Shown piece after piece: positions 1 to 64,000 of a stretch of DNA of 64,000 nucleotides (the first letter of the stretch is position 1; the number at the start of each line of letters is the position of its first letter). The stretch is from contig CAVTDE010000007.1 of assembly GCA_963733455.1 (NCBI GenBank), forward strand, positions 44,854-108,853, written 5' to 3'. The notes below the pieces were generated by a model. It was not told the DNA's origin. It saw only the letters and a list, made by a program, of their open reading frames with translations, and ran no database searches. This DNA comes from an uncultured Bacteroidales bacterium. Lineage in GTDB: Bacteria; Bacteroidota; Bacteroidia; Bacteroidales; VadinHA17. The translations under genes and the position numbers were made by a program.

Positions 1-215
1 ACGACTGATTTCGGAAAAGAAATGCTCAGTTTTTTTATCTCAGCACGTGTATGAGTTTTATTGCTGACGAGAGAAGTGGCTGAATGAATAATTTTGTTTT
101 GGATTGAAGGCAGCTGTATCAGGGAAATAATTATAATAAGTAAAAGCAGAATGCATACAGCAATCCACAAAATGACCTTTAAGGCTTTTTTTAATAATGA
201 TTGAATACTATTCAT
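1..215 (-). CDS. Partial CDS (N-terminus only, continues past window start): TamB/AsmA-like translocation-assembly membrane protein
   Basis: Minus-strand ATG at 213-215. Translation is MNSIQSLLKKALKVILWIAVCILLLLIIIISLIQLPSIQNKIIHSATSLVSNKTHTRAEIKKLSISFPKSVV. It has a basic N-terminus, one TM helix and an IQxPxIQNxI pattern, as in Bacteroidota TamB/DUF490 N-termini. It is absent from the ORF track because it runs off the edge. Confidence 0.45.
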   Translation of the reverse strand, partial: MNSIQSLLKKALKVILWIAVCILLLLIIIISLIQLPSIQNKIIHSATSLVSNKTHTRAEIKKLSISFPKSV

Positions 216-409
216 TCAATTTAAGATATTGTTCCGCTGTTACCATTGGCTTCATACCTTATTAATACATACTTGCCATAATAATTGTTTAAAATCAGTG
301 TGCTTTCAGGATCCAGATGAGAGCGAGTTAGTCGGACGAACGCTCTCGATCAACAAGTGAGAGACAAAATGACGTTGATTAGAGTAATCCTGTTGATAAA
401 CAAAAATGC

Positions 410-2125
410 TTACATTTCCTGAGATAAATTCAGGATAACCTGATTGTTTTCCGGGTAGATTTTAAAACCGGGCCCGGCATCCGATGATACAAACGCGCCT
501 CTTGTAGCCCTTATAGCATAGTTAAAACCCTCGAAATTACAATCAATTTTACTGCGGTTAATGTTTCTGAAAGGCAACTCTTTCTTATCGGCTGTAGCCA
601 GATCCAAAAACCAGTCTGCAGCTTTATCGCTTTTCAGTGCCATCTTAATTTCGTGTTCATTCATGTCAATAAGGAATATTCCCTCGATCGATTTTAAAGG
701 CCATGTTATGTGCAAAAATCCTTTGCGGGCACTGGTTATCACCGGGTCACCTCCCTCTAAAGCAGTTTCTTTTCCATTTACCATAACTTTGAACTTCAGG
801 CCGGCCAGCTGCTGTGCAGCACTCCATAGGAACCCATCGACGAAAGGCAGTGTAAAGAACTTACATTCGTTTGAGGTAGTTGGCTCCTTCTCATAAACCG
901 ACGGAAATTTCTCATTAAATAAATGAATATCCCTTATCCTCAGCGTACTGTTTTCCCACAATAAATTAATGCGATAAAACCTACTGTTGAACCAAACGGT
1001 TTTCAGGTTGCTCGCGCGGATATCATTATTTACCGTAACTGATGTTGCCGGAGTTACTTTATAATTTTGCCTAAACCAGTTTCCTGATTCTGCCAGTGTT
1101 TCAACCTGTATTTTATGCTGATCTCGTAAGCTGGCAATTAAGGGCATTTGTAACTCCAAACCTTTTTTCATGGCATTCCATGTAAAAGAATTCTCCTGCC
1201 CGGCCTGGACATAGCCAAATTCCATGCTTTCGCCATTTACAAATTCTTTAAAATACCAGTTTACCCAGGTGGAGTCACCGCCGGCCTTTTTGTAAACGGG
1301 TTCGAGCGTAACAACGCCCTGGCCGTTTGTACTCAGCCCGTTGTCATATTGGCGAATGGGGTCGCTCCCCAGCATCCTGAAAATGGGTACCGGAATTTGG
1401 TTTGCAGCATGCTGGGCAGGCATATAGGAGTTGAGTTTGCTCGGGTAGTAAGCCTGGTTCCAGTAACCGCCCCAGAGGGTATAGCCATCTGTGCCATACT
1501 GGTCCTTGCAATTTGCCGAAGCCACTATATGATACTTTTTATACAGATAGTTGAGTGTATGAGCATCAATAAACCAGGAGGCTACGGATTTTGGATAATA
1601 GCCGAATATGTTTTTAAAATCGTTCATGTAAACATCAGCCAGCTTTTCACGTTCGCCGGGAGTATATCCTGTAGCAAAGCCAATGTTTGCCCGCCAGTCC
1701 CAGGGATATCGCCCACGCCATTTCAATCCGGCTTTTTCTACCAGGGGCTGCGGAATTTCCCACCAGGCACCAATTTCAAAAGAGTCACGTGGCAGTCTTT
1801 TTAGTAGTTGCTGATAACGCGGGTCAATCAGTGCATCGTACTGTAGCAAAAACGTACCGCCCAATTTGTACTGCTTCATGAGTTCAATCTGTTTAACTAC
1901 AGTTTGATACAACACATCTTCCGTTACTCTCCGATCCCTCGGCTCCAGCAAGCGTATGAAGTTGACAATATTTACGATTTTGGGGCGGTTTTTATTATTC
2001 GCCGAGTCGCTTTGTGCATAGCCGGTTGAACATAACAACGACATGCCGGTTAATATCAGCAAAGCAAATCGGATAAGTGTTTTTAGTGTTATTTTTCTCA
2101 CGTCTGTTCTGGTATTAAATGTCAT
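410..2125 (-). CDS. Secreted hypothetical protein, possibly a carbohydrate-active enzyme (family not recognised)
   Basis: Long ORF 410..2194. The likely start is the ATG at 2125, giving signal peptide MTFNTRTDVRKITLKTLIRFALLILTGMSLLCSTGYAQS. The protein is aromatic/Trp-rich like glycan-active enzymes. No catalytic motif was recognised. Confidence 0.6.
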   Translation of the reverse strand: MTFNTRTDVRKITLKTLIRFALLILTGMSLLCSTGYAQSDSANNKNRPKIVNIVNFIRLLEPRDRRVTEDVLYQTVVKQIELMKQYKLGGTFLLQYDALIDPRYQQLLKRLPRDSFEIGAWWEIPQPLVEKAGLKWRGRYPWDWRANIGFATGYTPGEREKLADVYMNDFKNIFGYYPKSVASWFIDAHTLNYLYKKYHIVASANCKDQYGTDGYTLWGGYWNQAYYPSKLNSYMPAQHAANQIPVPIFRMLGSDPIRQYDNGLSTNGQGVVTLEPVYKKAGGDSTWVNWYFKEFVNGESMEFGYVQAGQENSFTWNAMKKGLELQMPLIASLRDQHKIQVETLAESGNWFRQNYKVTPATSVTVNNDIRASNLKTVWFNSRFYRINLLWENSTLRIRDIHLFNEKFPSVYEKEPTTSNECKFFTLPFVDGFLWSAAQQLAGLKFKVMVNGKETALEGGDPVITSARKGFLHITWPLKSIEGIFLIDMNEHEIKMALKSDKAADWFLDLATADKKELPFRNINRSKIDCNFEGFNYAIRATRGAFVSSDAGPGFKIYPENNQVILNLSQEM

Positions 2126-2407
2126 ATCCCGGGTCAGCATTACTGATGGCATGATATTAGCATTCCTTTCAGCCGATAACTGAAGCCTAATCAAAATCCA
2201 ACAGTTAAAGATAAAAATAAAAGCTCAATAGCGTTGGCCGCGCCGGATGTTCTAAGCTTCAGGACGGATTTTACTATTTGACTTATAATGTATAAATTAG
2301 TACCTTAGTTGGTGACTTTATTGAAATTATGTTAAAGGTCTATTTTGCACTCGGATGCAAATTAGGAGTCTATCCAATGGTTAAGCAAATCAGAGGAGAT
2401 TGATTAA

Positions 2408-3214
2408 ATGAACAAGCAGACCTTTTTAGAAAATGTTATTATCATAACTGGTGCATCATCCGGGATTGGGATGCACTTAGCGCTACGACTTGCTGAACAA
2501 GGTGCATGGCTCGCATTAGCGGCACGTAATATTGAGCATCTGGAGGAAGTTTCAAAACAATGTCATCAGCGAGGTGGTAAGGTTATCATTGTACCAACAG
2601 ATGTTACCGAGAAATCTCAATGTCAAAACCTGATTGAGCAGACTGTTGCGGAATATGGAAGAATTGATACCTTGATCAATAATGCGGGTATTGGTATAGC
2701 CTCCAGATTTGACGCATTAAATGATCTAACTATATTTGAACAGGTCATTCGGGTGAACTTTTTCGGCAGCGTATATTGCACGCATTATGCATTGTCCTAT
2801 TTAAAAGAAACCCATGGACGTTTGGTCGGGATATCCAGTCTTCGCGGCAAATTTCCGTCTGCAACAGCAGATGGTTATGGTGCAAGTAAGCACGCAATGT
2901 CTGAATTTTTCTCATCACTTAGAATAGAATTAGCTGATAGCGGTGTCAGCGTAACTCTAATTTACCCAGGATGGGTTAGTACTGGAATTAGCAGCAGAGC
3001 CATTAAAGCGGATGGAAGGCTTACAAACGAAACTTCAATCCATGAAAAAGGAGCTATGTCAGTTGAGACTTGCTCACGCATAATCGTTAATGCTGTTGCA
3101 AAACGGAAACGTCAAGTTGTAATGACCCTACAAGGCAAGTTAGGATTATGGTTGCATTTAATAGCTCCAAAAATTACCGATCAAATGGTCAAAAAGAATA
3201 CTGATTTAAGGTAA
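2408..3214 (+). CDS. SDR family oxidoreductase (short-chain dehydrogenase/reductase)
   Basis: TGASSGIG cofactor motif, NNAG, and catalytic YGASKHA (YxxxK). AGGAG-like sequence upstream. Confidence 0.9.
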   Translation: MNKQTFLENVIIITGASSGIGMHLALRLAEQGAWLALAARNIEHLEEVSKQCHQRGGKVIIVPTDVTEKSQCQNLIEQTVAEYGRIDTLINNAGIGIASRFDALNDLTIFEQVIRVNFFGSVYCTHYALSYLKETHGRLVGISSLRGKFPSATADGYGASKHAMSEFFSSLRIELADSGVSVTLIYPGWVSTGISSRAIKADGRLTNETSIHEKGAMSVETCSRIIVNAVAKRKRQVVMTLQGKLGLWLHLIAPKITDQMVKKNTDLR

Positions 3215-3219
3215 AATAA

Positions 3220-4014
3220 ATGAGAGATCTATATTTTTTTCAGGACAAAGTAATCTTAATTACAGGAGCATCAAGTGGTATTGGTCGGGCTACAGCTCTG
3301 ATTTTTGCAGAACTAAAGGCAAAAGTGATTCTATCTTCAAGGAATGAAGAAAAATTGGAGTTTTTGAAACAAGAAATTGAGTTGAGGGGGGGACAAGCTT
3401 TTGTGATCAAAGCAGATGTCAGTTCATTGGAAGACACTCAAAAAATGGTAATGGCTTCAATTTTAAAATGGGGTAACATAGATATATTAATAGCCAATGC
3501 AGGTGTTTATTTCCAGGATGTAAGTCATGAAATAAATGTTGAATCGTTTCGGGAATCTTTTAAAATAAATTTTTTCGGTGTACTACATGCTATAAAAAGT
3601 GTTCTTCCTGAAATGAAACATCAGGGGAAAGGTCATATTGTAATTGTTAACAGTCTTGATGCCAAGAAAGGTATAATAGGTGATTCTCCTTATGTAGCGG
3701 CGAAATCAGCATTGGATGGATTGGGGGATGTATTGCGTCAGGAGCTTAGAGGGGAAGGAATAAAAATAACTTCAATATATCCAGCTCGTGTTGATACACC
3801 AATGATTGAAAACATAAGGGTACCCTGGATATCTCCGAAGATTTCTCCGTTTAAAGTAGCGAAAGCTATTGTAAAAGGAATCAAAAGAAATAGGGCTATT
3901 GTTATAGTGCCTCCTTCAAACTTCCTGCTTGGGTCGTTAAATAACTTGTTCCCTCGTCTGCTCGATTGGTTTTATCTGACACTAAGAATTCAAGGAGAAA
4001 AAGTCAAGGAATAA
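3220..4014 (+). CDS. SDR family oxidoreductase (second tandem paralogue)
   Basis: TGASSGIG, ANAG and YVAAKSA (YxxxK). It starts 6 nt after the previous SDR stop. Confidence 0.9.
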   Translation: MRDLYFFQDKVILITGASSGIGRATALIFAELKAKVILSSRNEEKLEFLKQEIELRGGQAFVIKADVSSLEDTQKMVMASILKWGNIDILIANAGVYFQDVSHEINVESFRESFKINFFGVLHAIKSVLPEMKHQGKGHIVIVNSLDAKKGIIGDSPYVAAKSALDGLGDVLRQELRGEGIKITSIYPARVDTPMIENIRVPWISPKISPFKVAKAIVKGIKRNRAIVIVPPSNFLLGSLNNLFPRLLDWFYLTLRIQGEKVKE

Positions 4015-4196
4015 GAATGGAACAAGAAGAGCCGGAGGCCTTGACCATATATTAACCACTACAAATTGACTACCAAAATCACTTTTTCATCTCCCTCTCT
4101 CCCCCTCTCCCTTTCTCCCCCTCCTTCTTATTTGTCTTCAAAACAAATTTTTCGGCGAAGACCACAGAGGACGCAAAATGGTTGAATCCTTTTTCC

Positions 4197-4204
4197 TACT
4201 TTTG
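4197..4204 (+). promoter_or_regulatory. Candidate Bacteroidota -7 promoter element (TAnnTTTG)
   Basis: TACTTTTG lies 18 nt upstream of the 4222 ATG. This is a motif match only. Confidence 0.3.
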
Positions 4205-4221
4205 AAACCTCAAACGAAAAG

Positions 4222-6396
4222 ATGCTCAGCTCTAAACGATTCCTTCTCTTAATCCTATTTCTCTCCGGAGTAATATTGCTTTATTCCCAGGAGAAGGCTG
4301 TGAACCGTGATAAATACCGTATTAACATATCACGAACCAGCGAGGCAATGAAGATTGACGGAGTGCTTGATGAAAAATCCTGGCAGGTCTCAGAGGTAGC
4401 TGAAAATTTTATACGTGTGACGCCGGTGGATACAGGTTTTGCAATTGCAAAAACTACAGTTGTAATCACCTACGATAAATCAAATATATATGTCGGAGCT
4501 GTCTGCTATGATCCCTTACCCGGAAAAAGACCCGTGGAATCCCTGCGCAGGGATTTTGAGTTTGGCAAAAATGATAACTTCAGGATACATATAGATACCT
4601 ATAATAACCAGACGAATGGATTTGCCTTCGGCGTCTCTGCAGCGGGCGCCCAGTGTGACGGAGTGATAAACAACGGAAACCAGTCGAGCTTTACCTGGGA
4701 TATCAAATGGAAATCCGCAGTGAAGAGCTACAACGATCGCTGGGTGGCTGAGATGGCCATCCCTTTCCGCAGTCTCCGTTATCTCGGGGGAGAGAAAGAA
4801 TGGGGAGTCAACTTTGGTCGGCTAGATCTTAAAACGAACGAAAAATCAGCATGGGCTCCTGTTCCGCGTCAATTTCCTCACAACTCTCTGCCACACGCAG
4901 GATCTCTGATGTGGGATAAGCCCCTTGATAAAGCTGGATTACGGTTATCCATCATCCCTTACGCCACTTCTACAGTCATAAAAAATACAGAAGCAGGCGA
5001 ATCTGCAAAATGGAAATGGAACGCAGGTTTTGATACTAAAATGATATTGTCAACATCCATGAACCTCGACCTGACAGTCAATCCTGATTACTCCCAGGTT
5101 GAGGAAGACAGGCAGCAGACTAATCTCGATCGCTTTGAATTGTTTTATCCTGAAAGACGACAGTTTTTTCTTGAGAACAGTGACCTGTTTGCCGATCTCG
5201 GGAACAGTCAGGCACGTCCTTTCTTTTCAAGGCGTATCGGACTTAATGTCCCTGTAAATTTCGGCGGAAGATTGACCGGAAGGATTGGCAATAAATGGAG
5301 GATCGGGATGATGGATATGCAAACAGGATCAAAAGGCGAAAGCCGTTCAGGTAATTACGCGGTCGCTGTTCTGCAGCGTGAGATCTTCAGCCGTTCCAGT
5401 ATTGTAGGGTTTCTTGTCAATAAAAATATCACTGAATCGTTTGATGATTCTGCGTTCACCGGGTACCGTTACAACAGGGTGGCAGGACTGGAATATAATT
5501 ACGCAAGCGCAGATAACCAGTGGCAGGGTAAAGTATTCTATCATCAGTCATTTTATCCGGGAGCGGGCATGGATGCTGCAGCTGTTTCCGGAAATATCAG
5601 TTATTCCTCTCAGTATCTGAAAGCCGGTATCGATCAGTCGTGGATAGGATCTGATTACATTGCCGAAGCTGGTTATATAAGAAGAACAGGTTTCTATGAG
5701 CTCACACCGTCTGTCAGCTACCTGTTTTATCCATCAGGGTCAAAAAGGATCATCAGTCATGGTCCCGGTGCCAGCTTCAATGCGATCTTCGATCCGGAAT
5801 TCAATCTTACTGACCGGGAAACACAGCTTTCATATAGTATCGGATGGCAGAATAAAAGCCAGCTGTCCGTCAGCATTGAAGAACAATTCGTTAAGCTCAG
5901 CAGTGCTTTTGATCCTACCAATACCGAGGGAGAGAAATTTGTCGCAGGTGAGCAGTTTAACTGGAAAAGTGTCCGGGCGGGATTTACTTCAGATGCCCGA
6001 AAATTATTCAACTACACCCTGAATGCAAGCATCGGAGGTTACTATAACGGAAACCGCTGGAACATCAGCGGACTGATTAACTACCGGGTACAGCCATATG
6101 GCAGCATCGGAATGACAGCGAGCTATAACAATATCTTATTACCCGAGCCTTACAACAGTGCGAAGTTGATCCTTGTGGGACCCGCACTGGATATAACCTT
6201 CACGGATAAAATATTCCTCACTACATTCGTCCAGTACAACAACCAGGTCGATAACCTGAATATGAATATCCGCTTACAGTGGCGTTTTGCACCGGTGTCG
6301 GATCTATTTATTGTGTATACAGGGAATTCCTACACGGAAAATTTCGTGAATAAGAATCGGGGATTAGTCATTAAGCTATCATACTGGTTTAACTAA
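4222..6396 (+). CDS. CBM9-like / DUF5916 domain outer-membrane-type protein
   Basis: Signal peptide, then an N-terminal MKIDGVLDEKSWQ block typical of the CBM9-like domain. The long beta-rich C-terminal region ends in an aromatic SYWFN. Confidence 0.8.
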   Translation: MLSSKRFLLLILFLSGVILLYSQEKAVNRDKYRINISRTSEAMKIDGVLDEKSWQVSEVAENFIRVTPVDTGFAIAKTTVVITYDKSNIYVGAVCYDPLPGKRPVESLRRDFEFGKNDNFRIHIDTYNNQTNGFAFGVSAAGAQCDGVINNGNQSSFTWDIKWKSAVKSYNDRWVAEMAIPFRSLRYLGGEKEWGVNFGRLDLKTNEKSAWAPVPRQFPHNSLPHAGSLMWDKPLDKAGLRLSIIPYATSTVIKNTEAGESAKWKWNAGFDTKMILSTSMNLDLTVNPDYSQVEEDRQQTNLDRFELFYPERRQFFLENSDLFADLGNSQARPFFSRRIGLNVPVNFGGRLTGRIGNKWRIGMMDMQTGSKGESRSGNYAVAVLQREIFSRSSIVGFLVNKNITESFDDSAFTGYRYNRVAGLEYNYASADNQWQGKVFYHQSFYPGAGMDAAAVSGNISYSSQYLKAGIDQSWIGSDYIAEAGYIRRTGFYELTPSVSYLFYPSGSKRIISHGPGASFNAIFDPEFNLTDRETQLSYSIGWQNKSQLSVSIEEQFVKLSSAFDPTNTEGEKFVAGEQFNWKSVRAGFTSDARKLFNYTLNASIGGYYNGNRWNISGLINYRVQPYGSIGMTASYNNILLPEPYNSAKLILVGPALDITFTDKIFLTTFVQYNNQVDNLNMNIRLQWRFAPVSDLFIVYTGNSYTENFVNKNRGLVIKLSYWFN

Positions 6397-6449
6397 CTTC
6401 ATAAACCGCAAAGGAAGTAAAGTACGCAGAGAAAATTTTTTGCGAAGTG

Positions 6450-6530
6450 CCCTGCCTGCAGGCTGGCAGGCAACAGGCAGGTTCGGGGCGCTAAAACAGA
6501 GTGAGAGTGAGAGCGAGAGTGCGATCAGGA
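6450..6530. repeat. Intergenic hairpin/GAGAG-rich repeat (family B copy 1)
   Basis: cctgcc...ggcagg hairpin followed by ttcggggcgctaaaacagagtgagagtgagagcgagag. Related copies lie at 12687-12738 and, inverted, at 34668-34708. It sits between convergent gene ends. Confidence 0.6.
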
Positions 6531-7032
6531 TCATCGGTAGGCTATATCCATTATTTCAAAAACAATATCTTCCCTGTCCCGCTTTAAAGTAATCTTGTCT
6601 CCGACTTTTTTATTTATCAATGCTTTGGCTAAAGGTGAAATAAATGAGATCTTACCTTTGGCAATGTCTGCTTCATCAACACCAACTATCCGAAAAATCT
6701 GCATGTTACCAGACACTCCAGTTTTGAGGGTCACCAATGCACCGAACCTTATTTCGTTTTGAGGTTGCTCATTCAGATCAACAACTTTGGCTTCGGCAAT
6801 TCTGTTGTTCAGCAACTGTAATTTTGCATTAATATAGTTCAGGGAAATTCGTTTCTCATTTTCGCTGGTGCTGCTCAGGTTGTCTTTTTCATGGATCAGC
6901 ATCTCTTTTTCAGCTAATAGCTGATCCATTCCGGTCCGGGTAACAAAGTTTGTTACACCCTCCGGTAAATATGCCCTCCGGGACTATCGGAATTTCTTCC
7001 TGATCGTCTTCCTTGACAAATCCTCTGCTCAT
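6531..7032 (-). pseudogene. GreA/GreB-family transcription elongation factor homologue, interrupted by a 1-nt frameshift
   Basis: ORF 6531..6929 carries the C-terminal GreA-like domain (FGALVTLK...IVGVDEADIAKGKISFISPLAKALINKKVGD). The conserved N-terminus MSRGFVKEDDQEEIPIV starts at the ATG at 7032 in another frame. The frames meet at the CCC/GGG run near 6974-6983. The span is 502 nt (3n+1). Confidence 0.75.
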
Positions 7033-7196
7033 TGCATTTAGATCTGAACTACTAATTTTTCTCTTAAAGAATATACTCTAACAAATATAGTCAGTTTTTG
7101 CAGTAACCTGTTTTTTAATAGTCCGTATGTCATCCCGCTCGTAAAAAAATTTTTATTAATTTTCAACCTCTCAAAAAGGATTTAAATTTCTGTAAA

Positions 7197-8708
7197 ATGA
7201 CTATAAAGAAATCTGTTCCCTGTTCTGCCGAAAGACATGAAGCAAAAAAAATAAGCAGACGTAAAGTGCTGAAAAGTATGGTACTTGCACCGATTAATCT
7301 GAGCTTTTTCCTGTCTGTCATCAAAGCCCAGGGAAAAAGACAGGGATATCCTGAGGAAATCAATCTGCCGGGGAATTATTATCCCGGAAATGGGAGACCG
7401 TTGGATAACCTCTACCTCCCCAACCGACCACTGGGTAAGGCACAGGGCATCCTGCCAGGAAGGGTAAGCTGGGTATGGAATCCGGCATCCACAAATCCCG
7501 ATTGCATAAATAAACCCACATCAAAAGATGCCCCTTCGGTAGAGTATAATGCCTGGTTTATGGATAAAAATACAAACCAGGAAATAGTAGATCTTATGCT
7601 CAAAGCCGGCATATGTTCAATGGCCGGTAAGGAAAAGCAAGCTGAAGCCTGGGATTCCATATTCAGATATCATAATCAGAAGCGTGCCAAAGGAAACGTC
7701 CCTTACCTTGAAGGTGAAAAAATATATATTAAGCTGAACAGGACCTCTGCATCCGGAGGAATGAGTCCTGATTACAGGAGACTGGACGATAACCCTTTAA
7801 CTCTGGCTTGCGAAACATCACCCCAGATTGTTATTTCAGTGCTCAGACAACTTGTTCATGTTGCAGGTGTACCCCAGGAATGTATTTATGTGGGAGATGC
7901 TATGAGAAATATTTATCAGGATGAATACATTAAATACTATGCCGAATATCCACGGGTGAATTATCTATCAAGTTTTGGCGCCACACATGGAAGGATTCAC
8001 ACAAGTGAATCCAAAAAAGACCTGATATTTTATTCAGATAAAAAATCCATTATGAGCGAGGCAGGATCGGATAAGATCTATACCGTACTTGAAGATGCCG
8101 AATATCTTATAAACCTGGCAGCGATGAAGGGACATGGTATTGCCGGGATCTCCCTGTGCGCTAAAAATCATTTTGGGACACAAACAAGGCGCGATGCCTC
8201 TCACCTCCACGCCGGACTGAAAAATAGAAACAGTCAGGGATATGGAAACTATAGGGTACTGGTCGATCTTATGGGAAACAAGTTTACCGGTGACAAGAAC
8301 CTTTTCTTCATCCTCGACGCTCTCTGGTCAGGTTCAGATTGGAACGGGCTTCCTGTTAAATTCTTAATGCCTCCCTTTAATAATCACTGGAGTTCGTCCC
8401 TGTTCCTGTCGCTCGATCCGGTCGCTATAGAATCGGTAGCTTTTGATATTCTGAGAACTGAGTTCTCATTACCCGAACATACTGTTCCGCATATTCTTGA
8501 GCCTGGGGTCGATGATTATCTGCACCAGACAGCCGATTCGGGAAACTGGCCTGCGGGGATCAACTATACTCCAAATAACGATGGTATTCCGATTCCAAAA
8601 AGCCTGGGTGTTCATGAGCACTGGAATAATCCGGCAGACAAGCAGTATTCAAAGAACCTTGGTACAGGTGAAGGAATCGAACTGGTGAAAATCTTCCCCA
8701 GGAGTTGA
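7197..8708 (+). CDS. DUF362 domain-containing protein with Tat-type signal
   Basis: Twin-arginine ISRRKVLKSMVLAP. DUF362-like blocks KIYIKLNRTS and NLAAMKGHGIAGISLCAKNHFG. Confidence 0.7.
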   Translation: MTIKKSVPCSAERHEAKKISRRKVLKSMVLAPINLSFFLSVIKAQGKRQGYPEEINLPGNYYPGNGRPLDNLYLPNRPLGKAQGILPGRVSWVWNPASTNPDCINKPTSKDAPSVEYNAWFMDKNTNQEIVDLMLKAGICSMAGKEKQAEAWDSIFRYHNQKRAKGNVPYLEGEKIYIKLNRTSASGGMSPDYRRLDDNPLTLACETSPQIVISVLRQLVHVAGVPQECIYVGDAMRNIYQDEYIKYYAEYPRVNYLSSFGATHGRIHTSESKKDLIFYSDKKSIMSEAGSDKIYTVLEDAEYLINLAAMKGHGIAGISLCAKNHFGTQTRRDASHLHAGLKNRNSQGYGNYRVLVDLMGNKFTGDKNLFFILDALWSGSDWNGLPVKFLMPPFNNHWSSSLFLSLDPVAIESVAFDILRTEFSLPEHTVPHILEPGVDDYLHQTADSGNWPAGINYTPNNDGIPIPKSLGVHEHWNNPADKQYSKNLGTGEGIELVKIFPRS

Positions 8709-8767
8709 TCCGGTTTGAGAAACGCACCTGTCCCTGGAAGTTTCGGAGACCAACCTTAAAAAAATCA

Positions 8768-9160
8768 ATGAAAAAGTACTTTATCATCTTAGGTTGTATT
8801 CAGGCATTTATAGCTCTTGGAGCAATCCCTGCCGGATTGGGCTTCCTGTCCGATACGTCAGGAGCAAGAATGGGTAATTCTGTTGGGATGCTTGGAAACT
8901 CCCCTTTGAAAAGTTTCCTTATTCCCGGACTCTTTTTGTTGATTGTGCATGGATTTGGAAATGTCGCCGGTGCAATACTTTCATTCAGAAAGAACACTCT
9001 GGCCGGACTTTCAGGGCTTTCACTCGGCTTAATCCTGGTCCTTTGGATAGTAATTCAGGTGCACTGGATTGGACTTGGCAGTTTTATGCAACCACTGTTT
9101 TTTGTAATTGGTGTCCTGGAGGCTACAATGGGATGGATAATCTATAGGAATTCTTTCTAA
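8768..9160 (+). CDS. Small integral membrane protein (4 predicted TM helices), function unknown
   Basis: The ATG at 8768 gives MKKYFIILGCIQAFIALGAIPAGLGF. The sequence is hydrophobic throughout. The track ORF 8705.. starts at an upstream TTG that overlaps the DUF362 stop. Confidence 0.6.
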   Translation: MKKYFIILGCIQAFIALGAIPAGLGFLSDTSGARMGNSVGMLGNSPLKSFLIPGLFLLIVHGFGNVAGAILSFRKNTLAGLSGLSLGLILVLWIVIQVHWIGLGSFMQPLFFVIGVLEATMGWIIYRNSF

Positions 9161-9165
9161 ACAGA

Positions 9166-10215
9166 TTATTCTTTCATCCAGTTTATAAGGTTGTTTATAA
9201 ATGGCTGAGGCATGATCTGAAGGCCATTTGCATCGCCGATGAAGAATATTTTGCTTTTCGGATAGTTGAGAATTCCCATTACCGGAGGTGCCACAGGTTC
9301 GCCTTCATCCTTGATTCCGTTAAAATTCATATCGGCATAATCATTTTCACCTAACCATCCAAGTATCTGAATATCTGGATTCTGATCTGCGTTGATAAGA
9401 ACGGAGCCGGCAAAATAATCGAGACTGATGAGATTTTCGGTAATAATGTGACTGGCAAATTTACTTATCTTTCCTCCTGCCATGCCTGTGAATTCCAAGC
9501 CCAGGAGATCACCCAGTTCATCTTTTGGATCGTACTTTTTGTGATCAGTGAAAAAGACCAGGTTCATACCTCTTTTGACAAGTTTGGAATAGACATCAAG
9601 TTCATTTGCAGTATACGTTTGGAATCCATTAACTCTGATGACTATAAAATATCCCATAAAATGTTCCTCTTTTAGCTCTTCTCCCCTGCCCAGTTCATCC
9701 ACTTTGAATCCTTTCTGACGAAGCAGATCGGCAAATATCTTACCCTGATGATACTCGTCGGGATTAAAACCTGTCTGCTCTGATTGTGGGAACCACCATA
9801 CGCCACCATCGTGCGAGGCATCAATAACAATCCTTTTACTTACCGGAACTGCCGTTACATTCCACTCATCTTTCTGATTATTTATATCTTTTAGCTCGTA
9901 AGTAACAGTCCGGGAGAAATCGGTAGCCGAACTCCCTGAAACCTGCTCTTCCCCATTTAAATAAACAGTAATACCCGAGGGAACCTCAAACCGTGGTACC
10001 AACTTTGTAATATCCACATCAGACTCAACCTCAAGCTTCACCTGCTTCTGATTAATTTTTATGGCAGTAGACAGTATTGTCTGTCCATTTGTTGAAAACG
10101 AAAGAAAGCCTCCCTCAGGCTCAGGACTCTGAACTTCCGGTTCATCTTTCTCACATGATATCAGTAATAGCGGAAAGATAATGAACCAGATTCGATTGAT
10201 CAACTTTGTTTTCAT
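9166..10215 (-). CDS. Hypothetical lipoprotein
   Basis: Lipobox LLLISCEKDE. An N-terminal beta-sandwich-like segment is followed by an alpha/beta-like C-terminal half. No family was recognised with confidence. Confidence 0.65.
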   Translation of the reverse strand: MKTKLINRIWFIIFPLLLISCEKDEPEVQSPEPEGGFLSFSTNGQTILSTAIKINQKQVKLEVESDVDITKLVPRFEVPSGITVYLNGEEQVSGSSATDFSRTVTYELKDINNQKDEWNVTAVPVSKRIVIDASHDGGVWWFPQSEQTGFNPDEYHQGKIFADLLRQKGFKVDELGRGEELKEEHFMGYFIVIRVNGFQTYTANELDVYSKLVKRGMNLVFFTDHKKYDPKDELGDLLGLEFTGMAGGKISKFASHIITENLISLDYFAGSVLINADQNPDIQILGWLGENDYADMNFNGIKDEGEPVAPPVMGILNYPKSKIFFIGDANGLQIMPQPFINNLINWMKE

Positions 10216-10246
10216 GGTTAATATCTTTTAGTTATTGAATACAAGC

Positions 10247-10492
10247 TTAGTCTGAATCAATTTCATATTCATCAGTAGGATAACTTTCTCCGGTGATACA
10301 AGTAAAACAGCTAAGTCCGACAGTAGCTGATCCGATCACCCAAATGTCGTTACCGCAATGACATTTTTTACCTTTTTTAAAAGCATCAAGGGCACTATTA
10401 AGTCGAATCCTTAAGTCTTTCTCGTTTTCAGCAGGATTACTTTTGAGATGGAGTTTTACATATTTGTCCAGGGAAATGGGAACAAAGCTCAT
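10247..10492 (-). CDS. Small hypothetical protein with a 4-Cys (CxC...CxxC) zinc-ribbon-like motif
   Basis: 81-aa ORF with CHCGNDIW...CFTCITGE and an acidic tail. Confidence 0.5.
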   Translation of the reverse strand: MSFVPISLDKYVKLHLKSNPAENEKDLRIRLNSALDAFKKGKKCHCGNDIWVIGSATVGLSCFTCITGESYPTDEYEIDSD

Positions 10493-10873
10493 AGGTATTA
10501 TCGAATTAAAAATTTATCCCCTGAAGGTAATAATTTTTTTTTATCCGTTAGGCGTCGGAGAGCATAAATCCTGGCAGATGGGCAGGAGTTGTTCTGTCAC
10601 TATGAAGTTGTCCGGATGGATGATACTCAATAAACGGCTGAGAACTCTCATGTCAAGACGAAATTTGTTAAGTGATGAATCAGGGTATTAATGTCAGGTT
10701 TCAGCCATATCGCACATTTTTTTTGCCTCCAATTTTTTTTACATTTACATATAAATTAAAAATAAGTCTGCCCGGGAAATAATAGGGCGTCAGATTGCCT
10801 GTGCTTCCCGAAAAGATAAATTTCAGACTTAAACTCTGAATGACTACATTTTATCCGTTTTAATAAAAAAATT

Positions 10874-12637
10874 ATGTCCTGTACAAAAAAAATAAAATCC
10901 GGGAAAGTGGCCGGAAACCTTATTCCGGTTTTTCTCGGTGTGTGGATAATTATTTCAACGGGACCGGGCTGTTCTGAAAAAAACAAGACATACCGTCAGG
11001 GTACCAATATTGAAGTAGGTATAATCGGTATAAATTCTGAGCAGGTCAGGAAATATGAAAAATTTGAACTGGTTCTTGATCTGAAAAATGTCAGGTTTGA
11101 TAATCCCTACGATCCGGCCGACATAGACCTCTATGCTTTGTTTAATTCACCCTCGGGACAAACAATAAAGATCAATGGTTTTTTCGATAATTACAAAGGG
11201 GCAAATCAATGGAAGATCCGTTTTTCACCGGGTGAAACAGGGGAGTATAAATACCAGGTATACATAAAAGATGGATCAGAAAAAGGTGAGTCCCGGAGTT
11301 CTGCCTTCATGGCTGTTGAATCTGAACATCATGGATGGATAAAACCATCAGTCAAAAACCCCCATTATTTCGCATATGATGACGGGACCTCATATTATGG
11401 AGTAGGCGCTTATTCGCCATGGGGAAACAATGAGAAGGTTTTCAGGACATTTGTCGAAAATAAAGCTAATTTTTTTGCAATCTGGGATATTAATTACGGC
11501 GGTTTTGTAAACAGTGCCGGTATTATAGAAGAAAAGCTTGGCCGGTATAACCAGGAAAAACTCGGACAAATCGATTCATTGCTTTCGATTCTGGAAAAAA
11601 ATAATATCAAACTGATGTATGCAATCTGGCCGCACGACCTGTTCTCTGAAACCGTATGGGCAGCACAATGGAAACTGAATCCCTATAAACAGATCACTAA
11701 TGCTGAAAATGTTTATGGTGATTCCGTTGCCTGGGGATACCAGAAGATGAAATACCGCTATATGATAGCACGGTTTTCCCATAGCAGAAGCTGGGGAATA
11801 TGGGAGCTGATCAATGAAATGGATGGCACAGACGGATGGGCAAAAGGTCATCATAATGAGGCTTATGCCTGGGTTGAAAAATGTGCAAGGTATTTTTCGG
11901 AGAACGACCCCTATAAACACCCTCTAACTGCCTCATTCAGCGGCGGTTTCAAACAATACCGCGATTCGCTTTACAGGTTAACCGAAATTCCGAACATACA
12001 CCTTTATCCTGCCCAGGGATGGATGCCCAGGTATCCCGACGACAGTCTGAGAAGTGATATGTATAATTTCGCATGGGCGAGTAAGCGTTTCTGGGACAAT
12101 TTCGAAAAACCTGCGATTTTTGGAGAGGCCGGAGCTGACCTTACTTACTACAAACCCGAATCAAAAGAATATCATATCTCTTATCATAATCAGATATGGG
12201 CATCACTTGCAAACGGGCTTGCTGTAACACCGGTGTGGTGGACCGCTTCAATTATGAATGACCAGGACTGGGAACAGCTCAGTCATTTGTCAGTATTTGT
12301 ATCCGATATCGATTTTGCTAACCTTCCATATAAACCGCTACAGGCAAAAGCTTTAAACGCTGATATTTATGTGATGGACTGTGGTGAAAAAGGATTCGGA
12401 TGGACAAGGTCTTTTAAGAACGATAAGATTGATAATACAAGATTAATCCTTATTAAACCTGATAAAGGGTATTATATTGCAACATGGTACGATGCATGGA
12501 CCGGTAATATCGTAAAATCGGAAAAGGTCTCTTCAGCGAACGGAGAACTTATTCTGACGGTTCCCGTCCTGGAACATTATAGTCAGGATATTGCATTTAA
12601 AATCAGTAAAATAAGTGATTCTCAAGTTGGACCCTAA
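10874..12637 (+). CDS. DUF5060 N-terminal domain plus GH5-like (clan GH-A) glycoside hydrolase lipoprotein
   Basis: Lipobox STGPGCSE. DUF5060-like YEKFELVLDL...NPYDPADIDLYALFNSPSGQTIKINGFF. WELINE block (the NE acid/base motif of GH5-type TIM barrels). Confidence 0.75.
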   Translation: MSCTKKIKSGKVAGNLIPVFLGVWIIISTGPGCSEKNKTYRQGTNIEVGIIGINSEQVRKYEKFELVLDLKNVRFDNPYDPADIDLYALFNSPSGQTIKINGFFDNYKGANQWKIRFSPGETGEYKYQVYIKDGSEKGESRSSAFMAVESEHHGWIKPSVKNPHYFAYDDGTSYYGVGAYSPWGNNEKVFRTFVENKANFFAIWDINYGGFVNSAGIIEEKLGRYNQEKLGQIDSLLSILEKNNIKLMYAIWPHDLFSETVWAAQWKLNPYKQITNAENVYGDSVAWGYQKMKYRYMIARFSHSRSWGIWELINEMDGTDGWAKGHHNEAYAWVEKCARYFSENDPYKHPLTASFSGGFKQYRDSLYRLTEIPNIHLYPAQGWMPRYPDDSLRSDMYNFAWASKRFWDNFEKPAIFGEAGADLTYYKPESKEYHISYHNQIWASLANGLAVTPVWWTASIMNDQDWEQLSHLSVFVSDIDFANLPYKPLQAKALNADIYVMDCGEKGFGWTRSFKNDKIDNTRLILIKPDKGYYIATWYDAWTGNIVKSEKVSSANGELILTVPVLEHYSQDIAFKISKISDSQVGP

Positions 12638-12686
12638 ATAGGGATCAAGTCAAATAAACTTAACAGCTGGTTGCAACTTTTGTCCC

Positions 12687-12738
12687 CCTTCCTGCCGGCA
12701 GGTTCGGGGTGCTGAAAACAGAGCGAGAGTCATGATTA
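12687..12738. repeat. Family B hairpin/GAGAG repeat (copy 2)
   Basis: Perfect palindrome cctgccggcagg followed by ttcggggtgctgaaaacagagcgagag, directly downstream of the GH5-like gene. Confidence 0.55.
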
Positions 12739-12812
12739 TCTGGTTTTTTCAAAATTTGAAAAAGTAAATGACCGGGTGGTGATAATTAAATAATAACTAT
12801 GCTACTCCGCTA

Positions 12813-12943
12813 ATCAATGCCGGAGGCATTTAATTCCAATAGCCACGGTCACGCCCGTGGTACTGAGAACTGATAAATAACACAACCCCGGAGTGGGTTG
12901 AACATATTTAGGTTATAAGATATTTCTCGTCATAATCAACAGA
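12813..12943. repeat. About 130-bp direct repeat, copy 1 (transposase 3' flank with two hairpins)
   Basis: Near-identical to 13274-13405. Contains the hairpins ccacgg-tcacgc-ccgtgg and aaccc-cggagt-gggtt. Confidence 0.85.
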
Positions 12944-13033
12944 ATGCTCATTCAATAAATCTATTAACTCTTGCTTAAAAGTGACAATCTTATGATAAGT
13001 TTGGCGACTCGTTACAGGCAGCCGTAAAATCAT
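12908..13033 (-). pseudogene. C-terminal remnant of an IS200/IS605-type (Y1, RAYT-like) transposase
   Basis: The minus-strand translation ends ..HKIVTFKQELIDLLNEHSVDYDEKYLIT*. This matches the usual C-terminal pattern of Y1 transposases (HH-K-x-TFKxE..LL..H.V.YDEKYL). Only about 41 codons remain. Confidence 0.55.
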
Positions 13034-13063
13034 AGTAAAATAAGCAGCCATAATAAATATAAA

Positions 13064-13342
13064 ATGAGTATTACACTAAGTAAACTGATACCTGTAATTG
13101 GGTTGACTTTATTAACCTCCTGGTTATCCGGACAGTCTGACATCAATAAAGTATATACCCTGAAATATGAATATGAAGGCTTAAATTCCGCAGTTGGATC
13201 AGTTGCCGGAGCATCTTCTAAAGACAGTCTGGATGTATGCTACATGATCTGGTTTCTGAAAGGCTACACCGCCAATCAATGCCGGAGGCATTTAATTCCA
13301 ATAGCCACGGTTACGCCCGTGGTACTGAGAACTGATAAATAA
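13064..13342 (+). CDS. Short signal-peptide ORF, possibly the truncated 5' end of a secreted-protein gene
   Basis: MSITLSKLIPVIGLTLLTSWLSGQS signal. The last ~22 codons are encoded by repeat copy 2, so the C-terminus is repeat-derived. Confidence 0.35.
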   Translation: MSITLSKLIPVIGLTLLTSWLSGQSDINKVYTLKYEYEGLNSAVGSVAGASSKDSLDVCYMIWFLKGYTANQCRRHLIPIATVTPVVLRTDK

Positions 13343-13405
13343 CACAACCCCGGAGTGGGTTGAACATATTTAGGTTATAAGATATTTTCTCGTCATAATC
13401 AACAG
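13274..13405. repeat. About 130-bp direct repeat, copy 2
   Basis: Same sequence as 12813-12943, with a few substitutions and a 1-nt indel. It retains the last transposase codons (SVDYDEK) out of frame. Confidence 0.85.
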
Positions 13406-13540
13406 ACATAACAAACATTTTTGCTTATTATTCAGCACTTTACTAAATTTATAAAAAATTTCTAACCATGCCAAGTCTCGAAATTAATGTTGATTTTGCA
13501 AGGTTCAGAGGCGCTGTTCATTTTTTGTTGACTTTTATTA

Positions 13541-15673
13541 ATGGATATAATAAATTTATTCAACATTAATCGGTTTCAGGTGAACAGGTTTTTATTCATA
13601 TTCTTTATTTTATCTGGTTTCTCTTCTGCATTTTGTCAATTTTTAAAGAACAATGAAATTGACAGATTAAATAATAGCCTTAATGACTCTGCCTGTTTAC
13701 TTGAAGAGAATAATGTCAATATTGATGTGAATGATATTTTAAAAGGCACATTTAATAACCAGTTCAGACCGTTCAAAGAATTTACAAAAGTGCCAGTTTC
13801 AAATAATGTTTATTGGATAAAATTAAGGCTGAATACAAAAGAGAAGTCGAATATTGGCCTACTTATTCCACGAGCAAATCACAGAGTGGATTTATACGAG
13901 GTCACTGATTCGGCAATTTTACATCAGGTTACAGGAATGTATGTTTCTCATAAATTTAATCAGGAGATAATTCCTTTCTCAAATTGTCTTAAACTAACAT
14001 ATCCAGGCAATTCAGAGATTTTATTAAGAATTAAAAACAAATATGACGAGAATCCCAATTTCAACCTGAGGCTCGTTTCCATAACTGATGAAATCAGAAA
14101 AAATAATAAACAAAATATCATTGATGGGTTTATTCATGGACTGCTATGGCTGATGATCATATATGGATGGTTGCTTTTTCTTCTGCATAACGATAGACTT
14201 TATCTCCTGTATTCGGCTTATATCTTGTTTATTTCAATCTGGTATTTTGGTTGTATGGCAACAATTTACAGATTGTTCCCGAATTTTCCACGTGATATCT
14301 TTCCATACACGGATATACCGGCAAGTCTAGGATCTATTTTCTACATAGGATTTGTGAGGCATTTCGCAAGTACCTCCAGGATTCTGCCAAAATGGGATCG
14401 TTTTCTTAAGGTACTTCCCTTTCTCCTCGTGATTGAAATATCAGCAATAGCTTTATTTATACCTTTTAGCGGGAGAATTATTCTGAGTTATTATATTCAG
14501 GATACGGCCATACTATTTGTTATTCTTTGCATCGGTGTGCTTGCAATTAATCTGTTTCGCACAAAAGATAAACTCGCCGTCATTACTGCCACCGGATCAT
14601 TATTTCTTCTTGCCGGAACTTTTATTGGTATCTCTCTGTACCTATTTACTTTGAATGATAACATGTTAATAATACAAAAAATAGCTACAGTAATTGAATT
14701 ATTGATCTTCACTTTCGGAATAAGTTACCGGTATAAATTGATTGAAGTAAGTAAACTTGAAGTTCAAAAAAAATTAATTGCTCAGTTAAAAGAAAATTCT
14801 GAATTACAAAAAAAGGTTAACCGGGAATTGGAAGAAAAGGTAAGAGAAAGGACAATAGAGATAAGTGATCAAAATAGAATTCTGGTGCAACAAAAGAGTG
14901 AAATAGAAATTCAAAAGAATGATCTGACATCAAGTATTCTGTATGCTAAAAAGATTCAGACCGCTCTCCTTCCTTCCCATGAAGTGCTTTCGAGAAACTT
15001 CGATGATCATTTCATCTTATATCGTCCGCTTAATATAGTTAGTGGTGATTTTTACTGGTTTTCAGAAGTTGAAAATCACATTATTATTGCTGCAGCTGAT
15101 TGCACGGGACACGGTGTACCCGGGGCTTTCATGAGTGTTCTCGGAATATCATTGTTAAATGAGATTATTAATAAATCAGGAAGATTTGATACAAGCGAGA
15201 TTTTGAATAATCTCAGAAGGCATCTGATAGATTCATTACATCAGACAGGAATCAAAGACAATACAAGGGATGGAATTGACCTTGCTTTGTGCATGATCAA
15301 CAAGAATGATCAAACGTTACAATTCTCCGGCGGGTTTCGTCCACTTTACTTTATGAGGAACGGAGAGCTGTCAGAATTCAAGGGTGACAGAATGCCTATC
15401 GGAATCTATGAAGGGATATCCGAGCCTTTTTCCAGCATAGAAATTAATTATAAACATGGAGATAAAATATATTTGTTCTCTGATGGATTTGTAGATCAGA
15501 TTGGTGGAGCAAACAGAAAAAAATTTAAGTCAGAAAATTTGAAAAGAATTTTAAGTGAAAACAGGAATTTGCAAATGAGTTTTCAAAAGGAAATTCTGGA
15601 ACAAAAACTTGATGAGTGGAAAGGAGAAACTGAGCAAATAGATGATATTCTTGTTATTGGAATTAAAATCTGA
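13541..15673 (+). CDS. 7TMR-DISM sensor fused to a PP2C/SpoIIE-type serine phosphatase
   Basis: N-terminal extracellular domain, then 7 hydrophobic helices and a coiled coil. The C-terminus carries GDFYWF...AAADCTGHGVPGAFMS...DGFVDQ...DDILVIG, which are SpoIIE/PP2C motifs. Confidence 0.85.
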   Translation: MDIINLFNINRFQVNRFLFIFFILSGFSSAFCQFLKNNEIDRLNNSLNDSACLLEENNVNIDVNDILKGTFNNQFRPFKEFTKVPVSNNVYWIKLRLNTKEKSNIGLLIPRANHRVDLYEVTDSAILHQVTGMYVSHKFNQEIIPFSNCLKLTYPGNSEILLRIKNKYDENPNFNLRLVSITDEIRKNNKQNIIDGFIHGLLWLMIIYGWLLFLLHNDRLYLLYSAYILFISIWYFGCMATIYRLFPNFPRDIFPYTDIPASLGSIFYIGFVRHFASTSRILPKWDRFLKVLPFLLVIEISAIALFIPFSGRIILSYYIQDTAILFVILCIGVLAINLFRTKDKLAVITATGSLFLLAGTFIGISLYLFTLNDNMLIIQKIATVIELLIFTFGISYRYKLIEVSKLEVQKKLIAQLKENSELQKKVNRELEEKVRERTIEISDQNRILVQQKSEIEIQKNDLTSSILYAKKIQTALLPSHEVLSRNFDDHFILYRPLNIVSGDFYWFSEVENHIIIAAADCTGHGVPGAFMSVLGISLLNEIINKSGRFDTSEILNNLRRHLIDSLHQTGIKDNTRDGIDLALCMINKNDQTLQFSGGFRPLYFMRNGELSEFKGDRMPIGIYEGISEPFSSIEINYKHGDKIYLFSDGFVDQIGGANRKKFKSENLKRILSENRNLQMSFQKEILEQKLDEWKGETEQIDDILVIGIKI

Positions 15674-15851
15674 TACGGAGAAGAGAAGAATTTAATAATC
15701 TCATAGTGCAGCAATTTAGTTTTTTAACTCAACCCATCGCTGTAGCTAAAAAGTGATTGAACTGACAAAGAGCATAGGGTTAGCACAGGTATAATATTCG
15801 CATTATGGACAATACTTTTCTCTTTTTATGTAACAAATTCCCGCTATCAAC

Positions 15852-16043
15852 TCATTTTAGTCTATAGACACGAACATAATCAACTACCATCTGCTGCGGA
15901 AGATGTGCATTATCCGGCGCCGGTTCATCCGGGGATGTAATCATTGGTTTTATTCGGATTGCTTCCCCCATGTTTCCATGAGATCGACCTGTACCATTCC
16001 AGGTGATGCAAGATTCTGACAAAAACAAAAGCCACTTATACAA
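15852..16043 (-). pseudogene. C-terminal remnant of a GH16-type (laminarinase-like) glycoside hydrolase
   Basis: The ORF ends ..PAPDNAHLPQQMVVDYVRVYRLK*, the characteristic GH16 C-terminal strand (FPQ.M.VDYVRVY). Only ~60 codons lie directly after the upstream gene's stop at 16109. Confidence 0.5.
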
Positions 16044-16108
16044 TTAAAAGTATAAATGGCTCACAAATATTGTTGGCAGTTAGGAATTAATCCAGTGCTT
16101 GATAAAGA

Positions 16109-17542
16109 TCAAACTACTTTTGGAACGTTGAACGGTTTTCTCCCGCCATCAGGACGTGAGAGATAAGAATTTGCTTCATTATCATTTACATACTGTTCAG
16201 TTTTGCCGTCGAATATCAGTTTCCTTCCGGTACGGTATGCCGTGTTGCCCATATGCATCATCGCAGTTGATATATGTCCTTCTTCAATATCTGCAATCAG
16301 GTTTTTATAATTGCGGCTTTTCACACAGTCAACAAAATTCTGGAAATGATAATCAATTTTTGCATTTGCTGCTGCTTCCCATATCGGATCGGGTTCCAGA
16401 TCAGCTGCTGTAACCGTTATCGAAGGCTTTGTAGTTCTATCCTGCTGCCTGCCCGTACTGAATGCCGCCGTTCCGACCTGACCGTCAACTGCTGCACGTT
16501 CATTTCCGCTCTGGAAAACCTGAAATCCATTCTGCATCGTTGCATACCCTTTTGTTCCCAGCCAGAGATTGCCCCATGGTTCATTTGGCGTTGGCAAACT
16601 TCTCACCTCGAGCTCCATTACGGATCCGTTCGGATATTCAAATGTTGCAACCTGGAAATTTGGAACATTCTGGTCTGATTCTTTTGCATATGCATAGAAT
16701 CCTCCACAGCATGCTATTTTAGACGGATGTTCCTTGATACTCATTCCCTGGCGGATTATGTCCATCGCATGTATGCCATTATTACCAAATTCACCCGTAC
16801 TGGTATCCCAAAACCAGTGCCAGTTATAAAGGAAGTGATTTTCATTGAATGGTATCATCGGAGCTGGCCCCCTGAAGAGATCCCAGTTTACCCCCTGCGG
16901 AGCCGGACCATCAGGTTTTCTTCCGATACTGGGCCGTGAGCGGTATACAGTGCCACGTCCCATGTAAATATCACCTATTACTCCGTCGCGTAACATCTGG
17001 ATAGCTTTCATTGTAAGTCTGTTGGCCCTTCTCTGAGTACCAGCCTGAACTATCCTGTTGTATTTCCTGGCAGCCTGAACCATTTTCCTTCCTTCATCGA
17101 CGTTATATGATACAGGTTTCTCAACATATACGTCCTTGCCAGCCTGACATGCATTTATGGTCATAAGCCCATGCCAGTAACCCGGAGTAGCAATTGAAAT
17201 GACATCAAGATCCTTGTTCTCAAGCATCTTGCGGTAATCAGTGTATGTTGATGGTTTTGGTCCGCCAAGATCTTCTATATCCTTGATTGCCTGTGGCATA
17301 AGATAATCAACGCAGTCGCAGATAGCCGCCACCTGTGTCTCCTTTATTTTTGTATAGTTGGCTGTATGACCAGATCCTCCATATAATCCTCCGCGATCAT
17401 GTATTCCGATCACTCCGACATTGATCCTGTCAGATGGTTTTACCTGCTGAAATCCCCTGATGTATGCAGGAGCTCCAATGGCCATACCTGCTGTTGCCAT
17501 CACTGATTTCTTAATGAACGTGCGTCTTTTCTCAGTTTTCAT
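16109..17542 (-). CDS. Gfo/Idh/MocA family oxidoreductase with Tat signal
   Basis: KRRTFIKKSVMATAGMAIGAPA twin-arginine signal, VGVIGIHDRGG Rossmann start and an EKP motif (VYVEKP). Confidence 0.9.
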   Translation of the reverse strand: MKTEKRRTFIKKSVMATAGMAIGAPAYIRGFQQVKPSDRINVGVIGIHDRGGLYGGSGHTANYTKIKETQVAAICDCVDYLMPQAIKDIEDLGGPKPSTYTDYRKMLENKDLDVISIATPGYWHGLMTINACQAGKDVYVEKPVSYNVDEGRKMVQAARKYNRIVQAGTQRRANRLTMKAIQMLRDGVIGDIYMGRGTVYRSRPSIGRKPDGPAPQGVNWDLFRGPAPMIPFNENHFLYNWHWFWDTSTGEFGNNGIHAMDIIRQGMSIKEHPSKIACCGGFYAYAKESDQNVPNFQVATFEYPNGSVMELEVRSLPTPNEPWGNLWLGTKGYATMQNGFQVFQSGNERAAVDGQVGTAAFSTGRQQDRTTKPSITVTAADLEPDPIWEAAANAKIDYHFQNFVDCVKSRNYKNLIADIEEGHISTAMMHMGNTAYRTGRKLIFDGKTEQYVNDNEANSYLSRPDGGRKPFNVPKVV

Positions 17543-17667
17543 AATTCAATTTTGTATTAATTAGATTATTCAAGGATATTTCGTATATATTGACAACGAA
17601 TATACTAAAAAAGATAAGATTACAGGGGTAAAAATATGAGATCAATTAAGAGTAGTGACTTTATGGT

Positions 17668-19470
17668 TTAGAAAGCACGGATTGCCCGGGTTTTTATTGC
17701 ATTTTCATTCCTGTTTTGGTTGCTCTTGTTGCCGTAATAAAAACTCACTACCCATGCACCATACTTATCCTGGGTAGAACTCCAATAGAAGGAATCCTTA
17801 AAATCGCCCCAACCTTTTTCATGCAAATTTTTATACATGAGAAACAATTCATTGATTGACGGTAAAAACCAGTCACTATATCCATTCATTTCCAGGTTAT
17901 AGCATAAACTGGCCGCGGTTTCAACGGACGGACAACCGTTTACTATATCTGATGTATTTTTATTACCTGTCCCTATTTCCCTGCCTGCCGCTCCCGGAGG
18001 AGTACAGTTGCCCCATAATGCAACCTGACTTTGATCCGAAACTGCACATACCAGGCCATGTTCTCCTGTTTCGTCAATATAGAATATATAACCACCATTT
18101 AATTGCTCACCTATTACATATTCTGCTTTAAAAGTTGCATCATCACCAGGGATTGTCCCGTTCTCATTTGACACAACGATCCTGTAATGATAAGTCGTAC
18201 CGGATTTAAGTCCCCTGATATCTGCACTTGCCATTACGGGCTTATTTCCACTCACAGGACTTTGAGATGCTGTTATTGTATTGCCATAATCTGTTGTTGT
18301 GCCATATTCAAATGTTACAACAGTTTGCAAAAAATGTGCATTGACAGTACCATTCAGTTTTGCGGTTCCTGGTGTAGTGTTGGTTGCTGAACCGGTTTCC
18401 ACTGAAGGTACTTCACCTGATGTGGTAAATGGCATATCAATACCAACCATTATTCCTATGGAGTTTGTGGCGACAACTCTATAGTGGTATGTTAAACCGG
18501 ATTTGAGGTCTGAAACAACGGCGCTGACCCTGGAAGCAGTTTTCCCTGTAACAGGGTTTTGAACAGCTGTTATTTTATTTCCATAACCAGATGTAGTTCC
18601 GTATTCAAATGTAACAAAAGCTGAAAGATCATTGGCATTAACCAAACCATTTAAAGTAGCCTCTTTCCCCTGAACATTTGTGGCAGGCTGAGTGGAGACT
18701 ATTGGAACTGTTCCGGAAGCAACTAAAATTCCGTTATCCGCATCTTCGGCATCAAGCATATCAATCAGGATAACACCATTTGCTCCTCTTGATCCATAAA
18801 TAGCAGCGGCGGGCCCTTTAAGGACCTCTATTGATTTCACAAACTGGGGAGGGATATCTGCTATTGACCTGACAGGTACACCATCAACAATATACAGAGG
18901 CTCATTGCTTTGCATGATTGATGTAATTCCCCTGATCAGTATATTATCCTGATTCACCTGAACTCCGGGAATTGTACCATGTAACATATCATAAATTGAG
19001 CTGTATGATGAATATTTACTGTCCATCGTGTTTAATTTGCTTATGGGCGTTGTAATTTTTGATTTTTCCATTTTACCATAACCAACATTAATTTCTTCCT
19101 TATCTGCAAGATCTTCGGCATGACTCTCTGATTTATTCTTATACGGAGCTGCACTCGGAAAAGTAAAATTTATTCTGGTCCTCCCATTGATAACTTCCGC
19201 AAGTATCCCATGTGTAGAAGAAATAACAATGATTTTCGATGCATCAGTTGGAGCGGTGATCCTGACTTTATAAAATCCCTTTGCGTCGGTAACAACCCTG
19301 GTTTCATTATTACTGGTTCCGATTATGGCTATTATGGCACCAGCGACAGGGTAATGATACAGGTCAGTCACATAACCGGTAATTATGAACTTACTTTTTA
19401 TTTGTCCATTAGAAGGTATGACAGCCGCGGCAGTTAATAACAGAAATAAAATTAAGCCTTTAAGTTTCAT
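17668..19470 (-). CDS. Secreted multidomain protein: CarboxypepD_reg-like, TonB-dependent-receptor plug, two Ig/FN3-like repeats, C-terminal DUF1566 (Lcl-like)
   Basis: Signal peptide, then ITGYVTD...AIIAIIGT...TDAKGFYKV. Plug blocks are IPGVQV...IRG...PLYIVDGVP...IKSIEVLKGPAAAIYGSRGANGVILI. Two ~90-aa repeats follow (..LNG.VNA....V.FEYGTT..YGN.ITA.Q.PV.G........DL/GLKSG.TYHYR.V..N). The tail reads DWFLPSINELFLMYKN...YWSSTQ. No beta-barrel region is present. Confidence 0.8.
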   Translation of the reverse strand: MKLKGLILFLLLTAAAVIPSNGQIKSKFIITGYVTDLYHYPVAGAIIAIIGTSNNETRVVTDAKGFYKVRITAPTDASKIIVISSTHGILAEVINGRTRINFTFPSAAPYKNKSESHAEDLADKEEINVGYGKMEKSKITTPISKLNTMDSKYSSYSSIYDMLHGTIPGVQVNQDNILIRGITSIMQSNEPLYIVDGVPVRSIADIPPQFVKSIEVLKGPAAAIYGSRGANGVILIDMLDAEDADNGILVASGTVPIVSTQPATNVQGKEATLNGLVNANDLSAFVTFEYGTTSGYGNKITAVQNPVTGKTASRVSAVVSDLKSGLTYHYRVVATNSIGIMVGIDMPFTTSGEVPSVETGSATNTTPGTAKLNGTVNAHFLQTVVTFEYGTTTDYGNTITASQSPVSGNKPVMASADIRGLKSGTTYHYRIVVSNENGTIPGDDATFKAEYVIGEQLNGGYIFYIDETGEHGLVCAVSDQSQVALWGNCTPPGAAGREIGTGNKNTSDIVNGCPSVETAASLCYNLEMNGYSDWFLPSINELFLMYKNLHEKGWGDFKDSFYWSSTQDKYGAWVVSFYYGNKSNQNRNENAIKTRAIRAF

Positions 19471-19722
19471 GATCTTTCAGTAACAGATTTTGACACTATA
19501 TTACACCCGTTACACCCGAAATCAACATAATATAACACGAATTCATCTTCAAAGTTCAGATAACTATTGATCAAAATCAACCACATTAACATTAAAAATT
19601 GCAATTTTGTAATTCCTCGTTCTCTAACCCTGGTGTAACCGGGCATAATATTTAATACATTGCAGTCAGAATTGGAATAAATCTACTTAAGATTTTGTCC
19701 ATAAATAAAATCTACCCTGATC

Positions 19723-21828
19723 ATGAAAAAAATTTATGCAATTTCTGTCATCTGCCTCATTTTGGCACTGGTGGTCTCATGTACTGCCGGTAAAGAGAAG
19801 GAACCTCAACCTGTACTTGGAACAAGGTCAGTTGCAATTATTGAAAAAAAGGGGCTGAAGTTCAAAGACCTTAACAAAAACGGTAAGCTTGACAAGTATG
19901 AGGATTGGAGACTGACCCCTGAAGAAAGAAGCAAGGACCTGCTTTCCAAAATGTCTTTGAACGAGAAGGCCGGCTTTATGCTGATCAACTCTGCAAATAT
20001 GATCGGAACCCGAAGAGCAGAGGCTTCAGAGAATAAACTTGCGGCAAGTGATCTTGATGATGGTGCAGGTCGTTCAGAATTTCCAGGAGGTGGTGGTTTC
20101 GGGCAGAACAGGAACAGGCAGGGTGCACAGGAACGACCACGGGAAGGCGCTGCCGGAGCAAACGGTGAACGCATAGCAAATATGAATAGTTCGGCCGGAA
20201 CAGTCAAAGTGGTGAAAGAGTTTCATAACCGTCATTTTATTCTCCGGTCAAATGAGAGTGCAAGGATTACTGCTGAATGGGCCAATAAACTTCAGTCCCT
20301 TTGCGAGAGCGAACCACTTGGTATTCCTGCAATAATTGCTTCAAATCCCCGTAACAACATCACTACCAACGCATCCCTCGGTACCAGCGTAGGAACAACA
20401 ATCTTTTCTTCCTGGCCCGGGGAACTCGGCTTGTCGGCAATGCGCGATCTGTCACTGACAGGGGAATTTGCCAATATTGCCAGACAGGAATGGACTGCTG
20501 TCGGCCTTAGAAAGGGTTATATGTATATGGCCGACCTTGCAACAGAGCCACGCTGGTCGAGAGTAAACGGAACTTTCGGAGAAAATGCTGATTGGGTCGC
20601 CCAAATGATGAGAGAAGTTGTTCTGGGTTTCCAGGGAGAAAAGTTAAATCCGACATCTGTCGCTCTTACAACAAAACACTTTCCTGGCGGAGGATCAGGC
20701 TATAAGGGCCAGGATTCTCACTTTGACTGGGGTAAAAAAGAAGTTTACCCTGGTGGAATGTTCAGGAATAACCTGATTTCATTTCAGGCGGCTATTGATG
20801 CCGGTACCTCAGCTATTATGCCATACTATTCACTTCCTTCCGGAACCGAATATGAGGAGGTTGGATATGCCTTCAACAAAGGGGTAATTACTGACCTTCT
20901 CAGAAACCAGATGGGTTTTAAAGGAATCATTAACTCCGATACCGGACCTCTGACAGGTATGCCATGGGGAGTTGAAAAACTCACGAAGCAGGAGCGCTAT
21001 AAAAAGGCAATTGAAGCAGGTGTGAATATCTTCTCGGGTGAATCCGATCCTGCTATGCTGATCAACGTGATCGATAGCGGAATGGTCGACATCAGTTATA
21101 TTGACAATTCTGTTCTCCGTCTTCTTAAAGAAAAATTTGAACTCGGATTGTTTGAGAATCCGTATGTGGATGAAGATGCCGCAGAAAAAATTGTCAATAA
21201 TGATAAATTCAGGGAGAGAGCTGCCGTTGCAATGCGTAAATCAATAGTACTTTTAAGGAACAATAATAATGCATTACCACTAAAGCCCGGATTAAAAGTA
21301 TATTTTGAGTCTCTTCAGAGAAATGCCAGAGGACCTGCATCCGATGCGCCAAACATTTATGCATTAAATGACAATAAATATCAAGTAGAATTTGTTAAAA
21401 CTCCGGATAAATCTGACATAGCAATTCTATGGATACAGCCAACCGGAAATTCATTATTCGGCTCATCCGGATCACCAATATCATTGTCACTTTCAAAATG
21501 CTCAGTAGATGTCAATTATATCAACAGGATTGCCTCTCAAAAGCCAACCATTTTAGTAATAAACTATACTAATCCATGGGTAATAAATGAAATATACAAT
21601 GATAAAACTAAAAATATTGCTGCTATTCTTGCCACATTCGGGACTACCCCCGACGCAGTCCTGGATGTAATTACCGGTAAATTTAATCCTTCCGGTAAAA
21701 TGCCCTTTTCTACACCAGTCTCTGATCTTGCAGTTGAGAATCAGAAAGAGGATGTTCCTGGTTATTTGGAAGGAGCTGCCTATGCTCTCTTTAATTACGA
21801 TGAAGGATTAAGCTATGTAAAGGAGTAA
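19723..21828 (+). CDS. Glycoside hydrolase family 3 (beta-glucosidase-like) lipoprotein
   Basis: Lipobox LVVSCTAG, DLNKNGKLDKYEDWRL, KHFPGGG and GFKGIINSD (GH3 nucleophile region). Contains a Gly/Arg-rich insert. Confidence 0.9.
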   Translation: MKKIYAISVICLILALVVSCTAGKEKEPQPVLGTRSVAIIEKKGLKFKDLNKNGKLDKYEDWRLTPEERSKDLLSKMSLNEKAGFMLINSANMIGTRRAEASENKLAASDLDDGAGRSEFPGGGGFGQNRNRQGAQERPREGAAGANGERIANMNSSAGTVKVVKEFHNRHFILRSNESARITAEWANKLQSLCESEPLGIPAIIASNPRNNITTNASLGTSVGTTIFSSWPGELGLSAMRDLSLTGEFANIARQEWTAVGLRKGYMYMADLATEPRWSRVNGTFGENADWVAQMMREVVLGFQGEKLNPTSVALTTKHFPGGGSGYKGQDSHFDWGKKEVYPGGMFRNNLISFQAAIDAGTSAIMPYYSLPSGTEYEEVGYAFNKGVITDLLRNQMGFKGIINSDTGPLTGMPWGVEKLTKQERYKKAIEAGVNIFSGESDPAMLINVIDSGMVDISYIDNSVLRLLKEKFELGLFENPYVDEDAAEKIVNNDKFRERAAVAMRKSIVLLRNNNNALPLKPGLKVYFESLQRNARGPASDAPNIYALNDNKYQVEFVKTPDKSDIAILWIQPTGNSLFGSSGSPISLSLSKCSVDVNYINRIASQKPTILVINYTNPWVINEIYNDKTKNIAAILATFGTTPDAVLDVITGKFNPSGKMPFSTPVSDLAVENQKEDVPGYLEGAAYALFNYDEGLSYVKE

Positions 21829-21861
21829 TACTCGTGCACTCTGTTGTTGTTGACATTTATC

Positions 21862-22440
21862 TTAATTCTCTTGCAGATTACCGATTTCTTCGATCGGAGT
21901 TCTTCTCCGGACTTTAATATTTTTAAAATGAGAAGGCGAGAGTCCGGTGACTTTTTTAAATTGTTTGGATAAATATGAAATGCTGCTGTAGTTCATTTTC
22001 CAGGCAATTTCTGAGAGATTTAATTCGTCATAAATTATAAGTTCTTTAATCCGTTCAATTTTGTTTAAAATTACGAATTGCGCAATTGTAATTCCCTGCA
22101 CTTCTGAAAACAGATTCGCCATGTAGGTATAGTCGTAATTTAGTTTTTCGCTTAAAAAGTCAGAAAAGTTTATTTTAATGAGTTCATCCGAATGATGAAC
22201 CATATCGATAATTGTGGTCTTAATTTTTTCAATCAAAATAGCTCTTTTATCATCTATTAATTCAAGGCCTGACTTAAGCAATCCGATTTTTATCTGTTCC
22301 CGCTGCTCCTGAGATATATCTTCCATTATCTCAACTTCACCCAAATCAACGATGATGAAATGCAGGCCAAGGTTTTTCAACTCCGTCTTCACCGCCATCT
22401 TGCAACGGTTACTCACCATATATTTAATATATAACTTCAA
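21862..22440 (-). CDS. AraC-family (HTH_18) transcriptional regulator, short type
   Basis: N-terminal MVSNRCKMAV block typical of small Bacteroidota AraC proteins. C-terminal helix-turn-helix IAWKMNYSSISYLSKQFKKVTGLSPSHFK. Confidence 0.85.
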   Translation of the reverse strand: MKLYIKYMVSNRCKMAVKTELKNLGLHFIIVDLGEVEIMEDISQEQREQIKIGLLKSGLELIDDKRAILIEKIKTTIIDMVHHSDELIKINFSDFLSEKLNYDYTYMANLFSEVQGITIAQFVILNKIERIKELIIYDELNLSEIAWKMNYSSISYLSKQFKKVTGLSPSHFKNIKVRRRTPIEEIGNLQEN

Positions 22441-22662
22441 GAATTTTAGTTTTTTACATCAACTTCGTTAATGGCTTCCAAATGTTCTGATTCCGGGCCG
22501 GTTTTTCTATTGAAAATCATAAGTTTTTATGTTTATCATTAGCCGGCTTTAATTCTTAAAAGAGTTTTTGGGTTTAAAGGTAAGTCTGCAATTTTGCGAA
22601 AGCGTTACATATTTAATAAAATAAGTTACATCATTCACACATTCAGAGAAATTAATAAAAAT

Positions 22663-22697
22663 ACAAAAAAAAGGCAACCCATAATCCAGGATGCCTT
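22663..22697 (-). terminator. Rho-independent terminator of the DUF3494 gene
   Basis: The minus strand reads aaggcatcc-tggattat-gggttgcctt followed by T8, about 20 nt after the stop at 22720. Confidence 0.7.
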
Positions 22698-22719
22698 AGT
22701 CAAAATACCGACTATAATT

Positions 22720-24228
22720 TTAAGGTCTGTTTAATGTATTCGTACTGGTTAATGTAACTGCAGCATTAATGGCAAGCATTCTGCCTTCTGCAACTGCATG
22801 TGAGTTCATTGTTATGGACGTCAAAGCCAATACGTTCCCTTTAAAAGAAGTGTAATCTCCAATTGTGGCTGAACTGCCAATCTGCCAAAAGATATTTTTA
22901 GCCTGAGCGCCACCGGTAAGAATAACATTACCCCCTGCTCCACCTACTGTGGTTAGTGCAGATCCGACCTGAAAAATCCAGACAGCGTCGACATTACCCT
23001 GTGCATCGAGAGTCAGATCGCCTGAAGCTATCAATAGAGAAGATGTCGATTTGTAAATGCCCGGGGTGAGTGTCTTTCCACCCTGATCGCCAGCTACCAG
23101 TACAGGTGCCGGTAAAATTGCAGCCTGGGCAAAAAGATATGCACTGTTAAGATCCAGTTTAGCCTGTGCAAGCATTGCGGATGTTCCCATAGGGAGCATG
23201 TCATCAGATCCGTAAATAGCTCCGTTAGATATTAAAGCCGGCGGAAATCCTGTTATTGAAGCACGAATACCGGGGCTAATCCCTACATCCAGATTATTGA
23301 TCACGCTCAGACCAACGCTGGTAATTGCAGCGGCTCCGATAATTCCAAATCGTGCTGCTGATTTAAGATCAACAAATAAGGGATTAACAGTTACAACTGG
23401 GACCGGTACCGGATCTGGAACTGGTACTACTAAAGTAACAGGACTGTTTATAGCGTTCGTACTGGTTAATGTAACCGCAGCATTAATGGCAAGCATTCTG
23501 CCTTCTGCAACTGCATGTGAGTTCATTGTTATGGACGTCAAAGCCAATACGTTTCCTTTAAAAGAAGTGTAATCTCCAATTGTGGCTGAACTGCCAATCT
23601 GCCAAAAGATGTTTTTAGCCTGAGCGCCACCGGTAAGAATAACATTACCCCCTGCACCACCTACTGTGGTTAGTGCAGATCCTACCTGAAAAATCCAGAC
23701 AGCGTCGACATTACCCTGTGCATCGAGAGTCAGATCGCCTGAAGCTATCAATAAAGAAGATGTCGATTTGTAAATGCCCGGGGTGAGTGTCTTTCCACCC
23801 TGATCGCCAGCTACCAGTACAGGTACCGGTGAAAGTGCTGCTTCGGCAAAGAGATAAGCATCCGTAAGATCCAGTTTAGCCTGTGCAAGCATTGCAGATG
23901 TTCCCATAGGGAGCATGTCATCAGATCCGTAAATAGCTCCGTTAGATATTAATGCCGGCGGAAATCCTGTTATTGAAGCACGAATTCCAGGACTAATCCC
24001 AACATCCAGATTATTGATCACACTCAGACCAACATTTGTTATTGCAGTAGCTCCAAGAATCCCGAACCGACCTGCTGATTTAAGATCAACCGATAAGGGA
24101 TTATTAATTGTTTTTGATGATATGGTGGCTGGGTTTATGTTCCCGGTTACGAGTTCATCTTTTTGACACCCTGGTAATAGTCCAACCGATACTATCGCAA
24201 AGGCTGTTAATAAATTAATTACTTTCAT
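22720..24228 (-). CDS. Tandem two-domain DUF3494 (ice-binding-like) lipoprotein
   Basis: Lipobox LLPGCQKDE. Two ~230-aa beta-helix-type DUF3494 domains (FGILGA..ITN.G.S.I.G.....PG...TGFPP...G.IY...) are joined by a PVPDPVPVPV linker. The two domains are near-identical at the DNA level with a 717-nt period. Confidence 0.85.
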   Translation of the reverse strand: MKVINLLTAFAIVSVGLLPGCQKDELVTGNINPATISSKTINNPLSVDLKSAGRFGILGATAITNVGLSVINNLDVGISPGIRASITGFPPALISNGAIYGSDDMLPMGTSAMLAQAKLDLTDAYLFAEAALSPVPVLVAGDQGGKTLTPGIYKSTSSLLIASGDLTLDAQGNVDAVWIFQVGSALTTVGGAGGNVILTGGAQAKNIFWQIGSSATIGDYTSFKGNVLALTSITMNSHAVAEGRMLAINAAVTLTSTNAINSPVTLVVPVPDPVPVPVVTVNPLFVDLKSAARFGIIGAAAITSVGLSVINNLDVGISPGIRASITGFPPALISNGAIYGSDDMLPMGTSAMLAQAKLDLNSAYLFAQAAILPAPVLVAGDQGGKTLTPGIYKSTSSLLIASGDLTLDAQGNVDAVWIFQVGSALTTVGGAGGNVILTGGAQAKNIFWQIGSSATIGDYTSFKGNVLALTSITMNSHAVAEGRMLAINAAVTLTSTNTLNRP

Positions 24229-24622
24229 ATTATTGATTTAATTTTGTGAATAAATTTTCACATGACAAAGGTGATGTCATTTCTAAGCAGATGTGTTGTA
24301 CATTTAAAGGGAAGAGTTGTCTTTTTCACACATTTACCAAAAGTTATAATGAAAGTCTGCTATTAAACTTGCTATGCATCTATAATGGTTAATTAGCAGT
24401 AACCGTATATAAGTAAATGAATAGGAAAGATATAACTCTAAAATTTACTTCAAATCTCAGTGGAAAATCGTTGAAAAAAAACTAACGCATCGAATTAAAG
24501 GGATAAAGGATACTGAAGCCCACGGCAAATCCTTTTTTTGCAAATTCATAAATAGTAGCGATATTAGTACCACTAACGAGCGGATATAAAAAAACTCAAT
24601 GTCGGACAAAATATTTCTTAAT

Positions 24623-25852
24623 ATGAATAAAATATCAAAAGTTATCTTTCTGGCGGTTGTTTGTTTATTGTTAACCTCGGGTCAGTTATACTTTGGTTCA
24701 TCCGACAATTTATCAGGGCAATCTCAGGAAGAATATCTTCCCGTAGTTAATGAGCTTCCTGATCTTTTTCTTAGAAATGATGGATCCCGGGTGACAACAG
24801 TTGGTCAATGGAAATCACATCGCGAAGAGTTGGTAGAAAAATTACTGAAATATGAATATGGTCATCTGGCTAAATCGTCTCCCGTACTTGTAATAAACGA
24901 ATCTGCTGATTCAATAATAAGAGATGGACCTGATATTATAAGAAAGAAGGTTGTGAATTTAAAAACTGGTCCTGGAGGAGAGATTAGTTTCACATTGAAT
25001 CTTTTTGTACCAGACAAAAGTGAGGGACCATTTCCTGCAATTATTGACGGTGATCTCTGTTGGGGATCATTGCTTAAAAGGTTGAAGCCGGAAGGATTAG
25101 TATCTCTTGTAAAGCGCGGGTACATAATCGTAGAATTTGATCGTACAATATTTGCAGCGGATAGGAATACCAGAGACGAAGGGGTATTTCCCCTTTATCC
25201 AAATTATGACTGGGGTGCGCTTGCTGCCTGGGCATGGGGTTTTCATCGCACGATTGATTATCTTCTTACCCAGAGTGCAATTAATAAGGATAAGATCTGC
25301 GTTACTGGTTGGTCACGCGGTGGAAAAGCTTGTCTGCTTGCAGGTGCACTTGATGAGAGAATTGCCCTGGTCGCACCCAACTGTTCCGGTACATGCGGTT
25401 CTGGTCCATTGCGTTATGTCGACACCGGTGGTGAAAAAATTGATAATATTGCTACCACATTCCCTTACTGGTTCAATCCCACTTTTCGAAAGTTTACTGG
25501 AAAAGCGGTCGAAACACTGCCTTTTGATCAGCATACTTTAATTGCATTGGTCGCCCCACGTGCATATTTAAGTACCAATGGGTTAAAGGATGCATGGGCA
25601 AATCCAAAAGGGACAGCTCAGGCACATCTTGCAGCTAAGGAAGCTTTTAAAGCCCTGGGTGTGGAAAATAAAATCGGGATCTTCTATACAAATTCAGGTC
25701 ATGATCATAATATTGACAAGTGGATTGCCTTACTTGATTTTGCAGATTTGACCTTTTACGGTAAAAAGACTTCTTATGATTATAACAAGATACCTTTTAA
25801 TGATCTGCCGAAAGCTTATTCCTGGACCTCATCTGTACTGTCTATAAATTAA
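24623..25852 (+). CDS. CE15-like glucuronoyl esterase (alpha/beta hydrolase)
   Basis: VTGWSRGGKACLLAGALDERIALVAPNCSGTCGSGPLR aligns with the CE15 consensus VTGCSRxGKGALxAGAxDERIAL..PQESG.GG. Signal peptide from the ATG at 24623. Confidence 0.7.
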   Translation: MNKISKVIFLAVVCLLLTSGQLYFGSSDNLSGQSQEEYLPVVNELPDLFLRNDGSRVTTVGQWKSHREELVEKLLKYEYGHLAKSSPVLVINESADSIIRDGPDIIRKKVVNLKTGPGGEISFTLNLFVPDKSEGPFPAIIDGDLCWGSLLKRLKPEGLVSLVKRGYIIVEFDRTIFAADRNTRDEGVFPLYPNYDWGALAAWAWGFHRTIDYLLTQSAINKDKICVTGWSRGGKACLLAGALDERIALVAPNCSGTCGSGPLRYVDTGGEKIDNIATTFPYWFNPTFRKFTGKAVETLPFDQHTLIALVAPRAYLSTNGLKDAWANPKGTAQAHLAAKEAFKALGVENKIGIFYTNSGHDHNIDKWIALLDFADLTFYGKKTSYDYNKIPFNDLPKAYSWTSSVLSIN

Positions 25853-25918
25853 ATTAACTTCAGATATTGACTAGCGCGGACCGTTGATAAATTGTTTGGC
25901 AAATACTATTGACAATTT

Positions 25919-26011
25919 TTATAACTTATATATCCCATATTCAGACGCCAGAAACCCTATTGCCCAGGCGATATTCAGAATTACTGCAATTATATAAAGC
26001 AGATTCCCCAT
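25919..26011 (-). CDS. Micro-ORF resembling the N-terminus of lmo0937/DUF5670-type small membrane proteins
   Basis: Not in the track (30 aa): MGNLLYIIAVILNIAWAIGFLASEYGIYKL*. The MGNLLY.IAVIL.I.WAIGF start is characteristic of that family. This copy is shorter than usual. Confidence 0.4.
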   Translation of the reverse strand: MGNLLYIIAVILNIAWAIGFLASEYGIYKL

Positions 26012-26025
26012 GATTTTATTTTTAT

Positions 26026-26358
26026 CTACAGTAAAAGAAGCAAAAGAACAACAATAATAATAATCGCAGCGCCGGAAATATAAACGCCTCCTGATATGTC
26101 GCTGAGTTTCGATTTAATAGATTTAACTTCTTTTCTCAAATTCTTCTTTTCAGAAGAATTCAATTTTGTTTTATCCATCAAGTTAATTTCGTTCAACCTC
26201 GAAATTAAAACCCTTGCCTCTGCTTCATCCGCCGGTTTTGGAGCAGGTACTGAAACAACAGATTTTTCAGGATTTGCACCTGCAGATTGAACCGGGAGTA
26301 TTGTTAATGACAAAAAAGCCATTACCAATGAAAGAATTATTTTTTTCATCTTACCCAA
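26026..26358 (-). CDS. Small secreted/anchored hypothetical protein
   Basis: Signal peptide, a Lys-rich helical middle (EKKNLRKEVKSIKSKL) and a C-terminal hydrophobic anchor GGVYISGAAIIIIVVLLLLLL. Confidence 0.6.
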   Translation of the reverse strand: MGKMKKIILSLVMAFLSLTILPVQSAGANPEKSVVSVPAPKPADEAEARVLISRLNEINLMDKTKLNSSEKKNLRKEVKSIKSKLSDISGGVYISGAAIIIIVVLLLLLL

Positions 26359-26425
26359 GTATTAATTGTTTACAAAATCTAAATTCCCCCTCATCCTCGC
26401 TATTAACAATTAAAAGAACAGTAAG

Positions 26426-27304
26426 TCATTTAACAATAAAGGAATGTGATTGGTTCAGTTCAGCAATTCCAATAACCCCGGCATCCCTCTCAAGAGAATC
26501 AGGAATTGCAATTTTAAAATGCGATTTTACAAGACGTTCCATTGATTCCCTCTGTTTCTGAATCATCCCGACTGCCTCTTCATACGCATCACTGTACGAT
26601 TTACCATCTGTCATAAGCTGGCGTTCCTTCATTTCAAGAGCTATTGAATATTCGGTTTCTTCACAGGAAACCTGCCCGTCAATCCATATTTCTTTTGGAG
26701 GTATAAAATGATAAGCCATGTCATTGCCACTAAAGCCAAAATCGGGATAAAGGTTTTTACGTATCATATAACCATCCACAATCCAGATCGAAATACCTTC
26801 CCTTATTCCTTCAGGGATACGATATATATTCCGGAGATTTATGCTATCCGGAAGATTTCTAATTTCTTTTTTATTATAGGAGTCAAGTACTGAAACTTTG
26901 TTAAGCGAAGCTTCGTGTGCAACACAGATTTCCTGGTTTTTATGCCTGATAACCTGTTCAAGGGATAATGATGAATCGTGGGCTGCTTCATATGTCCATC
27001 CATATTTTGCCATCAGATGCCTTTCATTCATCTCATGCGCAACAGTAAGATCATACTCTTCACATGATATTGCATTATCAATCCATATTTCGCCCTTCGG
27101 ATTGAAAATATAACGCTGTTCATTCCCTCCATAAAGGAATTCCTTGTATATCTTCTGCCTGACAGTATTCCCGTCAATTATCCATATTCCTAAATTGTCC
27201 TTCTCACCGCAGTAATAACGGTATACATTATCTACTCTTTTTGAAGTTCTCCAATTAATCGCAATCAGGCTGATAACAATAAGGAATAAAATAGTTTTTT
27301 TCAT
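26426..27304 (-). CDS. Hypothetical protein with two tandem copies of an uncharacterised ~120-aa domain (IWI.DG...EIWID..SCEE...EM.ER.LM)
   Basis: N-terminal TM/signal segment. The internal duplication is visible in the translation: IWIIDGNTVRQKIY..NPKGEIWIDNAISCEEYDLTVAHEMNERHLM versus IWIVDGYMIRKNLY..IPPKEIWIDGQVSCEETEYSIALEMKERQLM. Confidence 0.65.
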   Translation of the reverse strand: MKKTILFLIVISLIAINWRTSKRVDNVYRYYCGEKDNLGIWIIDGNTVRQKIYKEFLYGGNEQRYIFNPKGEIWIDNAISCEEYDLTVAHEMNERHLMAKYGWTYEAAHDSSLSLEQVIRHKNQEICVAHEASLNKVSVLDSYNKKEIRNLPDSINLRNIYRIPEGIREGISIWIVDGYMIRKNLYPDFGFSGNDMAYHFIPPKEIWIDGQVSCEETEYSIALEMKERQLMTDGKSYSDAYEEAVGMIQKQRESMERLVKSHFKIAIPDSLERDAGVIGIAELNQSHSFIVK

Positions 27305-27615
27305 ATCGGTCCGGTTAACTTAATATCATTACCCATACTTAATTAAGACAATAATATCACTTGAATGTTTTTGAAATAGAACTCATTCCGATAATCTGTA
27401 AACAGATATTTTTAGTTGGTTATTAAATTTTTCTTTGTATTTTTCAACTCGAAAATGATCTTTTTTTGTAGGATTCTTTTATTAAGATTTTGATAAAATA
27501 ATATACACACTTTTAAATATTTATTGATTGTCTTATTACGAACTGCTTATATATAATTCTCTTAACGGTTGTATTTTTTAATTTTAAATATTATTAAGTA
27601 TCTGAATTGACTAAT

Positions 27616-28512
27616 ATGACTATCAAACAAATAGTTTCGAAATACAGGTATTCAATAGGCTTGTTATTGCTTTTTGTTCTCATAGAAAACGTAGCATGGA
27701 TCATTGAACCGACTTTTTTTGGTAAGCTTCTCGATGCACTGATCGGGCATTTTTATGATCACGAGAAGATTAACTATTACTTACCTCTTTTAATTTGGAT
27801 AATTGTTTATTTTATCAATGTTCTGGGGGGGTCACTTCACAGGCTTTACAATGGAGGTATATTTGCCAGGATGTACGCTGATGTCGCCACACAGGTCATC
27901 GATGAATCAAAATCGCGGGGCGATAAATATTCCAAAATGCTTGTAAGGGCCGAACTTGTAAAAGAGTATATAACTTTTTTCAAAGAACGCCTGCCCGAAA
28001 TATTGTGGCAGTTATCAGCCTCAGCAGGAGCAATAATTGCTCTGTTTTTCTATGATTACCGTATCGGATTGGTCTGCCTCGGAGTGATCGGACCAGTTGC
28101 ATTTATGAATAATTTAAACCGGAAAAAAGTAACACATTTTCAGAAAGATATTCATGACAACCAGGAAGAACTCTACAGACTGATTGAAAACCGGGATACA
28201 TCCGAAATACATCAGTTTTTTTATAATATGGTCTCTCCTAAAACCAGGATCGCAAGATGGAATTCATTTAGCTTTACTACAGTGAAGACTTTACTGATTA
28301 TAATATTTATTGTTGTTCTGTTTATCTGTATCGATCTGGATAATTTCTCCACAGGAAAAATATATTCAATTGTAGCCTATTTATGGACTTTCATTGGTCA
28401 AACTGATTACCTGCCTGACCTCATGGAAAGTCTTAGTTCAATTAAAGATCTGAATATTAGATTTGAAAAGGATAACCTGGTAACTCAAAGTTATGAGCCG
28501 GTTCTAAACTAA
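27616..28512 (+). CDS. Stand-alone ABC-transporter-type six-TM domain protein (no ATPase domain)
   Basis: About 6 TM helices with ABC exporter membrane-domain-like spacing. The ORF ends without Walker motifs. The ATG at 27616 is preferred over the TTG at 27607. Confidence 0.55.
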   Translation: MTIKQIVSKYRYSIGLLLLFVLIENVAWIIEPTFFGKLLDALIGHFYDHEKINYYLPLLIWIIVYFINVLGGSLHRLYNGGIFARMYADVATQVIDESKSRGDKYSKMLVRAELVKEYITFFKERLPEILWQLSASAGAIIALFFYDYRIGLVCLGVIGPVAFMNNLNRKKVTHFQKDIHDNQEELYRLIENRDTSEIHQFFYNMVSPKTRIARWNSFSFTTVKTLLIIIFIVVLFICIDLDNFSTGKIYSIVAYLWTFIGQTDYLPDLMESLSSIKDLNIRFEKDNLVTQSYEPVLN

Positions 28513-28761
28513 GTAGTTTGATATAGATAATTAGGCTCCACCACATTCCACCCCGGCAAGCCGGCCCCTCCCTAAAATTGCCCACCTGGTTGTTCTAATT
28601 TCAATTTAATTCAATATTAACGCTATCTTAATGTAAGCCGGATAAGGTTTATATAATTTAGCTCATCGTTAGCTCAGTTTTTGAGATTAAAGAACGGTAA
28701 ATAAACTTTCTCAAACATTAACCGGAATAGTGCTGTCAACTAAGAACTAAAAGATTGAATT

Positions 28762-28923
28762 ATGGAAACACAACAGCTCTCAAAACCAAAGGAACCTGTG
28801 AAACTCGTTCGTATCGATGAAACTACCTGGATTGAAGCAAAGGTCAATGTACCTGATGAAGTTGCACGACAGAAGTTCCTTCTGAAATTAGCCCCAACAT
28901 TAAAATCCAAACCTCACAACTAA
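28762..28923 (+). CDS. Possible small ORF (53 aa), hypothetical
   Basis: METQQLSKPKEPVKLVRIDETTWIEAKVNVPDEVARQKFLLKLAPTLKSKPHN*. It is below the track cutoff and no homology was recognised. Confidence 0.25.
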   Translation: METQQLSKPKEPVKLVRIDETTWIEAKVNVPDEVARQKFLLKLAPTLKSKPHN

Positions 28924-28938
28924 AGCACTCCTGCTGCT

Positions 28939-29502
28939 CTATTTTTTGTAATTGATGATTTCCTCTGCCTTCTTCCTCGGGGTTGCGGCTGACACAGCAT
29001 CAACACTTTTATCAACATTTCCGATTCGCAGTACTGCCACAGCCTTATATCCGGTTGGAATCTGAAACAGTTCTTTCCTGGAATTGATATTTCCAATTGG
29101 GCCGCCGTATATGCGTGCACCAAGCCCAAGTCCATGTGCAGCCACAAACATACTCTCTGTTGCCAGACCGCAATCGAGATCAGGGGTGGCACCTGATTCG
29201 GATTCATTCCCTGAAACAATGACCAGGACATTTCCGGTAACAACATCATTTATAATCTCCTTCATGCCGGCTTCGTCATTTACTACGGTGAACTTCCAGG
29301 GCTGGTTGTTCCTTCCGCTGGGAGCCTTTATACCGCATTTCAAAATCAGGTCGAGCTGCTGATCAGTTACGGGTTCGGATGTATATGTCCTCTCGGAATA
29401 TCCGGTAAGTATCACATTGGCAACACAATTGTCAGAGTTCTGACCATACAGTTTTGAGGCTGCAATTAAAGCAATAACAATTAATGATAATTTGATTTTC
29501 AT
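28939..29502 (-). CDS. Nitroreductase family protein with signal peptide
   Basis: KAPSGRNNQPWKF (FMN-binding nitroreductase motif), 187 aa, N-terminal signal MKIKLSLIVIALIAASKLYG. Confidence 0.85.
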   Translation of the reverse strand: MKIKLSLIVIALIAASKLYGQNSDNCVANVILTGYSERTYTSEPVTDQQLDLILKCGIKAPSGRNNQPWKFTVVNDEAGMKEIINDVVTGNVLVIVSGNESESGATPDLDCGLATESMFVAAHGLGLGARIYGGPIGNINSRKELFQIPTGYKAVAVLRIGNVDKSVDAVSAATPRKKAEEIINYKK

Positions 29503-29586
29503 GTCAAAAGGTTTAAAAGGTTCATATATGTTATGACCATTAAATTAAGTAAAATATTTTATTCCCCGCCTATCAATTCAATGAAC

Positions 29587-29841
29587 TTAGGATAAGTTAT
29601 TTCTATTATCTGGCACACACCAGCCTTCGTCTTCCGGACAGATCGACCAGGATTCCACAATCCCCCACTGGCTGTAAGGTCCCCAGTGCATCAGTAACCC
29701 GAATTTAATATCCTGCCATTGATCTATTCTTGTTTGAATCAATGGATTAGGATCAGGAACATAGATCTGTTCATTGTGTTGGGCAGATACTCTCATTACT
29801 GACAGGGCCAGAATAAAGAAAAGAAGTTTTTTTGATTTCAT
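29587..29841 (-). pseudogene. N-terminal remnant of a GH29 alpha-L-fucosidase
   Basis: Signal peptide plus RIDQWQDIKFGLLMHWGPYSQWGIVESW, the GH29 N-terminal block. It stops after 84 codons and no continuation appears in any frame before the next gene. Confidence 0.6.
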
Positions 29842-29970
29842 CCTGAAACAATATTACCACCGAATTTAATCAAAATTCAGGTTCTCCTGTCACGGACTCA
29901 GGTCTTTTGTATTCTGCCTTCCATCAACTCCCCCTCCCTGCCATCGATACCCATATTTCTGACATCAAAA

Positions 29971-30084
29971 GAAATACGTATTAAAAGCAGTATTTAATTC
30001 AAATAAAAGCAGTATTAAAAGCAGTATTTTATTTAATTAAAAGCAGTATTAAAAGCAGTATTTTATTTAATTAAAAACGTATAT
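29971..30084. repeat. Array of 12-mers: five exact AAAAGCAGTATT copies plus two degenerate flanking copies
   Basis: Exact copies at 29983, 30005, 30017, 30039 and 30051, arranged 1+2+2 with 10-nt AT spacers. The 34-nt unit is repeated twice. Degenerate copies are GAAATACGTATT and AAAAACGTATAT. Confidence 0.9.
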
Positions 30085-30157
30085 AATGGGCGCACATATA
30101 TATTATCGTAAGTTCTTATTTTATATAAATATCCGGATGTAATTATCTATTCAGCAA

Positions 30158-30473
30158 GGCATAGCCGTCAACTTAAGGAATAGGATACCTTATGAATCAA
30201 ACTGTATGCAACTGAGTTGCAATTATTTACATTTGGGATTGTTGAAAAAGTCTTTCTTAACCGCAAAGCACGCAAAGAAGGCGCAAGGACACAAAGTTAA
30301 AAAGTTAATAATTAGCTCTTTGCGTGCCGATAGCTATCGGCATTTGCGTAAATCCTTCGCGATCTTTGCGGTTAATGGATTTAGACTTTTTAAACACCTC
30401 AAACTTATTTAATTGTATTTCTGCTAAATATAATTCTCAGTTTAAAACTGATTCTTAAGTTGACGCCTCTGCC
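30158..30473. mobile_element. MITE-like palindromic intergenic element, full copy A
   Basis: Terminal inverted repeats are GGCATAGCCGTCAACTTAAG and CTTAAGTTGACGCCTCTGCC (17/20 complementary). Inner inverted TTAACCGCAAAG...CTTTGCGGTTAA, arms built of CGCAAAG-like 7-mers, and a 16-bp perfect palindrome GCCGATAGCTATCGGC. An inverted near-copy lies at 54578-54832. Confidence 0.65.
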
Positions 30474-30678
30474 CTGGAGGGAGTGGCTCTCCTGGGTTTC
30501 CCCCCAGATTACAGGGGAGGTATTGTGGTGGATTGAGGGGGAGAGGCCGGAATGCCAGGAAAAAGTAATTAAGCTTTGATTGCGTTAATTTGGTTTTTAC
30601 AAAAACTTAATATACCTTGAACATAAAAACTATTGTTTGGCAACCTTTAGAAACAATCCGCAATTAAAACTCAGACAT

Positions 30679-32169
30679 ATGAAAAAGAACGAGAAGACAA
30701 GAAGCCTAAAAGGGAAGAGTCTGTCGAGACGGAATTTCATCGGCACAGTTGGTGCGGCATCAGCTGCATTTACCATTGTCCCGCGTCATGTTTTGGGTGG
30801 AACCGGATATACTGCACCCAGCGACCTGATTAATATTGCAGGAATTGGAGTCGGAGGTCGTGGGGCAAGTAATATACGGGCAATAAGCGATCCTGATGAA
30901 ATTGTACAACCTCAAAAAATAAAATATGAAGACGTAATTCCTGCTCCGGCACAAAACGACACCAGATCGCAGGTAGCAAGAACGCCTATCAAGCTCGCGA
31001 ACATATATGCTTTATGTGATGTGGATGAGGAGAGAGCAGCTAATACATATAAAGGTTATCCGAAAGCGAAGATTTATAAAGATTTTCGGAAGATGCTTGA
31101 AAGAGAAAAATCAATCGATGCAGTCGTTATAAGTACACCGGACCATACTCATGCTGTTGCCTCCATGATGGCAATCAAAATGGGAAAGCATGTGTATTGT
31201 GAAAAGCCTTTAACTCATACGGTATATGAAGCCCGTGAATTGGCCAGGGCCGCAAAAGAAGCCAAAGTAGCCACGCAAATGGGTAACCAGGGGATGGCAT
31301 ATGATGCCAACAGACAGCTTAAGGAATGGCTTTGGGATGGAGCTATTGGTCAGGTACGTGAAGTGCATGCCTGGTCCAATCGTCCTATCTGGCCACAGGG
31401 TATTGAACGACCTGTGGATACTCCCCGTGTGCCTGCAACGCTCGACTGGGATTTATGGCTTGGACCATCTCCCTATCGACCTTATAATCCAGCCTATGTG
31501 CCTTTTGCCTGGAGAGGCTGGTTTGATTTCGGAAGTGGAGCCATAGGTGATGAGGCTATTCATAACCTTGCTCCGGTATTCACCTCCTTAAAACTAACCG
31601 CGCCCACACGCGTTCACGGAAGTTTTACACCCATCTTTCCGGAAACATTTCCACTTGCTTCTTTGCTTCACTTTGAGTTTCCGGCACGGGATAAAATGCC
31701 CCCGGTAACAGTTCATTGGTATGACGGAGGTCTCCTGCCCCAGAGGCCAGGCGAGCTTGATGCTGATGCTGTTAATGGTGTTTACAGTACAGATGTGCCT
31801 GATTGGGATAAAGCAAACGGAGTAATTTTTGTCGGTGACAAAGGTAAGCTCCTTTCACGTGGGGAAGGGACAAGAACACTAAGGTTCATACCTCAATCAA
31901 GGATTAATAATTACAAGCAGCCGGCTCAGACCTTACCACGTTCTATCGGGCATCACAAGGAATGGATCGAAGCTTGCAAGGGCAATGGAACAACTGAATC
32001 TGATTTCAGCTTTGCCGGGCTATTGACCGAAGCATGTCAACTCGGAAATATCTGTTTGAGAACAGGTGGTAAGGCAATCGAATGGGATTCGGCAAACTTT
32101 AAAATTACCAATAATGAGGAAGCGAATAAACTTCTTCATTTCGACTACCGCGATGGGTGGAGCTTATAA
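30679..32169 (+). CDS. Gfo/Idh/MocA family oxidoreductase with Tat signal
   Basis: LSRRNFIGTVGAASAAFTIVP, IAGIGVGGRG, VYCEKP. The ATG at 30679 is preferred over the TTG at 30637. Confidence 0.9.
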   Translation: MKKNEKTRSLKGKSLSRRNFIGTVGAASAAFTIVPRHVLGGTGYTAPSDLINIAGIGVGGRGASNIRAISDPDEIVQPQKIKYEDVIPAPAQNDTRSQVARTPIKLANIYALCDVDEERAANTYKGYPKAKIYKDFRKMLEREKSIDAVVISTPDHTHAVASMMAIKMGKHVYCEKPLTHTVYEARELARAAKEAKVATQMGNQGMAYDANRQLKEWLWDGAIGQVREVHAWSNRPIWPQGIERPVDTPRVPATLDWDLWLGPSPYRPYNPAYVPFAWRGWFDFGSGAIGDEAIHNLAPVFTSLKLTAPTRVHGSFTPIFPETFPLASLLHFEFPARDKMPPVTVHWYDGGLLPQRPGELDADAVNGVYSTDVPDWDKANGVIFVGDKGKLLSRGEGTRTLRFIPQSRINNYKQPAQTLPRSIGHHKEWIEACKGNGTTESDFSFAGLLTEACQLGNICLRTGGKAIEWDSANFKITNNEEANKLLHFDYRDGWSL

Positions 32170-32435
32170 GGAATAATGGGAAACCCTGCGGTCAGCCCTT
32201 TATTGATAAACTAGCAAATCATGAAGTTTGGCCTGAAAAAGGTTTCAAAATCAGGTCATGATAATTAGCATAACCCTGAACGCAATATCCATTCTCTCAA
32301 ACTGTTTATAAATTATCCTGAATTCCTCTGGAATTGTATAGGCCTGCCCCAGCTCAGGAATAAGAATAAGACATTGTTGACAACATTTGTCAAAAACAAA
32401 GGATTAAGACAGTTCTAATTCAAACATTTAACCTG

Positions 32436-33305
32436 ATGTCCAAAGGTGCTCATATTACTTATCTATGCGTTTTTGTTGCCGTAATTTTAATTGTCACTAT
32501 TACCGGTGCTTATTATGGTAGTTCATATTATACGGTCAGCCTTGAGGATAGGTTCTATCACCCTGATAATAAAAGCCTTAAACCAAGTGGTTATATTGGT
32601 CACAGCATGGGAATTATGGGATCTATTTGTATTATCAGCGGGGTTGGATTATATATGGCAAGGAAAAGATATCGATTTTTAAACCGGGTCGGGAAATTGA
32701 TGTACTGGCTTGAATTTCATATCTTCATGTGTATCCTGGGAACAATAATGGTTGTATTTCATACAACTTTCAAGTTAGGCGGTGTAGCTGGTATTAGCTT
32801 TTGGAGTATGGTCACAGCCCTGGTAAGCGGAGTAGCAGGGCGGTTCATTTATCTTCAGATCCCCAGGACAATTGAAGGCCGGGAGCTTGACCTTAAAGAA
32901 GTAAGGGAAATTCGAAATGACATTCTTTCGGAAATCAGGGATTCCTACAGTATGGATGAAGAAACTTTTAAATACATTTCATTTTCAATTGAAAAGAGAT
33001 CAGTAATTTACATTGAAAACAGGCATCCCCGGTTTTTGAAGAAGTCGAGGGATGACAGGAAAACCATCCACAAAATTAACAGTTTCCTCAGGCAAATTAA
33101 ATTGTCACGGTCCAAACGGTCACAGATAATGGCTCTTGTTAAGAATGATATAAGACTTGAGAGAATTTTGGAGCGGCTTGAAAGGATGAAAAACCTCTTC
33201 CGGTACTGGCATGTTTTTCATTTTCCCTTTACCATTGTAATGCTGATATTTCTGATAATACATGTGATGATAATTGCAGCCCTGGGTTATGCATGGAACT
33301 TTTAG
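32436..33305 (+). CDS. Integral membrane protein with two H-x13-H helices (possible b-type heme binding)
   Basis: 5 predicted TM helices. EFHIFMCILGTIMVVFHTTF and VFHFPFTIVMLIFLIIHVMI each carry His pairs 14 positions apart. A charged cytoplasmic coiled segment lies between them. Confidence 0.6.
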   Translation: MSKGAHITYLCVFVAVILIVTITGAYYGSSYYTVSLEDRFYHPDNKSLKPSGYIGHSMGIMGSICIISGVGLYMARKRYRFLNRVGKLMYWLEFHIFMCILGTIMVVFHTTFKLGGVAGISFWSMVTALVSGVAGRFIYLQIPRTIEGRELDLKEVREIRNDILSEIRDSYSMDEETFKYISFSIEKRSVIYIENRHPRFLKKSRDDRKTIHKINSFLRQIKLSRSKRSQIMALVKNDIRLERILERLERMKNLFRYWHVFHFPFTIVMLIFLIIHVMIIAALGYAWNF

Positions 33306-33307
33306 TT

Positions 33308-34640
33308 ATGGACCATACAATTTTCAAAATATTGTTTTATTGCTTTGCGGCATTCCTGAGTGCCTGTGTGATAATTCTTTACCTGCGCAGAAAGGCAAAG
33401 CAGTCAAAAATAACAGACGAGAAGATTGAAAAAGCTCTGGAAAATGGCCTTCATGAACCGGTTTCACTTTATCCGCATGTCGACATTAACAGTTGCATCG
33501 GTACAGGTGCATGTGTTAAAGCATGTGTTGAAAAAGACATACTGGGAATTAAAACATGGAAAAGCAGTAATTATAAATGCTGCCCGGTGTATAGGTCATG
33601 GAGCATGTTTCCATGCATGTCCCACTCACGCGATCTCCTTAAAGATCGGCACCGAGAAACGGGGTGTCGAACTCCCTCATGTCAGCAAAACCTTTGAAAC
33701 CAATGTCACTGGCATATTCATAGCCGGAGAGCTTGGCGGAATGGGTCTCATAAAAAATGCTGTCGAGCAGGGGAGACAAGCCACGGAAAACATTATCAGG
33801 TCGCTGAAAAAGGGACATGGCGCGGATTATGATATCATTATAGTAGGGGCCGGTCCGGCAGGCATATCAGCATCCCTTACCGCAAAAAAGAATGATGTCA
33901 GATTCCTCCTTCTTGAACAGGATTCCCTTGGTGGAACAGTCTATACCTATCCCCGTAAGAAAGTAGTAATGACTTCACCAATGCATCTGTCGCTTATAGG
34001 CAAAATAAAATTGTATAAGACAAGCAAAGCAGTTCTTCTGGATCTTTGGAAATCCGTCCTCTCCAAATACAATATTACTGTCCATGAAAACTGCAAAGTG
34101 GAATCGATTATCAGAACGAACACTCATATCGAGGTGATCACATATGACAATCAGATTTACAAAACTGCTTCTGTTTTGCTTGCAATAGGGAGGCGCGGAA
34201 GCCCACGTAAGCTTAATGTACCTGGCGAATTGAAGGAAAAGGTCGCTTACCGGCTCCTCGAACCTGAGGGTATCAAAGGCAAAAATATACTGATAGTGGG
34301 AGGCGGCGATTCCGCAATTGAAACTGCATTGCTGCTTGCTGATGAAAATCATGTAACAATTTCCTACAGGAATGAGGTTTTTAACCGTATCAAACCTGTT
34401 AACAACATTGCGATTAACAAAGCAGCGGCTGAAGGGAGGATAGAGTTAAGGTTTAATACAAATCTCATCAAAATAGAGGATGAAATCATAACTCTTTCTT
34501 CATGTACTGATGGCAGGAATTTAAACCTAAGAAATGATCTTGTATTTATTTTTGCCGGAGGTGAATTACCTACCCAGTTCCTTGAAAAAACGGGAATTCA
34601 GGTCACAAAGAAATTCGGCGAAACAATAATGAAACACTAG
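33308..34640 (+). pseudogene. Membrane-anchored ferredoxin-like plus FAD/NAD(P)-binding (pyridine nucleotide-disulfide type) oxidoreductase, 1-nt frameshift
   Basis: ORF 33293..33697 (TM helix plus CIGTGACVKAC) and ORF 33426..34640 (CIGHGACFHACP, IIIVGAGPAGISA, ILIVGGGDSAIE) join as ..DILGIK|HGKAVIIN.. at the A4 run 33551-33554. The span is 1333 nt (3n+1). Confidence 0.75.
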
Positions 34641-34667
34641 CATCGAAGGTTCAGGATTCAGAAACAT

Positions 34668-34708
34668 ATCGGGCGCTCTCACTCTGTTTTCTCAGAGCTC
34701 CCGGTCAC
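34668..34708. repeat. Family B repeat (inverted copy 3)
   Basis: gggcgctctcactctgttttctcagagctcccgg is the reverse complement of the ...ggg.gct.aaaacagagtgagagcg core seen at 6490 and 12700. It lies just downstream of the oxidoreductase stop. Confidence 0.5.
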
Positions 34709-34960
34709 TTTCTTATCTTCGATCTCTTTCTTTTTAGGAACCACACAAAACCTCCCTGACTTTCAGCTATGGGCAGTCCCTCCTTCACTGCAGTTCGGCG
34801 GACAAAGTGTAGGAATAGAAGTATACTCCTTTCCATAATTAAAATTAAAATATCGATATTTGATTGATCAATTTATGGAAAAGACGAGGAATCTCAGATA
34901 ATCAGTACCCAACGAAAACCGGCAACTCTGACAACTGACAGGATTTAAACCCTTATATCG

Positions 34961-35860
34961 ATGAAAAACCTATTCATTTTCAGTCTCCTTTGCTTACCTG
35001 TTCCGGCCCATTCTGCCACAGATGGAGAGCCGGCCCTAAATGATCAGATTGAAACCAGGGACAAGGTCGCCCACAATCAGGAAATTTACAAAACGATTGA
35101 TACATTCAAACTTAAGATTGATATCTTTTATACAAACCAATCGTTTGGAAGAGAGAATAATACAGCCATTGTTTTCTTTCATGGAGGGGGGTGGGCTTTT
35201 GGCACACCGGGTGAGTTTTTTACAACCTGTGAACGATATGCGAAAATGGGGATTGTGACTTTTTCGGTAGATTATCGTCTGTCAATTGAAAATGGGATAA
35301 CCCCACATAAAACGATCAGCCCGATCGAATCTGTAATGGATGCAAAATCAGCCATGCGCTGGGTCCGGGAAAATGCCGGAAAATTCCACATTGATAGAAA
35401 TAAAATAGTTGCTGCCGGCCAATCTGCAGGAGGTCACCTGGCATTATGTACAGCTATGATTGATGATTATAATGAAAAATCAGATGACCTGAGTATAAGC
35501 TGCTGCCCGGATGCTATATTGTTGTTTTCAGCATGTGTAAATGCAGTTGAGGGCTGGTGCGACCGTTTGCTGGCTGATCGAAGAACTAAAATATGGAGTA
35601 TCTCTCCGGCACATAATATAAAAGCAGGATTACCTCCGATGATTGAATTTCATGGTACGGATGATGAACAGGTTCCTAAATGGACCGTTGAGTTTTTTGA
35701 AAGCGACATGAAAAATAAAGGCAATTATTTTGAACTGCATATGTTTGAAGGAAGAAAACACTATCTGGGTGATGGGAACCCAAAGTATTCACGATACTAT
35801 GATGATGAAATACTTAAGATTGCAGATGATTTTCTACAAAAACATAATCTCCTGGACTAA
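34961..35860 (+). CDS. Alpha/beta hydrolase (esterase/lipase, HGGG type)
   Basis: FFHGGGW oxyanion motif, GQSAGGH nucleophile elbow and a signal peptide. Confidence 0.85.
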   Translation: MKNLFIFSLLCLPVPAHSATDGEPALNDQIETRDKVAHNQEIYKTIDTFKLKIDIFYTNQSFGRENNTAIVFFHGGGWAFGTPGEFFTTCERYAKMGIVTFSVDYRLSIENGITPHKTISPIESVMDAKSAMRWVRENAGKFHIDRNKIVAAGQSAGGHLALCTAMIDDYNEKSDDLSISCCPDAILLFSACVNAVEGWCDRLLADRRTKIWSISPAHNIKAGLPPMIEFHGTDDEQVPKWTVEFFESDMKNKGNYFELHMFEGRKHYLGDGNPKYSRYYDDEILKIADDFLQKHNLLD

Positions 35861-35990
35861 TACTCAAATAATCGGGCTTCAATGCCCGGGCATATGCTTT
35901 GTGATATAAAATTAATCTTAAATTTGTTTATTAAGAGCCAAATTTTATACAGCAGATCTCTTTTGTATCCACACATAAAAATTTTCAACT

Positions 35991-37196
35991 ATGGGAAATA
36001 ACAATCGCAGGGAATTTCTGAGGAAAAGTATTTTCGGACTTTCCGGAGCAGCATTATTACCTTCAAATCTAAAGATAACCCCAAAGGTATTACCATCTTC
36101 TCCTCCTGACCTTCCATCGCGCCTACTTGGAAAAACAGGCATCAAAACCCCATTAATCAGCCTGGGTACAAGTGGCGTAACAGCTCCCGGTTTTGTCAGA
36201 GCTGCATACGAAGCCGGAGTTAAAATGTTTTTTTCAGCAACCTACTATGGTGAAGGAAACAATGAAATTCTGGTCGGAGAAGGTTTGAAAGGTTTACCAA
36301 GAGAATCATTTATTGTAGGGACTGCAGCAATACCGGAAGGTATTGACACGCGTTCGGGTACCCTTCCACGTAACTTTACTTCTGATTCTTTTATGAAAAC
36401 AGCAGACGCCAGTCTTAAACGATTTGGTCTTGATCATATCGATATTCTCCTTCTTCCCTTTGCAGGTAAAAAAGAGACTGTCCTGCACGATGCTGTTTTG
36501 AGAACAATGGAACAAGTAAAAAAACAGGGGAAAGCGAGGTTTGTCGGAATTGCTTCCCACGCAGACACTGAAGAGGCTTTAAATGCCGCTGCCGGGTCGG
36601 GTATTTATGATGTGGCAATGATTGCCTATAATTTTAAATCTCAGAACAAAGGATCATTGAATGCAGCAGTTGCCAATGCCGTCAGTAAAGGCATGGGTAT
36701 TGTTGCAATGAAAACGATTGCCGGTGCTGCCCTTGACAAAGCAGGAACTGCCCTTAACATCAATGCTGCGCTCAAATGGGTTTTGCGGAATGAAAACATA
36801 TCAAGTATCGTTTCGGGTATGACATCGCTGGATGAATTGCAGAAAAACCTGTCAATGATCCAAAACCTGAAAATGACTGAGAAGGAACTAAAAGACCTTA
36901 ATATCGCAGCATCAGGTTCAGAAACCGGACTTTATTGTCAGCAATGCAGGCAATGTATTCCACAATGCCCGAATAACATTGATATTCCAACAATCATGCG
37001 AAGCTATATGTATGCATACGGGTACAGGAATATCGAACAGGCATGGTACACACTGGCTGATGCAAAATTATCAGGCAATCCATGCGTAAAATGCGATGTT
37101 TGTAGTGTAAATTGTGTGTCAGGTTTTAATGTTAAAAATAAGATCCTTGATATTGCCCGACTGAAGGATGTCCCTAAGGATTTTGTCGTGGCTTAA
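35991..37196 (+). CDS. Aldo/keto reductase with C-terminal Cys-cluster (FeS) region and Tat signal
   Basis: NRREFLRKSIFGLSGAALL. AKR-like TIM-barrel body. C-terminal CQQCRQCIPQCP and CVKCDVCSVNC. Confidence 0.8.
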   Translation: MGNNNRREFLRKSIFGLSGAALLPSNLKITPKVLPSSPPDLPSRLLGKTGIKTPLISLGTSGVTAPGFVRAAYEAGVKMFFSATYYGEGNNEILVGEGLKGLPRESFIVGTAAIPEGIDTRSGTLPRNFTSDSFMKTADASLKRFGLDHIDILLLPFAGKKETVLHDAVLRTMEQVKKQGKARFVGIASHADTEEALNAAAGSGIYDVAMIAYNFKSQNKGSLNAAVANAVSKGMGIVAMKTIAGAALDKAGTALNINAALKWVLRNENISSIVSGMTSLDELQKNLSMIQNLKMTEKELKDLNIAASGSETGLYCQQCRQCIPQCPNNIDIPTIMRSYMYAYGYRNIEQAWYTLADAKLSGNPCVKCDVCSVNCVSGFNVKNKILDIARLKDVPKDFVVA

Positions 37197-37309
37197 TAAC
37201 TTTGTCTTGCGGTCCAGGCTTCAGTTGGCTTAGAGCCACATAAATCCATCCTGTAGCGCTCCTTCAAAGCTTTCAGACATCATGTGGCAGGGACTTGTTC
37301 TCGGGGAGC

Positions 37310-38473
37310 TCAGGAATTTACAGATTTTCGGAATTCCGATGGAGTTTTGCCAGTCAGCTTCTTAAACGCATTATTAAAAGCGGTTTTTGAATTATATCCG
37401 ACCATTTCGGAGATCTCCTCTATTGTAAGTTTAATGTCGGTATCCTCAGCCAGTATCTTTTTCGCCTTTTCCACCCTGTATGTTGCCAGTACTTCAAAAA
37501 AACTCTTGTTCATTTTTTCGTTCAATGTCTGGGAGACATGATGCGGACTCTCGCCGATCTTTTTTGCAAGATCCGATAAAGATGCCAGGCTCTCTGTAAA
37601 ATATTGTCTGGTTTCAAACTCTATAAGGATATTACTAAGGATCTTCTGTTTCCCCTCCTCAGTTAGAGACGATTTACGATACTTACCTATTGAAATATCC
37701 AGGAAAGTGGCTGACCTGTCGAAATAGGTCGAATCATTCATAACCCTGAAAGTCGTTATAAAAGCAAATGCCGCAACATACATACCAATAAAATAATCAC
37801 CGGCATTTCCTTGAAAATATGCTTTTACAACAATAAATATCAGGAAGATCATAAACATATGAAAAATCACATTTCTTAACGACCTGAGAACATAGTCAGC
37901 TGTTCTGAATATCGATGATCCTGCCTCGCGTGCTTTCTTAACCAGCTTTCCAAATGAAAGTGATACATAAAACAGGATCTGGACCGCTGTCAGAATATTC
38001 AGATATTTATTTATTCCAAGAGGGTCATTCGAAATTTTTGGATGTACTTCAAGCATAGTCCAGTCGGGATGGTTGGCCGACACATACGAGTTATACTTGA
38101 ATTCATTTGACTGAATCAAATCGAAACTTAAATATATCAGATAGAGCACTGGCAAAATAAAATGAATCCACTCTTTTTTTGAACCTGACTGATCTATACT
38201 GCTCGTTATGTAGAGGTACAGAAAGGGACCGATAAGGAAATTTAATGACGCAGTAGAATAGGTAAGCGGCAGTACCCTGACTATATAACCTGTAATGTTG
38301 AGAAGCACTTCCAGAAAAATAAGCGATAATGTCAGAAGCAAAAGTCCCTGGTACCGGTTCGCTTTAATGTTCGAAGAAGGCTTAATTATGAAGAAAAGGG
38401 AAAGAATAATTCCAAGGAAGATCCCCAGAAAAATAAATACTGAAAAGCCATCTATATGGGTGTAAGTGTTCAT
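37310..38473 (-). CDS. AraC-family transcriptional regulator with N-terminal multi-TM domain
   Basis: About 7 hydrophobic helices, followed by a C-terminal HTH IEEISEMVGYNSKTAFNNAFKKLTGKTPSEFR. Confidence 0.85.
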   Translation of the reverse strand: MNTYTHIDGFSVFIFLGIFLGIILSLFFIIKPSSNIKANRYQGLLLLTLSLIFLEVLLNITGYIVRVLPLTYSTASLNFLIGPFLYLYITSSIDQSGSKKEWIHFILPVLYLIYLSFDLIQSNEFKYNSYVSANHPDWTMLEVHPKISNDPLGINKYLNILTAVQILFYVSLSFGKLVKKAREAGSSIFRTADYVLRSLRNVIFHMFMIFLIFIVVKAYFQGNAGDYFIGMYVAAFAFITTFRVMNDSTYFDRSATFLDISIGKYRKSSLTEEGKQKILSNILIEFETRQYFTESLASLSDLAKKIGESPHHVSQTLNEKMNKSFFEVLATYRVEKAKKILAEDTDIKLTIEEISEMVGYNSKTAFNNAFKKLTGKTPSEFRKSVNS

Positions 38474-38540
38474 ATACCAAAACTACTGAACTTTTTGATA
38501 TTAACTATCAGTAACAAGACATTGAAGGGCAATAGGGCTT

Positions 38541-39473
38541 CTACAGGATGTCTTTGAAATACTCGGCCACTGCTTCCCAATCGACAGTCTCATCCGGCGC
38601 CTTTCCTAACTTCTCATATAACTTCCTGCGGCTCTTTTTGTCATCAATGGCGATGGTCGCTGCAAAGTAAAGCACATCCTCGGCGACTTCGATCGGCACA
38701 ACCACAACCCCGTCCCAGTCACATCCGACAATATCACCGGGGCGAACCATTACGCCTCCGCAGGCCACAGGTACATTCACGTCCATCAACTCCACACGAC
38801 CCGGAATTATGGTCCGGCCTATCCCTCTGCAGGCGACAGGATTTTTCTGAAGGACGATCTCATCAGTATCCCTTGCATTGCCATCAGTAACTATACCGAC
38901 GACCCCGCTTGCCTGCATCCCCATTGAATTGTTCGAACCCCAGTAACCGCATTCCCGGGCCCCGTTGGTTGAGGTTACGATCACGCACCCGGGTTTTGTA
39001 CTTAGATTGGCATGCATACCCCCGGACTTGCTCCAAATGTCATGCTGCAGCAAGGCATCCTTACGGTCCATCACAGGCATTCGCCGGTTAGTCGGGATGA
39101 CACGCATGGTAACGGCTGGTCCCCAGAAACGCATACCCATCCACAATGGACGTATCGCAGGATCCATAAGTGTCAGATCGGCCCGTCCTATAGCATCGAG
39201 ACCGTCAGTTACATCAGTAACCCTCAGGAATTTATTGAACCTCGCAGCGATGGCATAGGGGTCCTTGCCCTGAGTGGATGCGGGTTTAACCTGGTCTGAG
39301 GTTTGGGAAACCGGGACAGCTGAAGCAAACGGTTGAGCTATTCCCATCCCTACGGCAGTGACGGCGGAGAGTTTCAGAAAGTCACGCCGGGATGAGGTAT
39401 TGGAGCTATCGGTTCCGTTTTGGACGCCGGAGGTGTCCCCGGTTAATTTAACAAAAGTGTTTTTTCTTTTCAT
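38541..39473 (-). CDS. RraA-family (RraA / HMG-CHA aldolase fold) protein with Tat signal
   Basis: SSRRDFLKLSAVTAVGMGIAQPFASA. The body carries RraA-like blocks (WGSNNSMGMQASGVVGIVTDGNARD..., VRPGDIVGCDWDGVVVVP). Confidence 0.7.
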   Translation of the reverse strand: MKRKNTFVKLTGDTSGVQNGTDSSNTSSRRDFLKLSAVTAVGMGIAQPFASAVPVSQTSDQVKPASTQGKDPYAIAARFNKFLRVTDVTDGLDAIGRADLTLMDPAIRPLWMGMRFWGPAVTMRVIPTNRRMPVMDRKDALLQHDIWSKSGGMHANLSTKPGCVIVTSTNGARECGYWGSNNSMGMQASGVVGIVTDGNARDTDEIVLQKNPVACRGIGRTIIPGRVELMDVNVPVACGGVMVRPGDIVGCDWDGVVVVPIEVAEDVLYFAATIAIDDKKSRRKLYEKLGKAPDETVDWEAVAEYFKDIL

Positions 39474-39524
39474 TTTCGGTTTGTTTCAATGTTTACGTAA
39501 ATTATCAAGGTCCAGTAAAAATAC

Positions 39525-40505
39525 TTATCGTGAGACAGATGTTTTATGAATAGCCCTGAGCAATGACTTTGAGCCGTGTGCATCTCCTCCCAACTGCCAG
39601 ATCATAACCCCGGAGGCTTTTTCTTTCGCAAGCTCAGTCTTCAGCTTTATGGTAGGAATACCGTTATAATACATAATATAGCCGTTATCCATATTCCATT
39701 GATCGACAGATTCAGAACCAGGGAACTCAGAGACGATCTTATTATAATCCATGGATTTAACAGGAGATACCGGTCCAAATCCATATCCATAGAAAGGTAA
39801 TCCAAGTACCATTTTTTCCCGTGGAATATTTCTTTCCGTTCCAAAGTACTCCAGGTCTTCCACAGCATCTCTATAAGAGGAATGCTGACCAGGTACTTCA
39901 GGTCGCCATGGCCCTGTACGGTCATAACACATGATATTGACAAAATCATATTGTGCCAGAGCCTTGTCGGAGAACTTATCTTTATAATAAACGGCAATAG
40001 CAGATGTGATCAATTTTTGGTGAAGTCTTAATTCACCTGCCAGCTCCGTAACAAAAACTTCATAATTTTCATCAATGTCTCTGCCCTCAAGATCAACATC
40101 AATTCCATCAAAATTATATCTGAGAACCTGTGAAAGTAAATTCTGAATAAAAAGAGGCCTTAAACTATCCAGCAAAAGCCTATGGTAATATGGGTGTTCA
40201 CCGCCTCCGGCGATTGAGAACAACACTTTTACATTATTTTTGTGAGCTTTGTTAATAAAATGTTCCAGGGGTGAAAGATCCTGAGTGAAATTTCCGAGTG
40301 TATCGGGGTTAAGAAAGAATAAATTAACATGGGTTAATCTTTTAAACGGAAATTTACCAAAGTGATTCATCGCTGACCGGAGGGAAAAATATCCAACAAC
40401 CCTGAAATCAGGATCTGTTTGCCTGGCATTTACCGGAATTATAAGAAACCCGCACATCAGGATGATGAAAAAAGTCTCTTTTCTCATAACCAATAGTTTA
40501 TTCAT
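39525..40505 (-). CDS. Glycoside hydrolase family 18 (chitinase / endo-beta-N-acetylglucosaminidase-like)
   Basis: FDGIDVDLEG (DxxDxDxE catalytic motif). Signal peptide. The start is ambiguous (ATG at 40529, 40505 or 40487). Confidence 0.85.
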   Translation of the reverse strand: MNKLLVMRKETFFIILMCGFLIIPVNARQTDPDFRVVGYFSLRSAMNHFGKFPFKRLTHVNLFFLNPDTLGNFTQDLSPLEHFINKAHKNNVKVLFSIAGGGEHPYYHRLLLDSLRPLFIQNLLSQVLRYNFDGIDVDLEGRDIDENYEVFVTELAGELRLHQKLITSAIAVYYKDKFSDKALAQYDFVNIMCYDRTGPWRPEVPGQHSSYRDAVEDLEYFGTERNIPREKMVLGLPFYGYGFGPVSPVKSMDYNKIVSEFPGSESVDQWNMDNGYIMYYNGIPTIKLKTELAKEKASGVMIWQLGGDAHGSKSLLRAIHKTSVSR

Positions 40506-40566
40506 AAAATGAGCTCCTGAATAATTCATATTCTTTATAAATAAGACACTTCAATAAATCTGTATT

Positions 40567-41814
40567 TTAAAGTTTCAATCGTATTCCCGACCTGATCAAA
40601 ATACCTGTAATAATCACACACAACAATGCAAATAAAGCGGATTTCACCAAACCGATGCCTCCTGTCAATATAACATCAGGTAAATGTATATCAAATAATT
40701 GTGTAGTTGCATAGGCAAAATATGGTATCAGATAACAAAGCAGGGTCGCTTTTCCTGCTGGCTTTATCACGTCAAACCATTTTGCTTTGCCCATTACATC
40801 TACAACCCAGTATACCGCTGTGAACGTCAGGATAGTAAAGGCACTGCAAAGGAATAACCATGCCGGGGTAGCTCCGAGCTTTGCCAATCCCCAATAAGGC
40901 CGGGTAACAATTGATAAACCAATCAGAATAGCCGAGAATACGAGGAATACCAGGGTCAACTTTTTATTATCCTTGCGCTTCACAAAATATTGGAATATTA
41001 AAGAAGTAAGCACGCCTCCCATAGTAAGGCCTGTAAGTGTACCTCCCCGGATCGCATCGGGTATATACGAAATTAGACTTTCGCGGGGAATGAGCACTGC
41101 TTTGGAAACCATACTTAAAATACAAAAAAACACCCACCCTGCTAATATTGCATAAAAATTGTTCTTTGAATAAATGGTAATCAGTCCGCTAACCAGGTAT
41201 GCCCATCCGATCAATCCCAATATACCCCACCACTGGGGTGCAAAGTGTTGAATATTACCATCTTCACCGCCCCTGTAAACAATACTTAAAGTTATTAATG
41301 TTATGATGCCAATCACCCTTGCAATCCAGACCAGATATTTATTCGAGGATGTGGGATAACTGTTCCATATCAGGATAAAGGATAAACAGCAAAGTGGATT
41401 CCAAAGATATTCTGCCATACCGGTCGCACTGGCATTATAGGTTTCCCCATTAACAAGGAATACTCCCATTACCAGAAGCGCTATCGTTCTAAGTAACACG
41501 TGTTTTACCAGCTGCCAGTTGGTATCGCCCTTTATTCGCCTGTTATTGATGGCAAAAGGGATGGATAATCCGACAATAAACAAAAATGCCGGAAAAACAA
41601 CATCGGCCAGACCTATTCCATCTACACCCCTTTCAACATGCTCCAACCATCCGGGTATATTCTTCAACGACCATAAGTCATTCACGAAAATCATCAGTAC
41701 CATTGTAAGCGCCCGGAGTATATCAATGGAGGCTATACGTTGAGTAGTTACCTGTCCTGCTTTATCATACAGATTTTCTTTAACCGGAGAAGGCGAAGTA
41801 TTCATTTGTATCAT
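40567..41814 (-). CDS. DUF5009 / heparan-alpha-glucosaminide N-acetyltransferase-like membrane acyltransferase
   Basis: RIASIDILRALTMVLMIFVND block and about 10 TM helices. Confidence 0.75.
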   Translation of the reverse strand: MIQMNTSPSPVKENLYDKAGQVTTQRIASIDILRALTMVLMIFVNDLWSLKNIPGWLEHVERGVDGIGLADVVFPAFLFIVGLSIPFAINNRRIKGDTNWQLVKHVLLRTIALLVMGVFLVNGETYNASATGMAEYLWNPLCCLSFILIWNSYPTSSNKYLVWIARVIGIITLITLSIVYRGGEDGNIQHFAPQWWGILGLIGWAYLVSGLITIYSKNNFYAILAGWVFFCILSMVSKAVLIPRESLISYIPDAIRGGTLTGLTMGGVLTSLIFQYFVKRKDNKKLTLVFLVFSAILIGLSIVTRPYWGLAKLGATPAWLFLCSAFTILTFTAVYWVVDVMGKAKWFDVIKPAGKATLLCYLIPYFAYATTQLFDIHLPDVILTGGIGLVKSALFALLCVIITGILIRSGIRLKL

Positions 41815-41889
41815 GGTTATAGTCTGTTAATTGAATAAAGTTATATCCCAGTACCCGGAAAATAAATTGTTTTTGATTCATTTCTGTTC

Positions 41890-43439
41890 TCAGGTGACAG
41901 GTCCCGGATTAAATAACACCAGATCATTATGTAATCCTATTTTATCACAGGCAACTTGTTTTTCACCGCTGGCGACATTTAAAATCAAATGAAAGAGTTC
42001 CCATCCCATTTCTTCAATTGTTTTTTGTCCCAGCGCTACCTGTCCTGCATCAAGATCAATCAAATCAAACCAGCGACTACTCATCTTTGAATTTGATCCA
42101 ACTTTTATTACCGGCACCATAGACAATCCATAAGGAGTTCCCCGGCCGGTCATAAAAACGTGGACATTCATCCCCGAAGCCAGTTGTAATGTTCCACATA
42201 TAAAATCGCTGGCAGGCGTGGCTGCAAAGGTCAATCCTTTTTTCCTGATCTTCTCGCCGGGGGCCAACACATCCACAATATGGCTGGTTCCTGATTTTGC
42301 TATTGATCCAAGAGCCTTTTCGACAATATTACTTAATCCTCCGCTTTTATTCCCGGGTGTCGGATTGGCACTCCGGTCCGAATCTCCTTTAAAAAGGTAT
42401 TCATCATACCATTTCATTTCATTTATAAGGGCTTGTCCGACTGATGAATTTATTGTTCTTGGAACCAATAAATGGACTGCATCCCTTACTTCCGTTACTT
42501 CAGAAAACATAACGCTTCCACCTGCACGAACAATTAAATCTGCAGCAAATCCTGCAACCGGATTTGAAGTAATCCCGGAAAAGGCATCACTCCCTCCGCA
42601 CTGCATCCCTACTATTAATTCTGAGGCAGGAACAATTTCTCTTTCCCGTTTATTAAGTTCTTTCAAATGCTCTTCAGCCAATATCATTGCCCCTTTTATC
42701 ATATCATTGAATCCTTTAAAGGATTCATCCTGCATCTTCATAACATTTGAAACATAGTTCCATGAGGTCTCTGATGATTGATCTAATTCAGGAAGAAGTT
42801 TATCCGGTAACAATTTCTCGCATCCAAGTCCGATAATCAAAATTCTTCCGCCAAAATTCGGATTCCTGGCAATGTTTTTTATTGTCCTTATCGGAATGAC
42901 AGCCCCCGGAGCATTAATTGCCACACCACATCCATAGTATGATTCAAAGGTATCACATCATCCACTCTGGGATACTTTGGCAGTAATTCATCTTTTATCT
43001 TTTTGGCAACATAACTGGTAAAACCAGTGACGCAATTGACAATGGAGGTAATCCCCAGAATATTTTTTGTCCCTACGCTGCCGTCAGGATTGCGAAAACC
43101 TTTAAATACATAACCTTCCAATGGCTGTGACTCAGGCTTCGGATTAACAGCTAACGGTATGGAATCCAGATCAGGTGGTTGCGGAAGAGAAACCAGGGAT
43201 TCCCGGACCCATTCTCCACGCCTGATCAGTTTGTTCGCATAACCGATTACCTGGCTGTATCTGATAATTTTATCGCCACCATATATATCATTTAAAGCTA
43301 CTTTGTGCCCGATCGGGACATTTTCAGATAACTGTGTGCCATCTTCAAGAATAGTCCCTCCGGGTAATCCGTTAAGATTGACCACAATCCCGACGTTATC
43401 TGCTTTCGCTCTTTTAATTATTATTGGTTTCTCCGGCAT
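41890..43439 (-). pseudogene. garD: Galactarate dehydratase (GarD, UxaA family), 1-nt frameshift
   Basis: Collinear with my recollection of E. coli GarD over the full length (NVGIVVN..GHKVAL..IIRY..VIGYA; [11 protein letters not shown]; TEVRDA; [24 protein letters not shown]; FNPGPVT*). The two ORFs (42888..43439 and 41890..42924) overlap in different frames inside the conserved [14 protein letters not shown] block near 42930-42940. The span is 1550 nt (3n+2). Confidence 0.85.
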
Positions 43440-43477
43440 TTTATATTATATTATCAACCAATGACATACACTACATT

Positions 43478-44383
43478 CTATTTCAATAATCCCATTTCTA
43501 TCAGAACTTGCCTGAGCTTTGCCCTTTCGTCATCTGTCATAGGCCCAACCGGTCCCATGCAGGGACCGGCTTCGATCCCCAACATAATAAGGGATTCCTT
43601 AATAACCGCAGGAAAGGTACCAAGTGTAAAAGCAATCCTGAGAGGAGCCAGAGTGAACTGTGCCTTTAAGGAGCCTTTTAAATCCCCGGCAATGAACTTT
43701 TCATAGATATCTACGCACAACTTTGGTGCAACGTTGGCGCACGATGCAATAGAGCCGGCAGCGCCATAGCAAAGTGCACCATAGATCAGAGTGTCGCGCC
43801 CCATCAGTACTGAAAAATCGTCCATGTGCCGGGTTAATCGAATATATTCGGCAGTCACAGTCAAATCGCCTGAGGAATCCTTAATACCGACAATATTTGG
43901 AACTTCAGCCAGTTTTGCTACTGTTGCCGGGGCAAGGTTTACTGATGTTTTTGGGGGATTGTTGTAAAGTACTATTGAAAGACCTGTGTTTTCTGCAATA
44001 GTCCGGTAATGCTTAATCAATTGATCCTGAGAAGGTGAAATAAACATTGGTGTTAAAATGGAAACCGCGTCAACCCCGCATTCTTCTGCTAATTGGGTCA
44101 GCATCACTGTTTCGCGGGTTGTGATACCATTTGTTCCGGCATAAACAGGTACCCTTCCTTTAGTCTCATCCATTGTGATACTAAAGATTTCGCGCTTTTC
44201 TTCAGGTGTCAGCCCGTAAAATTCGCCCGTTGTCCCAACAACAAACAGACCATGCACACCTCCTTCAATCAGGTAATTTAACAATTTGCGCATGGCTTTT
44301 TCGTTGAACTTACCCTCATCGGTGAGAGGGGTTATAACTGCGGGGATTATGCCTTTCGGTTTAAATCCTGTTTTCTTTCCCAT
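43478..44383 (-). CDS. Dihydrodipicolinate synthase/N-acetylneuraminate lyase family (class I aldolase/dehydratase) protein
   Basis: GTTGEF, YNNP, and IVGIKDSSGD (Schiff-base Lys context). 301 aa and intact. Confidence 0.85.
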   Translation of the reverse strand: MGKKTGFKPKGIIPAVITPLTDEGKFNEKAMRKLLNYLIEGGVHGLFVVGTTGEFYGLTPEEKREIFSITMDETKGRVPVYAGTNGITTRETVMLTQLAEECGVDAVSILTPMFISPSQDQLIKHYRTIAENTGLSIVLYNNPPKTSVNLAPATVAKLAEVPNIVGIKDSSGDLTVTAEYIRLTRHMDDFSVLMGRDTLIYGALCYGAAGSIASCANVAPKLCVDIYEKFIAGDLKGSLKAQFTLAPLRIAFTLGTFPAVIKESLIMLGIEAGPCMGPVGPMTDDERAKLRQVLIEMGLLK

Positions 44384-44435
44384 TATATTATTTGTTATCT
44401 TTTATTTAATCCAAAGGGCTGTCTCTTAATTCTAC

Positions 44436-44563
44436 TTAACCGCAAAGTTCTCAAAGTTGTCGGAAAGTTCGTAAAGTTAAGATACTTATTTACTATTCTT
44501 TGCGATCTTAGGTTTGAAATCATAGCGTGCTTTGCGGTTAATGGATTTTGATTCTTTAAACAG
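44436..44563. repeat. Short copy of the TTAACCGCAAAG...CTTTGCGGTTAA palindromic element
   Basis: ttaaccgcaaagttctcaaag...gtgctttgcggttaatggattttgattctttaaaca. It lies between the gudD stop and the DHDPS-like start. Confidence 0.7.
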
Positions 44564-44577
44564 GATTCTATTAAATT

Positions 44578-45925
44578 TTAACGAACAAGGCAAGGTCTCT
44601 TATTGTCAAATTTCCATCCTGGTATCAGGTATTGCATGGCCATGGAGTCGTCCCTTGCCCCAAGTCCTTTTTCCATATAAAGTTTATTTGCTTTTTCAAT
44701 TTGATCCATATCAATTTCAATTCCCAGACCTGGTTTGTCAGGTACAGAAATCATTCCGCCAGTAATTTTAAGAGGTTCTCTGGTTAAACGTTCCTGTCCT
44801 TCCTGCCAGATCCAGTGTGTATCCAAAGCAGTAATTTTACCGGGTGCTGCAGCCCCGGCATGAACAATCATTGCAAGCGATATATCAAAATGATTATTGG
44901 AATGTGAACCCCATGTTAATCCCCATTCCTGACAAATCTGGGCAACACGTACCGCACCCTGCATTGTCCAGAAATGCGGATCGGCCAATGGAATATCTAC
45001 CGCATGCAATTGAATTGAGTGTCCCAGCTGACGCCAGTCAGTAGCGATCATATTTGTGGCTGTCATCAGGCCTGTTGCCCGCCTGAATTCTGCCATTATT
45101 TCACGTCCTGAGTAACCATTTTCCGCACCGCAGGGGTCTTCTACATAGGCAAGTATATCGTGCTTATTCCTGCATAACTTTATAGCCTCATCAAGCGACC
45201 ATGCTCCATTAGGGTCTATCGTGATCCTGGCATCGGGAAAACGATCAGCGAGTGCAACCACCGCTTCCATTTCCTTGCTACCGCTCATTACCCCGCCTTT
45301 CAGCTTAAAGTCTTTAAAACCATAGCGTTGTTGAGCCGCTTCTGCCAGCCGTACAATTGCTTCAGGGGTCAGGGCAGCTTCACTCCGCAATCTTAACCAG
45401 TCATCCTTGTGATTTGAGGTGTTCAGATATGGCAAATCGGTTTTTTTGCTGGTCGCCAATATAAAATAAATAGCCAAGCATCTCCACCTTTTGACGCTGC
45501 TGGCCTGTGCCAAGCAAGGCGGCAACAGGAACACCAAGGAACTGGCCAAGAAGATCCAGTAATGAAGTTTCAAGTGCTGTTATGGCATGAATAACAATTC
45601 GTAAATCGAAGGTCTGTAATCCACGCCCCCCGGAATCCCTGTCACCAAACTGTTTTCTGACATCGTTAAGGATATCATTATAAGAACCTATAGATTTGTT
45701 AATTACAAATGTTTTTGAATCTTCCAGAACCTGCCGGATACGATCTCCTCCGGGAACTTCACTTACACCTGTGTGTCCGGCATTATCTTTTAAAATTACA
45801 ACATTCCTTGTAAAGAAAGGGCTATGGGCACCGCTAAGGTTAAGCAGCATGCTGTCGTAGCCGGCAACCGGGATCACCAACATTTCAGTTACCACCGGTG
45901 CTCCTTTAAAATTCTCCATGTCCAT
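44578..45925 (-). pseudogene. gudD: Glucarate dehydratase (GudD, enolase superfamily), 1-nt frameshift
   Basis: Near-collinear with my recollection of E. coli GudD (FKLKGGV..., [100 protein letters not shown]). ORFs 45401..45925 and 44578..45573 switch frame at the T7 run 45441-45447. The span is 1348 nt (3n+1). Confidence 0.9.
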
Positions 45926-45954
45926 ACGATTTTTAGAAATTCTGATTCTCTAAT

Positions 45955-46143
45955 TTGTGATCTCTGATCTCCGTGCTCTGCGTCCTTCGCTCTGCGCTCT
46001 CTGCTCTGGCTCTACCTTCGCTCCTCCGGTAGCTCGGTGGCAATGCTGTGCCCCACCTTCGCCTCCCTCCGGTCAGCTTCGGTGGGCAAAGCCTGTGCCC
46101 TGTGCTCTGTGCTCTGTGCCCTGTGCCCTTCGCCCTGCGCCCT
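45955..46143. repeat. Strand-asymmetric pyrimidine-rich 7-mer repeat tract between gudD and garR
   Basis: Five tandem CTGTGC[CT] units at about 46091-46127, preceded by ctctgcg/cttcgct-type 7-mers. GGTGG...CCACC...GGTGG allows alternative hairpins. The track ORFs here read like translated repeat. Confidence 0.7.
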
Positions 46144-47032
46144 TTATCGTCTGACTTCAACTTTTGCTAGTTTTTCGTAGTACCGGACAATGCTTCCATG
46201 GTCATTTTCTCCCAGACCATCAACCTTAAGTGCCTGCAAAATTTCCATTACTGCTGATGTAAGCGGTAAGGGGACGCCGATTTCATGCGATGTATCCAAT
46301 GCATTGCTCAAATCTTTGATATGCAGGTTTATCCTGAATCCGGGATTAAACTTTCTGTCCATCACCAATGGTGCCTTTGCATCCAATACGGTGCTTCCGG
46401 CAAGCCCGCCTCTTATCGCCTGATAAACAAGCTCGGGTTCAACACCGGCTTTAGTTGCCAAAACCAGCGCCTCCGACATTGCTGCTATATTAAGGGCTAC
46501 AATAATTTGATTTGCGAGTTTGGTAACATTACCGGCGCCAATACTACCGGTATGTACTACCGAACCGGCCATAGCTTTAAGGATGGGATAGCATCTGTCA
46601 AAAACATCTTTTTTACCTCCTACCATAACCGAAAGAGTGCCGTCAATTGCCTTTGGTTCACCTCCACTTACCGGAGCATCCAGCATTTCCACACCTATTC
46701 CTTCAAGTTTTTGGTATAATTCCCTGCTTACGATTGGAGATATTGAGCTCATATCAATAAATACAGAACCGTCTTTTAAACTCTCCAGCAATCCGTTTTT
46801 TCCAAGCACAACTTCTTTAACATGTGGGGAATTAGGCAACATTGTAATTATAAACTCACATTTGGCTCCAACTTCTTTGGGATTTGTAGCTCTTCTCAGC
46901 GCCCATGGAAACAAGTTCGTCCATGGAGCTTTGATTTAAATCAAGTATAACTAGTTTGTATCCTGCCTTTAAAAGATTTTTAGCCATCGGTTTACCCATG
47001 ATCCCCAAACCAATAAATCCTATTTTAAACAT
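46144..47032 (-). pseudogene. garR: 2-hydroxy-3-oxopropionate (tartronate semialdehyde) reductase GarR, 1-nt frameshift
   Basis: ORF 46144..46914 matches my recollection of E. coli GarR almost residue for residue in places (ITMLPNSPHVKEV, DAPVSGGEPKAIDGTLSVMVGG, AGNVTKLANQ.IVALNIAAMSEAL.LATKAG, YYEKLAKVEV.R*). The Rossmann N-terminus MFKIGFIGLGIMGKPMAKNLLKAGY starts at the ATG at 47032 in another frame. The junction is near 46889-46900. The span is 889 nt (3n+1). Confidence 0.9.
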
Positions 47033-47070
47033 AATGTGTCCTCCTGTTATTTTGTATTAGTGTCGTCTGA

Positions 47071-48414
47071 TTATATCTTCTTAAGTTCAAAACGCTGAAT
47101 TTTCCCCACAATAAATACATAACTTACAATTGCCAGAAATGCATGAATGCTGACAAAAACCAGTGCCCAGCTAAACGAACCTGTAACCTTGATTATGTAA
47201 CCAATCGCTATCGGGGTTATAATGCTTGATAGATTTCCAAAGGTGTTAAAGAGGGAACCGCTTAACCCTGTGATTTCCTTAGGTGCTGTGTCGGCATTGA
47301 CCGCCCATCCGAGAGCTCCGACTCCCTTGCCAAAATACGATAATGCCATAAATGCAATTACAATCCATTCAACAGCAGTATAATTGCAGAAAATCATGCT
47401 CATGGATAATAACATACCTGTAACAATAGGCACTTTTCTTGCAACCGAAAGTGAATTGCCTTTTTTAAGCAGATAATCTGAGAATATACCTCCAAGATTC
47501 CCTCCGACAAAACCAAAAATTGCAGGTAATACGGCAACTATTCCGGCTTTAAGAATAGTCATTCCCCGGTCCTGAACCAGATAAACAGGAAACCAGGTAA
47601 TGAAAAAAAATGTAATGGCATTAATGCAGTATTGAGCAATATAAACACCTATAAACATACGGTTTTTTAAAAGCTGTTTAAGAAAGCGCCATGCCGGGGC
47701 ATCGTTAACAACTTTATTGTTTTTAACTCCATGGTCCATTTCAACAAGGGCTCCACCATTCGTAATATACTCCAGTTCTGCCTGATTAATGTATCGTGAT
47801 TTCTTTGGTGCATGAATATACTTTAGCCAGAAGATCAGAAAAATAAAACCTACCGACCCCATGAACATAAATGAATACTTCCACCCATAGGTGTGAACGA
47901 TATATCCTAACAGGGGGGCAAAAAGCACTGTCGCAAAATATTGGGCTGAATTAAATATAGCAGCTGCCGTACCTGTTTCTTTTGAAGGGAACCAGGCAAC
48001 CGTAATTCTGCTGTTTGCCGGAAATGCCGGTGCTTCGGCTATACCCAAAAGGAACCTTAAAATGAATAGAGCAACAACTGCCGAAAAACCAACAAGGAAA
48101 CTCGTAAAACCCGTTATAAATGTAAAAAAAGACCATACGAAAAGACTGATAGCATATATTTTCCTCGATCCAAAACGGTCCAGAAGCCATCCTCCGGGAA
48201 GTTGCGCCAGGACATACGACCAACCGAATGCTGAAAAAATATATCCCATTGACACGGAATCCAAATGCAGGCTCTTAGCCAATGCAGGACCAGCAATTGA
48301 AAGAACCGTACGGTCTGCGTAATTTATTGCCGTTGCAAAAAAAAGTAAACTCACAATGACCCAGCGGAAATTACTTTTCTTTGATTCTTCCATTAACTGG
48401 TTCTTAGAGGCCAT
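47071..48414 (-). CDS. MFS transporter, anion:cation symporter type (glucarate/galactarate permease-like)
   Basis: 12 TM helices. INYADRTVLSIAGP block as in GudP/GarP/DgoT-type permeases. Operon context. The ATG at 48414 is preferred over the longer track ORF. Confidence 0.85.
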   Translation of the reverse strand: MASKNQLMEESKKSNFRWVIVSLLFFATAINYADRTVLSIAGPALAKSLHLDSVSMGYIFSAFGWSYVLAQLPGGWLLDRFGSRKIYAISLFVWSFFTFITGFTSFLVGFSAVVALFILRFLLGIAEAPAFPANSRITVAWFPSKETGTAAAIFNSAQYFATVLFAPLLGYIVHTYGWKYSFMFMGSVGFIFLIFWLKYIHAPKKSRYINQAELEYITNGGALVEMDHGVKNNKVVNDAPAWRFLKQLLKNRMFIGVYIAQYCINAITFFFITWFPVYLVQDRGMTILKAGIVAVLPAIFGFVGGNLGGIFSDYLLKKGNSLSVARKVPIVTGMLLSMSMIFCNYTAVEWIVIAFMALSYFGKGVGALGWAVNADTAPKEITGLSGSLFNTFGNLSSIITPIAIGYIIKVTGSFSWALVFVSIHAFLAIVSYVFIVGKIQRFELKKI

Positions 48415-48528
48415 TTCGATATATTTGGTTTGGTTCGGTTTCTCTGTAATTAGTGAACTCAAAAATAGAGTTTTTATTAACGCTCGGGTCTCCACCGGGC
48501 AATTTTTTAACGTGCGGCCCCCCGGAGT

Positions 48529-48660
48529 GCATAGGCGTAAAGCCTTCGCGACCTTTGCGGTTAATGGATTTGGACTTTTTAAACAACCCTAATGTAAATT
48601 ATTGTTGCTCAGTTGCATTCAGTTTAATTCATAAGCTATCCTACTACTTAAGTTGACGCG
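48529..48660. repeat. Half copy (one arm plus terminus) of the MITE-like element
   Basis: gcataggcgtaaagccttcgcgacctttgcggttaatggatttggactttttaaaca...cagttgcattcagttt...cttaagttgacgc closely matches the left arm of copy A (30158-30260) read as its reverse complement. Confidence 0.7.
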
Positions 48661-48747
48661 GATGCACCCGTGGGGGTTTGGGGAGTGTCCGGATAATTCG
48701 ATCCCTGGGGAGGGAATAAATAAACCGGAGGTAAGCGGACCTCTGTT

Positions 48748-50853
48748 TCACTTTTTAATCACCTTTACCGATTTCCGGAAATTACCATTGTAAACAGTGA
48801 CTATATAAACTCCGGGGGGGATATCACCGGTCTCAACTACTGTCATATACCGGCAATTGGCTATTTCTTTCAGCAGTTTGCCATTAGCCGAGAAGAATAG
48901 CAATGTATAATTATCCTCATTGCTGAGCGCCACATTGAATTGATCGCCGATAAGTGTTGGCCAGACAAAAATATCAGGCTCACCGGAATTAGTTTTCCTT
49001 TTGATATAGACATATATGTTATTGCTTGTCACAGTCCCGCAGGTCCCTTTTACAATCACCCGGTACAGTCCGGTATTGCCGGCGTTTAAATTCTGCATGG
49101 CAAATTCAGTTCCGGTTGCATTGTTGAGGCGAGTGCTGTCTTTTTCCCACTGATAGCTCAGATCATGCCCTGCAGCGGTGACATTAAGTTTAATTGCTCC
49201 ACCAAACGCGACCTCCGAATCAGGAGTTAAACTGGTTATTGCGGTAAGCGGAAGGACAGTAAGATTAATCGGGAGGGAAGTCGCCGATCCGCACGATCCG
49301 TTAATCTTGGTTATGTAGATTCCGGAATTGTTCACCCTCGTACTGTTCAGGTTAACCTCATTTGAAGCACCCGATTTCAAAAGTGTGTCATTCCTGTACC
49401 AGGAATAGTTAAGATTGTAACCTTCCGCATTCACATCGATTACAAGCGGCTTTTCTGCACATAATATTGTATCCCCCGATTGTCTGAGGATATTTGTGAG
49501 TCTTGCAATATGAACACTCAGTACGGACCAGTCTGATAACGAATTATTATGTGTTACTCTGAACATTACATATACTTTGCCTGTAAAAGATGCATTCCAG
49601 TTTGCAGTTGCCTGACCGGATGTACCGGAAATACTTCCTGCACTTGTGGGAAAGAGCTGCCATTCATAAGCAGTAGCTCCGGTTACTGCACCCACACTAT
49701 AACTGCTTGTTGAAATTCCCTGGCATACGATCGAATCACCTGTAGGTGCCGGAGGAGTAAATGATATTTCAACGCCGGTTTTGGAAGTGATCCAAGAATC
49801 AAAAAGTGAAACGCGGGTATAAGCCCCATAGGTATCGCATCTGCTGCTCCCCCAGCTTACAATTCCTCCCAGCTTAAATTCGTTATAATATGGCACTACC
49901 AATGGACCTCCGCTATCGCCGTTGCAGGCATCCTTCCCGCCATTAAGGTAACCTGCCATCAGGTCAGTGGAAGGAATATCGGGCCATACAGTCGATGCCT
50001 GTGTATTTGAAATCAGGGGCAGCTGTACCTTTTGAAGAGTTTTTGGTAAAGTTTGGGGATTGACCACGGTCAGTCCGTAACCGGTAACCCATGCAAATAC
50101 TCCGGGGTCAGTTAGTCCTGCAGCAGCATCCCTTGCTGATACAAGTTTTATTGGTTTGGCATTTGGGTAATTTATTGTCTGTGTTAATTTCAGGAGAGCA
50201 ATATCATTTGCAAGGGTACTATGATTGAAGTTTTCATTTGCTATTACCTGGCTTACCAGATATTTCTTACCCTCAAGTCCGCTGACCGGATTATTTGCAC
50301 CGACAATGACTTCCATGCTGGCTGCCGGTACCGGATTTCCTGCATCATCTATGGTGCAATGGGCGGCCGTTAACACCCAGTCACCACTTATGATTGTTCC
50401 CCCGCAGTCAAAATTTCCGGCACGAAGGTAAACCTGCCATGGAAAATTTGAAATATCCGTACTTGTCCCTCCCGTAATCTTACTTTCTTCCTGAAGGATA
50501 CCGGTAAAAAAATAAAAGAAATGATCCCCCGGACCAATGTCAGAATTAATAAGAAGGACAGGTTCATTGTTGATGTATAACCTGTAAAGTGATGTATCAG
50601 AATTATATACAGCAGATACTGATATTTCAAGCCGGTACCTTTTATTGGCTTCAAGAACAAAAGGGATGGAATCATCCCGGAAATACTCATTACCCTGAAA
50701 GACAGGATTGTACTGCTCATCAAGCACAAGCCATTGTGATTCTGCAACATTTTTTGTTTTCACCATATGGACGATAACCTTCTGAGAAAACAGGGAGAGT
50801 GAGAAAGCCCAGATAAACGCGACCAGCAGAGTTCTTTTCATAACATTAGTCAT
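48748..50853 (-). CDS. Secreted trypsin-like (S1) serine protease with Ig/PKD-like repeats and a T9SS C-terminal sorting domain
   Basis: WVLTAAHC (His), DIALLKL (Asp), GDSGGPL (Ser). Repeated Y.W..D modules. The C-terminal ~80 aa (VWPTLIGDQFNV...GVYIVTVYNGNFRKSVKVIKK) is T9SS type-A-like. Confidence 0.9.
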   Translation of the reverse strand: MTNVMKRTLLVAFIWAFSLSLFSQKVIVHMVKTKNVAESQWLVLDEQYNPVFQGNEYFRDDSIPFVLEANKRYRLEISVSAVYNSDTSLYRLYINNEPVLLINSDIGPGDHFFYFFTGILQEESKITGGTSTDISNFPWQVYLRAGNFDCGGTIISGDWVLTAAHCTIDDAGNPVPAASMEVIVGANNPVSGLEGKKYLVSQVIANENFNHSTLANDIALLKLTQTINYPNAKPIKLVSARDAAAGLTDPGVFAWVTGYGLTVVNPQTLPKTLQKVQLPLISNTQASTVWPDIPSTDLMAGYLNGGKDACNGDSGGPLVVPYYNEFKLGGIVSWGSSRCDTYGAYTRVSLFDSWITSKTGVEISFTPPAPTGDSIVCQGISTSSYSVGAVTGATAYEWQLFPTSAGSISGTSGQATANWNASFTGKVYVMFRVTHNNSLSDWSVLSVHIARLTNILRQSGDTILCAEKPLVIDVNAEGYNLNYSWYRNDTLLKSGASNEVNLNSTRVNNSGIYITKINGSCGSATSLPINLTVLPLTAITSLTPDSEVAFGGAIKLNVTAAGHDLSYQWEKDSTRLNNATGTEFAMQNLNAGNTGLYRVIVKGTCGTVTSNNIYVYIKRKTNSGEPDIFVWPTLIGDQFNVALSNEDNYTLLFFSANGKLLKEIANCRYMTVVETGDIPPGVYIVTVYNGNFRKSVKVIKK

Positions 50854-51004
50854 ACTACTAAGACAGACTATTCCGGGAATAGTTTTATTCGCCCGGCAAC
50901 TAACTTAATTTTAACCCTCTATTATCATTGTAGTTGAATAAATGGATAAATTTGTTAAGTGCGGTAAGTTCAGGGATTTTTGTCATTTATCCGGTTATTC
51001 AAAT

Positions 51005-51391
51005 ATGATTGATTTCTCATTTTTATTAAAACTACTGAAATTCGGTTTAGTAGGAATTTCAGGTATGGGGGTCGATTTTGGAGTTACCTTCTTATTTAAA
51101 GAGGTTTTAAAGGTAAAAAAATATCCCTCGAACAGTATTGGATTCACCCTTGCAGCTACTTCAAACTATATTTTGAACAGAGTCTGGACATTTCACAGTA
51201 CAAGTCCCGATGTGGTTGTACAATTCTCAAAATTCTTTATAATATCAATATTAGGGCTCCTGCTGAACAATCTCACAATTTACTTCTTTACTGATTATAA
51301 GTTTAAGCTTAACTTCTATTTTTCAAAGGTAATAGCAACATTTTTAGTATTCTTCTGGAATTTCTTAATGAATTATTTCTTTACATTCTGA
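51005..51391 (+). CDS. GtrA family membrane protein
   Basis: LLKFGLVGISGMGVDFGV...YILNRVWTF pattern and 4 TM helices. The ATG at 51005 is preferred. Confidence 0.8.
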   Translation: MIDFSFLLKLLKFGLVGISGMGVDFGVTFLFKEVLKVKKYPSNSIGFTLAATSNYILNRVWTFHSTSPDVVVQFSKFFIISILGLLLNNLTIYFFTDYKFKLNFYFSKVIATFLVFFWNFLMNYFFTF

Positions 51392-51411
51392 AAATCAGCA
51401 ATTCAATAGCT

Positions 51412-53010
51412 TCAGGATCCTGTGTTTGGAGGGTAAGAACAAGTATCAGACTTAAAATCAACTAATTCATATATATAAATGTATTTAACAGCTTTATGGT
51501 TTCTGTCGATGACCAGGGTGTCTTTTGGAATTATTTTTGTAAAACAGGAGCCAAGCTCCTCCGGACTATGGTAATTACGCGAGTCGGTGACATAAAGTAC
51601 CCTATCATTCTCATTTAATTTCCTCGTTTTGTTTATCCAGTAATACTTGTGCATTCTCTCAATACTACCCTGGACAATGAGTTTTATATTCAGAGGATTG
51701 GCAATATAGTAATCCAGATGTGCTCCCGGAAACCAGTTATCAGAAACTATTGCAAGGTCCCGGCGGTTGGTCTCAGTTATCCCTTCTTCTGACAGGAATT
51801 TTGTAAACTTCTCCCGTGCCTGTTTCCATCCATACATATCAAGAGTAAAGTCATTTTTACCTGAATATTCAGACATCTGATAAGTTCTGAATTCAAGGAT
51901 CCCCGTTTTTATCTCAATTACTCCCAGCACAAGTATAAGGACAAATATCATCAATGCTGATGATAATGACCTTATTATAATCTTTTTCCTTTCTGGATAA
52001 ATATCAGCAAGATATTCACTGCTTAAAATGATCAGACAGATAAATGCGGGACCCGTCCAATGAGGGAGAGTACTGCGGAATAAGGAAACAAAAATAAACA
52101 CCAGGATAAGTGGTATTCCTGAATAAAGAAGAAGAAGATTTAAACTTGTGATTTCATGACTTTTTCCTCGGAAGACTTTAAAAAGTGCTATAACATAGAT
52201 CACTGACAAAACCGGATTCTGGTAAAAGAATTGTCCCAGATTGAATTGCATGAAGGAACTCAAATCTAAGGAATTGTGAAATAATCCTATCCTGTTTCCA
52301 TGAAAAGTGAAACTTATAAAGTCATTTTTTATGTTCCAGTAAATCACCGGGATCGATAAAATTAGTGTAGCCAGTACACTTAAATAAAGAGCCGGCTTTT
52401 TAAGCCAGATCCTGTTGTGGAAGAGGATGTATAATCCCACTCCAAACCACAGGAACAGTGAATGATATTTGCTCAGGAATGCCAGTCCTGTAAAAAAACC
52501 AAAAATGACAAAATTGGAAAGATCTGTTTTTGCCGGATTCTTTAGTGTCACGGAAGGCAATAAATACCAGAGTGCAAGTAGTATAAAAAACACCTGGGGG
52601 GCATCGGGCAAAATAAATAATCCGCTGATAATATTAAAATAGAATGAGGATATATACATTACAACTGCAAAGCCTGCCGCGCGCCGCGAATGTAACCGTC
52701 TCACAAGGTAAAAGAGAATTATAATATTGGCCGATGATAATAGAAGCGCCCCTGCCCTTAAGAAGAGCTCACTTTGAAAAGTAAGATTTAATGAGGAAAG
52801 TTGAATTAGCAGCCCTACCATGGGAGGATGGTCAAAGTGGCTCCAGTCGGGGAACAAAGCATATGTCCAATAATACACCTCGTCATTACCCAATTCAAGT
52901 ATACCTGCCGGTATTGCCTTGATTACAAGATTAATAGCAACAACTATCAGGAGGAAGAGTCTGTCTCTTTTACCACTCATATTGATATCTCCGAAGGTCT
53001 GAATATTCAT
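51412..53010 (-). CDS. Glycosyltransferase family 39 (ArnT/PMT-like) membrane protein
   Basis: N-terminal GNDEVYYWTYA...DHPPM block typical of ArnT-like GT-C enzymes, and more than 10 TM helices. An alternative start lies at 52980. Confidence 0.8.
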   Translation of the reverse strand: MNIQTFGDINMSGKRDRLFLLIVVAINLVIKAIPAGILELGNDEVYYWTYALFPDWSHFDHPPMVGLLIQLSSLNLTFQSELFLRAGALLLSSANIIILFYLVRRLHSRRAAGFAVVMYISSFYFNIISGLFILPDAPQVFFILLALWYLLPSVTLKNPAKTDLSNFVIFGFFTGLAFLSKYHSLFLWFGVGLYILFHNRIWLKKPALYLSVLATLILSIPVIYWNIKNDFISFTFHGNRIGLFHNSLDLSSFMQFNLGQFFYQNPVLSVIYVIALFKVFRGKSHEITSLNLLLLYSGIPLILVFIFVSLFRSTLPHWTGPAFICLIILSSEYLADIYPERKKIIIRSLSSALMIFVLILVLGVIEIKTGILEFRTYQMSEYSGKNDFTLDMYGWKQAREKFTKFLSEEGITETNRRDLAIVSDNWFPGAHLDYYIANPLNIKLIVQGSIERMHKYYWINKTRKLNENDRVLYVTDSRNYHSPEELGSCFTKIIPKDTLVIDRNHKAVKYIYIYELVDFKSDTCSYPPNTGS

Positions 53011-53042
53011 GAAAATTATGCTGAGAATATAATCACCCTGGT

Positions 53043-54266
53043 TCAGTTATTAATGGCTTTGATTTGAGTAAAGCCTGATTTATTTCCGAAAACCTTTAAG
53101 ACAGATTTGGTTCTGACTAACGGAGTCAATAACAATACGATAAGAACAATCGAGCGACAGACATATGTTTTAAATAAATTACGTGAGGGAGCAAAATCAG
53201 TTAGTTTGACTCCATCATATCTCAAAACAGGGTTCAAAAAATAAATTGTGCCATCCTGACATTCGATCTCGGTTCTGATATATGTGTCCTCTTTATTGAA
53301 CAAATAATATCCCATCGCAGAATTTGTTATCATCTTCCTTTCCGCTCCTTTCTGTCCAATAAATTTAATTGTTTTCACAGGCTGATTGAAACTTACTTTA
53401 AGCGTATCTCCATTAAGAGTAATACCTGTTATTTCAGGCAACTTCTCCAATCGGGATTTTCTTTCCTCAAGGGTTTTAAAAGAACCAAAGTTAAATTTAA
53501 CCCCGACCAGGCATCCGGTCTTTATGGCATGCAGGATAGAATCCCTGACCAGCTCTGTATTTATCAGATTAAAACTTTGACAACCATCATTAATCCGTGT
53601 CAGATGGTGGGTGTCATCATCAGCCATTAAAAATACCGGGTGCCCAGCCGAAAGAATAGTGTCATAATAGGAAGTAAAAAGTTGCTCATTATTTGCAATT
53701 TCCAGGCAGTCATAATTCGTAAGATACTTAAAATCATTAAATAGATAGGCCTGTCTTTTATCCGGATGAACTATTGTTAATATGACTGATGTATCTCTTT
53801 TAAGATGGTCAATGACGAATTGTTTATTACTTAATGTCTGACGGAAAACAAAATCGAGCCAGCTCACTTTCTTGGCATTTATTACCAGCTGGTGATTTTT
53901 AAAATATTGATATCCATGCTCATACAATGGGACAAACCATTCATTCCTGCTTTCGAACTGATTTATATTCTGATAATTTGATATGCCGATGATATTATAG
54001 TTGAAATACTTATAAAAGCTATCGAGATGCGGATTAACATTTTCACTTCCGTTTGTCAGACCAAGAAGTATGCGGGTGTGTGCGTGAAAATTAGCTATTT
54101 TCCATTTCCTGCTATCTATATTCTTGTAGGGATTATAAAGATATTCGCCCTTAAAACCTTGAGGTTCAGGAAATGTATATTTTGTGTTAACTACATATTG
54201 TAAGATGAGAATAGTTAAAATAAGGATTCCGGGGAGAATAAAAACTTTGGCCTTAAATATTTTCAT
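53043..54266 (-). CDS. Membrane-anchored hypothetical protein with PHP-like metal-dependent phosphoesterase motifs
   Basis: N-terminal TM helix. ANFHAHT (HxH), YEHGY, IVHP and ADDDTHH, in the order expected for PHP/CehA-type metallohydrolases. The assignment is tentative. Confidence 0.45.
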   Translation of the reverse strand: MKIFKAKVFILPGILILTILILQYVVNTKYTFPEPQGFKGEYLYNPYKNIDSRKWKIANFHAHTRILLGLTNGSENVNPHLDSFYKYFNYNIIGISNYQNINQFESRNEWFVPLYEHGYQYFKNHQLVINAKKVSWLDFVFRQTLSNKQFVIDHLKRDTSVILTIVHPDKRQAYLFNDFKYLTNYDCLEIANNEQLFTSYYDTILSAGHPVFLMADDDTHHLTRINDGCQSFNLINTELVRDSILHAIKTGCLVGVKFNFGSFKTLEERKSRLEKLPEITGITLNGDTLKVSFNQPVKTIKFIGQKGAERKMITNSAMGYYLFNKEDTYIRTEIECQDGTIYFLNPVLRYDGVKLTDFAPSRNLFKTYVCRSIVLIVLLLTPLVRTKSVLKVFGNKSGFTQIKAINN

Positions 54267-54577
54267 ATACAAATTCTTTGAAGTCGGCAGAGGCAAATGC
54301 ACGCATTATTTCTATTATGAATTATTGCACTGTTGATTCCGGCTTTCAGAAGGAAGCTGTCAATTTCCGTTATTGCTCTACAAACCAGCCAAATCACAAT
54401 ACCATTAATTAAAACAGACCTGATTTGTATTTGGTTCAATTTAAAATTCATGTGCCGGTTAATGATGTTCCGGAATTATTGAGCACATGACCTGAGAGTA
54501 AATGTGCGAAATATTATTGTAATATCCTAATCAGGTGGACATTCGCACACTTAATGGTTTTCCCCTACGCTCAAGGT

Positions 54578-54832
54578 TTAAGTTGCAGGTAAATAACTTG
54601 GGGCTGTTTAAAAGGTCTAAATCCATTAACCGCAAAGATCGCGAAGGATTTACGCAAATGCCGATAGCTATCGGCACGCAAAGAGCTAATTATTAACTTT
54701 TTAACTTTGCGTGCTTTGCGCCTTCTTAGCGTCCTTTGCGGTTAAAAAAGGCGTTTTCAACAACCCCAATTTTATTTTAGAATAGCAGACCTCTTCTTAC
54801 GAAAAAAACTCTTAGGTTGACGGTCTATGGAG
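54578..54832. mobile_element. MITE-like palindromic element, copy D (inverted relative to copy A)
   Basis: The core 54625-54745 is a near-exact reverse complement of 30257-30375, including GCCGATAGCTATCGGC. It ends in ctcttaggttgacggtctatgg, resembling the CTTAAGTTGACG terminus. Confidence 0.65.
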
Positions 54833-54979
54833 TCGGAGTCTTGCAAACCATAATCCGGAAATATTTAATTCTTCTCAAACAAAACTTATTTAAATCTGTT
54901 TAGCTCTAGTTCATTTCCCCTTATAATGTTCAGGTGGTAAATAAAGAACAGAATTTAATAATTTCAGGAGGATCCTGCA

Positions 54980-56887
54980 ATGACAACCGAATCAACGTCC
55001 AATCTCCAGTCAAACGGCGAAATATACTATCCTGCTTCCTATTTCACATCAGAAGAAAAGGTTCTTGAACGGGAAGCAAAAAACATCCGTGCAGAACAGG
55101 ATCTTACAGGTTTCTGGAGTGAGCGTGCTCTCGAACTTGAATGGTATAAGCCATGGGATACAGTTCTCGACGAAAGCAACAAACCCTTTTATAAATGGTT
55201 TGTCGGAGGAAAGGTCAATATAGTCCATAACTGCCTCGACAGATATGTCAAAACCTGGCGCCGCAATAAGCTTGCATTGATCTGGGAAGGGGAACCGGGT
55301 GATCAACGCACATTCTCCTACCATGCCCTTAACCGTGAAGTCAGCAAATTTGCCAGTGTGATCAAGGCAATGGGGATTACCAAAGGAGACCGTGTTACAA
55401 TCTATCTGCCTCGTATCCCTGAGATCGTGATTGCAATGCTGGCCTGTGCTAAAATCGGCGCCATCCATTCAGTTGTGTATGGAGGTTTTTCTGTGGAATC
55501 GTTGCATGGCCGTATCCTTGACTCTCACTCCAAGATAGTAATAACTGCCGACGGAGGCTGGATGAACGGGAAGATCGTCAGGCTTAAGGATATAATGGAC
55601 GAGGCGCTCAAACGTTCACCGAGTGTTGAACATGTGATTGTCGTTAAACGCACCGGACAGGAAGTGACAATGGAGCCGGAAAGGGATCTTTGGTATCACG
55701 ACCTGATGTCGTTGCCGATAGCAAGTCCGAAATGCGAAACCGAGGTAATGGATGCTGAAGATCCATTATACATTCTTTATACCTCAGGTACAACCGGAAA
55801 GCCCAAAGCTGTACTTCATACACATGGCGGCTACATGGTCGGCATCTATGCTACGCTCAGGGATGTATTTGATATTAAGGATGAAGACAGGTGGTGGTGT
55901 ACAGCTGATCCGGGTTGGGTTACCGGTCATTCGTACCTGGTTTATGGCCCGTTGCTTAACGGTGCTACCTCCTTCCTTTATGAAGGGGCACCCACATTCC
56001 CATATCCGAACAGATGGTGGCAGATGATTGAAAAATATGATATTTCCATCCTCTACACCGCCCCCACCGCGATCCGCGGATTGATGCGCTTCGGTGAGGC
56101 CTGGCCAAACAGGCATGACCTCTCATCACTGCGTCTGCTCGGGTCAGTAGGAGAACCGATAAATCCGGAGGCATGGAAATGGTATCATCGTGTAATTGGT
56201 AAGGGGAAATGCCCTATTATGGATACCTGGTGGCAAACCGAAACCGGAATGTTCATAATAACTCCGGTGCCTTCTATTGCACTGAAGCCCGGATCAGCCA
56301 CCCGTCCGTATTTTGGTGTAACAGCTGAAATCGTGAATGCAGAAGGGAATCCTGTCCCCGACGGCGAGGAAGGCTACCTGGTGCTTCTCAGGCCCTGGCC
56401 GGCTATGATTCGCAATATTTATGGTGATCCGGACCGCTATGTAAAACAATACTGGAGTAATTATCCAGGCAAGTATATGACAGGCGATTCGGCAAGAAGG
56501 GATCAGGATGGTTATTTCTGGATCATCGGGCGTGTTGATGATGTAATTAAAGTCTCTGGTTACCGTTTGGGTTCAGCTGAAATTGAATCTGCATTAGTGA
56601 GCCACCCGGCAGTGGCTGAGGCAGCTGCAATCGGCCTGCCGCATGAAGTAAAAGGAAATTCAATACATGCCTATGTTATTCTGCGTACAGGGTTTGATCC
56701 TTCCGATTCACTAAAGGAGGAGCTTCGAAACCACATTGGTCATGAAATTGGTCCGATTGCCAAACCGGAAGCTATTACTTTTCTGGACACACTGCCAAAG
56801 ACCAGGTCAGGGAAAATTATGAGGCGTCTTCTTAAAACACGTGCGCAGGGATTGCCTGACGGGGATATTACAACTCTTGAGGAGTAA
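54980..56887 (+). CDS. acs: Acetyl-CoA synthetase (acetate--CoA ligase)
   Basis: YTSGTTGKPKAVLHTHGGY, WWQTETG, and SGKIMRRLLK near the C-terminus. 635 aa. AGGAGG lies 8 nt upstream of the ATG. Confidence 0.95.
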   Translation: MTTESTSNLQSNGEIYYPASYFTSEEKVLEREAKNIRAEQDLTGFWSERALELEWYKPWDTVLDESNKPFYKWFVGGKVNIVHNCLDRYVKTWRRNKLALIWEGEPGDQRTFSYHALNREVSKFASVIKAMGITKGDRVTIYLPRIPEIVIAMLACAKIGAIHSVVYGGFSVESLHGRILDSHSKIVITADGGWMNGKIVRLKDIMDEALKRSPSVEHVIVVKRTGQEVTMEPERDLWYHDLMSLPIASPKCETEVMDAEDPLYILYTSGTTGKPKAVLHTHGGYMVGIYATLRDVFDIKDEDRWWCTADPGWVTGHSYLVYGPLLNGATSFLYEGAPTFPYPNRWWQMIEKYDISILYTAPTAIRGLMRFGEAWPNRHDLSSLRLLGSVGEPINPEAWKWYHRVIGKGKCPIMDTWWQTETGMFIITPVPSIALKPGSATRPYFGVTAEIVNAEGNPVPDGEEGYLVLLRPWPAMIRNIYGDPDRYVKQYWSNYPGKYMTGDSARRDQDGYFWIIGRVDDVIKVSGYRLGSAEIESALVSHPAVAEAAAIGLPHEVKGNSIHAYVILRTGFDPSDSLKEELRNHIGHEIGPIAKPEAITFLDTLPKTRSGKIMRRLLKTRAQGLPDGDITTLEE

Positions 56888-56927
56888 AGGATAGGTTGTA
56901 GTTTTTTTGTTTAAGGAAAGGTCCACC

Positions 56928-58841
56928 TTAATTAATATCCAGTACCTTTTTAACAGCCGCGATATTCTTCGGATTTACTATATTTTTGGCCTCAGGGGTA
57001 TACAGGTAGTTTATCCTGTCCCTGTAATATTCGACAATCTTACTTCTGACTATCTTCCCTGTACTGTTGACAAGTGAATTATCCTGGTTAAACGGTTCAT
57101 CGAGGATTGCAACAGCCGCAGGCAGCCATCTTGAAGGGAACAGGTTGTCATATGCACCTCCCTGCTTGTATTGATTGATAACTGACTCGATCTCAAGCAA
57201 TGCTGCTTCCTGTCCTTTTGAGTCAGAAAGGCTTATGCCCTTATTTTTTGCCCATTTTAACAATGTTTCCTTATTTGGTACCAGAAGCGCCGATGTGTAT
57301 TTGTTCTGATTATTATACAACATAAACTGATCGATAAAATGTGATCTGTCGGTTATTGTTTCCTCTATTCCTTCCGGGCTGTACTTTTCTCCATCATCTG
57401 AAATAAGCAGGCTTTTAAATCGTCCAAGCACATATAGGAATCCATCGCTGTCAACATATCCCATATCACCGGTGTGCAGCCAGCCGTCGCGGAGAGTCTC
57501 TCGGGTGGTTTTCTCATTTTTCCAGTATCCCTTCATAACATTTTCACCGTGTACCACTATCTCACCTTTTGTACCGGTTGGCATTTCTTTTCCTTCTTCA
57601 TCGCAAATCTTCAGGTCGAGGTGTTTAACTACCACGCCTGACGATCCCAGCTTATGTCTCTTCTCGGTGTTACCTGAGATCACCGGAGAAGCTTCTGACA
57701 ATCCGTAACCCTGAAATACGGGTATACCAATCGCATAAAAGAAGCGCTGAAGTTCTATATCCAACAGTGCCGCCCCTCCGAAGAAAAACTTAAGTCGTCC
57801 TCCCAGGTTTGCCCTGATTTTTTTAAACAGAATTTTATCATAGAGTTTATACAAAGGTTTAAGAAATATGTTAAATCCCTTTCCCCTGTCCCATCCGATC
57901 CCGTTGTATTGATAGGCAATCTTCATTGCATGCTTAAAAAGCTTTTCCGCAACCGGACCCTTTTCCCTGATACCCTTTTCAATACTTTTACGTAAACTTT
58001 TTGTAAGGGCGGGAGCACTAAGTATGAAGACTGGCTTTATCTCCCGGATATTAACTGAAATATTTTTAAGGCTGTCAAGGTAAGATTTGCCGGATTGGAC
58101 GGCTGCGAGACTTGCACCGACAGCCATCATTATGTAGATCCCCACGGTATGGGCAAATGAATGATCCCATGGCAGAATCAGAAGAGTGGACCACCATTCG
58201 GGAACATCCATAAGGGTTAATGTCTGTTCAATATTGGCGGTGTAATTCCTGTGCGACAGGATAATTCCTTTTGGGTCGGCAGTTGTTCCCGATGTATAAC
58301 AAATATTGACATAATCATCAGGACCGGCTGAATTGATGATTTCCAGAAACCTGTCATAATTGTTTAGAAGATATTCCTCTCCCCTTTTTTTCAGATCGCC
58401 AATATAAATCTCGTCATCTTCATATTTCTCTGCCGGGTCAAGAAGAATTACTTTTTTGAGCTCTTTAAGCTCTTTCTTTATGGAGTTTATTTTATCAATT
58501 TGAATACGAGAGACGATCACCCAGCTTGTTTCCGAATGAACGAGTCTGAATTTCAGATCCGCACCTTCCTTTATCGTGATGGAAAGAGGAACACATATTG
58601 CCCCTGCATGCAAAACTCCAAGCTCGCTTATTACCCAGTCGGTACGCGATTCGGAGATCAATGCAACGCGATCACCTTTCCTGATTCCAAGAGCAAGAAG
58701 TCCGGCAGCTACCTTGTAAACCTGCTTTTTGGTTTCCCTGTATGTCGTGGCTTCATACATGTCGGTTTTTTTCTCGAGAATATAGGTATTATCCGGATAC
58801 TTCTGTGAACTGCTTTCCAATAAATCGATTATTGTTTTCAT
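56928..58841 (-). CDS. Long-chain-fatty-acid--CoA ligase (AMP-dependent synthetase/ligase)
   Basis: YTSGTTADPKGIILSH AMP-binding motif, GYGLSE, GWLHTGDMGYVD. 637 aa. Confidence 0.9.
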   Translation of the reverse strand: MKTIIDLLESSSQKYPDNTYILEKKTDMYEATTYRETKKQVYKVAAGLLALGIRKGDRVALISESRTDWVISELGVLHAGAICVPLSITIKEGADLKFRLVHSETSWVIVSRIQIDKINSIKKELKELKKVILLDPAEKYEDDEIYIGDLKKRGEEYLLNNYDRFLEIINSAGPDDYVNICYTSGTTADPKGIILSHRNYTANIEQTLTLMDVPEWWSTLLILPWDHSFAHTVGIYIMMAVGASLAAVQSGKSYLDSLKNISVNIREIKPVFILSAPALTKSLRKSIEKGIREKGPVAEKLFKHAMKIAYQYNGIGWDRGKGFNIFLKPLYKLYDKILFKKIRANLGGRLKFFFGGAALLDIELQRFFYAIGIPVFQGYGLSEASPVISGNTEKRHKLGSSGVVVKHLDLKICDEEGKEMPTGTKGEIVVHGENVMKGYWKNEKTTRETLRDGWLHTGDMGYVDSDGFLYVLGRFKSLLISDDGEKYSPEGIEETITDRSHFIDQFMLYNNQNKYTSALLVPNKETLLKWAKNKGISLSDSKGQEAALLEIESVINQYKQGGAYDNLFPSRWLPAAVAILDEPFNQDNSLVNSTGKIVRSKIVEYYRDRINYLYTPEAKNIVNPKNIAAVKKVLDIN

Positions 58842-59054
58842 ATGGCAAAAATTAACCTGACCGTAAAAACTAAATGAACTTCAATCATAATGACAATACG
58901 ATTGTATACTTTATGAGTAAGATTTATCCAATGTACTAAAATATCCTGCTCAACGCAAATCTTTTATTACAAGCTGTTTCCAAATTCTCTCACGGTAATT
59001 AAATAAAAGATCCACGTTTTTATTTAAACAACCAAAAAGTATCTGATAATAGCT

Positions 59055-60290
59055 TTATTTATTGCCAATGCAATACAGGTGCTGATATCCCCGGATATAT
59101 ATTTTCCCCCTGCTGATTGCCGGTGAAGCATTCATTCTTTCACCAATAGAGTTTTTTGCAACATACTCAAATCTGGGGCCTGGTTTAATCACGGTTATCA
59201 CACCGTCATCATTAGGCATATAAACCAGCCCGTTGGCCAGAACAGGTGAAGAGTACTGCATGCCAAGGTTTTTCACCCAGAGGATATTTCCGGTAGCAGC
59301 TTCAATGCAATTAACCTCGCCAGTTGTCATTGTTGTAAACAGATAATCATCGGTACAAACAGGCGAAGGAACATAATATGCACCTTTTCTTGACTGCCAT
59401 ACCACATGACTATTAGTAACATCACCCTGTCCATCGGGTTTTACCGCTACAAGATTGCGAACAGGCCAGGCACTGCTTACAAGTACTAATCCTGATTTTT
59501 CATTATAGACAGGACTGGAACAAAAGTCTTCGGAAGGGCCATTTACGAACCAGTATCGCGAACCATCGCCGGGATTGTAGGAAGCAATTTCTTTGTTGCC
59601 ACAAAAAATCATCTGCATCTTTCCTGCCATTTTCCTGAATATAGGAGTGCTGAAACTGTGCGCCGGTCTTTCGTGAGAAACTTTCCAGATTATGTGGCCG
59701 TCGGTTCTGCTAAGAGCTGCGACAAATGAATCTCCCTGACTATCACCATTAATTATGACTTTATCTTCAAACAGCACCGGTGAACAACTGTAACCATGAG
59801 GACTTAAGAATGTGCCGGGTCGCTGCAGCCAGACCTGTTTTCCTGAAAAGTCATACGCTCCCACAACAATATCCTTACCATCCAAAAAAGACACATAAAC
59901 CCTTGTGCCATCTGTAGATGGTGTACCTGAAGCGAAACTGTTGTTATCATGCTTCTGTTCAAACGTGGTTTTGAGTACAGTTTTTTTCCATAAGAGGTTG
60001 CCGTTAACTGTGTTATAACAAAGGAGAACTTTTTCCTGAGTTGCAGGAAAAGCTGTAGTCAGGAAAATCTTATCATTCCACACTATCGGTGATGAATAAC
60101 CTGTGCCCGGTACCGTAATTTTCCAGACCACGTTCGTGACTGAATCCCACTTAACGGGCAAATTGATTTCTGAACTTGTCCCGTCCCCGTTCGGGCCGCG
60201 CCAGCAAGGCCAGTTTTGGGCTTGTGTGACAGATATGGTATCAGCAATCAGCAACAGTAGAAATATATTCAAAAATCTGAGGTTGTTCAT
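59055..60290 (-). CDS. PQQ-like beta-propeller repeat protein, secreted
   Basis: Signal peptide followed by NWPCWRGPNGDGTS and repeated ..G..LW. blades. Confidence 0.8.
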   Translation of the reverse strand: MNNLRFLNIFLLLLIADTISVTQAQNWPCWRGPNGDGTSSEINLPVKWDSVTNVVWKITVPGTGYSSPIVWNDKIFLTTAFPATQEKVLLCYNTVNGNLLWKKTVLKTTFEQKHDNNSFASGTPSTDGTRVYVSFLDGKDIVVGAYDFSGKQVWLQRPGTFLSPHGYSCSPVLFEDKVIINGDSQGDSFVAALSRTDGHIIWKVSHERPAHSFSTPIFRKMAGKMQMIFCGNKEIASYNPGDGSRYWFVNGPSEDFCSSPVYNEKSGLVLVSSAWPVRNLVAVKPDGQGDVTNSHVVWQSRKGAYYVPSPVCTDDYLFTTMTTGEVNCIEAATGNILWVKNLGMQYSSPVLANGLVYMPNDDGVITVIKPGPRFEYVAKNSIGERMNASPAISRGKIYIRGYQHLYCIGNK

Positions 60291-60372
60291 GTATTTTATT
60301 TATTTCTATTTAAAAAGACCAAAGGATTCCGGTCAAAAATAAAGAAAAATAATGGAAAGTATCAAACAGAAA

Positions 60373-60450
60373 AGCTCACTTTAAGTACTCCAAACTCCAG
60401 CTCACTCTAAGTACTTCAAACTCTAGTTCACTCTAAGTACTTCAAACATG
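60373..60450. repeat. Three tandem 26-bp repeats with a palindromic AGTACT core
   Basis: agctcactttaagtactccaaactcc / agctcactctaagtacttcaaactct / agttcactctaagtacttcaaacatg. They lie in the divergent intergenic region between the propeller gene and the AraC gene. Confidence 0.9.
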
Positions 60451-60543
60451 TACTCCGGTATGAACTTCAGTAAGTGATATTTGTTATAAATACTAATAAG
60501 CAGTTGATACTTTTCATACTTTTCGCCCCTATATTAAAAAGGA

Positions 60544-61449
60544 TTGCATCAAAACAGACATAACGGCAACTCCCTTTATCACTTTAGTTTCCTCCGGGAT
60601 ATCAGAGTGCATGGCATTTATTATAACTCATTCGACAAGTATCTGGGTCTCTATCCCTTTATTAAAAAGGAACATTATCACGATTTCTATACAGTTCTGT
60701 TGTTTACAAAAGGGAACAGTGTTATAAGGGTAAATAACGATTCTTACCCTGTTGAACCGCAAACCATCTGTATCATTGCTCCTGGTCAGATGCATTCATT
60801 TGAAGGCCTTGAAGATATGCACGGCACTGTTTTCTTCTTTTGCCAGGATTTTTATGTTGAGGAATTTAGTTTTATCCGCTTATTGAATGTTTTTTCCTGC
60901 ACTTCACAAATCAACGGTAATATATCAAATCATATCATTAAATTGTCAGATGACGAGTTTTGCCAGACAAGAGATTTAATAAAGCTGATCGAGCGGGAAT
61001 ATGAATGTTATACACCTGCCAATAATTCTTCAACTGTAATACGTTCGTTTCTGAACATACTTCTTTTGAAACTTTCTGAATTATATGAAGCAAAGTCGGA
61101 ACAATCGAATAAAAGCGACAGCATCTTCATTCACGAATTATCACGTCTTGTTGATTCTTATTTTATTAATGAACACCATATCGGTTTTTATACTTCAGCG
61201 TTTAATGTCTCGGAGAAACAATTAAACGACATATGCAACAAGAATTTCAACTGCGGATTAAAAAAAATATTAAATGACAGGCTGATGCAGGAAGCCAGAA
61301 AACTCCTGCTCTCTTCAGAACTTTCGGTTTCAGAGATTTCGTACAAGCTGAATTTTGACGATAACTCCTACTTCAATAAGGTCTTTAAGAAACAGACCGG
61401 CCTCACACCCAAGCGATTCCGCGACGTACATAAAAAGCTGGTACCATAA
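60544..61449 (+). CDS. AraC-family transcriptional regulator (cupin-like N-terminal domain plus HTH)
   Basis: C-terminal ISYKLNFDDNSYFNKVFKKQTGLTPKRFR. The start is uncertain: the track uses TTG and there is no nearby in-frame ATG. Confidence 0.8.
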   Translation: MHQNRHNGNSLYHFSFLRDIRVHGIYYNSFDKYLGLYPFIKKEHYHDFYTVLLFTKGNSVIRVNNDSYPVEPQTICIIAPGQMHSFEGLEDMHGTVFFFCQDFYVEEFSFIRLLNVFSCTSQINGNISNHIIKLSDDEFCQTRDLIKLIEREYECYTPANNSSTVIRSFLNILLLKLSELYEAKSEQSNKSDSIFIHELSRLVDSYFINEHHIGFYTSAFNVSEKQLNDICNKNFNCGLKKILNDRLMQEARKLLLSSELSVSEISYKLNFDDNSYFNKVFKKQTGLTPKRFRDVHKKLVP

Positions 61450-61488
61450 AAACTCCGAATTTTACCATTTTTCATGATCATGTGATTT

Positions 61489-61496
61489 TACTTTTG
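61489..61496 (+). promoter_or_regulatory. Candidate Bacteroidota -7 promoter element (TAnnTTTG)
   Basis: TACTTTTG lies 20 nt upstream of the hmuY-like ATG. This is a motif match only. Confidence 0.3.
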
Positions 61497-61515
61497 CAAA
61501 AAACTTACATTGATT

Positions 61516-62106
61516 ATGAAGACACTATTTATTTCGCTTATCGTTTTAACAGGATTTTTTTTCGGCTGTACGAAAGAAGAAACCAATCCGATCCAGTCAC
61601 AAACATTTGAAGTAAACTCCACGGGATCAACAACATGGAAATATTTCAGTTTCTCAAAAAACGATACAATCAACGTCGCGGACCCGCTAACCTCAACTGA
61701 ATGGGATCTGGCATTCCAGCGATACAGACTCAGAACAAACGGGGGCAAATCGGGAAGCGGAATGGGTAGTGCAGCAAACTCTTTTAAGAAAGGCCAGGCA
61801 GGTTTTGATGCATTGAACGAGGTTTCGGATACATCCACCTTTTTTACGGATGACACCCTTAGAATTGCCGTACAGCAGGGATATGCAACCTATACCGTTA
61901 ATCCGGAGCTCTATACCTGGTTCACGATTGAACTGGCAACCCAGGGAACACAAATTGTACCATCAGACTACATCTATATAATTAAGACAGGTGATGGTAA
62001 ATATGCAAAAGTCTGGTTCAAAAGCTATTACAGCGCTGCCAATGTTTCCGGTCATGTTACTTTTCAATACAAGTACCAGCCGGACGGATCAAAAAGGCTT
62101 AATTAA
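61516..62106 (+). CDS. hmuY: HmuY-family heme-binding lipoprotein
   Basis: Lipobox FFFGCTKEE. TWKYFSF...TEWDLAFQRYRLRTNGG pattern typical of HmuY. It lies directly upstream of a TonB-dependent receptor. Confidence 0.75.
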   Translation: MKTLFISLIVLTGFFFGCTKEETNPIQSQTFEVNSTGSTTWKYFSFSKNDTINVADPLTSTEWDLAFQRYRLRTNGGKSGSGMGSAANSFKKGQAGFDALNEVSDTSTFFTDDTLRIAVQQGYATYTVNPELYTWFTIELATQGTQIVPSDYIYIIKTGDGKYAKVWFKSYYSAANVSGHVTFQYKYQPDGSKRLN

Positions 62107-62171
62107 ATTCTGATGGAAATCCGGGTTGACCGGCTGATCTTACAAATTGAGAATAATCTCCGTGAAATAAT

Positions 62172-64000
62172 ATGCTGTCATCCTTAAAGAAAAATTTTCT
62201 CATCCTGACATTCCTGTCCATTACGGGTATCATTACCTCCCAGGAAGGCAGGATATCAGGGAGAGTTATGGGAATCGACAGCAGTTCGGTATCCGGTGCA
62301 ACCATTGTGATAAAAGGTACTACTCTTGGTGCAGTAACCGACCAGGAAGGAATTTATCATTTTAGTAAAATCAAACCCGGGACATACACACTGCGGGCGG
62401 CACTACTTGGGTACGAAACTCAGGAAAAAACGATTGCTGTTCCGGTTGGAGAGGAAGTTGCCGATTTCATACTCGGGGAATCGAACATTAATTTAAATGA
62501 AGTAGTGGTAACAGCAACAAAGTCAGAAAAAACTTTAAAAAATGTTCCTGTCCTGACCCAGGTTATCAGCGCCCGTCAGATGCTCAACCTTGGGATAACA
62601 AACGTTACCGATGCTCTTCAAAACATGGTGCCTGGTCTTGATGTGAGCCAGTTTGGCACTAGAACCTCAATATCAATGCAGGGCATGGATTCGAAGTATG
62701 TTTTGTTCCTGATTGACGGAGAGAGGATTGCCGGCGAAGTAAACGGGGATATCGATTACTCAATGCTGAATATGGAGAATATCGACAGAATTGAAGTTAT
62801 CAAGGGAGCATCCTCATCCCTTTACGGTTCTAATGCCATAGGCGGCGTCATTAACATCATAACCAAAGGGATAACAGGAGCTTTTGACGGGAAGTTTTAC
62901 TCACGCTATTCTAAATTCAATGAGTTGTATTCCGGAGGCGGAATAGCTCTGAAGAAAGGAATTATTGGTTCCAGAACCAGTCTGAATTATAGTCGTACCG
63001 ATGGTTACGACATTACCCCCGATAGTCCTCACGACTGGAGCCAGAATCCATACACTTCATTAAGCGTAAACCAGAAATTTGAAATAACTCCCGGACCACA
63101 TCTTTCCATTGTTCCATATTTCGGATATTATCAGTTTGAGAGGGGTAACGTAAGCGCGCGGCCGGCTCATGATCTTTACCAGGATCTGAATACCGGACTG
63201 AAAGGACATTTTTTCTTTGGTAAACATGCCCTTGATTTTTCATATTACCGCGATCGTTATAATACTTTTAATGTTCTTGAATTGCTTAACAATAAAAAGG
63301 ACAGGGTTTCATATGACATCATTCAGACCCTCAGAACACAGGGGAATTTTCATCTCTCGGATAAAAACAGTTTAGTCGCCGGCCTCGAGTACAATTATGA
63401 AAATCTATTTTCGATAAGAAACGAAGGCGGGCTCAAAGATGAAGGAGAAGCTGTATTCTATGTTCAGGAGGATGTCCATCTTGGCGGGCGATGGAACATT
63501 GTGGCAGGTATAAGGGCAAGCCACCACAGCAGCTATGGGTTGAACGCAGCACCAAAAATCTCAGTTCTGTTCAAAGAGCGGTCTCTGAACTTCAGGGCTT
63601 CTGCCGGAACTGGTTTCCGTTCCCCTTCATTGAAGGAATTATATATGAACTTTGATCATTTCGGAGAATGGTATATAATAGGGAATACGCAATTAAGACC
63701 CGAATCTTCGAAATATGTATCAGGATCTATAGAATTCTCAAAGCCATGGAACAATTCGTCTGTTTCCGTTTACCGGAATGAGCTTTCAGATATGATCACT
63801 GACCGGTGGCTGCCCGATTCAGTTCAGCTTACACGGCAGTATCAGAATATTGCCAGCGCTTCTGTTTATGGCATTGACTTTCTATCCAAACAAAAAATCT
63901 TCAGGGGACTTTGGCTCACGGCAGGTTATAGTTATGTTAAATCGCACGATAATGAAACTGGTCTTCAGTTATACGGCACAACCAAACATTCCGGAAGTGT
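62172..64000 (+). CDS. TonB-dependent receptor (HmuR-like), partial, continues past window end
   Basis: Not in the track because it has no stop, but I read it as open from ATG 62172 to 64000. CarboxypepD_reg-like RISGRVMG...GATIVIKGT, plug blocks (DRIEVIKGASSSLYGSNAIGGVINI) and barrel-type segments. Confidence 0.9.
   Translation, partial: MLSSLKKNFLILTFLSITGIITSQEGRISGRVMGIDSSSVSGATIVIKGTTLGAVTDQEGIYHFSKIKPGTYTLRAALLGYETQEKTIAVPVGEEVADFILGESNINLNEVVVTATKSEKTLKNVPVLTQVISARQMLNLGITNVTDALQNMVPGLDVSQFGTRTSISMQGMDSKYVLFLIDGERIAGEVNGDIDYSMLNMENIDRIEVIKGASSSLYGSNAIGGVINIITKGITGAFDGKFYSRYSKFNELYSGGGIALKKGIIGSRTSLNYSRTDGYDITPDSPHDWSQNPYTSLSVNQKFEITPGPHLSIVPYFGYYQFERGNVSARPAHDLYQDLNTGLKGHFFFGKHALDFSYYRDRYNTFNVLELLNNKKDRVSYDIIQTLRTQGNFHLSDKNSLVAGLEYNYENLFSIRNEGGLKDEGEAVFYVQEDVHLGGRWNIVAGIRASHHSSYGLNAAPKISVLFKERSLNFRASAGTGFRSPSLKELYMNFDHFGEWYIIGNTQLRPESSKYVSGSIEFSKPWNNSSVSVYRNELSDMITDRWLPDSVQLTRQYQNIASASVYGIDFLSKQKIFRGLWLTAGYSYVKSHDNETGLQLYGTTKHSGS

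Follow-up and report, generated by a model that had tools for sequence, protein, structure and literature searches.

The nearest described counterparts of the locus studied here are the gudPXD/garPLRK/garD genes of Escherichia coli, which include galactarate dehydratase (GarD), glucarate dehydratase (GudD), tartronate semialdehyde reductase (GarR) and an MFS permease of the galactonate/glucarate subfamily, and in which the aldolase step is carried out by the HpcH-family enzyme GarL. GudD, a member of the enolase superfamily, has the conserved motifs KxK, DPNGAW, EDP, ATNMI and SNNHFD, to which catalytic roles belong. In host- or niche-restricted bacteria, genuine operon decay can take the form of small indels in several genes that belong to a single dispensable catabolic operon. 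When such decay is real, nonsense mutations are expected, as are larger deletions, IS insertions and dN/dS values approaching 1.

Broken genes can also be a product of assembly. Long-read-only assemblies retain indels that fragment genes and gene calls (PMC9262707), and Flye merges strains that are about 98.65% identical into a single consensus (PMC8302730). The MFD-LR assemblies are Nanopore-only; Flye and a single Medaka round were used to generate them (PMC12313526). Here we analyze an operon of an uncultured Bacteroidales bacterium in which three of five genes are split by frameshifts, and weigh whether these lesions are real.

Results

Composition of the operon

The window, i.e., the whole 64,000-nucleotide stretch of DNA analyzed, contains a five-gene D-glucarate/D-galactarate catabolic operon of an ordinary type. 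Its features, together with the segment in which it diverges from a same-species contig, are as follows:

47071 to 48495, minus strand: MFS permease, D-galactonate/glucarate transporter subfamily; ORF intact, likely start Met at 48420
46144 to 47032, minus strand: garR, 2-hydroxy-3-oxopropionate (tartronate semialdehyde) reductase; one extra base splits the ORF
45926 to 46143: G+C-rich spacer separating garR from gudD; a 7-nt repeat (GCACAGR, minus strand) occurs in runs at either end
44578 to 45925, minus strand: gudD, glucarate dehydratase; one extra A splits the ORF
43478 to 44383, minus strand: gene for a DHDPS/NAL-family class I aldolase or dehydratase-like enzyme; ORF intact
41890 to 43439, minus strand: garD, galactarate dehydratase; one missing base splits the ORF
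41979 to 48250: sharp-edged divergent block (3.5%; the window and the same-species contig differ by 223 mismatches), coinciding with the operon

Protein identities were assigned by scoring frame-corrected translations against NCBIfam cut-offs. The 516-residue GarD scores 830.5 bits against TIGR03248 (cut-off 730.85; model positions 3-507 of 507) and the 295-residue GarR scores 528.2 bits against NF008592 (cut-off 397) and 436 against TIGR01505 (cut-off 340.75). The 448-residue GudD barely exceeds the cut-off of TIGR03247 (830.8 bits versus 828.7; model positions 3-441 of 441), and its corrected translation shows FKLKGG, DPNGAW, VEDPCG, TATNMI and SNNHFDIS. All three thus pass at equivalog level, which bears out the identifications made earlier in a reading of the sequence alone. 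The permease scores 459.7 bits against the subfamily model TIGR00893 (cut-off 395). The DHDPS-like protein passes only the generic dapA model (221.6 bits versus 206) and falls far below the equivalog cut-off for 5-dehydro-4-deoxyglucarate dehydratase (KdgD, TIGR03249; 139 versus 373.95 bits).

Unlike in E. coli, all of these genes lie in a single operon, and a DHDPS/NAL-family class I enzyme takes the place of GarL. The operon shows no gene for a glycerate kinase, and the spacer between garR and gudD has no Rfam match. Many contigs from uncultured Bacteroidales share the arrangement MFS-garR-gudD-DHDPS-garD in intact form.

Three single-base frameshifts

Both the ORF listing and direct reading of the sequence agree with the sequence-only reading that garD, gudD and garR each appear as two overlapping ORFs in different frames, spanning 1550, 1348 and 889 nt, respectively, and that the DHDPS-like and permease genes are intact. 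Alignment to intact orthologues resolves each lesion to a single one-nucleotide indel; after correction, the ORFs match the lengths of their orthologues and contain no other stop. In garD, a base is missing between 42938 and 42936, where CATA-CTAT stands against CATACCTAT or CATACTTAT in orthologues. In gudD, an extra A is present at 45450, giving GACC[A]GCAAAAAAAC; the lesion is therefore not in the neighboring A7 run (45441-45447; T7 on the other strand), where it had been placed earlier, as this run is unchanged and the same-species contig carries an identical one in an intact gudD. In garR, the extra base lies at 46891-46893, inside GAGAAGAGCT (46897-46888). None of the three lesions alters the length of a homopolymer, and neither same-species copy of garD, gudD and garR carries a nonsense codon, larger deletion or IS insertion beside its frameshifts.

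Five frameshifts had originally been counted in the window; four could be verified in a comparison that covered the window apart from positions 12997-15767 and 61389-64000, the fourth being an extra T at 33547 (TT from T) in a Pyr_redox_2/Fer4 gene (33293-34640). Since the lesion at 33547 resembles slippage and lies in a region that is not divergent, not every lesion in the window fits the mechanism favored below for the operon.

Comparison with a same-species contig

We compared 58.4 kb of the window with contig_41814 of ERZ25039545, a 262,717-bp contig of the same species that has a Flye-style name and comes from an ENA ERZ assembly, as do the MFD loci. This contig, likewise a long-read metagenome product, is the sole same-species assembly that spans the operon. 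The flanks of the operon are approximately 99.5-100% identical between the two. Divergence rises abruptly at the operon ends, which form the edges of the block, and every operon frameshift difference falls within it. Mismatches number 29-67 per operon gene and 0-9 per flanking gene, except for 31 in an esterase gene (34949-35860). The spacer between garR and gudD is highly variable in indels.

Of the three sites, two are in frame in this sister contig: its GudD (P0003) is intact and 97% identical, and its garD is in frame at the position of the window's lesion. The garR insertion is common to both, with mismatches between the two sequences 5-6 nt to either side. Intact sister frames at all three sites had been named beforehand as the sign of assembly error, and this expectation held for gudD and garD only. 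The sister also has six one-base insertions of its own in garD (window positions 42709 and 42382), garR (46565, besides the shared insertion) and the permease gene (48069, 47687 and 47326).

Divergent 500-bp bins account for 25% of the coding sequence and hold 19 of the 21 coding frameshift differences (P = 4e-10). The clustering of lesions suspected from the sequence alone is hence real, and stronger than claimed. Outside the divergent blocks there are only two coding frameshift differences in 37.7 kb of coding sequence, which indicates that both assemblies are accurate in general, and the remaining indels there are intergenic. This confinement to synonymously divergent segments is as anticipated for collapsed haplotypes; the other divergent blocks (esterase gene, 35000-35900; 59500-60000) contain no indels. 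In 19 of the 21 coding differences, it is the sister that has the extra base, mostly outside homopolymers.

All eight operon insertions (the six of the sister, the gudD insertion of the window and the shared garR insertion) place side by side two different bases at a single column that is polymorphic among orthologues and carries both, so that the inserted base and its neighbor match the two alleles of one site. By chance, this anatomy would arise with a probability of 0.40-0.55 per insertion, a high rate that reflects the diversity of the outgroups, and about 1e-3 jointly. Slippage-like anatomy is absent in six of the eight. An insertion in the DHDPS-like gene of another long-read locus (L050) has the same two-allele look.

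Selection on the operon

Operon genes differ between the window and the sister at dS of 0.05-0.20, i.e., 5-10 times the flanks (0-0.037), with dN/dS of 0.06-0.19, approximately 55 non-synonymous differences and no stop codon in either frame-corrected copy. The additional divergence is thus synonymous, which is not what relaxed constraint would yield. For the intact DHDPS-like gene, dS is 0.148 and dN/dS 0.09; for garR, which shares its lesion with the sister, the values are 0.137 and 0.12, and purifying selection has acted on this gene ever since the alleles separated. Among the 47 amino-acid differences in garR, gudD, the DHDPS-like gene and garD, 29 are residues also found in other species. 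Pseudogenes would be expected to show dN/dS near 1, nonsense codons or larger lesions; none of these was observed, and all genes are of orthologue length. The relaxed selection after pathway loss that had been proposed for the operon is thus not supported, in view of low dN/dS, the lack of nonsense codons and the synonymous nature of the excess divergence.

The same syndrome turns up again in assemblies made independently and in a second gene. The DUF5060 gene of the sister (window 10844-12637) contains 10 insertions of one base each but, once corrected, no stops, with dS of 0.136 and dN/dS of 0.125; such a combination of insertions and purifying-type dN/dS cannot belong to a real gene.

Distribution across assembly technologies

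In approximately 36 JGI metagenome contigs, and in MAGs whose contig names (k141_/k121_) point to short-read assemblers, the operon genes are in one frame, with one exception. The window and the MFD/ERZ long-read loci L007, L012, L049 and L050 have operon frameshifts; L050 and L012 are also fragmented by short-homopolymer deletions. The ORF fragments of the window are listed under 'NCBI, ENA' on a contig of 281,254 bp, a pattern of deposit that MFD long-read MAGs share. From this pattern and its nearest relatives, we infer that the window itself derives from a Nanopore-only Flye/Medaka assembly.

Logan contigs from ERR10755943, presumably short-read, match the window flanks at 99.95-100% without an indel. 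Two other Logan contigs of the species run approximately 196 bp past the trypsin-like gene and break off at the edge of the operon, which fits a branch in the graph and may hint, indirectly, at two or more haplotypes.

Discussion

The three one-base frameshifts most likely exist in no real cell. We put the probability at about 0.78 that they are consensus artefacts from haplotypes collapsed in a Nanopore-only Flye/Medaka assembly, a reading that draws on sequence comparison. The operon would be the sole segment in its neighborhood with several coexisting alleles, contributed either by strain haplotypes or by reads recruited from related Bacteroidales whose operon encodes 80-90% identical proteins. 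At a SNP that separates two read populations, the consensus step may retain the base of each (a +1 insertion) or drop both (a -1 deletion); such an error would break the frame and leave no other damage. Mixed reads or haplotypes probably underlie the divergent block in the window's own sample. The error alternative raised alongside pathway decay in the sequence-only reading is thereby favored, albeit as local consensus errors in a multi-allelic segment rather than in the homopolymer or random form in which it was put.

It is conceivable but improbable that the lesions are real and very recent, in a species whose strains are losing glucarate/galactarate catabolism under relaxed selection, each by independent frameshifts. 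In both assemblies of the species, frameshifts do gather in this one operon and spare its flanking genes, the garR lesion is common to the two as an inherited mutation would be, and the non-synonymous differences leave room for a short, recent neutral phase. Set against this are the low dN/dS, the absence of nonsense codons, larger deletions and IS insertions beside some ten frameshifts, and a raised divergence that is synonymous and so not a product of relaxed constraint. Moreover, the garR lesion would need to be older than the divergence of the two alleles, during which the gene remained under purifying selection. The excess of extra bases in the sister, mostly outside homopolymers, is the opposite of bacterial indel spectra. 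The ten insertions of the unrelated DUF5060 gene and the confinement of operon frameshifts to long-read assemblies are likewise difficult to reconcile with real lesions. Genuine decay in host- or niche-restricted bacteria resembles this locus in that several genes of one dispensable operon are hit by small indels, but its other expected marks are missing from the window operon. Slightly less probable again is a scenario in which an uncultured soil or sediment Bacteroidales species is losing the pathway and its strains are inactivating different genes in parallel after a recent replacement of the whole operon allele; if true, this would imply active selection against the pathway and not mere drift.

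Ordinary random or homopolymer sequencing errors, three of which happened to fall in the operon, are a very unlikely source. Such errors certainly occur: long-read-only assemblies are known to leave gene-fragmenting indels (PMC9262707), L050 and L012 are broken by deletions in short homopolymers, and the frameshift at 33547 resembles this type. However, chance placement conflicts with unchanged homopolymers at all three operon lesions, the strong association with divergent segments, and the rarity of coding frameshifts elsewhere. Programmed recoding, in which ribosomal frameshifting or transcriptional slippage bypasses real frameshifts and protein production continues, would account for a garR that is under purifying selection despite a frameshift common to both contigs, yet we regard it as scarcely credible. 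None of the three sites has a slippery heptamer or a long homopolymer, and no Rfam element was found in 41500-49000. The positions vary from one same-species genome to the other, and every orthologue reads in a single frame. Recoding would also be needed in three enzymes of one operon and at three sites in the sister permease, for which we know of no precedent.

The garR insertion deserves separate mention. It is present in two assemblies from different samples, for which a shared real mutation is simpler than a repeated artefact; the dN/dS of 0.12 and the mismatches 5-6 nt to either side can be set against that view.

Collapsed-haplotype consensus errors, the reading we prefer, have parallels in long-read metagenomes, where strains are collapsed and indels break up gene calls; the operon lesions studied here lie only in locally heterogeneous segments. 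The long-read indels described in the cited papers are mainly associated with homopolymers or low coverage, whereas those of the operon are characterized by +1 insertions that juxtapose two SNP alleles. We did not find this pattern described in the long-read assembly literature cited here, and it is deduced from the sequences.

Frameshifts in Nanopore-only MAGs are not spread randomly and can pile up in conserved, horizontally shared or multi-allelic operons with collapsed haplotypes, where they mimic pathway decay and distort metabolic reconstructions and pseudogene counts. A +1 insertion juxtaposing two SNP alleles, locally raised dS and low dN/dS provide cheap flags that require no reads. 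For the bacterium itself, the consequence is small: the sugar-acid pathway encoded here is a standard one, and the cells most likely carry the operon in intact form.

Three operon genes are each split by a one-base indel

ORF listing and alignment to intact orthologues bore out the sequence-only reading that garD, gudD, and garR are each frame-split in the D-glucarate/D-galactarate operon, which is laid out as follows:

48495-47071, minus strand: MFS permease; passed the D-galactonate-transporter subfamily model
47032-46144, minus strand: garR; two overlapping ORFs in different frames, span 889 nt
45926-46143: G+C-rich spacer, 218 bp, between garR and gudD
45925-44578, minus strand: gudD; two overlapping ORFs in different frames, span 1348 nt
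44383-43478, minus strand: DHDPS-family gene
43439-41890, minus strand: garD; two overlapping ORFs in different frames, span 1550 nt

In nucleotide alignments, a single 1-nt indel is the sole difference in frame between each broken gene and its orthologues. One-base repair yields products of the orthologue lengths, i.e., 516 (garD), 448 (gudD), and 295 aa (garR), with no further stop; these scored above the NCBIfam equivalog thresholds as galactarate dehydratase, glucarate dehydratase, and 2-hydroxy-3-oxopropionate reductase, respectively. The garD lesion is a deletion at 42936-42938, hitting the variable third base of an ACC/ACT codon, and the garR lesion is an insertion at 46891-46893. The gudD lesion had been placed within a T7/A7 run, which proved incorrect: it is an additional A at position 45450, which lies 3 nt upstream of the run and leaves its length unaltered. 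A homopolymer cause for gudD was ruled out because a same-species contig from another sample (the sister) has the identical A7 run yet is in frame.

The spacer is G+C-rich, whereas the rest of the window is about 41% G+C. Runs of a 7-nt repeat (GCACAGR, minus strand) lie at both of its ends and nowhere else in the window, and it shows strong indel variation among same-species assemblies. An Rfam scan of the operon, including the spacer, found no RNA element, and the window contains no tRNA.

We used the intact DHDPS-like protein to search species-representative genome contigs, which gave 12 matching loci, most of them in MAGs of uncultured Bacteroidales and with 80-88% amino-acid identity; the gene order is identical in several, with all genes in a single frame. 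No relatives above 88% amino-acid identity to this protein were found in the genome-contig or JGI metagenome scans. Three contigs (L006, L008, and L009) are binned as Nitrospiraceae, Desulfosporosinus, and Bacillota; their DHDPS-like genes are 80-86% identical to that of the window and operon neighbors are present, reflecting either horizontal movement of the operon or mis-binned contigs.

Frameshift differences are concentrated in divergent blocks

A search with repaired GudD gave one match at 97% identity (P0003), on the sister contig ERZ25039545:contig_41814 (262,717 bp); the top matches P0001 and P0002 were set aside as E. coli-like gudX-gudD fusions. The sister contig was extended through exact matches of window proteins identical in both genomes and aligned over window positions 1-12996 and 15768-61388. 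Flanking genes differ from the sister by 0-9 nucleotides each, except for the esterase gene at 34949-35860 (31), while each of the five operon genes shows 29-67 nucleotide differences, making the operon a sharp-edged divergent block from about 41979 to about 48250.

The sister operon is also broken, by six private one-base insertions (at window positions 48069, 47687, 47326, 46565, 42709, and 42382) that leave four fragments of the MFS gene and three each of garR and garD. Comparison with the closest genome, suggested as a check on the lesions, thus gave a divided answer: the gudD and garD sites are intact in the sister, but the garR insertion is common to both. We considered that the garD deletion might also be shared and compensated by a sister insertion, but dropped this as over-reading, since the sister's TAT GAC TAT may be another allele; the homologous locus L003 has TAT TCC TAT.

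Over the 58.4 kb compared (50.1 kb coding; 500-bp bins), window and sister show 21 frameshifting coding indel differences, with the extra base in the sister for 19 and in the window for two. Divergent bins cover 25% of coding sequence yet hold 19 of the 21 (P = 4e-10), leaving two in the remaining 37.7 kb; the lesions therefore do cluster in the operon beyond random expectation, as had been proposed. Other indels beyond the divergent blocks are intergenic, where true evolutionary differences would be expected. Logan contigs of ERR10755943, presumably short-read, match the window flanks at 99.95-100% identity with zero indels. Given this agreement and the few flank indels, both assemblies are accurate except in locally divergent segments. 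Random or homopolymer sequencing error is accordingly a very improbable source of the operon lesions, given this confinement to divergent bins and the in-frame A7 run of the sister.

Other differences in the neighborhood

A fourth window frameshift, an extra T at 33547 (AAT[T]CCC), lies in a Pyr_redox_2/4Fe-4S gene (33293-34640, plus strand) for which the sister has an unbroken 448-aa ORF. Unlike the operon lesions, it is slippage-like and in a non-divergent region, so it is an ordinary consensus error or else a true mutation specific to this strain. A suspected split at 8672-8708 is really a pair of genes, the stop of one overlapping the start of the next.

The esterase gene (34949-35860, plus strand) forms a sharp divergent block of its own (31 mismatches, dS 0.125, dN/dS 0.10), and another at 24000-25000 covers the 5' end of a glucuronyl-esterase gene and the adjoining intergenic region. 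The sole coding indel in these two blocks is at a start codon (24227), so divergence alone is not always accompanied by frameshifts.

At 29608-29631, the window has 22 bp against about 911 bp in the sister (composite 31642-32552), where the additional sequence codes for part of an alpha-L-fucosidase (273 aa). The difference resembles a true deletion or the remains of a gene, which would be real decay beside the artefactual kind. A repeat of about 180 bp at 30233-30411 and 54590-54769, 92% identical to the sister contig copy, has terminal inverted repeats TTAACCGCAAAG...CTTTGCGGTTAA and looks like a small MITE-type element. The strains also differ structurally at 12996-15768 (sister locus L055, 4924-7210), where the sister carries a gene for an IS200-like Y1 transposase and shows only pieces of a 7TMR-DISM/SpoIIE gene that is intact in the window (13532-15673).

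Excess operon divergence is synonymous

The sequence-only reading had held that the clustered lesions would fit relaxed selection after pathway loss, which the substitution pattern does not support. Between window and sister, operon genes have dS 0.05-0.20 and dN/dS 0.06-0.19, compared with dS 0-0.037 for flanking genes; it is thus at synonymous sites that the operon exceeds its flanks in divergence. With indels removed, both copies are free of internal stops, and 29 of the 47 amino-acid differences in garR, gudD, DHDPS, and garD are residues also seen in orthologues of other species. Judged from these substitutions, the operon divergence is that of older alleles under purifying selection rather than decay.

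The main rival is that the operon is undergoing real, very recent decay, for which the garR lesion common to window and sister speaks. This insertion is flanked by mismatches 5-6 nt away on each side; lying within diverged sequence, it would be older than the allele split if inherited and real, but garR has dN/dS 0.12 across that split. Moreover, the damage comprises about ten frameshifts without a nonsense codon, larger deletion, or IS element. We consider such decay unlikely, though less so than sequencing error, and programmed recoding of the frameshifts is the most improbable reading of all.

Insertions juxtapose two alleles

All eight operon insertions place two unlike bases side by side where the orthologue column carries both as alleles, in forms such as the following (adjacent bases in brackets):

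AA[A][G]: alleles AAA and AAG
TT[T][C]: alleles TTT and TTC
GC[T][G]: alleles GCT and GTG/GCG
G[T][C]T: alleles GTT and GCT
GAC[C][A]G (window gudD site): alleles CGN and AGG
GAGAA[G][A]GC (shared garR site): alleles AAG and AAA

In a positional simulation, the chance of this two-allele pattern was 0.40-0.55 per site and about 1e-3 jointly; six of the eight insertions are not slippage-like. A DHDPS insertion in another homologous locus, L050, has the same form.

Such damage recurs in a DUF5060-containing gene (10844-12637, plus strand), intact in the window (598 aa), that sits in a separate 3.7%-divergent block. The sister gene (L055, 7690-9040) has ten one-base insertions and L056, from a third same-species assembly (ERZ25039513), has mixed indels. 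The sister gene has dS 0.136 and dN/dS 0.125 (range for the DUF5060 gene, 0.09-0.125), with no stops after correction. Ten real frameshifts cannot be squared with this gene staying under purifying selection.

Frameshifts follow long-read assemblies

The operon genes are single-frame in about 36 JGI metagenome contigs and in MAGs with short-read-assembler contig names (k141_/k121_), the one exception being garR of locus L042. Private frameshifts are found in four MFD/ERZ long-read loci (L007, L012, L049, and L050) and in the window. Assemblies in the MFD long-read catalogue were built with Flye from Nanopore reads alone and then received a single round of Medaka polishing (PMC12313526); Flye collapses strains about 98.65% identical (PMC8302730), and leftover indels fragment gene calls (PMC9262707). 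We infer the sequencing platform of the window from its deposit pattern, which is that of MFD MAGs: its ORF fragments are recorded under 'NCBI, ENA', on a contig 281,254 bp long. Two same-species Logan contigs stop about 196 bp beyond a trypsin-like gene, i.e., at the operon edge, as would be the case if the assembly graph branched at this point. A fragment query for short-read cover of the gudD site returned the window's own fragment (100%), with all other matches at or below 91%.

Taken together, we favor the three operon frameshifts being collapsed-haplotype consensus artefacts (probability about 0.78): reads of two haplotypes would be piled together at the operon, and the consensus step may then retain the two SNP alleles together or drop both. 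The frameshifts are most likely not a genuine feature, and the operon encodes a normal, probably functional glucarate/galactarate pathway. As a practical warning, such artefacts cluster and thereby imitate pathway loss.
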